The notes: a model not told the origin generated them from the letters alone. Shown: positions 1-32,710, numbered from the stretch's first letter. The stretch: 32,710 nt of DNA from Candidatus Firestoneibacteriota bacterium (GCA_038042445.1 JBBTED010000011.1:1-32710), one strand, 5' to 3'. Translations and numbers: made by a program.

Positions 1-7
1 AGTGAAA

Positions 8-36
8 ATTATAACCTCATCAAAGAGTTAAATCAA
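8..36 (-). promoter_or_regulatory. Putative sigma70 promoter reading out of the left edge of the window
   Basis: Minus strand reads TTGATT-17 bp-TATAAT; AT-rich background makes chance matches possible. Confidence 0.5.
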
Positions 37-91
37 GAAAAAGATAATTATGAACATTATAGTATAAATTTACAACTTTCTATTCCCACTG

Positions 92-1207
92 TCAACAAAG
101 TTTATGAATAATTATTTTGACTATTTTAGAAGCGGCTTTACCATCTCCATAAGGATTGATTTTACAAGACATTTTTTTATATTTTGCTTTAAAACTCAGA
201 AGTTTTATTGTTTCTTTTACTATATTATTTATATTATCACCTACAATTTTTACTGTGCCAGATTGAACAGCTTCAGGACGTTCAGTGATTTTTCGTAAAA
301 CAAGTACAGGCTTGCCAAGTGATGGAGCCTCCTCCTGAATACCACCTGAATCAGTTAAGATTAAATAAGCTCTATTCATTAAATGGACAAATGGCTGATA
401 TTCTAACGGGTCAATTAAATGAATTTTAGATTCATTCTTTAATATATTCTGCACAGTACCTCTCACAATAGGATTATAGTGAACAGGAAATATTACTTCT
501 GCATCTTTGGAACTTGAAACAATAATTTTTAAGGCTTTACAGATATTTTGAAGTGGCATACCCCAATTTTCCCGCCTGTGAACTGTAACTAAAATTGTTT
601 TCTTTTTGCTAAAATCAAATTTTTTGAGAAATGGAATATCAAATTCATATTTTTGTTTAAGTGTCATAAAAAGCGCATCTATTACTGTATTTCCTGTAAT
701 ATAAATTTTATTCTTTGGCACATTTTCTTTTAACAAATTATTATATGCCAACACAGTAGGAGCAAAATGCAAATCTGCAATTGCAGTTACCAATTTTCTA
801 TTGATTTCTTCAGGATACGGATTAAATTTATCATAAGTTCTAAGTCCTGCCTCTATATGGCCAATATTTACTTTGTGATAAAAAGCAGACAAAGCAGCCG
901 AAAAAGCAGTTGTTGTATCTCCCTGAACCAACATAATATCAGGCTTTTCCTTTTCAATTATTCTATCCAGTTTCTGTAAAATTAAAGTAGTTATTTGCGA
1001 CAGATTTTGTTTTTTCTTCATTATATTAAGATCATAATCCGTAGTTATATTAAAAACTTTAAGCACCTGATCAAGCATCTGCCTATGCTGAGCTGTAACA
1101 ACTTTTATAACCCTAATTTTTTGTGTGTTTTTTTCTAATTCCTTAATTACCGGAACTAATTTTATTGCTTCAGGCCGTGTACCAAAAACCACCATTACTT
1201 TTTTCAT
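92..1207 (-). CDS. wecB: UDP-N-acetylglucosamine 2-epimerase (non-hydrolysing)
   Basis: Motifs GTRPEAIK, QGDTTT, HIEAGLR, PEEINR, TDSGGIQEEAP, NPYGDG. Confidence 0.96.
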   Translation of the reverse strand: MKKVMVVFGTRPEAIKLVPVIKELEKNTQKIRVIKVVTAQHRQMLDQVLKVFNITTDYDLNIMKKKQNLSQITTLILQKLDRIIEKEKPDIMLVQGDTTTAFSAALSAFYHKVNIGHIEAGLRTYDKFNPYPEEINRKLVTAIADLHFAPTVLAYNNLLKENVPKNKIYITGNTVIDALFMTLKQKYEFDIPFLKKFDFSKKKTILVTVHRRENWGMPLQNICKALKIIVSSSKDAEVIFPVHYNPIVRGTVQNILKNESKIHLIDPLEYQPFVHLMNRAYLILTDSGGIQEEAPSLGKPVLVLRKITERPEAVQSGTVKIVGDNINNIVKETIKLLSFKAKYKKMSCKINPYGDGKAASKIVKIIIHKLC

Positions 1208-1288
1208 AATTTTTTAACTATGGTTTGTATTTTTTCACCAAATCATAATTTTTTTTACTATGGTTTATGATGCTTCACCAAATCATAA
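1204..1288. repeat. Imperfect tandem repeat, period about 40 bp, about 2 copies, overlapping the wecB start
   Basis: ctatggttt at 1218 and 1258; ttcaccaaatcataa at 1234 and 1274. Confidence 0.8.
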
Positions 1289-1299
1289 AATTTATTTTA

Positions 1300-1385
1300 T
1301 GTAGTTGCTGATTTATCAGCGATTTTTAAAACAATCGTCTTATATTTTTCAAAGAAACCACAACGCCGATAAATCGGCAACTACA
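1300..1385. repeat. REP-like doublet, family A (GTAG foot)
   Basis: tgtagttgctgatttatcagc ... gccgataaatcggcaactaca in inverted orientation; same unit recurs at 13523, 15945 and 22262. Confidence 0.9.
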
Positions 1386-1395
1386 TCACTTATTA

Positions 1396-2688
1396 TTATT
1401 TTGGCTGTGTTATTACAATAGCAGGTTTTGAAAAATACTTATTAATAACACTTTTTATATTTTCATTTGTTACAGTTTTTATTTTAATAGGATATTGTTC
1501 ATCATAAGAATAACCACAACCTAACAATTCAAACCATCCTAAATACCATGCCTGTTTTATGTTCTTTTGATGTTCTAAAGCAAAATTACCAATTATAGAA
1601 TTTTTAGCTCTTTCAAGTTCATCATCCAAAATTTCATCTGTTTTTAATCTCTCAAATTCCTTTAAGATTCCTTCTTTGGCTTTATTTATATTCTCCTTAC
1701 CAGTACCTATATAACCTGCAAAAAAACTATCATAATATCGTGATGGAAAGAAAGAACCTACTTCATACGCCAAACTTTGTTTTTCTCGAAGTTCTTTAAA
1801 TAATCTTGAACTCATACCTGAACCCAAAATACCATTTACCACTTTAAGTGCTGGATAGTCATCATTTCTAACATTAATTGCATTATATCCTATAATTAAC
1901 ATCGCCTGTTTGATTTCTTTTTCAAATGACTTTTCCTGTCTGACATCTGCTAATACAACTGATTTTAATTCTAAAAACGATACATCCTTTTTTTTAAGAT
2001 TCCCAAATTTATTTTTTATTTGATTTAATAAATCCACTTCTTCTATTTTTCCAACTGATGAAATTACTATATTATTAGGCACATAAAATCTCTTATACCA
2101 GTTTAATATATCTTCTCTTTTTATTTTTTTTATTGATTCTATAGTACCTATTGCAGAAAATTTATATGGATGAACACCATACAATTCTTGCTTGAAACGT
2201 TTAAATGTAAACTCAAAAGTACTGTCATCCAAGGATTTAATACGTGAAATAGCATTATTTTTTTCTTTTTCTATTTCATCTATAGGAAAACTTGGATTTA
2301 AAACTACATCTGCAAAAATATCAAATGCCTGTTTAAAATATTTTTTTGTTGCCATCAATGAAATCTCAGCATAGTCCTCTGTAACAGCAACATCTAAATC
2401 TGCACCTATTGACTCTAATTCATTTGCAATAGAAAGAGCATTTCGTGTCAACGTCCCCTTAAGCAATAAATTCTGTGTAAGACTTGTTATTCCATTGTTT
2501 TCTTCATTTTCAAAAACTGAACCTGTTTTTACAAAAAGAACAAGACCTATAATATCATTTGCAGTATTTTCTTTTAAAATAACAGTTAAACCATTTGGAA
2601 GTATACACCTATCAATTTGAGCATAAATATTATGGCTTGCACTAAAAAACAGTAAAAAACAAATTATGTAAAGAATTTTCTTAATCAT
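1396..2688 (-). CDS. M16 (pitrilysin/insulinase) family peptidase, probably non-catalytic subunit, with signal peptide
   Basis: LPNGL start, SSRLF..LREK..LAY motif; the HXXEH position reads SLTQN. Confidence 0.88.
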   Translation of the reverse strand: MIKKILYIICFLLFFSASHNIYAQIDRCILPNGLTVILKENTANDIIGLVLFVKTGSVFENEENNGITSLTQNLLLKGTLTRNALSIANELESIGADLDVAVTEDYAEISLMATKKYFKQAFDIFADVVLNPSFPIDEIEKEKNNAISRIKSLDDSTFEFTFKRFKQELYGVHPYKFSAIGTIESIKKIKREDILNWYKRFYVPNNIVISSVGKIEEVDLLNQIKNKFGNLKKKDVSFLELKSVVLADVRQEKSFEKEIKQAMLIIGYNAINVRNDDYPALKVVNGILGSGMSSRLFKELREKQSLAYEVGSFFPSRYYDSFFAGYIGTGKENINKAKEGILKEFERLKTDEILDDELERAKNSIIGNFALEHQKNIKQAWYLGWFELLGCGYSYDEQYPIKIKTVTNENIKSVINKYFSKPAIVITQPK

Positions 2689-4048
2689 TTTTAGGAGTAA
2701 TTGCTATAGTAGTATATGAATTTGAATTCAAATATTTTTTCACTACAGTTTTTATATCATCAGCAGAAATTTTGGTTATTTTTTCTAAATAACCAAGTTC
2801 ATACGTATAACTTAGAAGCACTTCTGAATATCCAAGTGAAAACGCCTGATTCTCATTAGTTTCATTACTAAAAACATAAGAAGTCTCGATCAAAGTTTTA
2901 GCTTTATTAAGCTCTACCTCTGTTACTAATTTATCCTGAAGTTTTTTTATCTCCCGCAAAATAGCAGATTCACAAACCGAAATATTTTTCTCATCAAGCA
3001 TTGCATAAACCATAAACATTCCACCATCTTTCATAGTATGGTAACTTACTCCGATATCCGAACATAATTTTTCTTTTTCCTTTATTTCAGTATAAAACCT
3101 TGAACTTCTACCATTACCTAAAATAGTAGCTAAAACATCCATAGCATAATTATCAGAATTTTTTATGTCCGGCGCCTGCCATCCTATGATATAATACGTT
3201 TGTTTAACATCTTTTTTTAGTGCTTCACGTTTTATATCCGTATTTGCAACCAATGGAACTGGTATACTCGTTTTCGTTTCTGCTGAAATTTTTCCCCGTG
3301 TAAAATCATTGAACGCAGATTCTATCTTCTTTTTCATTTCACTTACCTTAAAATCGCCAACAGCAACTATTACTAAATTTTTAGGAATATAATATTTTTT
3401 ATAATAAGCAAGTATATCTTCTCTTTTTAGATTTAAAAGTGATTTTTCAGTACCTATAACAGTACGAAAATATGGATGTGAACCCCATAAATTTGAATTA
3501 AAAATATTATATAAATATGCATTTGGATTGTCATTTTGCCTGTTTGCCTCTTCTATTACAACTTTACGTTCTTTTTCTAATTCTGTTGCCTCAAAAATAG
3601 GATTTTTAACTATATCTGCTAATCCGTCAATAGCCAAATCAATAAACTCACTTGCCACTACAAGATGATAATTAGTAAAGTCTTTTGATGTTGAACCATT
3701 TAATCTTCCACCTAAGGATGATATTTCTTCATCAAATTTACCAGGTCCCCGCTTTTGGGTACCTTTAAATAATAAATGTTCAATAAAATGAGAAATACCA
3801 TTATTTTCTTCTGATTCAGAGCTTGCTCCAACTTTCACCCAAACTTGCAGAGCTATATTTTTTGTCCCGGGATTTTCTTTGAGTATAACACTCATTCCAT
3901 TTGGCAATTTTTCGCAAAATACATCACCTGCAAAAGCAATATTGCAAATTGCAAATTGCAAAATTAAAAGTGTAAAAGTATATATTTTGAGATCCTTCAC
4001 TTTGTTCAGGATGACTCTTAGAGTCAATTTAAAATTTTGGCTTTGCAC
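2681..4048 (-). CDS. M16 family zinc peptidase, catalytic subunit, with signal peptide; start may be GTG 4048 or GTG 4000
   Basis: GISHFIEHLLFKGT (HXXEH), ERKVVIEE, SSRFY; overlaps the paralog start by 8 nt. Confidence 0.9.
   Translation of the reverse strand: MQSQNFKLTLRVILNKVKDLKIYTFTLLILQFAICNIAFAGDVFCEKLPNGMSVILKENPGTKNIALQVWVKVGASSESEENNGISHFIEHLLFKGTQKRGPGKFDEEISSLGGRLNGSTSKDFTNYHLVVASEFIDLAIDGLADIVKNPIFEATELEKERKVVIEEANRQNDNPNAYLYNIFNSNLWGSHPYFRTVIGTEKSLLNLKREDILAYYKKYYIPKNLVIVAVGDFKVSEMKKKIESAFNDFTRGKISAETKTSIPVPLVANTDIKREALKKDVKQTYYIIGWQAPDIKNSDNYAMDVLATILGNGRSSRFYTEIKEKEKLCSDIGVSYHTMKDGGMFMVYAMLDEKNISVCESAILREIKKLQDKLVTEVELNKAKTLIETSYVFSNETNENQAFSLGYSEVLLSYTYELGYLEKITKISADDIKTVVKKYLNSNSYTTIAITPKND
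3989..4015. repeat. REP-like unit, family H (GTCA foot), inside the 5' end of the M16 gene
   Basis: Minus strand gtcatcctgaacaaagtgaaggatctc, translated VILNKVKDL; related unit at 11647. Confidence 0.75.
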
Positions 4049-4056
4049 TTTTCGTT

Positions 4057-4674
4057 TTACCTTTTTAGCTTTAATAATCCAATTATTTCTTCTGCAAATT
4101 TCAATGATGCCTGTGGTCCATTTCCAGTAACTATTCTATCATATACCACTACATCTTTTGGAATATAATTTGCCTTAACTTTTTTAAGTTCAGCAATATA
4201 TTCATCTGCTTCAAATACTGTAGCATCTTTACCTGTAATTACACCTGCTTTTGCTAAAACAACAGGTGAAGCACAAATTGCACAAACAAGCTTTCCTTCT
4301 TCCTGCATTTTTCTCAAAAGCAAGTGCAATTCTTTATTTTCCCATAAATATTCTTTAGAACCAGAACCACCAACTATAACTATCGCATCATAATCACTAG
4401 ATTGGACATCTTTAATTAAAATATCAACATTAACATTTGCACCAAATTTTCCTATAGCAACACCTAAAGATGTACTTGCTATAGTAATTTTACCACCTGC
4501 TTTTATAAATGTATCTTTTGGAATATTCAATTCTTCATCTCTGAAATTTTTTGGGGCTATCACCATAACGATTTTTTTACCTGTTAGACTTAATCCAGAC
4601 ATAGCATTTTCCCCCTTTGCATACACAATATTTATAACAAGTAACCCAAGAAACAACAATTTAATAGTTTTCAT
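4057..4674 (-). CDS. DJ-1/PfpI family protein with signal-peptide-like N-terminus
   Basis: FRDEEL, YDAIVIVGG, AICASP nucleophile elbow, IVTGNGP. Confidence 0.92.
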   Translation of the reverse strand: MKTIKLLFLGLLVINIVYAKGENAMSGLSLTGKKIVMVIAPKNFRDEELNIPKDTFIKAGGKITIASTSLGVAIGKFGANVNVDILIKDVQSSDYDAIVIVGGSGSKEYLWENKELHLLLRKMQEEGKLVCAICASPVVLAKAGVITGKDATVFEADEYIAELKKVKANYIPKDVVVYDRIVTGNGPQASLKFAEEIIGLLKLKR

Positions 4675-4682
4675 AAATTCTA

Positions 4683-5402
4683 TTACATTATCATATAAAC
4701 AAAATATTCTCTGTTGCCCTTAGGCCCTAATAATGAACATGGCATAGTTCCAATTATTTCAAATCCTAATGTTTTTGCAAAATCAACTATTTTATTAACA
4801 ACTGCTTTTTGTAATTTTTCATCTTTCACAACTCCACCTTCTGCTTTGCCTTTATCCACCTCAAACTGAGGCTTTATAAGTGCCAAAACTTCTCCATTTT
4901 TTTTAAGTATAGTTTTCACTACCGGCAAAATTTTTTCCAATGATATAAATGACACATCAATTGTGCTTATATCAAATTTTTCTAGAAACTTGTCGCAAGA
5001 TAAATATCTTGCATTCGTTTTTTCCAAAACTACTACTTGTGGATTATTTCTTAATTTCCAGTGTAATTGCCCATACCCAACATCAACTGCCCAAACTTTG
5101 TTTGCTCCATATCCAAGCAAACAATCAACAAAACCACCTGTTGAAGAACCAATATCTATAGCAATTTTACCGGAAATTGAAATTTTAAATTTTTCTAATG
5201 CCTCTTTTAATTTTATTCCACCACGGCTCACATAAAGTTCAGTAGAATTTTTATAACCAATTTTTACATCTGAACTAACAGGATATCCTGATTTGGTAAC
5301 TTTCTTGTCATCAACATAAATTAGCCCTGCCATTATAGCAGCAGATGCAGAACTCAAAGTATCAAATATTGATTTTTCTACTAAAAATTTATCCAGTCGC
5401 AT
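4683..5402 (-). CDS. tlyA: TlyA family rRNA 2'-O-methyltransferase (start taken at MRLDKFL)
   Basis: S4 domain start MRLD, YVSRGGIKL, DIGSSTGGF, DVSFISL, LIKPQFE, GPKGNRE; follows dxs as in the conserved cluster. Confidence 0.95.
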   Translation of the reverse strand: MRLDKFLVEKSIFDTLSSASAAIMAGLIYVDDKKVTKSGYPVSSDVKIGYKNSTELYVSRGGIKLKEALEKFKISISGKIAIDIGSSTGGFVDCLLGYGANKVWAVDVGYGQLHWKLRNNPQVVVLEKTNARYLSCDKFLEKFDISTIDVSFISLEKILPVVKTILKKNGEVLALIKPQFEVDKGKAEGGVVKDEKLQKAVVNKIVDFAKTLGFEIIGTMPCSLLGPKGNREYFVYMIM

Positions 5403-7263
5403 TCGCAAACTGTAATACCTGTTCAAATATACCTTTGGATGTTAAATTGTATTTTTCAAGTAATAATTCACGTTTTCCATGTTCCGGAAATTCATCTGGC
5501 AAACCTAATCTTAAAAGTTTTACATTATCCAGTTTTTCATCTGCTAACACTTCTAATACTGCACTTCCAAAGCCACCCTCTAAAACATTTTCTTCAACAG
5601 TTATTATTTTTTTTATAGATTTACCTATATTTATTATTGTGTTTCTGTCTATTGGTTTCAAAAATCGCATATTTACAAGTAAAACTGAAATATTCTTCTC
5701 TTCAAGCAACTTGCAAGATTCTAAAGCAGGAGAAACCATTGAACCTATAGATAAAATAGCTAAATCTTTACCTTCACACAAATGTTCTGCCTTCCCAATT
5801 TCAAGTTTACTCTTATGTTTAAGCTTTATAATTTTTGCTTTTGGATACCTAATAGCAACTGGCGTGTTCAAAACAAATGCGAGTTCAAGCATTTTTTTTA
5901 GTTCCTGTTCATCCGAAGGAGCCATTACTATTATATTAGGAATATGCCTTAAATAAGAGAAATCAAAAATCCCCTGATGCGTTGCCCCATCATCAGGAAC
6001 AATACCTGCTCTATCAAGCACAAAAATTACAGGCAAATTCTGAATGCATACGTCATGGACAATCTGATCATAAGCTCTTTGCAAAAATGTAGAATATATT
6101 GTCACAACAGGTTTATAACCATTTACTGCCAAACCTGCTGCAAAAGTAACAGCATGCTCCTCAGCCATTCCTACATCAAAAAATCTGTCTGGAAAATTTT
6201 TAGCAAACAATGCAAGGCCTGTGCCTTCAGCCATAGATGCTGTTATAGCAAGTATTTTTTTGTCCTTTTCAGCCAGACTAACTAATTCTTCAGCAAAAAT
6301 CTTTGTGTATGTTTTTGATTTATCTTCTGACTTTGGCTTGCCTGTTTTAATATTAAAAGGCGCTGTCCCATGATAAAAAACAGGGTTTTCTTCTGCAGGC
6401 TTATATCCTTTTCCTTTTTTTGTTATAATATGAACAAGAAGCGGACCTTTCATACTTTTTATACTTTTAAATGTCTCAACAAGATATTTAATGTTATGTC
6501 CCTCTATTGGTCCCACATAAGTAAACCCCAGTTCTTCAAATATAATACCAGGAGCTATCAAACCTTTAATACTTTCTTCAGCAAGTCTTGCAACACGTGT
6601 AATACCCGGACCAATTTTAGGAAATTTTTTCAGTATAATATTTTTAACATCCAATTTAGCTTTTCTAAAAAACTCTCCTGTAATTATTTTATTCAGATAA
6701 ACAGACAATGCTCCAACATTAGGAGATATAGCCATTTCATTATCATTTAATACAATTATCAAATCTTTGCCACAATGACCTGCATGATTCAAAGCTTCAA
6801 ACGCCATTCCTCCTGATAAAGATGCATCACCAACTACAGCTAAAACTTTATAATTATCACCTGATAAATCGCGTGCCATCGCCATTCCTAAAGCAGAAGA
6901 TATAGAAGTACTTGCATGACCTGTGTTAAACACATCATAAATATTTTCTTCCCTTCTTGGAAATCCTGAAATACCGCCAAATTGCCTTAATGTCCCAAAT
7001 CTATCTTTCCTGCCTGTCAAAAGCTTATGCGTATAACACTGATGACCAACATCCCATATTAATTTATCCTTAGGGCAATTAAATACATAATGCAAAGCTA
7101 CTGTTAATTCAACAACTCCCAAATTTGGCGCAAGATGTCCCCCTGTATTTGAAACTGTATGAATTATTTCTTCTCTTATCTCCTGAGCAAGAGAAGTCAA
7201 TTCATCAACATTCAAAAATTTCAAATCATCCGGACTGTTGATTTCATCTAATAATTTTGTCAT
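5389..7263 (-). CDS. dxs: 1-deoxy-D-xylulose-5-phosphate synthase
   Basis: GGHLAPNLG, WDVGHQ, GHASTSIS, GDAS..GMAFEALN, YSTFLQRAYDQ, DRAG. Confidence 0.97.
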   Translation of the reverse strand: MTKLLDEINSPDDLKFLNVDELTSLAQEIREEIIHTVSNTGGHLAPNLGVVELTVALHYVFNCPKDKLIWDVGHQCYTHKLLTGRKDRFGTLRQFGGISGFPRREENIYDVFNTGHASTSISSALGMAMARDLSGDNYKVLAVVGDASLSGGMAFEALNHAGHCGKDLIIVLNDNEMAISPNVGALSVYLNKIITGEFFRKAKLDVKNIILKKFPKIGPGITRVARLAEESIKGLIAPGIIFEELGFTYVGPIEGHNIKYLVETFKSIKSMKGPLLVHIITKKGKGYKPAEENPVFYHGTAPFNIKTGKPKSEDKSKTYTKIFAEELVSLAEKDKKILAITASMAEGTGLALFAKNFPDRFFDVGMAEEHAVTFAAGLAVNGYKPVVTIYSTFLQRAYDQIVHDVCIQNLPVIFVLDRAGIVPDDGATHQGIFDFSYLRHIPNIIVMAPSDEQELKKMLELAFVLNTPVAIRYPKAKIIKLKHKSKLEIGKAEHLCEGKDLAILSIGSMVSPALESCKLLEEKNISVLLVNMRFLKPIDRNTIINIGKSIKKIITVEENVLEGGFGSAVLEVLADEKLDNVKLLRLGLPDEFPEHGKRELLLEKYNLTSKGIFEQVLQFANATG

Positions 7264-7282
7264 ATATTATTTTCTTTGTAGT

Positions 7283-7352
7283 GGTAGTCGCAAGCTTTAG
7301 CTTGCGGTATTGTTTTTCACCGTTTTTTCGCAGGCTAAAGCCTGCGACTACC
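7283..7352. repeat. REP-like doublet, family D (GTAG foot)
   Basis: ggtagtcgcaagctttagcttgcg ... cgcaggctaaagcctgcgactacc; the two arms differ by compensatory changes. Confidence 0.9.
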
Positions 7353-7384
7353 TTTGCAACACAGTCTGAATAACACCTTCGACG

Positions 7385-8275
7385 TCATCTGTCTCGGCTT
7401 AAAACAAAATCTGCCAATGCAACCAGCACTTTAGCACGATTCCCAAAGATTTTAAGACTTGCCTTTGCTTTTTCTATCAATTCTATTGCTTGCTGTTTAG
7501 AATCTTTAAGCCCTAAAACTGATGGATAAGTTGCTTTTTTCTTTTTAATATCACTACCGAGTTTTTTGCCTAATTTTTTTTCATCTCCTGTTATATCAAG
7601 AATATCATCTATTATCTGAAAAGCCAAACCAAAATATTCAGCATATAAAGACAAAGCTTTTATTTCTTTCTCTGATGCATTAGCTAAAATCGCTCCTGAT
7701 TTAATTGAAGCGCAAATTAAAGCAGCTGTTTTATGTGTATGTATATATTGTAAAGTTGGAATATCTATTTCTTTATTTTCAGATTGCATATCAACTACTT
7801 GACCTCCTATCATACCACCAACACCTGCAGCAAAGGAAATCTCTCTTATAGCACGTATCAAATTTTCTTTACTGACTCCATCCGCTTTATAATTATTTGT
7901 TATTAAAAAAAATGCGTATGTTAAAAGTGCGTCACCTGCTAATGTTGCTATTGCTTCTCCATAAACTTTATGTGATGTAAGCTGTCCCCTTCTATAATCA
8001 TCATCATCCATACAAGGCAAATCGTCATGAATTAAAGAATATGAATGAATAAGTTCCATAGCACAAGCTGTAGGAAGAATGTGTTTTATCTTTTTTGTAA
8101 ATATCTGAGTACTTGCCAAAACCAGTATTGGTCTTAATCTCTTACCGCCTGCAAAAACACTATATCGTATTGCCTGATGAATTTTTTGCGGGAACTCTTT
8201 TTCAGATGGCAAAAATTTATCCAATGCTTTATCTATTATTTTTTTTTGTGATTTTAAATATTTCTCTATATCCAT
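7385..8275 (-). CDS. ispA: Polyprenyl (farnesyl/geranylgeranyl) diphosphate synthase
   Basis: GGKRLRP, HDDLPCMDDDDYRRG, FQIIDDILD, KATYP. Confidence 0.95.
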   Translation of the reverse strand: MDIEKYLKSQKKIIDKALDKFLPSEKEFPQKIHQAIRYSVFAGGKRLRPILVLASTQIFTKKIKHILPTACAMELIHSYSLIHDDLPCMDDDDYRRGQLTSHKVYGEAIATLAGDALLTYAFFLITNNYKADGVSKENLIRAIREISFAAGVGGMIGGQVVDMQSENKEIDIPTLQYIHTHKTAALICASIKSGAILANASEKEIKALSLYAEYFGLAFQIIDDILDITGDEKKLGKKLGSDIKKKKATYPSVLGLKDSKQQAIELIEKAKASLKIFGNRAKVLVALADFVLSRDR

Positions 8276-8278
8276 AGG

Positions 8279-8536
8279 CTAAAAGAGTGTGCTATTATTA
8301 TTTTTCCCTTGTTCTTTTTCTTCAAAAGGAACTGTAGTAAATTTGCCATTTTTATCTTTTACTAAAAGCTCTACTTTTTTCTCTACTTCCTCAAGCTTCT
8401 GAAAACAGACTTTAGTAAGCCTAACTCCTTCTTCAAATAATTTCAGTGATTCATCAAGCGGCAAATTACCATCTTCTAATTTTGAAACTATTTCTTCCAA
8501 TCTTTTCAACCCATCTTCAAATTTTAACTCTGCCAT
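8279..8536 (-). CDS. xseB: Exodeoxyribonuclease VII small subunit
   Basis: FE..L..LEEIV..LE.G.LPL.ESL..FEEG; GGAGG RBS; upstream of ispA. Confidence 0.95.
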   Translation of the reverse strand: MAELKFEDGLKRLEEIVSKLEDGNLPLDESLKLFEEGVRLTKVCFQKLEEVEKKVELLVKDKNGKFTTVPFEEKEQGKNNNSTLF

Positions 8537-8564
8537 ATTAAAACCTCCTAATCACTCTCCGTTT

Positions 8565-8623
8565 TGTCATACTGAATTTACTTCAACATCTCTTTTAGAC
8601 CCTGAAACAAGTTCAGGGTGACA
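8565..8623. repeat. REP-like doublet, family E (TGTCA foot)
   Basis: tgtcatactgaatttacttcaacatct ... agaccctgaaacaagttcagggtgaca; left arm degenerate. Confidence 0.8.
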
Positions 8624-8689
8624 ATATTCTTTCATACTACTTTTGACAGCACCTCAAATTATACATCAAAATTTACCAAATACAACCAT

Positions 8690-9802
8690 TTATCGTGAAG
8701 ATTTGGCTTTTTCCCATGTTATATATCTTTTTCCTATAAACATATCCCAGACACCAAGAGAAGCAGCCATATTTACAGCACAGAAATAATAAGGAATACG
8801 TAGTTTTAAAAATGCCAAAAAATAGAACACGATTTGCAATACAAAAATAACAGAGTAAAAAACAGATGACAGAAGAAAAATATTTGCTATAAAAATTAAA
8901 AACAGAAAATAACTTATTAGCCACCTTAAAAATTTGTGCGATGTCAATTGCCACAAAACAAACACAGGAAGTTTGTAGAAAATTCTTGTGTATGCAAGAG
9001 AATCTCTTGCAGCTATTCTTCTTTTCCTATTAAATTCTTCTTTTAATATTGTAGATGTTTTCTCATACGCTATTGCATCTTCTTCATATATAACTTTATA
9101 TCCCTTAGCTAAAATTGAAAGCGGCATTGTAAAATCATCGGCAAGATCAATATCAACAGATTGATATAATTCCCTGCGAATTGCATAAATAGTTCCAGCA
9201 CCCATTAAAAGCGACCCCTGTTGGCTTTCTAATTTTTTTATCACATTTTCATATTTCCAATACAAACCCTCACCCTTACTAACTCCAGTCTCATCTACAT
9301 TTGTAAGCTTTAGATTTCCACATACACAACCTACATTTTTATCCTCAAATCTGCTTGTCAATTTTTTAATTGCATTTCTGTCATACACAGAATTTGCATC
9401 AGAAAAAATAATTATGTCAGTTTTAATCTCTGGAAAAACAGAATTTAATGCAGAAGTTTTTCCACCTCTTTCTTTTATTGCAAATAATTTTATACCTTTA
9501 CCCTCATAAGATTTAACAATTTTTTCTGTATTATCTGTAGAAGCATCTGATATTATAATTATCTCTAATTTATTTTTAGGATAATCCAAAGCTAAAGAAT
9601 TTTTTAGTTTATTTTCAATATTTTTTTCTTCATTATATGCCACAATAAGCAAAGACACATTAGGCAAAAAATCATTATTTGATGATATTTTCTTATCTGC
9701 ATAACTTTTTTTGAATATACCAATTAAAAAAAGTATACAGGGATACCCCAAGTAAACATACAAAACCACACCCAAACTCACCCAAAATACAATTTTAGCC
9801 AT
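8690..9802 (-). CDS. Glycosyltransferase family 2 (PgaC/IcaA-like), membrane-bound
   Basis: AYNEE, SDASTD, FSDAN, ADDF, flanking hydrophobic segments. Confidence 0.9.
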   Translation of the reverse strand: MAKIVFWVSLGVVLYVYLGYPCILFLIGIFKKSYADKKISSNNDFLPNVSLLIVAYNEEKNIENKLKNSLALDYPKNKLEIIIISDASTDNTEKIVKSYEGKGIKLFAIKERGGKTSALNSVFPEIKTDIIIFSDANSVYDRNAIKKLTSRFEDKNVGCVCGNLKLTNVDETGVSKGEGLYWKYENVIKKLESQQGSLLMGAGTIYAIRRELYQSVDIDLADDFTMPLSILAKGYKVIYEEDAIAYEKTSTILKEEFNRKRRIAARDSLAYTRIFYKLPVFVLWQLTSHKFLRWLISYFLFLIFIANIFLLSSVFYSVIFVLQIVFYFLAFLKLRIPYYFCAVNMAASLGVWDMFIGKRYITWEKAKSSR

Positions 9803-9807
9803 AATAT

Positions 9808-10701
9808 TTACATCTTTACTATTAAAGATACTATATGCGAATTACCTAAATCTTGATATGTTTTAAAACTGTAATCTAAATTAAATTTATTAAGTTCAAA
9901 TCCTATACCACCTGTAATTCCTGAAATAGTTCCTAAATCATTTCCTGAAAATTTATATTTATAACCACCTCGCAAAGAAAATATCTGCATTAGCTTATAT
10001 TCACATCCAAAATTCAAATTCGGCTGAATATCTCTTGGCACACTTAAATCCAGTACAAAATTAAATTGCCCTTGTGTATATCCAAATCCTGTTTTCGCAA
10101 TTAACGGTAATTTACTACCAGCAAATGATGGACCTATATTATTAACACTTACTCCATAAGACAAACCCTCTATAGCTAATTTTAAGAGTATTCCACCATC
10201 AAAAGCAAGCCCAAACTTAGAATCAGTATCTATGCGTTCATAAGGAATTTTAGCATTTATGCCTAATGAAAAATTTTTAAAAATATTTTTTGCGTATGTC
10301 AGTTGTCCAACAAATGCATAAGGTTTGAAATTTCCGTTAAAAACTCCGGTATCATCTCTTCTTTCCAAATCGCCAAAACTCATATATGTAAATGCAAACC
10401 CAATACCACCATCATAAAATGGAAATGCAACCGCAATATTTTCATAACGTAACCCTTGTATAAACTCATTATGCCCAAAAGCAAATTGAACTTCATTCAA
10501 ATAAGAAATACCTGCAGGATTCCAGAATAAACTGTTTATATCTCCAGAAACTCCCGTATAAGCCTCACCTAAAGCAGCAGGCCGTGAACCAAACCCTGTT
10601 CTCAAATAAGCAGCACCCGTCTGTGCAATTTTAGTGTTTTCAGCATAACTAAAAATAGCTGAACACAATAAAAACACTACAACTAATACTCTAACCTTCA
10701 T
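9808..10701 (-). CDS. PorV/PorQ-like (UPF0164) outer-membrane beta-barrel protein
   Basis: Signal peptide, GSRPAALGEAY, FWNPAG, alternating beta-strand pattern, LRGGY, LDYS, LGNSH. Confidence 0.82.
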   Translation of the reverse strand: MKVRVLVVVFLLCSAIFSYAENTKIAQTGAAYLRTGFGSRPAALGEAYTGVSGDINSLFWNPAGISYLNEVQFAFGHNEFIQGLRYENIAVAFPFYDGGIGFAFTYMSFGDLERRDDTGVFNGNFKPYAFVGQLTYAKNIFKNFSLGINAKIPYERIDTDSKFGLAFDGGILLKLAIEGLSYGVSVNNIGPSFAGSKLPLIAKTGFGYTQGQFNFVLDLSVPRDIQPNLNFGCEYKLMQIFSLRGGYKYKFSGNDLGTISGITGGIGFELNKFNLDYSFKTYQDLGNSHIVSLIVKM

Positions 10702-10715
10702 ACTTACCCCTTTCT

Positions 10716-10758
10716 AATTCCCCCTTAATCCCCCTTTAATAAAGGGGGTAGGGGGGAT
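10716..10758. repeat. C/G-run palindrome, family F
   Basis: aattcccccttaatccccctttaataaagggggtaggggggat; near-identical copy at 27326. Confidence 0.88.
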
Positions 10759-10763
10759 CTTAT

Positions 10764-11762
10764 TTAAAAATACGCAAGCAACGAAAATCGGTGCATATCT
10801 CCTAAAGCGTTATTATCAAGTGTCCAAGAGTAATCAAATTGATAATGTCCATATTTAAGACTTGCACCTGCTGAAAAATTTAAATCATTTAAACCTGATC
10901 GAACTGCAAAATATTCATTTATCCAGTATTCGCTTCCTATATGTGTAATAATTTTTTGTTTTAAGGTTTGCTCTATATCAAAAGACAAAAGAAATACTTC
11001 ATAAATAAAATATTGCATAACACCAAAACGGAATGTAGGAAGTATTAAATCGCGTTTACCAGTATTCCAAAGTAATCCGGTATTTAAATCTTGTACTGTA
11101 ATTCCAAAACGTGTGAATGAAAATATTTGAAACAATATACCAAAATCACTTCCAATACCCCATGCCTTATATCCACCCAATCGCTGATCATAATACTTAA
11201 TATTCATACCCGCATTTAAATTGTATCCTATGTTTTTACCATACGAAACAATAACAGTATTCTCAAGATTATCAATATTTAATAGCTGATTTCCATCTTC
11301 GTCTCTTGATTCTATCTGACCAATTCTAAAGTGATACCAGCTTATTCCAAAACTTCCCCAATCTTCTTTTAGTTGCTGAGTTACACTTAAAAAACCATAA
11401 GTTCTATCAAAAGAAATTTTACTGAACATACTTGAAACCTGAACTTCGTCCGGATCCGGCACACCAAGACCTGCAGGATTCCAGTAAGTAGCAGTTGCAT
11501 CATCTGCTATAGCTACAAATGCATTACCCATTCCAGATGGACGCGCACCAACTCCTTTTTTCAAATACGGCATACTACTTTTTGCCATCCCAATATCATC
11601 TGCAAAAAGTGAACAAGAACAGAAAAAAAATAAAATACCACAAAGAGTCATTCTGAGCAAAGCGAAAAATCTAAAAATAAAAAACCATGATTTAAAAATA
11701 AATTTCCTTGCAACTCTGGATTCCCGCTTTCGCGGGAATGACAAAAAAAATAAGTATGCCAT
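10764..11762 (-). CDS. PorV/PorQ-like (UPF0164) outer-membrane beta-barrel protein; start 11762 or 11651
   Basis: GVGARPSGMGNAFVAIADDATATYWNPAGL, FDYS, C-terminal aromatic F. Confidence 0.85.
   Translation of the reverse strand: MAYLFFLSFPRKRESRVARKFIFKSWFFIFRFFALLRMTLCGILFFFCSCSLFADDIGMAKSSMPYLKKGVGARPSGMGNAFVAIADDATATYWNPAGLGVPDPDEVQVSSMFSKISFDRTYGFLSVTQQLKEDWGSFGISWYHFRIGQIESRDEDGNQLLNIDNLENTVIVSYGKNIGYNLNAGMNIKYYDQRLGGYKAWGIGSDFGILFQIFSFTRFGITVQDLNTGLLWNTGKRDLILPTFRFGVMQYFIYEVFLLSFDIEQTLKQKIITHIGSEYWINEYFAVRSGLNDLNFSAGASLKYGHYQFDYSWTLDNNALGDMHRFSLLAYF
11647..11672. repeat. REP-like unit, family H
   Basis: gtcattctgagcaaagcgaaaaatct, translated RFFALLRMT on the minus strand. Confidence 0.78.
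11716..11742. repeat. REP-like unit, family C (ATTCCC-N8-GGGAAT core)
   Basis: ctggattcccgctttcgcgggaatgac, translated SFPRKRES; related copies at 18515, 18559, 23959, 24558. Confidence 0.88.
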
Positions 11763-11768
11763 TTTACG

Positions 11769-13478
11769 TTATCGTATTATTGCCAATTTTTTGATAGGAT
11801 ATTTTGCTAAGGAATTTGTACTGCTTGACTTAAATGCTATTTGATAAATATAGATTCCCTGTGCTACATCGTTGATATCCCAGTATGTTTCCTGAAAATT
11901 TCCCCCGGATTTATATTCAGAAAAAGTAGCAATTCTATCACCATTCACATTATAAACATTTATCACAACTTCAGAAGTATCAGGAACATAATACAAAAAA
12001 GTTATTTTACTACCTTTAGCAGGATTAGGATAACTTGCCACCTCATTTAAACTTATAAGAGGCTCTGCCTTAAAAATATCTGCCAATGTCAGAAGACTAT
12101 TATCTATATTAAAATTATCTATATTAAAAATAAACGGCTTATAACCTTTTGCTGTTATCTTCAGCTGATAATTCCCAAATGGTATACTATTAAATTCATA
12201 TCTGCCTTCACTATCAGTTTTTGCAGATGCTATTACTTTTTGATTTTGAAGAAGTTGAATTAATGCATCGGATAATGGTATTTTATTTGAAGGATTTTTT
12301 AAAACTCCTGAGATTGCACCTTTGGTTAAAATTTTTATACTATATCTTGAAACTGAACTTTTGTTTTCTGCATTATCCATAGTTGCAACATAAAAATACC
12401 ATTCGCCATCATCAAGATTAGAATATTGCACCTGACTTTCAGATGTGAACTGCCAGTTATCAGTATCAAAACTACTACTTACAGATTTACTTAAAAAATA
12501 ATAGTATCCTGCTATTCCTGTTCCACCTGCTTCACCGACATTTTCATCACTGCTTTCCACCAATTTAAAAGAAGGATTAATATTACTGGAAAGTTTTGTT
12601 TCTATATGTGTTGCAGATTGTATTACCGGCGGTTTTGGCGGAGTTGCATCAGAAAGAGCAACAGTCTGATTATTACCGTTACTTTGCTCATTGCCTGAAC
12701 CATCAACAACCTGAATTGTATAATAATATTTTTTGCCATTTATCAAATTATTTGAAGTATCTACATACTTTTCATCTGTAATTTCTCCATCATTAGTTAT
12801 ACATCCACCTTTTTCACCAAGTGTAGTTGCCCTGTATATCCTGTAAAAAGAAGCACCGGAAATTTTTTTCCATGTGAGTAAAATTCTTCCTGAACTCTTT
12901 GATTTTGCAACAGCATTATCAACTGAACTACTCAAGGATTTAGAAAGTGCTGATACAATAATATTGCCTTCATTACATTCATTACCTCCAATGTCAATCG
13001 CCTGTATTTTATAATAATAAGTAACGCCATAGATTAAACCGGTATTATCAGTATAATTGTTAACATCAAGTTCAGCAATTGCAATCTTTGAAAACTCATT
13101 TTTCTTGGTAGAACGATATATTTTGTATTTATCCACAAAACTACCTTCATCTATAATAACCTGCCATTCCAAATTGATTCCACCAATATCTGTAGCTAAA
13201 GCATTTAAAACAGAAACTGGAGCAGGAGAAAGATTATCAGGATTAATAGTTTTAAAATATCCACTACCGATTTTATAATTACTACTTGTAGTATTTCCAA
13301 TTATTGCAACACCACTCACACCTTCTAATTTATAAGATGGAGAAGTCATCACTGCCCTACCGCCTTCATCCCCCTCCCACACATTTATATAATGATCACC
13401 TTTTACTTTAGCCATAGCTCCCGGCAAAAAACATACAAAACAAACACATATAATACTAAATCCCAATAATTTCTTCAC
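11769..13478 (-). CDS. Exported multidomain protein: two FN3-like repeats, Ig-like domain, carboxypeptidase-regulatory-like domain, T9SS/FlgD-like C-terminal domain
   Basis: Signal peptide; repeated YxIYR...YxD...YYYxIQxxD..GNE; TDSEGRYEF; C-terminal SYPNP...INVYNVNG...WD...GIYIY. Confidence 0.75.
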   Translation of the reverse strand: MKKLLGFSIICVCFVCFLPGAMAKVKGDHYINVWEGDEGGRAVMTSPSYKLEGVSGVAIIGNTTSSNYKIGSGYFKTINPDNLSPAPVSVLNALATDIGGINLEWQVIIDEGSFVDKYKIYRSTKKNEFSKIAIAELDVNNYTDNTGLIYGVTYYYKIQAIDIGGNECNEGNIIVSALSKSLSSSVDNAVAKSKSSGRILLTWKKISGASFYRIYRATTLGEKGGCITNDGEITDEKYVDTSNNLINGKKYYYTIQVVDGSGNEQSNGNNQTVALSDATPPKPPVIQSATHIETKLSSNINPSFKLVESSDENVGEAGGTGIAGYYYFLSKSVSSSFDTDNWQFTSESQVQYSNLDDGEWYFYVATMDNAENKSSVSRYSIKILTKGAISGVLKNPSNKIPLSDALIQLLQNQKVIASAKTDSEGRYEFNSIPFGNYQLKITAKGYKPFIFNIDNFNIDNSLLTLADIFKAEPLISLNEVASYPNPAKGSKITFLYYVPDTSEVVINVYNVNGDRIATFSEYKSGGNFQETYWDINDVAQGIYIYQIAFKSSSTNSLAKYPIKKLAIIR

Positions 13479-13522
13479 GATTACATTTCCCCTTTCTTAT
13501 TAATACAAACACATTGAATTTT

Positions 13523-13574
13523 TGTAGTTGCCGATTTATCGGCTTTTTAATTTTACTCATAAATGAACAACTAC
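13523..13574. repeat. REP-like doublet, family A, right arm degenerate
   Basis: tgtagttgccgatttatcggc ... cataaatgaacaactaca. Confidence 0.85.
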
Positions 13575-13586
13575 AACCCAATAACT

Positions 13587-13608
13587 GGGCAGGTAAACCT
13601 GCCCCTAC
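13587..13608. repeat. REP-like unit, family B (GTAGGGGC)
   Basis: gggcaggtaaacctgcccctac, identical to the unit at 18628. Confidence 0.9.
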
Positions 13609-13617
13609 TAACTATTT

Positions 13618-14994
13618 TTACCCACCAACAGACAACAGTTTTGCTCCTGTTTCATCTAATTTATATTTATACGCACGTTTTGTTTCACGATATGCTACAG
13701 GTATATAATAAACTGGATGCGACTCTTTTAACTTTTTAAGTTCATCTTCACTTACCAGATTATAATATCTTGATAATAATTCAGGAGCCACATTGTTTTC
13801 TATTGCTACATATTCAATTATTGGACGATACCATCCTGTAAGGACAATTGCATTATCCTCCATTTTAGTTTTTATTATATTATTCACAGTCCTCAACATT
13901 TCCTGACGCAATTCAATATTTCTTAAAATAACCCCTTTATCCACTATATTAAAACTAATTTTATCTTCATTGCGATACCTTGCCATATCAACTGTCCAAA
14001 ACGAAATAAAGTTATTTAAAAGTAATAATCCTGCAAAACTTATGAAAATCCTTCGTGGGAAAAACCTGACAAGCAATATCAGAAAAAATGGAATAGCAGG
14101 AATTATATAATCAGTTTTATCAGGTTTGACAATAAAGAATATTGCATACAAAAACACAATAATAACTAAAGCTGCATCGTTTAGTTGCAGTTTTAAAAAG
14201 TTCTTTCTATATATAATTAAACTCACCGCAAGCATTACAAAAGCTGGCAAACCAAATATATCATTTATAAATTTATACCCCCAAATTCCAATATCTGGTC
14301 TTGCATTAACAACCCATAAAAAACCAAATCCATATTTAATGATTAAAGGCAAATAACAAATAATTGTGGTAAAAATACTTGCAACAACAAATTTAATCAT
14401 ATTTCTAAATTTAATTTTTTTGTCATTGCGAGCAATAGCGAAGCAATCACATTTGGTATAAATAATTACAACTAACGCAGGCAGTATCAAATAAGAAGTA
14501 ATTCTACAACCAGATGCAAGCCCAAGTAAAATTCCTGCATTTATATATTTTTTTTGTAGGATAGCGTAATAACCGGCTAAAACAAAAGATAATGCCCAGA
14601 TATAATCAACTGTAGAAGTACTTGCTATCCATAGGGCAGGCAAAAATGTAAAAGACAAAATTGTTATTAGACGATTTTTAACATCGTAATGCTCTAAAAT
14701 TTTTGCAAAACTATAAATTCCTAAAATAGAGATAAAAAATGTAGCAAGATTACTTATGATCCAAAAATGCAATTTGCCACAAAAAAACAGATTCGTAATT
14801 TTAAACAATATTGCATTTATAAATTCAACCACTGGAAAACCCGGAAAACGAGATGGTGTATATTCAAAAGTATATGCCAAATTCCTAATAGTATTTGCAG
14901 ACCTCCATGCATCCGGCTCCCCAAATCCCGTAAAAATCAATGGTATACTTACTACAATATATATAATCAGAAATATTAAATATGAAGGCTTCAT
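13618..14994 (-). CDS. Polytopic membrane protein, probable GT-C fold glycosyltransferase
   Basis: Acidic EPD in first loop, PSRFPGFP, many hydrophobic helices, GLASGCR; adjacent to two similar genes. Confidence 0.6.
   Translation of the reverse strand: MKPSYLIFLIIYIVVSIPLIFTGFGEPDAWRSANTIRNLAYTFEYTPSRFPGFPVVEFINAILFKITNLFFCGKLHFWIISNLATFFISILGIYSFAKILEHYDVKNRLITILSFTFLPALWIASTSTVDYIWALSFVLAGYYAILQKKYINAGILLGLASGCRITSYLILPALVVIIYTKCDCFAIARNDKKIKFRNMIKFVVASIFTTIICYLPLIIKYGFGFLWVVNARPDIGIWGYKFINDIFGLPAFVMLAVSLIIYRKNFLKLQLNDAALVIIVFLYAIFFIVKPDKTDYIIPAIPFFLILLVRFFPRRIFISFAGLLLLNNFISFWTVDMARYRNEDKISFNIVDKGVILRNIELRQEMLRTVNNIIKTKMEDNAIVLTGWYRPIIEYVAIENNVAPELLSRYYNLVSEDELKKLKESHPVYYIPVAYRETKRAYKYKLDETGAKLLSVGG
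14421..14450. repeat. REP-like unit, family I (TGTCA foot), in frame inside a CDS
   Basis: tgtcattgcgagcaatagcgaagcaatcac, translated CDCFAIARND. Confidence 0.78.
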
Positions 14995-16352
14995 TTCATA
15001 AATACCAGCTTGCGAATTCCATATATTGCAAAAATCAAAATATATGGCATAATCGGCAAATGATAACGTGGAATTACCAATAAAAATGAATGTGATACTG
15101 TAAAATAAATTATAAGTACTAAGAAAAATATACTGATTTTTGCTTCAGAAAAACCACGATAAAAACCATACCCTGCAAATCCTATAATTAACCACTGAAC
15201 ACCTACAAAAACTGCAAACAAAAGATTGTGTCCTCTTTCCTGTAAAAATCCTGCGCCTATTGGATAAAATAAAAACCTATAAATTTTTTTTATGAATAAT
15301 TTTAAACTACCTGATGGGTTTTGAATAATATTTTTTATTCCTTCCTGAAAAAACAATTCATCGCTATCTATCATTACTACTCCATGTCTGCTTTTAGATG
15401 ACACATCAGTTAATTTTTCATCTGCTTTTTTAATTATTTGGTTTGTAATTTCTACAGCTTGTTTTTCTAAATTTGCGTCTCTTGTTTTCCAACTTAACCA
15501 ATAACCATCCCACGGGATATAATTCCCAGCCCAAAAATTATACCCTGAGCGGACTGTAACAGGCACGAATCGTTTAAACTGAATTTGATTTCTTATTGTC
15601 CAAGGCATAATAATTATTATTGATGCCAACAACATTATTAAACATCCAATAACAGTTTGTTTCTTTTTGTAAATGAGCAGTGAAATTAAAATAGCTAAAA
15701 ATGGATATAAAAGTGTTATTGGCCTGCATAAATTTGCCAACCCCATAAATACACCCGCAAATATATAATAAATGTAATTATTTTTATTTATTCCAACAAC
15801 AAACAGTAAAAAGAAAACCGCCAATAAAAAACTATATAATGTTTCAGAGAATAGTGAATTAGCATACATTATAAATGGAGGATACATTGCTACTGCTAAA
15901 GCAGCTAAAACCGGAATTATAATGTTATTATCTGACTTTAAAATTGTAGTCGCTGATTTATCAGCTGTTTTTTGTGCCGATAAATCGGCAACTACAGTTT
16001 TTATTATAGTTGTTTCAAAAATATTTTTTGCAATAAAAAATATAATTACACAAGTAAAAGAATCAACAACACATTGTATTAATCTTACTATTATATATTT
16101 ATAGCCAAAAATTGCGTAAATAATTGATAAGAATACAGGATAAAAAGGAGCACGTGAAGGTGTAGGAATATTGGGTTCCAATGAAAACCCTTTTCCATCT
16201 ATAATATTCCCGGCAATAATATTATATTCATTTCCAGGGTCATCTCCTAACACACCATTTGGTATATTAGGGATAAGCAATAAAAATAACAACCGCAGTG
16301 TTATAGCAATTATAAAAATTATTGTTGTGAATTTATTTTGCATCAATCTCAT
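14991..16352 (-). CDS. ArnT/PMT-like (GT83/GT39-like) membrane glycosyltransferase
   Basis: Y..IA.NI..G.GFS, R.P.YP.FL, SETLY, GLANLCRP, PWTIRN, PRYHLP. Confidence 0.8.
   Translation of the reverse strand: MRLMQNKFTTIIFIIAITLRLLFLLLIPNIPNGVLGDDPGNEYNIIAGNIIDGKGFSLEPNIPTPSRAPFYPVFLSIIYAIFGYKYIIVRLIQCVVDSFTCVIIFFIAKNIFETTIIKTVVADLSAQKTADKSATTILKSDNNIIIPVLAALAVAMYPPFIMYANSLFSETLYSFLLAVFFLLFVVGINKNNYIYYIFAGVFMGLANLCRPITLLYPFLAILISLLIYKKKQTVIGCLIMLLASIIIIMPWTIRNQIQFKRFVPVTVRSGYNFWAGNYIPWDGYWLSWKTRDANLEKQAVEITNQIIKKADEKLTDVSSKSRHGVVMIDSDELFFQEGIKNIIQNPSGSLKLFIKKIYRFLFYPIGAGFLQERGHNLLFAVFVGVQWLIIGFAGYGFYRGFSEAKISIFFLVLIIYFTVSHSFLLVIPRYHLPIMPYILIFAIYGIRKLVFMK
15945..15996. repeat. REP-like doublet, family A, in frame inside a glycosyltransferase CDS
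   Basis: tgtagtcgctgatttatcagc-tgttttttgt-gccgataaatcggcaactaca, translated VVADLSAQKTADKSATT. Confidence 0.92.
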
Positions 16353-16356
16353 AATT

Positions 16357-17622
16357 TCATGCCCCCTTGATAAAGGGGGGTAGGGGGGATTTTATTTTTA
16401 TAATTTTATACACCCCATACACTGCAAAAATCAAAACATACGGCATAATTGGCAAATGATACCGTGGCACTACAAGAAACACTGTATGCGCAAAAGTATA
16501 ATAAAATATAATCGCAACTAACAACATACTAAGTTTATTTTTACACATTCCAAAATACATACCTATACCACCAAATATTAAAATAATAATATGCGGAATC
16601 ATAATAATTTTACTTAATAAAGATAATCCTTTTTCTGCGATAAAACCACTACCTACAGGAAAAATCCAAAATCTATACATTTTTTTTAATCCTAGCAAAA
16701 AAGTTCCCCAAGGATTTTGGATAATATTTTTTATGCCCTCACGAAGCAATATTTCATCAGCATCTATACCATAATAACCTTTAGTTATAGTATTCATAGT
16801 ATTTGTAAATTCCTCACGTGATACTTTGTTAGTCCAAACATCCCAATAACCATCATAAGGAATATAATTGCCACCCCAAAGATTTTGCCCCACTCTTGTC
16901 ATTACAGGAATAAATTTTTTAAATGCAACATCGTTTCTAATTGTCCAAGGAACTATAGTTAGAATTGACAAAATAAATACCAGCAATATTTTCATCAATA
17001 TAACTTTCTTAAATACCAAATCTTTTTTGAACAAATTATATAAATATATAATTGCTATTAAAAAAATAGGAAACAAAATTGTAGTTGTTCTACATAAACT
17101 GGTAAAACCTAAGCTTATGCCACTTAAAATCATCCATAACCAGAATTTATCTGCTTTAAAAACCTGTATTAAGCAAAACATAGAAAATAATAACAAAAAT
17201 ATAAACAATGTTTCTGTATATATCATCCCAGTATAAATTATAAAAGAAGGATATAGTGCAAAAAGAAAACTTGATGCTATAGCAATTTTTTCAGTATAAT
17301 TCGCATTTTCTGTAATTTCAAAAATTGCTTTGCTTATTTTATATACAAGGAAACATGATAAAACACTTATAAGAACCTGAAACATTCTAACTGCTAAATA
17401 ACTATGCCCAAAAATCTTATATATGGTAGCAATTAGATATGGATAAACAGGGCCTCTTATTGCTGTAGGATTACAAGAATCCATAGAAAAACCATTTCCC
17501 TGAACAATATTTACCGCTATAGTATCGTATTCAAAAGCATCCCCCACTATATCCTGCGGCACCAACACTACAGCATAAAAAAGCCGAATTATAAACCCTA
17601 TAATTAAAACAAAATATAGCAT
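16357..17622 (-). CDS. ArnT/PMT-like membrane glycosyltransferase, tandem paralog of 14991..16352
   Basis: GDAFEY, RGPVYP, TETLF, PWTIRN, GNYIPYDGYW, PRYHLPIMPY shared with the neighbour. Confidence 0.8.
   Translation of the reverse strand: MLYFVLIIGFIIRLFYAVVLVPQDIVGDAFEYDTIAVNIVQGNGFSMDSCNPTAIRGPVYPYLIATIYKIFGHSYLAVRMFQVLISVLSCFLVYKISKAIFEITENANYTEKIAIASSFLFALYPSFIIYTGMIYTETLFIFLLLFSMFCLIQVFKADKFWLWMILSGISLGFTSLCRTTTILFPIFLIAIIYLYNLFKKDLVFKKVILMKILLVFILSILTIVPWTIRNDVAFKKFIPVMTRVGQNLWGGNYIPYDGYWDVWTNKVSREEFTNTMNTITKGYYGIDADEILLREGIKNIIQNPWGTFLLGLKKMYRFWIFPVGSGFIAEKGLSLLSKIIMIPHIIILIFGGIGMYFGMCKNKLSMLLVAIIFYYTFAHTVFLVVPRYHLPIMPYVLIFAVYGVYKIIKIKSPLPPFIKGA
16362..16390. repeat. Family F palindrome overlapping a CDS 3' end
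   Basis: cccccttgataaaggggggtaggggggat, translated SPLPPFIKG. Confidence 0.85.
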
Positions 17623-17636
17623 AATTTTTTATCTAT

Positions 17637-17676
17637 AATTCCCCCTACCCCTTTATTAAAGGGGTAGGGGGGAATT
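17637..17676. repeat. Family F palindrome
   Basis: aattccccctacccctttattaaaggggtaggggggaatt, near-perfect hairpin. Confidence 0.88.
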
Positions 17677-17710
17677 TTATTTACCTACTAAATTCCCCAA
17701 AAACTCAAAT

Positions 17711-18499
17711 TCACACCTTTTGTTTTACCACATGCAAAAAAATTTCATCTGAAAAAGATGGAAACACTGAAGTAATGAGCTTTTTCCTTATATCTGACCA
17801 AAATTTGCCTTTATAGTGATTGCTATGTTTTATTTTTAAAATCTTTAAATTATAAATAACGCATATTCTTTCTAATTCTTCTAAAGTATAAATTCTTATG
17901 TGTTCATAAGTTTCATCAGACATAGATTGTATGGGAAATGGCTGGGGATTTATCCCTCTTAATGCCCTATACCTACTATGCAATGTTGCTACATTTGGAG
18001 TAGTAATTATCATTTTCCCTGAATTTTTAAGCACCCGTGTTAATTCATTCATAATATGCTTAACATTTTGCGGTTGAATATGTTCTAATACTTCAGAAAA
18101 AATTATCATATCAAAAAACCCATCTTCAAAAGGAAACTCCTGCAATAAATCAGCTTTAATAATTTTTATTCCTCTATCCCCCATTTGAGCACAGAAATCA
18201 ATATTATTCACAGTTGCTCTACTTGGATGTTCTATTGCATAAACAGAACAATGATATTTCATTTTTACCCATAAAGCAATATATCCGTATCCCAAACCAA
18301 CTTCTAAAACTTTTGACTCATTATTAATATTAATATCAGAAAAAAAAGAAAATAAATCATAATAATGATATTTTGTAGTAGTAAATTCTCTTTGCCATTC
18401 TGAATCTGTTGGTATTATCTGATACGGATATTTAAACCACCGTATTGAAGATAATTCTATTATTAAATCATCTATTTCTTTTTTTGAAATATTAGTCAT
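17711..18499 (-). CDS. Class I SAM-dependent methyltransferase
   Basis: VLEVGLGYG, FPFEDGFFD, SEVLEHI, RVLK..G..IITTPN. Confidence 0.9.
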   Translation of the reverse strand: MTNISKKEIDDLIIELSSIRWFKYPYQIIPTDSEWQREFTTTKYHYYDLFSFFSDININNESKVLEVGLGYGYIALWVKMKYHCSVYAIEHPSRATVNNIDFCAQMGDRGIKIIKADLLQEFPFEDGFFDMIIFSEVLEHIQPQNVKHIMNELTRVLKNSGKMIITTPNVATLHSRYRALRGINPQPFPIQSMSDETYEHIRIYTLEELERICVIYNLKILKIKHSNHYKGKFWSDIRKKLITSVFPSFSDEIFLHVVKQKV

Positions 18500-18514
18500 A
18501 TAACACCATTTTTA

Positions 18515-18591
18515 TGCCATTCCTGTGCAAACAGGAATCCAGAGTTTTTTAAAAGACACTGGATTCCCGCTTACTACATGCGGGAATGACA
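18515..18591. repeat. REP-like doublet, family C
   Basis: tgccattcctgtgcaaacaggaatccag ... ctggattcccgcttactacatgcgggaatgaca. Confidence 0.88.
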
Positions 18592-18598
18592 ACATTTA

Positions 18599-18650
18599 GT
18601 ATGAACGAGTTTACTCGCCCATTTATTGGGCAGGTAAACCTGCCCCTACG
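18599..18650. repeat. REP-like doublet, family B
   Basis: gtatgaacgagtttactcgccc-atttatt-gggcaggtaaacctgcccctacg. Confidence 0.88.
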
Positions 18651-18663
18651 AGAGACCATAAAA

Positions 18664-19839
18664 TTAATATGTAACATAAACATTATACCGAATTCTGCCG
18701 CCGCATGGGACTTCTTGTTTGAATTCTATTATGTGTTGTCCTGTTGACCAGGTAACAAGTGAAGTTATATCCATAACGCCTGTACCGGATGTAACAAAAG
18801 AATGTCCAGCAACTCCAGTCCCAAGTTCAGGTAAATTACACAATCCTAATATATTACCGGTTTTATTTTGCCCATCTATATATACTTGCATACGATCATT
18901 ATAAGTTTTTTGTGTAGAAGAAATTCCGACATCTGCATTTACACCAGTAGTAGATGAAGAAAATGGACCTGCTGGATTTGTATTTAAACCTGCTGACCCA
19001 GTCTCAGAATAAAATATCTCTGTATTAACAGTTGTATAATCAATAGAATGAGAATGATTAAGACTTGTATTTTGGCATCGCGAATCATTCCATTCTAGAC
19101 TTTTACCTCCTCCATCTGTACAATTAAGATATAGTTCTGTTCCTCCAAGTCTTGCAGTCAAAAGTGAATGTTTATGTGTTAAATCTGTAGCACCACAACC
19201 ATGAGTATGTGGTTGAACTGTGTGAGCATGATTTATATTATGAGTATGGCCATCAATGCTATGCGTATGTGAAGCAGTAGGACTATGATTATGCGCAATA
19301 AGTTCTGTGTAAAATAATGTGCTTAGTTTTTCTCCGATAACAAATAATTTTACGGAAGCAGGGACCCTGTCTAAATGAATATAGCATTTTTCTGAGACAT
19401 TAGTGTCAATATCTCCGTGTCCCATATAAACCATTGGAGTGCTAACCTGATTTGCGTAATCTGCATATACTGAACGTATGGAATACGCAACACTTGACAC
19501 ACGTTGCCTTGGGGTTAATGTTTCTCCACCAACTTTCATTTCTAACCAATATTGCTGGCTAAAATCTAAATTAAGAGCAGTTACACTTCCAAGTAAAACA
19601 TTGAATACACCTTTATTTACTGACACTGACTGAGTTTCTGTCCATAAAGCACTTGAACCCACCTCAACATCATAAAAAGAAAAAGCTATTGAGTATGTGC
19701 CGGTTAAAGGACCACCAGCTGCATCTGTTAATTTGCCCGGGTAATTTATGAGACGTGGAACCGCTGCGGATAATAAACTTACTACAGTAAAAAATATTAC
19801 AACAAACAATATTCCTATATTTTTCCCACTTCTTTCCAT
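18664..19839 (-). CDS. Exported protein with tail-fibre-like HxH repeat region (start taken at MERSG, not the ORF-track start)
   Basis: AAAGGA 8 nt before ATG 19839; signal peptide; PRLINYPGKLTD..GVFNVLLG..PRQRVSSVAYS N-domain; seven HxH motifs. Confidence 0.7.
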   Translation of the reverse strand: MERSGKNIGILFVVIFFTVVSLLSAAVPRLINYPGKLTDAAGGPLTGTYSIAFSFYDVEVGSSALWTETQSVSVNKGVFNVLLGSVTALNLDFSQQYWLEMKVGGETLTPRQRVSSVAYSIRSVYADYANQVSTPMVYMGHGDIDTNVSEKCYIHLDRVPASVKLFVIGEKLSTLFYTELIAHNHSPTASHTHSIDGHTHNINHAHTVQPHTHGCGATDLTHKHSLLTARLGGTELYLNCTDGGGKSLEWNDSRCQNTSLNHSHSIDYTTVNTEIFYSETGSAGLNTNPAGPFSSSTTGVNADVGISSTQKTYNDRMQVYIDGQNKTGNILGLCNLPELGTGVAGHSFVTSGTGVMDITSLVTWSTGQHIIEFKQEVPCGGRIRYNVYVTY

Positions 19840-19859
19840 TATTACCATCCTTTCTTTTA

Positions 19860-19911
19860 GTAGGGGCAGGTTTACCTGCCCATTAATTGGGCGAGTAAAC
19901 TCGCCCCTACA
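19860..19911. repeat. REP-like doublet, family B
   Basis: gtaggggcaggtttacctgccc-attaatt-gggcgagtaaactcgcccctaca. Confidence 0.92.
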
Positions 19912-20134
19912 ACTGCATACCTCTCGTAAAAATGACAATTATAAAGTAAAAATATTTTTTAATAATACTACAATCGTCTAAATAAGTAAATATGCAAATT
20001 ATATTTAGTGCCATTCAGTATATATGTTCCCTTCTTCTTTTATTGGATGATTTTCTATATATTTAGCTTTTTCAAAAAAATCATCTTGATTTCTAATTAC
20101 ATAATCATAAAATGATCTTTGCCATACGTTTTCA

Positions 20135-20157
20135 CGTAGGGGCGGGTTTACCCGCCC
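20135..20157. repeat. Family B REP inside the RAYT CDS
   Basis: cgtaggggcgggtttacccgccc, translated GRVNPPLR. Confidence 0.92.
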
Positions 20158-20455
20158 ATTAAATATTGTCTGTGTTGTTTTTACTTTTGCTTTTGCTATA
20201 TATTCCCACAAATTTATTGTCTTTTTCTCAGGCAAAGTAATGAGTCCATGAATATGATTATTTGCAACAACAATAGCATTTATAGACACTTTTAATTCAT
20301 CTGCAAGAGTTTTAAATATCTCAATAATTTTATTTCGTATTGTTTGAAATATGAAAATTTCTTTTCGTTTAAATGTACAAATTGTAAAAAAATATGGACC
20401 TATTAAATAATAATCCCAAATTTTTAATCTTAAAGTGTTTCTTCTACAATAATTT

Positions 20456-20503
20456 GGGCGAGATTGCCTGCCCTCTTTTTGGGCGGGTAAACCCGCCCCT
20501 ACG
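20456..20503. repeat. Family B REP plus degenerate partner at the RAYT 5' end
   Basis: gggcgagattgcctgccc ... gggcgggtaaacccgcccctacg, translated VGAGLPAQKEGRQSRP. Confidence 0.88.
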
Positions 20504-20533
20504 CGTACATACTTCATTTCTTCATACATATAT

Positions 20534-22222
20534 TCATCTTATTATAATCATTGGTTTTACGGACTCGCTGGACTCGCCTGTTTCAGCAATTTTGGCTTTG
20601 ATTCTGAAAAAGTATACGCCGTTTACCCAGTCTGAAACATTTAGGCCGGAAAATTGGTTTATTCCTATTTTACCGTTTTCCTCGATGGTTACTATTTTAT
20701 CACCAACTGCATTAAAAAATTCTATTGTAATAGCGGCATCTTTTTCTAAAAAATATCTGATTACTGGTTTATCATTTTTAATTGGATTTGGCTGGCACCA
20801 AACCTGATCTAATGGGACTAAACTTGTGTTTTCAACTACTATTTTATAATTTGCTGTTTCACTCCAGTTATCCATTTTATCCGCAGATTTTACGTGCAAA
20901 TACCATACTCCATTTTTAGTGTTTGGAAAATCTGCGGACACAACTTCAGGAGAATAAACAGCTATAGAAAGAGGACTTCCTTGTGGATTTTGGTCAAAAG
21001 TATAATTATAGCCAGCAAGGCCTACTCCACCTGTATTATCTACGCTACTCCATTTAAAATATGGATAATTATTTGTTGTCAAAATACCCTCTTTATGAGT
21101 AGTGCTGGTTATCACAGGTTTAGATGGCAAAAATGCATCTAAATGAATATAAAAAATTTGCCCACTGCTTGCATCTTTAAAACATAGATGCACATTCTTG
21201 TAAAATGTTTTTAATGACGGCATTGTAGCATTCGGAAATATTGAAATTTCCTGTTCTGCTGCCCAACTAACTCCATCATCTGAGCTTTGCGAATAATATA
21301 CTTTGTAACCACCTGTTCGGTTATCCGCCCATGCTAAATAAATTATTCCATCTGAATCTACTGCAACATTTTGATATAAAGCCTGACCTATCGCATTTCC
21401 TGATATTGTTTTCTCCTGTATCCAAGTGCTATAGTATCTTTTGAAATATATTTTATTATCCTGCTGCCATACAACATCAACATCATTTTTTAGTCCAACT
21501 GTAATTTTTGGTTTTGTAGAACCAGTAGTAGAACTTGATATAACTGATGCACTACTTAATTTTGACGAAGATATAACCAAACTTTTAAAAATAATTTGAT
21601 AAACACCGGTTAATTTTTCCTGCCATACAAAATACACATTATTATTATCACTTGTTAAAGATGGGTTATCAGCATTAGATTCACTTAATGTTTGCTCACT
21701 GGACCAATTCAACCCATAACTAGAACCTTTTTTATAAAAAATTTCAGTGCTACCGGTATCCTGCCATGCAATATATATGGTCCCGAAAATATCTGTACAT
21801 ATTGCCGGATTAGACGCGCCTGTTGGTGAAATACTTATAGGTTGAGTATCACCAAAACTTTTACCGCTATCAGAACTTTTTTTGAAATATATCTGGTCAA
21901 TTCCTGTTCTATCATCCTGCCATACAACATAGATATCGTTTCCATTCGTAGCAATTGCAGAATTTTTTGCCGTAGCAGTTGATAAAGATAATAATGTAGA
22001 AGAATCCCAGCTCAAACCATTATCTGTGCTTTTTCTGAAATATGTTTGAGGGATACCGGAATAAGAATCTGTCCAGGAAAAACATAATAATCCAGCAGGA
22101 GCAGTTGATAAATCTATACTATCAATTAAACCAGTTGAATTAGTTAATTGAAGCCTGTTTGTCCAGCCTGTTAATGAAAAAGACAGAGAAGGAAACAATA
22201 ATAAAAATAATAGTAAAAACAA
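20534..22222 (-). CDS. Exported BNR/Asp-box repeat (sialidase-like propeller) protein with Ig-like and T9SS-like C-terminal domains; start uncertain
   Basis: Asp-boxes STDNGLSW, SSDSGKSF, SSDDGVSW; repeated YVVWQD/YIAWQD; C-terminal QPNP...GVYFFRI. Confidence 0.75.
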   Translation of the reverse strand: MFLLLFLLLFPSLSFSLTGWTNRLQLTNSTGLIDSIDLSTAPAGLLCFSWTDSYSGIPQTYFRKSTDNGLSWDSSTLLSLSTATAKNSAIATNGNDIYVVWQDDRTGIDQIYFKKSSDSGKSFGDTQPISISPTGASNPAICTDIFGTIYIAWQDTGSTEIFYKKGSSYGLNWSSEQTLSESNADNPSLTSDNNNVYFVWQEKLTGVYQIIFKSLVISSSKLSSASVISSSTTGSTKPKITVGLKNDVDVVWQQDNKIYFKRYYSTWIQEKTISGNAIGQALYQNVAVDSDGIIYLAWADNRTGGYKVYYSQSSDDGVSWAAEQEISIFPNATMPSLKTFYKNVHLCFKDASSGQIFYIHLDAFLPSKPVITSTTHKEGILTTNNYPYFKWSSVDNTGGVGLAGYNYTFDQNPQGSPLSIAVYSPEVVSADFPNTKNGVWYLHVKSADKMDNWSETANYKIVVENTSLVPLDQVWCQPNPIKNDKPVIRYFLEKDAAITIEFFNAVGDKIVTIEENGKIGINQFSGLNVSDWVNGVYFFRIKAKIAETGESSESVKPMIIIR

Positions 22223-22261
22223 AAATTACTCGCTTTCTATAAATTAACAACTACAGTTAAT

Positions 22262-22334
22262 GCCGATAAATCGGCAACTACAAATCCCCCTCGACCCATC
22301 TTTTCGATGGGTACCCCGCCCTTTATCAAAGGGG
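22262..22334. repeat. Family A unit followed by an interrupted family F unit
   Basis: gccgataaatcggcaactaca, then aatccccct[cg-acccatcttttcgatgggt]accccgccctttatcaaagggg. Confidence 0.82.
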
Positions 22335-22341
22335 ATACTAC

Positions 22342-23328
22342 TTATAAATAGGCTATGCGGTTTTTGCCGGCGTTTTTGGCTCTGTATAATGCCTGGTCTG
22401 CTTTGTCAAAAAGTTCATCACCGGTTTTAGCGTCTTTTGGAAAAATAGCAACTCCAACACTTACTGTGGCTTTAATTTTTTCAGTGCTTTCCGGAGGCTC
22501 TGTGTTATCTACAGATATTTTTATCCGCTCTATTAATTTTCCTGTATTATCGTCTGACAGCAAAACAACAAATTCATCCCCTCCATACCTTGCTAATAAT
22601 TTATCTGGACCAACCACTTCTTTTATTGAATTAGCAATATTCTTAAGATATATATTCCCCTGCAAATGGCCATAAGTATCATTATATTTTTTGAAATTAT
22701 CCAAATCCAGCATTACTAATGCAAATTCTCTTTTATCCTCTTTGGACGATTTTATTTCTTCGTCTAATTGCTCCTGAAAATAGCCATAATTATGCAAACC
22801 TGTTAATCTATCAGTAATTGCCAAACTGTGTTCAGTTTTTACTTTCTGTGAAAGATAACTAACAAATAACGATACTGTAAACAAAAATGGGATTTTAATA
22901 TATAAATTAATATCATACAAATTAAATGGCTCTGATTTTTTAGATAGCATAAACAAATAAAATAAAGAAGCAATTATTGCAGCACTTATACTTCCTTTAA
23001 TATTCTGCCCAGCAGCAGCAACAGCAATCACCAAAAAATAAATCAAAAAAAATTCATTTGCAAAATTCTGGCTCAAATATATACCTAAAGAAATTATTGC
23101 AATATCAGCAACAAAAATACTCGTATTAAATATTGGCAATTTAAAAACTGCAGCAGGAGAAAAATACAAAAAAATATTAGACAAGATAAAAATAAATATC
23201 AAAACATTGAATTTCTGAAAAAATAATGGTGTAGATTGAGCGGAAATCATCAAATATGAAGTAGCAATTATCTCAAGCCACCTTAATCGAATAACAGTTT
23301 TTTTGTCTTCCAACGAAACAAATGCCAT
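22342..23328 (-). CDS. Membrane-anchored diguanylate cyclase (GGDEF), no RxxD I-site
   Basis: Hydrophobic N-half; TDRLTGLHN, DLDNFKKYNDTYGH, RYGGDEF, ADQALYRAK..GKN. Confidence 0.93.
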   Translation of the reverse strand: MAFVSLEDKKTVIRLRWLEIIATSYLMISAQSTPLFFQKFNVLIFIFILSNIFLYFSPAAVFKLPIFNTSIFVADIAIISLGIYLSQNFANEFFLIYFLVIAVAAAGQNIKGSISAAIIASLFYLFMLSKKSEPFNLYDINLYIKIPFLFTVSLFVSYLSQKVKTEHSLAITDRLTGLHNYGYFQEQLDEEIKSSKEDKREFALVMLDLDNFKKYNDTYGHLQGNIYLKNIANSIKEVVGPDKLLARYGGDEFVVLLSDDNTGKLIERIKISVDNTEPPESTEKIKATVSVGVAIFPKDAKTGDELFDKADQALYRAKNAGKNRIAYL

Positions 23329-23347
23329 AATTATTTTTTAAAATATT

Positions 23348-23424
23348 TGGTGCGGCTGAGAGGACTTGAACCTCCAGCCTTTTGATTCGAAGTCAACGGC
23401 TCTATCCAATTGAGCTACAGCCGC
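23348..23424 (-). tRNA. tRNA-Arg(TCG), CCA encoded
   Basis: Acceptor stem GCGGCTG/CAGCCGC, D-arm AGCTCAATTGGATAGAGC, anticodon loop CTTCGAA, T-arm GGTTCAAGTCC, 3' ACCA. Confidence 0.95.
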
Positions 23425-23427
23425 ACA

Positions 23428-23663
23428 TTATTTATAGATTTCGCTGCGATGCCCTACCATATGAACTGTAATTATTTTTGTGTTTTGATTTACAGTATAA
23501 ATTATTCTCCAATCACCTACTCTTAATTTAAACATACCTTTAAATTCACCAGTAAGCATTTGCGGAACAATATCTTCAAAATTCTCTGATTTATTACTTT
23601 ATCAAGTTTTTTCAGGTCAGATATTGCTTCAGGTAAAATCTCTAATTGATATTTCTCTACCAT
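23428..23663 (-). pseudogene. RelE/ParE family toxin, frameshifted
   Basis: Frame 1 MVEKYQLEILPEAISDLKKLDKVINQRIL; frame 2 ENFEDIVPQMLTGEFKGMFKLRVGDWRIIYTV...VGHRSEIYK-stop. Confidence 0.85.
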
Positions 23664-23866
23664 TTCAATCCTAATTCTTCAGCAACTTTTTTAGCAGAAA
23701 CACCTTTTATTTTATTTGATATAGAATGAGATAATCTCATTTTTATATTTGGTTTTAATTCCAAACCAAAATCAGGGTCTCCCAGTAATTCAATAAGTTT
23801 TTGTTCAACCATTTCTCCTATTAGTGGTTTAATTCTTTCAATTGTAATCGCTTTACTCTTTATCAT
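23657..23866 (-). CDS. Putative antitoxin (69 aa)
   Basis: GAGGTG RBS; GDPDFGLEL and C-terminal VAEELGL; stop overlaps the relE-like start. Confidence 0.72.
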   Translation of the reverse strand: MIKSKAITIERIKPLIGEMVEQKLIELLGDPDFGLELKPNIKMRLSHSISNKIKGVSAKKVAEELGLKW

Positions 23867-23958
23867 CCTTTATCACCTCTATTATTATTTTATCTTAATT
23901 CTAAATAAAATCAAGGTTTTTATTTATCTGGTGGTAATGGGTAAGTGAATGACGTAGA

Positions 23959-24000
23959 TGTCATTCCCGCAGTAGTAAGCGGGAATCCAGTGTCTTTAAA
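23959..24000. repeat. REP-like unit, family C
   Basis: tgtcattcccgcagtagtaagcgggaatccagtgtcttt; near-identical inverted copy of about 18550-18591 including flank. Confidence 0.88.
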
Positions 24001-24042
24001 ATGACAAACCCCCAAAGACTGACCCATTCCATCTGGTAATTC

Positions 24043-24071
24043 TTGCAATAATAAAAAATCTACGGTAAAAT
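24043..24071 (+). promoter_or_regulatory. Putative sigma70 promoter, likely leaderless transcript
   Basis: TTGCAA-17 bp-TAAAAT, ATG 6 nt after the -10 box, no SD. Confidence 0.6.
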
Positions 24072-24077
24072 ATTTAC

Positions 24078-24521
24078 ATGAAATACTCGGAAGGGAAAAT
24101 TAACAGGGTTTTCGTAATCAGGTTAGAAGACAAGGATAAACTACCTGATGTTATTGAATCATTTTGCCAGAAGAATAAAATACTGCGCGCAATGTGTATA
24201 TTAGTGGGTGGAATAAATACCGGAGGCAAATTAGTTGTAGGTCCTAAAAATGGGCTTCAAATGCCACCTGAACCTTTAAGTTACACACTAAAAGGAGTTC
24301 ACGAAATCTCTGCAGTAGGAACTATATTCCCGGATAGCAAAGGAAAACCGCGACTTCATATGCATGCTGCACTCGGCAGAAAAGGAAAAACGAAAGCTGG
24401 ATGTATTCGTCTTGGAATAGAAATCTGGAAAATTGGAGAAATTATATTATTTGAAATTTTAAATAATACTGCAAAACGAATAAAAGATAAAGATACAGGT
24501 TTTGAATTTTTAGAACCGTAA
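24078..24521 (+). CDS. PPC/DUF296 domain protein
   Basis: VFVIRLE, HEISAVGTIF, LHMHAALG, AGC..GE; only convincing plus-strand gene. Confidence 0.85.
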   Translation: MKYSEGKINRVFVIRLEDKDKLPDVIESFCQKNKILRAMCILVGGINTGGKLVVGPKNGLQMPPEPLSYTLKGVHEISAVGTIFPDSKGKPRLHMHAALGRKGKTKAGCIRLGIEIWKIGEIILFEILNNTAKRIKDKDTGFEFLEP

Positions 24522-24526
24522 TAAAT

Positions 24527-24614
24527 GCAAGGCTAAAGCCTTGCCCTACATAAAATACTGGATTTCCGTCATTTGTCAGGCAAGATGCCTGACCTATTGC
24601 ATGCAGGAATGACA
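24527..24614. repeat. Cluster between convergent genes: family D unit, then a family C unit interrupted by a third palindrome (family G); may act as terminator
   Basis: gcaaggctaaagccttgccctaca; ctggatttcc...[gtcaggcaagatgcctgacctat]...gcaggaatgaca. Confidence 0.8.
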
Positions 24615-24621
24615 CGGTGTT

Positions 24622-25998
24622 TTACAATAATAGAGCGATTTCTATTAATTGGGCTTCTGTAATGCCTAGATTTTCATAATTATTGTAATAATCTTCTATT
24701 ATTTTTTTGTAATTTGTTGTTTTTATTTTTTCTTCCCGCAATTCTTTTACTTTTTCTAATGCTTTTTGAATAAGTTCAGGAGTTATCTCTTTGCCTTTTT
24801 CTTTTAATATCTTTTCATTTTTCTTTAAAACTTCCTCTACTGCAGATGCACCACTATGCTTGCCAAATACAAATTTTTGTTCGCCACCTACTGTTTCCTC
24901 TCTGATGAATTGATATATTGCCGGATGAATAACTATAGCTGCAGTATGAATACCTGATTCATGGGCAAAAACCCCTTCCCCAATTATTGGCTCATGAGGT
25001 TGTATTGCAATACCTGAATATTTCTCAACTAATTTTCTTAATTCAACTAATTTATCGTATCTAAAACATGGAAGTTCAACACCATATAATTCTTTTAATA
25101 TCATAACAGTCTGATGCAAAGAAACATTGCCAGCACGTTCTCCTATTCCATTTGCTGTAATACCTATATATGTTGCACCATGGTGGACAGCTCGGACAGT
25201 GTTTAAAGCTCCCAAGCCAAAATCATTATGAAAATGAGCAGTCATTGGAACTCCGTCTAAAGCTTTGATCATTTGTGGAATATAAAAATCTACAGATTCC
25301 GGTGTAAAAACACCGCAGGTATCAGAAAAACACATTCTTGTTCCTCCTGCTTTAACACAAGCTTTTGCCCAACGAACTCCATATTCAATATTTCCGCGCG
25401 AAGAATCCTCAGAAGCAAATTCAATACGACTAATTCCTTTGCTTTTTGCATATTTAATAGCATCACATATCATATTTGTATTTGCCTCTCTATAAAATTC
25501 AAGAGGTGTTTCTATCCATTTATCTACGGATTTCCCTTCTCTCTTAAGTAATGTTTTTCCAAGTTTATATTTAATATGCAAATCAGAGAAGGTAGATAAA
25601 ATCAACACACTAACATCATCGGCAGATGCTCCAATTTCTGCCATAGTTTTAACTACAGTATCAATATCATTAAAATTACTCCTGCACATTGCAAGTATTT
25701 CTACATCTTTTCTTATCTCCCCTCTTTTTTGTGCCTGAACAATTAACTGCAAGCCTTTACAATCAGATTCGCCATTTACTGGAAAAGCTACATCCATCAC
25801 ATGAATACCCATAACACTTAATAATTTTGCAATTTCTAATTTTTGCTCAGGACTAAAAGCAACACCAGGCATTTGTTCGCCATCTCTTAAAGTATCATCA
25901 TATATTCTTATGGTAGATGGATCAGGAAATTTAAGATGCTTTGTAAAAACTTTAGGAGACTTTGATAATTCTTCCAATGGTTCAAAAAAGTTAATCAT
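24622..25998 (-). CDS. DRE-TIM metallolyase, 2-isopropylmalate/homocitrate/citramalate synthase family, without LeuA regulatory domain
   Basis: DTLRDGEQMPG, HFHNDFG, NGIGERAGN, FAHESGIH, FGKHSG. Confidence 0.88.
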   Translation of the reverse strand: MINFFEPLEELSKSPKVFTKHLKFPDPSTIRIYDDTLRDGEQMPGVAFSPEQKLEIAKLLSVMGIHVMDVAFPVNGESDCKGLQLIVQAQKRGEIRKDVEILAMCRSNFNDIDTVVKTMAEIGASADDVSVLILSTFSDLHIKYKLGKTLLKREGKSVDKWIETPLEFYREANTNMICDAIKYAKSKGISRIEFASEDSSRGNIEYGVRWAKACVKAGGTRMCFSDTCGVFTPESVDFYIPQMIKALDGVPMTAHFHNDFGLGALNTVRAVHHGATYIGITANGIGERAGNVSLHQTVMILKELYGVELPCFRYDKLVELRKLVEKYSGIAIQPHEPIIGEGVFAHESGIHTAAIVIHPAIYQFIREETVGGEQKFVFGKHSGASAVEEVLKKNEKILKEKGKEITPELIQKALEKVKELREEKIKTTNYKKIIEDYYNNYENLGITEAQLIEIALLL

Positions 25999-25999
25999 A

Positions 26000-27307
26000 T
26001 TATTTCACCAAAGTATAAGTGTTGATTTTTTCTTCAGGAGTTCCCCATTTTTCAAGAGCTAATTTTAATTCTTTTTTCTTTTTTGCCATAGCTTTTAATG
26101 AAATACCTTGTTGAACTGCATCAATTGCCTGATGAAAAGCTTTTGCTCCGGCAATAACTCCCAGAGGATGACCATGCACACCGCCACCTGCGCCTATTAT
26201 TAAATCATTACCTAAATCTTTAATCATTAAATCTACTAACCCGGGATGCACACCTGCTGATGGCACAGGAAAAACTCTTTTTAAATGATAAAATTTACAG
26301 GTTAATTCCTGAGCAATTCTTATAATTCTTTCTTTTACCATCAAAACTTTTCCAAAATAGCTTGGGTATACAACTATATCTGAGCCAGCAAGTCTGGCAA
26401 ATTTTCCAAGAACCAAATTTGACGAAAGCCCATAATAAGGAGAGCCAAACAATGCACCGGCAAAATCAGGATGTGTAAGCAACGGCACATTTATAGACGA
26501 ATCTTCTGCTAAAGCACTTAAAGTAGAATATTGAACAGTATAAGTATTTACCATCAAACAATTTGCGCCATTTTTTACTGCTACTTTTGCTTTTTTCATC
26601 ATCTTATCTAAATTATCAGTTATATTAAGTGCATATAAAACTTTTCGGCCAGTATCTTTGTAAACTTTCTGGCAAGCTTTCATACATTCTTCCAATCTTT
26701 CCTCAACACAACAAAAATCAGGGTCAGCCAATAATTCGTCATCTTTAATTATATCAACTCCACCTACTCCTAATTCATAAAGTAATTTCCCTAAAGTTTT
26801 TGGCGCCATTCCAACACAGGGTTTAAACATTGCAAGCAAAAGCGGACGAGTCTTTATACCCAATAATTTTCTTATCCCTTCAATGCCAAATTTTGGACCT
26901 TTATAATTTCCAACAAAAGAAGGCGGCAAGAATACATCAAGCAGTTTTATTTTGCCTGCCATAGAAATATTTCCGTATAACGCAGTTAAAAGCTGAGGGA
27001 TTTGCCCATTTAAATTTTTTGCAGGAAAAGCTAAAAGAAAAAATACTTTTCTTTCTTTCAAATCTTCTGGAAGCGCATCTTCATAATTTGGCACATCATA
27101 AACCCCTATAACCTTAGCTACATATTTTTCTCTGATTTCCTCTGTTTCTTCAGGCACAGATACCCATGTTCCAGTTGATTGCTCAAGAGCAATTGCTTCT
27201 ACTCTTTTTAAAATATCTTCTGTTTTAGTTTCCATATAATAGAGGCCAACAACATAATCTTCTCTAACTACTTCTTCAGCTATTGTAAAAATTTTTGAAT
27301 CAAGCAT
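26000..27307 (-). CDS. RuBisCO-like protein (form IV RLP)
   Basis: EQSTGTW, GPKFGIEGIR, FKP, DIIKDDE, PVPSAG, GAGGGVHGHP; AAGGAGG RBS; several carboxylase residues substituted. Confidence 0.92.
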   Translation of the reverse strand: MLDSKIFTIAEEVVREDYVVGLYYMETKTEDILKRVEAIALEQSTGTWVSVPEETEEIREKYVAKVIGVYDVPNYEDALPEDLKERKVFFLLAFPAKNLNGQIPQLLTALYGNISMAGKIKLLDVFLPPSFVGNYKGPKFGIEGIRKLLGIKTRPLLLAMFKPCVGMAPKTLGKLLYELGVGGVDIIKDDELLADPDFCCVEERLEECMKACQKVYKDTGRKVLYALNITDNLDKMMKKAKVAVKNGANCLMVNTYTVQYSTLSALAEDSSINVPLLTHPDFAGALFGSPYYGLSSNLVLGKFARLAGSDIVVYPSYFGKVLMVKERIIRIAQELTCKFYHLKRVFPVPSAGVHPGLVDLMIKDLGNDLIIGAGGGVHGHPLGVIAGAKAFHQAIDAVQQGISLKAMAKKKKELKLALEKWGTPEEKINTYTLVK

Positions 27308-27325
27308 TGTTTTCCTCCTTAATTA

Positions 27326-27368
27326 AATTCCCCCTTAATCCCCCTTTAATAAAGGGGGATGGGGGATT
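27326..27368. repeat. Family F palindrome overlapping the cstA 3' end
   Basis: aattcccccttaatccccctttaataaagggggatgggggatt, supplies SPIPLY-stop. Confidence 0.88.
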
Positions 27369-29124
27369 TAATTAATTTAATCCAAGTGGATACTGAATTT
27401 ACAGTAATAATTAATACAAGAATTATCATCAAAAAAGAAAGCCCTACATTCAAATTGCCTTGAAAACTTTTCATTGGGAGATAATTGTCAAAAATATTCA
27501 TTATACCGGCAGTTATAGTAGTTATTAACATAAAAATCATCGGAATAAGAGTAACAAGAGAATATTTCCATCCTTTTCTTCTCATGATATAAGTCGTGCC
27601 AAGAGCAAGAGCTAATGTTGCCAATAATTGATTTGCCAATCCAAACATTGGCCAGATAGTTGATATCTCACCATTATAAAGCATATATCCCCATAAAAAC
27701 GATGTTAAAGCACTTGTAAAAATTACAGCGGGAAGCCAGGTGCTACTACCCAACGGTTTATATATATATTTTGTAATATCCTGAATTATGTAACGTGCCA
27801 CTCGCGTGCCTGTATCAACAGTTGTAAGTATGAATAATGCCTCAAACATTATGACAAAATGGTACCAATATGACATTAATGTTTTCATCCCGGGAAGACT
27901 TGAAAAAATCTGTGCCATACCTACTGCAAGTGATACTGCACCTCCTGTTCTGCCTGCTAAATTTTCACCAACCATTTTTTCAAGTTCCGGAAGATTTCCT
28001 ATAGACATTCCAAGTTTGGCGAAAATTTCAGGCTTTAAATTTATTGCAAAATAATCTCCTGGAATTAAAGCACACGCTGCTATTAATGCCATTAAAGCCA
28101 CTATCCCTTCAACCAACATAGCACCATATCCAATTAACCAAATGTCAGACTCACGACTTATCATTTTAGGAGTAGTGCCAGATCCAATAAGTGAATGAAA
28201 ACCTGATATTGCACCACAGGCAATTGTTATACATACAAATGGCCAAACTTTTCCAGGAATTATCGGACCGCCGCCGGAAATAAATTGCGTTAGTGCAGGA
28301 ACTTGAAGTTTTGGATTAATAACTACTAAACCAACTGCTAACAATAAAATTGTGCCTATTTTCATATATGAACTTAAATAATCACGTGGACATAAAAGCA
28401 ACCAAACAGGTAATACAGAAGCTATAAATCCATAAACCGGAAGCATCAAAGATAATGTTGGCTTTGAAAAAATAAATAACTGCCCAAATGCTGTATGAGA
28501 AATAGGTTCTCCAAAAATAACACCAGCCATAACAATTACAACGCCAAGCACTGATGCCTCAACTATTTTGCCTGGTCTTATTTTATACATATATAACCCT
28601 ACTAACAATGCCGCAGGAATTGTAACTGCAATTGTAAAAGTAGCCCATGCACTTTCACTTAATGCATTTACAACAACCAATGCTAAACCTGATAATGCCG
28701 TAATTATTATAAATAATATTGCGAATGCTGTTGCAATTGATGTAACAGGACCTACTTCTTTTTTTGCAATATGTGTAAGTGATAACCCATCATTTCTCAC
28801 TGATATAAAAAGTATAACTACATCATGAACAGCACCACCTAATACAGCGCCAATAAGAATCCAAAGTAACCCTGGCAAATATCCAAATTGCGCTGCCAAA
28901 ACAGGGCCTACCAAAGGACCTGCTCCTGCTATAGCTGCAAAATGGTGGCCAAAAAGCACCCACTTATTTGTAGGATGATAATCTCTACCATCTCTTAAAG
29001 TATATGCAGGTGTTTTTCGGGAATCATCTATTACTAAAATTTTGGTGATTATGAATTTTGCATAAAAACGGTATGCTAATGCAAAAACCAAACTGACTGT
29101 AATAATTATGGTTAAGGCATGCAT
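27346..29124 (-). CDS. cstA: Carbon starvation protein A family transporter
   Basis: GHHFAAIAGAGPLVGP, PRDYLS, TIACGAISGFHSL, GRTGG, IWPMFGLANQLLA. Confidence 0.95.
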   Translation of the reverse strand: MHALTIIITVSLVFALAYRFYAKFIITKILVIDDSRKTPAYTLRDGRDYHPTNKWVLFGHHFAAIAGAGPLVGPVLAAQFGYLPGLLWILIGAVLGGAVHDVVILFISVRNDGLSLTHIAKKEVGPVTSIATAFAILFIIITALSGLALVVVNALSESAWATFTIAVTIPAALLVGLYMYKIRPGKIVEASVLGVVIVMAGVIFGEPISHTAFGQLFIFSKPTLSLMLPVYGFIASVLPVWLLLCPRDYLSSYMKIGTILLLAVGLVVINPKLQVPALTQFISGGGPIIPGKVWPFVCITIACGAISGFHSLIGSGTTPKMISRESDIWLIGYGAMLVEGIVALMALIAACALIPGDYFAINLKPEIFAKLGMSIGNLPELEKMVGENLAGRTGGAVSLAVGMAQIFSSLPGMKTLMSYWYHFVIMFEALFILTTVDTGTRVARYIIQDITKYIYKPLGSSTWLPAVIFTSALTSFLWGYMLYNGEISTIWPMFGLANQLLATLALALGTTYIMRRKGWKYSLVTLIPMIFMLITTITAGIMNIFDNYLPMKSFQGNLNVGLSFLMIILVLIITVNSVSTWIKLIKSPIPLY

Positions 29125-29513
29125 TTTATATATGGTTTTATTTTTTCAAAACTTTTTTCGCCTATACCCGGAACTTTTTTTATATCGTCTACTACTTTAA
29201 AATTACCAAATTTAGCTCGGTAATCTATAATTTTTTTTGCAGTCTTAGGACCTATACCAGGCAATTTATCAAATTCCTGCACTCCGGATTTATTTATATC
29301 TATTACTAAATTCTGTAGTTCATTATTATTTTCTCTTTTATCGGATTTTTTATTGGCACCTGATTCGTTTGGCTTTATAGAACTTACGTTTTCCGCTGAA
29401 ACAGAAACAATATTCAAATTGTTAGAATAGTTTTTGTAAATAAGTATACTTGCGCCAAATATTGCAGAAACAGCCAAAAACAGTATTACTTTTTGATCCT
29501 GTTTAGTAAACAT
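29112..29513 (-). CDS. comEA: ComEA family helix-hairpin-helix DNA-binding protein
   Basis: N-terminal TM, IDIN, LPGIGPKTA, VPGIGEK. Confidence 0.88.
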   Translation of the reverse strand: MFTKQDQKVILFLAVSAIFGASILIYKNYSNNLNIVSVSAENVSSIKPNESGANKKSDKRENNNELQNLVIDINKSGVQEFDKLPGIGPKTAKKIIDYRAKFGNFKVVDDIKKVPGIGEKSFEKIKPYIKCMP

Positions 29514-29514
29514 T

Positions 29515-30063
29515 TTAATTATTGTATTTATTCATTGAAGCAACAATTCCATTTGTAATAAAATAGTATATTGCTTCTTTGCTTTTTTGCAATATATCTC
29601 GGACAATCTCTAATTCAGCTTTTTTAAATTTACTTAGGACATAATCCTTAGCTTCACCATAAGGTCTTCCAATTCCAATACGAAGTCTTGAAATATCTTT
29701 TCTTTTAAGCGACACTATTATTGAATTCATCCCTTTATGACCACCTGCACTTCCATCTTTTCTAAATCTTATTTTACCCAGTGGCAAATCCATATCGTCA
29801 TATATTATAATACTATTATCTATCTCGTATTTTTGATATAGGCCCAAAACAGCTAACCCGCTTAGATTAACATATGTCTGAGGTTTAGCAAGAAGTAACT
29901 CACTTTCATTATATAAACCTTTACCTAATAAAGAATTGCAAAATTTTTTTGTAACCTGAATATTAAAATCTTTTGCAAGCTCATCTATTACTGAAAAACC
30001 AAGATTATGCCGCGTTCCAATATACTCTTTTCCGGGATTACCAAGTCCTACTATTAATTTCAC
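29515..30063 (-). CDS. pth: Peptidyl-tRNA hydrolase
   Basis: VGLGNPG, TRHNLGF, KPQTY.NLSG, GSAGGHKG, RLRIGIGRP. Confidence 0.97.
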   Translation of the reverse strand: MKLIVGLGNPGKEYIGTRHNLGFSVIDELAKDFNIQVTKKFCNSLLGKGLYNESELLLAKPQTYVNLSGLAVLGLYQKYEIDNSIIIYDDMDLPLGKIRFRKDGSAGGHKGMNSIIVSLKRKDISRLRIGIGRPYGEAKDYVLSKFKKAELEIVRDILQKSKEAIYYFITNGIVASMNKYNN

Positions 30064-30096
30064 TTCTATTTGTCGTACCCTTTAGAGCAAAGTTCT

Positions 30097-30822
30097 TCAC
30101 TTCTCTTTTTCTGGAGTTGTGGCTTTATCTTTAGCAGATTCTTTATCTTTCTTACGTTCTTCTTTTGTAACTTCTGTAGCCAAACGTCTTTCTTCACGTT
30201 CTTTTTCACCAATCACTTCAGGTTCTGTAGGTCCTGCAACTATTGGTTCTTCTTCTTTTAACTCAGTAGGTGCACTTACTGAAAGTATAGCTTCCTCTTT
30301 TTTTGCAAGAATTTCAATATCCTCTTCTAACTTAACATCACTTATATGTATAGAACCACCAATCTGCAATGAAGTAATATCTATCTTTATATTCTCAGGT
30401 ATCTTTGTAGGAAGACATTTTACACTTATTGTTCTCAAATGATATTCAAGAATGCCCCCATTTTTCACTCCTGCGGATTCACCAAAAACTTCTACAGGAA
30501 CATCAACAGTAATTTTATTCTTTAGTGAAACTTCATAAAAATCAATGTGATATATATTCCCTTTTACAGGATTATATTGGATTTCTTTCACAATTGTAGT
30601 TTTTGAAGTTCCATCATCAAATTTTACTACAATAAGTGCATTTTCTCCGGATTTAACCATTATTTTCTGGAAAGTTTTTAGATCCACAGAAAGAGGAATC
30701 GGAGATGTTTTTTCACCATATAAAATTGCAGGAATAATTCCCTGCACTCTTAATCTTCCTGCTGCATTTTTTCCTTTTTCAACTCTATTTTTGACTTCTA
30801 AAACAATTTCTTCCATAACCAC
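30097..30822 (-). CDS. rplY: 50S ribosomal protein L25 / Ctc long form
   Basis: GKNAAGRLR..G.IPAILYG, HIDFY, GVKNGG, EPEVI, charged tail; prs-rplY-pth synteny. Confidence 0.95.
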   Translation of the reverse strand: MVMEEIVLEVKNRVEKGKNAAGRLRVQGIIPAILYGEKTSPIPLSVDLKTFQKIMVKSGENALIVVKFDDGTSKTTIVKEIQYNPVKGNIYHIDFYEVSLKNKITVDVPVEVFGESAGVKNGGILEYHLRTISVKCLPTKIPENIKIDITSLQIGGSIHISDVKLEEDIEILAKKEEAILSVSAPTELKEEEPIVAGPTEPEVIGEKEREERRLATEVTKEERKKDKESAKDKATTPEKEK

Positions 30823-30829
30823 AATCCTC

Positions 30830-31756
30830 CTAATTAAAAAGTCTACTTATTGATGTTTCATTATGTATGCTTTTTATAGCCTCTGCAAACAATGGTGCTA
30901 TAGATAAAATTTTTATTTTATCGCTCATTTGTTCTTTACTCAATGGAATAGTATTGGTTACTATAACTTCACGTACAGGAGCCTTATTCAATTTTTCAAC
31001 TGCTCCTCCGCAAAGTATTGGATGAGTACAACAAGCATAAATTTCCCGTGCTCCTTTCTCTTTTAAAAAATATGCTGCTTCAACCATAGTTCCGCCTGTA
31101 GATATCATATCATCCGGCATAACGATATCTTTATCTTTTACATCGCCTATTAAATTCATTGCTTTCACTTCATGAGGACCACTTCTTCTTTTATCAACTA
31201 TTGCCAAATTACATCCCAACTTTTGTGCAAATGTTCTTGCTATTTTAACTCCACCCATATCTGTAGCAACAACTGCTAAATTTTTAATTTTCTTTTTAAG
31301 AAAATATTTTGTGATCACTGGCTCTGCAAGTAAATGATCAACTGGAATATCAAAAAAACCCTGAACCTGTGGAGCATGCAAATCCATTGTGAGTATTCTA
31401 TCTGCTCCTGCACTTGTTAAAAGATTCGCCATGAGTTTTGCAGTAACAGCAACTCTTGGCTGGTCTTTACGATCCTGCCTTGCATAACTGTAAAAAGGCA
31501 AAACTGCTGTTATTCTACGGGCAGATGCTCGTTTAAATGCATCAAGCATTATAAAAAGCTCCATAATATGTTCATTCACAGGATTAGATGTTGACTGAAT
31601 AATAAATACATCTTTTCCTCTAACATTTTCATTTATTTTCACCCATATTTCACAATCAGGAAAACGTTTTATGGATATATCAGATAATTTTCTACCAAGA
31701 TACTTTGCCACTTCCTTTGCCAATATCAAATTTGCAGTACCGGAAAATATCTTCAT
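30830..31756 (-). CDS. prs: Ribose-phosphate pyrophosphokinase
   Basis: ENVRGKDVF, YARQDRK, DLHAPQVQGFF, DDMISTGGT. Confidence 0.97.
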   Translation of the reverse strand: MKIFSGTANLILAKEVAKYLGRKLSDISIKRFPDCEIWVKINENVRGKDVFIIQSTSNPVNEHIMELFIMLDAFKRASARRITAVLPFYSYARQDRKDQPRVAVTAKLMANLLTSAGADRILTMDLHAPQVQGFFDIPVDHLLAEPVITKYFLKKKIKNLAVVATDMGGVKIARTFAQKLGCNLAIVDKRRSGPHEVKAMNLIGDVKDKDIVMPDDMISTGGTMVEAAYFLKEKGAREIYACCTHPILCGGAVEKLNKAPVREVIVTNTIPLSKEQMSDKIKILSIAPLFAEAIKSIHNETSISRLFN

Positions 31757-31795
31757 AATTAAACCTCCAATTCGTTTTGATTTACTAATTAAAGA

Positions 31796-31827
31796 ATTAT
31801 AGTAATAGATTAAAAAATTTAAGTCAA
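31796..31827 (-). promoter_or_regulatory. Putative sigma70 promoter for the prs-rplY-pth run
   Basis: Minus strand TTGACT-17 bp-TACTAT overlapping TATAAT; GGAGG RBS before prs. Confidence 0.5.
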
Positions 31828-31834
31828 TATTTTT

Positions 31835-31921
31835 TTAATGAAAAGAGCAGGAGAAATCAAGGAGGATTTTTGGAATGGTATGAAAGCAGACGAAGCTGAT
31901 AAAGGCATTCTTTTTTGCCAT
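31835..31921 (-). pseudogene. Possible 5' remnant of a TIR-like gene (28-codon ORF starting MAKKNAFISF)
   Basis: GAGGTG 6 nt before ATG 31921; first 10 codons resemble TIR-like N-termini; remainder uninformative. Confidence 0.4.
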
Positions 31922-31952
31922 GTTCTCCACCTCACTTTTTAGATTTTATATT

Positions 31953-32710
31953 TTAAGCACTTTCTCGAGTCTGATCGAGCCGCTCCCAGCCATCCTTAAA
32001 TCTTCCCACCAGAAATATCAAAAACCGCTCAAAGAAGCGTGTCAATTTATCCAAAACACTTTCGCGTTTTTTGGAACGCTCTCCTCCGGGAGAAAAACGT
32101 GATACAGGCGGCAAAACTTTGACCAGAGCAGTGCCAGTGATTGCAACACTGCCATTACGAAACGCATTCCGCACAAATTTATAGGTTTCGTCGTAATCAA
32201 GATTTTCGTGTTTAATAATTCCTTCCAGTTCCTCAATCTTTTTCTTCTCCACATACTTCTGCCAGTCTTCATCCACCACAGAATGGATATCAAGCGAAGC
32301 GATAAACTGGTTAATAAGATCTTTTTTGTTACGCAGCTCAACGCTTGAATCAATTGCCTTGTTGATATCGACAAGCAGTTCGCGGTTCTTGATGTGGTCT
32401 TCGTGGTACTTTTTAACAAGCCCTAAAATATAATCAATATTGATCTCAATCTGTTTAATGAGCTCCATTTCAAACACGATATCATCATTGATATTTTCCT
32501 TTTCGCCGTCGCCTGCCTTTCGAAACTCGTTATAGAGGTCTATGTAGATACTGTGATAATCCTGAATGTCCCGCTCGGTTAAAATTTCGTTACCGTTAAA
32601 TTCGTCAAAAGTAACCAAAATATTTCTCACACGTAAAATCGCGCCGTAGAGCCTAATGAAATCTTTTTGATTTTGTTCCCCGATAATTCGCTCGCCAACG
32701 GGAAATTTTG
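31953..32710 (-). CDS. hsdR: Type I restriction endonuclease subunit R, C-terminal part (frame open to the window edge)
   Basis: KFPVGERIIGEQNQKDFIRLYGAILRVRNILVTFDEF, QDY.S.Y.DLY, NDDIVFEMELIKQIEINIDYIL, LRNKKDLI, LPPVSRF. Confidence 0.88.
   Translation of the reverse strand, partial: KFPVGERIIGEQNQKDFIRLYGAILRVRNILVTFDEFNGNEILTERDIQDYHSIYIDLYNEFRKAGDGEKENINDDIVFEMELIKQIEINIDYILGLVKKYHEDHIKNRELLVDINKAIDSSVELRNKKDLINQFIASLDIHSVVDEDWQKYVEKKKIEELEGIIKHENLDYDETYKFVRNAFRNGSVAITGTALVKVLPPVSRFSPGGERSKKRESVLDKLTRFFERFLIFLVGRFKDGWERLDQTRESA

Follow-up and report, generated by a model that had tools for sequence, protein, structure and literature searches.

A RuBisCO-like protein (RLP) and a LeuA-family synthase of the DRE-TIM type are encoded back to back in a Candidatus Firestoneibacteriota bacterium, and the same pair is found in a few distant phyla, which suggests that the two enzymes take part in a shared, undescribed metabolic route. 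Most likely, the two genes form a module that is expressed together and serves one route. The window analysed here is the whole stretch of 32,710 nt (GCA_038042445.1 JBBTED010000011.1:1-32710). According to the ORF calls, the genes follow each other on the minus strand in the order cstA, RLP, synthase, with these features:

27346..29124, minus strand: cstA-family transporter gene, 592 aa (ORF and Pfam)
26000..27307, minus strand: RLP, predicted form IV, 435 aa, 'N-C-K' signature type (ORF, Pfam and residue pattern)
24622..25998, minus strand: predicted DRE-TIM acetyl-CoA:2-oxo-acid condensing enzyme, 458 aa, of an uncharacterised LeuA-family clade (ORF and Pfam)
25999..25999, minus strand: 1-nt gap from the RLP stop codon (TAA) to the synthase start codon (ATG) (sequence read)
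27319..27375, core 27340-27358, minus strand: REP-like imperfect palindrome between cstA and RLP (fold and repeat count)
24527..24544, minus strand: terminator-like hairpin with a T-rich tail, 3' of the synthase gene (consensus scan and sequence read)

At the junction of the two enzyme genes, GGTGAAATAATATGATT, a single T (base 25999) stands between TAA and ATG, exactly as given in a preliminary description of this DNA, and GGTGA is found 9 nt before the synthase ATG. The hairpin behind the synthase gene, found in a consensus scan, has seven pairs, five of them G-C, and the tail ATTTATTACG; it probably marks the end of the transcription unit, facing a convergent PCC-domain gene (24078-24521). 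The Pfam analysis agrees with the preliminary description on the identity of both enzymes at the superfamily level and also on the absence of mtnA/B/K/X-type, sugar-kinase and LeuB/C/D-type genes, none of which was detected among the 29 window ORFs scanned.

The recurrence of the pair was surveyed in 80 synthase-anchored loci from species genomes, covering up to 10 kb on each side. An arrangement like that of the window, with an RLP gene directly upstream of the synthase gene and in the same orientation, occurs in 9/80 loci: six from Firestonebacteria (L001-L005 and L016), one from Nitrospirota (L006) and two from Elusimicrobiota (L022 and L033). The preliminary description had made its proposal depend in part on conservation of the pair in other genomes, which is now found in these three phyla. 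The genes flanking the nine linked pairs are unrelated from locus to locus, and no gene cluster beyond the pair is common to all of them. Because order and strand are kept in nine other loci with unrelated flanks, the pairing is more than chance. Across the linked loci, identity to the window protein amounts to 74, 68-71, 60, 54 and 54% for the RLP and 80, 76-78, 69, 63 and 61% for the synthase, declining in parallel. Six RLP and six synthase matches share the same longest-sequence lengths (53728, 35611, 342140, 9231, 8459 and 26108), and a rapidly built RLP tree with 74 rows places the window RLP and the four linked RLPs that it contains (P0006, P0020, P0038 and P0042) in one group of eight rows (SH-aLRT 94). 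A full-text literature search found no paper pairing an RLP with a LeuA-type synthase; the preliminary description likewise knew of no described pathway with this pair.

In 71/80 loci the synthase gene has no RLP gene within the DNA covered (up to 10 kb on each side); the synthase is therefore not dependent on having an RLP next to it. Anything from 1 to 344 nt separates the two genes, with 1 nt in the window, 17 nt in L033 and 20 nt in L006, and translational coupling is therefore not conserved. A chromosome of 2,876,006 bases (L011; RLP match P0043) seems, judged from equal sequence lengths, to have the two genes at a distance of more than 10 kb, and the named taxa of the two families are only partly the same.

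The RLP matches RuBisCO_large (PF00016, E 2.4e-49) and RuBisCO_large_N (PF02788, E 6.3e-09) and is assigned from its sequence to form IV of the RuBisCO superfamily, with the large-subunit fold and altered active-site residues. K188, D190 and E191, which supply the carbamate lysine and the metal ligands (KDDE), are invariant in 120/120 relatives and, like RuBisCO forms II and III, the protein has the equivalents of E60, T65, W66, N123, K175, K201, D203, E204, H294, K334, S379, G381, G403 and G404. Unlike these forms, it carries C164, P280, A283 and V313 in place of K177, R295, H298 and H327, where RuBisCO-type representatives have Lys (10/10), Arg (10/10), His (8/10) and His (9/10). Since these four residues are replaced and the curated RuBisCO cut-offs are missed (form III, 277 bits vs 497.45; large subunit, 258 vs 438), RuBP carboxylation is unlikely. 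In RuBisCO, T65, W66, G381, G403 and G404 form the proximal and R295, H298 and H327 the distal phosphate site; if these roles apply here, the retained proximal and lost distal residues point to a substrate with a single phosphate.

The closest solved and curated relative is MtnW (YkrW) of Bacillus-type methionine salvage, represented by 2OEK (330.9 bits, residues 21-425) and 2ZVI (295.3 bits). Both proteins carry KDDE together with residues equivalent to K175 and H294, and both have lost the equivalents of R295, H298 and H327. Unlike MtnW, the RLP has N113 instead of Lys, E42 instead of Gly, K320 instead of Ser and C164 instead of Val or Ile. At positions 42, 113 and 320, MtnW-like representatives carry Gly (4/4), Lys (4/4) and Ser (3/4), whereas RuBisCO-type representatives have the same residues as the window RLP (10/10 each); N113, C164 and K320 are kept in 118/120, 118/120 and 119/120 relatives. 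Asn113 aligns with Lys98 of the G. kaustophilus enzyme, the lysine reportedly identified by Imker et al. in 2007 as the general base of MtnW. RLPs of other proven reactions are far more remote relatives (1YKW, 229.6 bits; 3QFW, 136.1 bits; OiaX model, 204.6 vs 700). According to reviews, the Rhodospirillum/Chlorobium MTRu-1-P isomerases, the 3-oxo-isoapionate-4-P decarboxylase and the transcarboxylase/hydrolase belong to the same superfamily and perform enediolate chemistry on mono-phosphorylated keto sugars; the texts searched mention no LeuA-type partner for any of them.

Like LeuA/IPMS and the methylthioalkylmalate, citramalate and homocitrate synthases, the synthase consists of an HMGL-like barrel (E 9.7e-52) and an HCS_D2 subdomain (E 1.6e-12). 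The motifs of DRE-TIM Claisen enzymes, namely LRDGEQ with its Arg-Asp, the metal-binding HxH, GIGERxGN and HESGIH, are all present and invariant in the family (R38, D39, E41, Q42, H255, H257, D259, G286, E287, R288, G290 and N291, as well as H346, E347, S348, G349 and H351; n=58), which predicts a condensing enzyme of this type at the superfamily level. Unlike LeuA-type enzymes, it has no LeuA_dimer regulatory domain in Pfam, carries, behind HLKYKLG, a family-specific insert some 20 residues long and falls below every LeuA, CimA, NifV and LysS cut-off by a wide margin. The best score, 308.1 bits vs 517, comes from a LeuA subfamily model, followed for LeuA by TIGR00973 (216.9 vs 598.7); the CimA models TIGR00977 and NF042433 give 163.5 vs 450 and 131.1 vs 950, and the homocitrate synthase models TIGR02660 and TIGR02146 give 249.6 vs 462.9 and 235.8 vs 413.55. 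Among solved structures, 6E1J, a methylthioalkylmalate synthase, scores best (206.4 bits), and the homocitrate synthase 6KTQ comes second (183.8 bits). In the latter, the His of AHSR, which contacts the distal carboxylate of 2-oxoglutarate, aligns with Met104 of the window synthase, kept in at least 90% of the 58 relatives. The family is very well conserved across phyla (61-82% identity, mean column identity 72%, n=58), and its nearest named cultured relatives are annotated merely as 'LeuA family protein' or 'hypothetical protein'.

The gene neighbourhoods of the synthase family are varied. In the linked locus L006, the order is RLP, synthase, a GlcD-GlcE fusion (TIGR00387, 612 bits vs 567.9) and a GlcF-like gene, and in eight Nitrospirales loci an FAD-oxidase/CCG fusion lies directly 3' of the synthase gene. 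LeuC/LeuD-type genes accompany the family in five other loci, together with an aminotransferase in four and a LeuB-type gene in one; L027 contains the synthase within such a leu-type set (aminotransferase, LeuC, LeuD and LeuB). In L029 it adjoins a canonical LeuA-LeuC cluster and is therefore a distinct paralogue there. Some loci also have aconitase-type and isocitrate/isopropylmalate-dehydrogenase-type genes alongside.

We give about an even chance to a module of two genes whose RLP acts on a ketose bearing one phosphate and whose synthase joins acetyl-CoA to a small 2-oxo acid formed from that ketose. The RLP would enolise the ketose, a candidate being a 1-phospho-ketopentose that remains after S-adenosylmethionine has been used. 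Unlike MtnW, it may then proceed to a RuBisCO-type addition and C2-C3 cleavage, giving a C3 2-hydroxy acid. Oxidation of this product, or another step of the route, would provide the 2-oxo acid, which the synthase would condense with acetyl-CoA to an alkylmalate. The GlcD-GlcE/GlcF-like, FAD-oxidase/CCG and LeuC/LeuD contexts hint at a step from a 2-hydroxy to a 2-oxo acid. The glc-type operons of E. coli combine glycolate oxidase with malate synthase and, similarly, L006 puts an oxidase predicted to make a 2-oxo acid beside an acetyl-CoA condensing enzyme, although this enzyme is of the DRE-TIM type and not a malate synthase. Against the module, such an oxidase adjoins only 1/9 linked pairs and is absent from the window, no further gene is conserved alongside the pair (no common partner among the 61/100 flanking ORFs scanned), no mtnA/mtnK/mtnP-type, kinase or phosphatase gene appeared nearby, and both the apparent separation in L011 and the spacers of up to 344 nt have to be accounted for. 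Moreover, the linked RLPs are closest to each other, as are the linked synthases; the pattern could therefore go back to a single pairing that was passed on by transfer or descent, and not to repeated selection.

This last point leads to the strongest competitor of the module, a possible though less probable explanation without any pathway link: a housekeeping synthase of the citramalate, isopropylmalate or Re-citrate type in central or amino-acid metabolism, an RLP in unrelated sulfur or sugar-phosphate salvage, and an adjacency inherited in one lineage of gene copies or maintained as hitch-hiking synteny. Its support comes from the 71/80 loci without RLP, from a degree of synthase conservation typical of core metabolism, from the leu-type surroundings in L027 and L029, and from the long spacers and apparent separation noted above. 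In addition, Re-citrate synthases are often mis-annotated as homocitrate or isopropylmalate synthases, according to two reports (PMC12016533, PMC8027424). The window synthase may resemble the Clostridium kluyveri type in being a LeuA/homocitrate-synthase relative without a curated Pfam or NCBIfam model, and the aconitase-type and isocitrate/isopropylmalate-dehydrogenase-type neighbours in some loci are a further point in common; among the best 120 matches of a Clostridiales member (L048), the named Firmicutes are Desulfitobacteriaceae only, with no Clostridium. However, what speaks against an unlinked pair is an order and strand kept in three phyla between differing genes, the tight packing in the window, L033 and L006, and a synthase that reaches no curated LeuA, CimA or NifV model, whose nearest named cultured relatives bear no more precise name and which occurs in L029 beside a canonical LeuA.

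Taking the automatic names at face value, with the RLP as the methionine-salvage DK-MTP-1-P enolase MtnW and its neighbour as LeuA or CimA, is improbable. The RLP does reach the DK-MTP-1-P enolase model NF007095 (417.1 bits vs 409), MtnW enolases are its best solved relatives and several relatives carry this name in their source annotation. Yet NF007095 is barely reached, and the other members of the RLP's own group straddle its cut-off (352-434 bits). TIGR03332 is missed (364.7 vs 513.6) and is reached by only 2/42 relatives tested, both with Lys at the position of Asn113, and E42 and K320 are RuBisCO-like; judged by the missed TIGR03332 cut-off and the Asn in place of the MtnW-type Lys, the RLP is probably not an MtnW orthologue. 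Neither the 29 window ORFs scanned nor the 61/100 ORFs scanned near the nine related pairs include mtnX/B/D/A/K-type genes, and the synthase lacks LeuA_dimer and stays below all equivalog cut-offs. Even less probable is a three-gene uptake-and-use operon, in which the cstA product would import an acid, for example pyruvate or one derived from peptides, to feed the synthase. All three genes have the same orientation, the RLP start follows the cstA stop after only 38 nt, no T-run follows the hairpin between them, and a pyruvate/proton symporter CstA is the closest NCBIfam model. However, this model is missed (562.5 bits vs 1188), although the Pfam match to CstA is strong (E 1.5e-210), and a strong REP-like stem-loop separates cstA from RLP. 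Furthermore, cstA is overlapped by an upstream comEA-like gene within a prs-L25-pth string of housekeeping genes. It occurs at 0/9 other linked pairs and in 1/80 loci overall, the exception being the Nitrospirota locus L031, which has no linked RLP and carries cstA about 6.5 kb upstream of the synthase gene. The link to cstA proposed in the preliminary description is hence not conserved, and cstA is probably an upstream neighbour of the RLP-synthase module rather than a part of it.

The hairpin reported earlier between cstA and RLP is real and consists of an imperfect palindrome of 57 nt (-32.4 kcal/mol, z -3.75), which overlaps with the stop codon of cstA and ends immediately ahead of the AAGGAGG of the RLP gene. 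Its 19-nt core, CCCCCTTTATTAAAGGGGG, has five sites in the window at up to three mismatches, compared to zero expected, and a homologue of REP-associated tyrosine transposases was identified by NCBIfam at 20005-20529. A similar hairpin, CCCCCTTTATTAAGGGGG, lies between the RLP and synthase genes of L001.

The RuBisCO-like protein (RLP) gene and the gene for a LeuA-family DRE-TIM condensing enzyme (hereafter the synthase) form, together with a cstA-family gene, a run of co-directional ORFs on the minus strand.

27346..29124, minus strand: cstA-family gene, 592 aa (Pfam CstA, E 1.5e-210)
26000..27307, minus strand: RLP gene, 435 aa (Pfam RuBisCO_large, 2.4e-49; RuBisCO_large_N, 6.3e-09)
24622..25998, minus strand: synthase gene, 458 aa (Pfam HMGL-like, 9.7e-52; HCS_D2, 1.6e-12)
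24527-24544: terminator-like hairpin 3' of the synthase gene, facing a convergent PCC-domain gene

The RLP/synthase junction, GGTGAAATAATATGATT, comprises the stop codon TAA, a single T and the start codon ATG; GGTGA may serve as ribosome-binding site. ORFs, Pfam matches and junction sequence agree with the gene order and tight junction given in the preliminary description. Its statement that the window holds no methionine-salvage, sugar-kinase or LeuB/C/D-type genes was likewise borne out by Pfam scans of the 29 window ORFs. Pfam detected no LeuA_dimer domain in the synthase. The complex prediction for RLP and synthase scored 0.00 against a mark of 0.32, which speaks neither for nor against binding. 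A tRNA-Arg (TCG) lies nearby at 23348-23424, and the convergent PCC/DUF296 gene at 24078-24521.

Conservation of the pair was analyzed by aligning 58 of the best synthase relatives and scanning species genomes with this alignment. The scan gave at least 600 pattern matches and, among the matches listed, 586 confirmed relatives, of which the best 80 were kept as loci with flanks of up to 10 kb per side. Using tblastn with the window RLP, we found an RLP directly upstream of the synthase on the same strand in 9/80 of these loci (best 80 of 586). The pair is thus conserved in order and strand across three phyla, as the following linked loci illustrate.

L001-L005 and L016: Firestonebacteria
L006: Nitrospirota
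L022: Ca. Obscuribacterium magneticum, Elusimicrobiota
L033: Elusimicrobia

One further locus (L024, 78% identical) is cut at the synthase 5' end, and linkage there cannot be judged. In the Elusimicrobia genome, the synthase match at L033 6235-7585 falls in two frames (6235-7116 and 7118-7585), reflecting a frameshift or an assembly error. Across the linked loci, RLP and synthase identities to the window drop in the same order, and the spacer between the genes varies from 1 nt in the window to 17, 20, 53, 142, 144-147, 176, 194, 200 and 344 nt. No riboswitch or leader RNA was detected in the long spacers by an Rfam gathering scan of the window and seven loci (133,620 bases), which returned two tRNAs and nothing else. 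Maps of clustered ORFs revealed no gene cluster common to all linked loci besides the pair, and no common partner emerged from the 61 of 100 flanking ORFs scanned with Pfam. Judging by equal lengths of their longest contigs, six RLP/synthase pairs of database proteins, one from Omnitrophica (35,611 bases), may also be linked, which is an indication only; on this basis P0019/P0134, P0023/P0156, P0025/P0155 and P0022/P0177 are candidate adjacent pairs. Conversely, one RLP (P0043, 55% identity) apparently comes from the L011 chromosome (2,876,006 bases), where no RLP lies within 10 kb of the synthase; both genes therefore seem to be unlinked in this genome.

The suggestion that cstA belongs with the pair did not hold up. 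None of the nine RLP-linked pairs is accompanied by cstA, which occurs in only 1/80 loci overall (best 80 of 586 synthase relatives), namely L031, about 6.5 kb from the synthase and without an RLP. On synteny we reject cstA as a module member and treat it as an incidental neighbour; a cstA-led operon including RLP and synthase is very improbable. The cstA stop and the RLP start are 38 nt apart. At this spacer, an imperfect palindrome of 57 nt (-32.4 kcal/mol, z -3.75) overlaps the stop codon of cstA, and its other end lies just 5' of the RLP AAGGAGG, with no T-run after it. Its 19-nt core, CCCCCTTTATTAAAGGGGG, was found at five window sites at <=3 mismatches, compared with 0 expected.

10730-10748, 16361-16380, 17647-17665, 22317-22335 and 27340-27358: REP-like G/C-clamped palindrome cores
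20005-20529: homologue of REP-associated tyrosine transposases (RAYT; 78 bits, cut-off 80)

Because of the five core sites and the RAYT homologue in the same window, we read the palindrome as a REP-like element. Its position says little about operon limits, since a similar hairpin separates RLP and synthase in Firestonebacteria locus L001 (about 9965-9985). The cstA start is overlapped by a comEA-like ORF, within a prs-L25-pth string.

Among curated models, the RLP appears nearest to MtnW, the DK-MTP-1-P enolase of methionine salvage, yet its sequence suggests that it is not a member. It scored 364.7 bits with TIGR03332 (cut-off 513.6) and 417.1 bits with NF007095 (cut-off 409). Among solved structures, MtnW enolases match best (2OEK, 330.9 bits), followed by a Chlorobium-type RLP (229.6 bits) and by RuBisCOs of form III (about 200-216). 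In comparison to the MtnW of G. kaustophilus, however, the window RLP carries Asn113 instead of Lys98 and Lys320 instead of Ser. Considering the window and its best 119 relatives, Asn113 and Cys164 are each present in 118/120 and Lys320 in 119/120, and K188/D190/E191/H279 are kept in 120/120.

At E <=1e-30, 413 RLP relatives were obtained among 1.84 billion 50%-identity representatives. The window RLP, ten family members and 98 of the best 150 representatives (those with 385-480 residues) were aligned; the RuBisCO-type rows showed the canonical E-T-W-N-K-K-K-D-E-H-R-K-S-G-G-G at sixteen positions, which validates the residue mapping (RuBisCO numbering). TIGR03332 was reached by 2/42 proteins scanned (P0376 and P0383), with two more just under the cut-off. 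These four MtnW-type proteins have Gly at E60, Lys at N123 and Ser or Asn at K334, whereas the window type shares Glu, Asn and Lys with RuBisCO (21/21 each, 10/10 in RuBisCO-type rows). It differs from RuBisCO by Cys at K177 (21/21) and by the loss of R295, H298 and H327, with Pro, Ala and Val at these positions in the window RLP. We take T65/W66/G381/G403/G404 to be the proximal and R295/H298/H327 the distal phosphate site of RuBisCO, and assume that the E60-K334 pair and N123 serve CO2 addition. Based on these roles and the kept and lost residues, the RLP should bind a mono-phosphorylated ketose, and its addition/cleavage apparatus would be more complete than that of MtnW. Among the representatives compared, no RLP type comes nearer to true RuBisCO in catalytic residues than the window-type group, to which all but two of the 120 best relatives belong, along with several clusters at 50% identity.

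A quickly built tree of 74 RLP rows gave modest supports; in it, the MtnW type formed one group (SH-aLRT 88) inside a well-supported assemblage (99) also holding several window-type groups. The window RLP and the four linked RLPs in the tree fell into one group of 8 rows (94). For the non-MtnW window-type group, NF007095 scores ranged from 352 to 434 bits (P0074, P0089, P0113, P0361 and loci L006, L022 and L033). As the cut-off of 409 sits in the middle of this range, the name 'DK-MTP-1-P enolase' has probably been given too widely within the group, its members receiving it or not almost at random.

Turning to the synthase, residues R38, D39, E41, Q42, H255, H257, D259, G286-N291 and H346-H351 are invariant in the 58 relatives (61-82% identity). 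We take these to be Claisen-condensation motifs, and the Claisen machinery therefore looks intact. None of the cut-offs of the curated LeuA, CimA, NifV and LysS models was reached. The best solved match was 6E1J (206.4 bits), followed by the homocitrate synthase 6KTQ (183.8 bits); compared with both, family members carry about 20 extra residues following HLKYKLG, and Met104 takes the place of a His in 6KTQ. In databases, the relatives are named 'hypothetical protein', 'LeuA family protein' or by a COG name, and ESM Atlas clusters are only called 'putative 2-isopropylmalate synthase' or 'LeuA family'. According to two publications, Re-citrate synthases are routinely mis-annotated under such LeuA/homocitrate-type names (PMC12016533; PMC8027424), which makes Re-citrate synthase a serious candidate for the activity of this family. 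No Clostridium enzyme was found among the best 120 matches to the Clostridiales member L048, all named only 'LeuA family protein' or 'hypothetical protein'. In addition, C105, C214 and C223 are invariant and C228 nearly so in the 58 family members; these cysteines could serve metal binding or confer oxygen sensitivity.

A quick synthase tree comprised 72 rows (the window and 71 loci), leaving out short or broken matches (L023, L024, L025, L033, L037, L046, L061, L067 and L078). It divided into two well-supported halves of 30 rows, including the window, and 42 rows. The backbone of the window's half was not resolved; it holds a Firestonebacteria clade, in which all members are RLP-linked, as well as L006 and L022. 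The most telling locus is L006, with the order RLP, synthase, GlcD-GlcE fusion (TIGR00387, 612 bits; cut-off 567.9) and GlcF-like protein. In L001-L003, one or two xylose-isomerase-like TIM barrel genes come right after the synthase. Eight Nitrospirales loci of this half carry a FAD-oxidase/4Fe-4S/CCG fusion after the synthase, directly or one gene on. Acidobacteriota and Woeseiaceae loci belong here as well, and in two of them a hydroxypyruvate-isomerase-like TIM barrel is encoded just downstream (97 bits, far below the cut-off). The other half comes mostly from Eremiobacterota, and 21 of its rows have an NDH-2-type gene upstream. It also includes Calditrichota-type loci, in which aconitase-type, Iso_dh, thiolase and enoyl-CoA hydratase genes occur.

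In a group of five Streptomyces, Steroidobacteraceae and Patescibacteria loci, also in the window's half of the tree, the synthase occurs with LeuC/LeuD-type genes, accompanied by an aminotransferase in four of the five and, in L027, by a LeuB-type dehydrogenase. Locus L029 (Peribacteraceae, candidate phyla radiation; 1649-9117) has two divergent sets of genes. One encodes a canonical LeuA of 588 aa, LeuA_dimer included, along with LeuC and LeuD, the other the DRE-TIM family member together with an aminotransferase; the synthase family is therefore a separate paralogue there. Radical-SAM and methyltransferase genes are also present in the Streptomyces loci (L026, 8407-17533, and L028) and the Steroidobacteraceae locus (L032). 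There, the DRE-TIM member and one or two LeuC-type genes of the aconitase family stand beside a radical-SAM enzyme gene and a methyltransferase-like gene, with an aminotransferase added in L026 and L028 and an MFS transporter in L026 and L032. This biosynthetic-looking cluster may yield a chain-extended non-proteinogenic amino acid.

Gene pairs that keep order and strand amid unrelated neighbours in distant phyla are usually functionally tied, even if they spread as a unit. From the observed gene structure, superfamily membership, residue patterns and synteny in three phyla, we see about an even chance that RLP and synthase serve one route, in which a small acid produced by the RLP is condensed after oxidation. 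This proposal also draws on the contexts of the synthase genes, which repeatedly follow a maker of 2-oxo acids (GlcD-type oxidase) or precede LeuCD/LeuB-type steps. From a 1-phospho-ketopentose, the RLP would produce a C3 hydroxy-acid fragment or some related small acid, which would be oxidised and then condensed with acetyl-CoA by the synthase. The main rival, a housekeeping synthase beside an unrelated RLP, deserves tentative weight, because 71/80 loci (best 80 of 586) are without an RLP and one genome seems to carry both genes apart. To take the pair at face value, as MtnW and LeuA, seems improbable.

A more specific version of the one-route proposal, in which the pair is the core of an O2-independent methionine (or 5'-deoxyadenosine) salvage route, is unlikely. 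Here the RLP, with its E60/N123/K334 equivalents and one of two phosphate sites (assigned as above), would perform RuBisCO-type addition and C2-C3 cleavage of 5-methylthioribulose-1-phosphate, giving 3-phosphoglycerate (or phosphoglycolate) and methylthiolactate. A GlcD-type 2-hydroxyacid oxidase would form methylthiopyruvate, and the synthase with acetyl-CoA would open a one-carbon chain elongation that LeuCD/LeuB-type steps would complete to 4-methylthio-2-oxobutanoate, the keto acid of methionine. Starting from 5-deoxyribulose-1-phosphate, the sequence would run from D-lactate via pyruvate to citramalate. In R. rubrum, one study describes RuBisCO-dependent anaerobic use of MTA leading to methylthiolactate, a conversion in which RuBisCO may act directly (PMC4958253). 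If true, such a salvage route would account for this methylthiolactate, and form IV would gain a reaction of the carboxylase/cleavage type with a monophosphate as substrate. Against it, no mtn-type genes were seen near any RLP-synthase pair, and the family also occurs in aerobic lineages.

Full-text literature searches returned no RLP paired with a LeuA, homocitrate-synthase or DRE-TIM enzyme, in line with the preliminary description, which knew of no such pathway; subscription papers and supplements may hold more. Both superfamilies are known; the pairing and the RLP signature group are, as far as we have seen, undescribed. To our knowledge, few RuBisCO-like proteins have known reactions, and each newly solved one gave an unexpected pathway. 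Our analysis sets a large form-IV group apart from the MtnW enolase whose name many members carry, ties one RLP subclade to a fixed partner, a widespread and uncharacterised LeuA-family synthase, and yields a short list of substrates for assay. If the enzymes act in sequence, uncultured phyla rich in anaerobes would have a new route of salvage or assimilation, and the RuBisCO superfamily a new type of reaction; if not, the probable over-assignment of the enolase label is a smaller yet real gain.

Elsewhere in the window, a dxs (DXP synthase) and polyprenyl synthetase pair is located at 5389-8275, ~19 kb from the RLP, with no apparent linkage; one known RLP feeds DXP synthesis. The C-terminal part of a type I restriction R-subunit (31953-32708) runs off the window end. 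Genes at 10764-13478 and 20534-22222 encode a PorV-like protein and two proteins that carry C-terminal sorting domains of type IX secretion; as the RLP/synthase relatives are Firestonebacteria, this secretion system may be of interest for that phylum.
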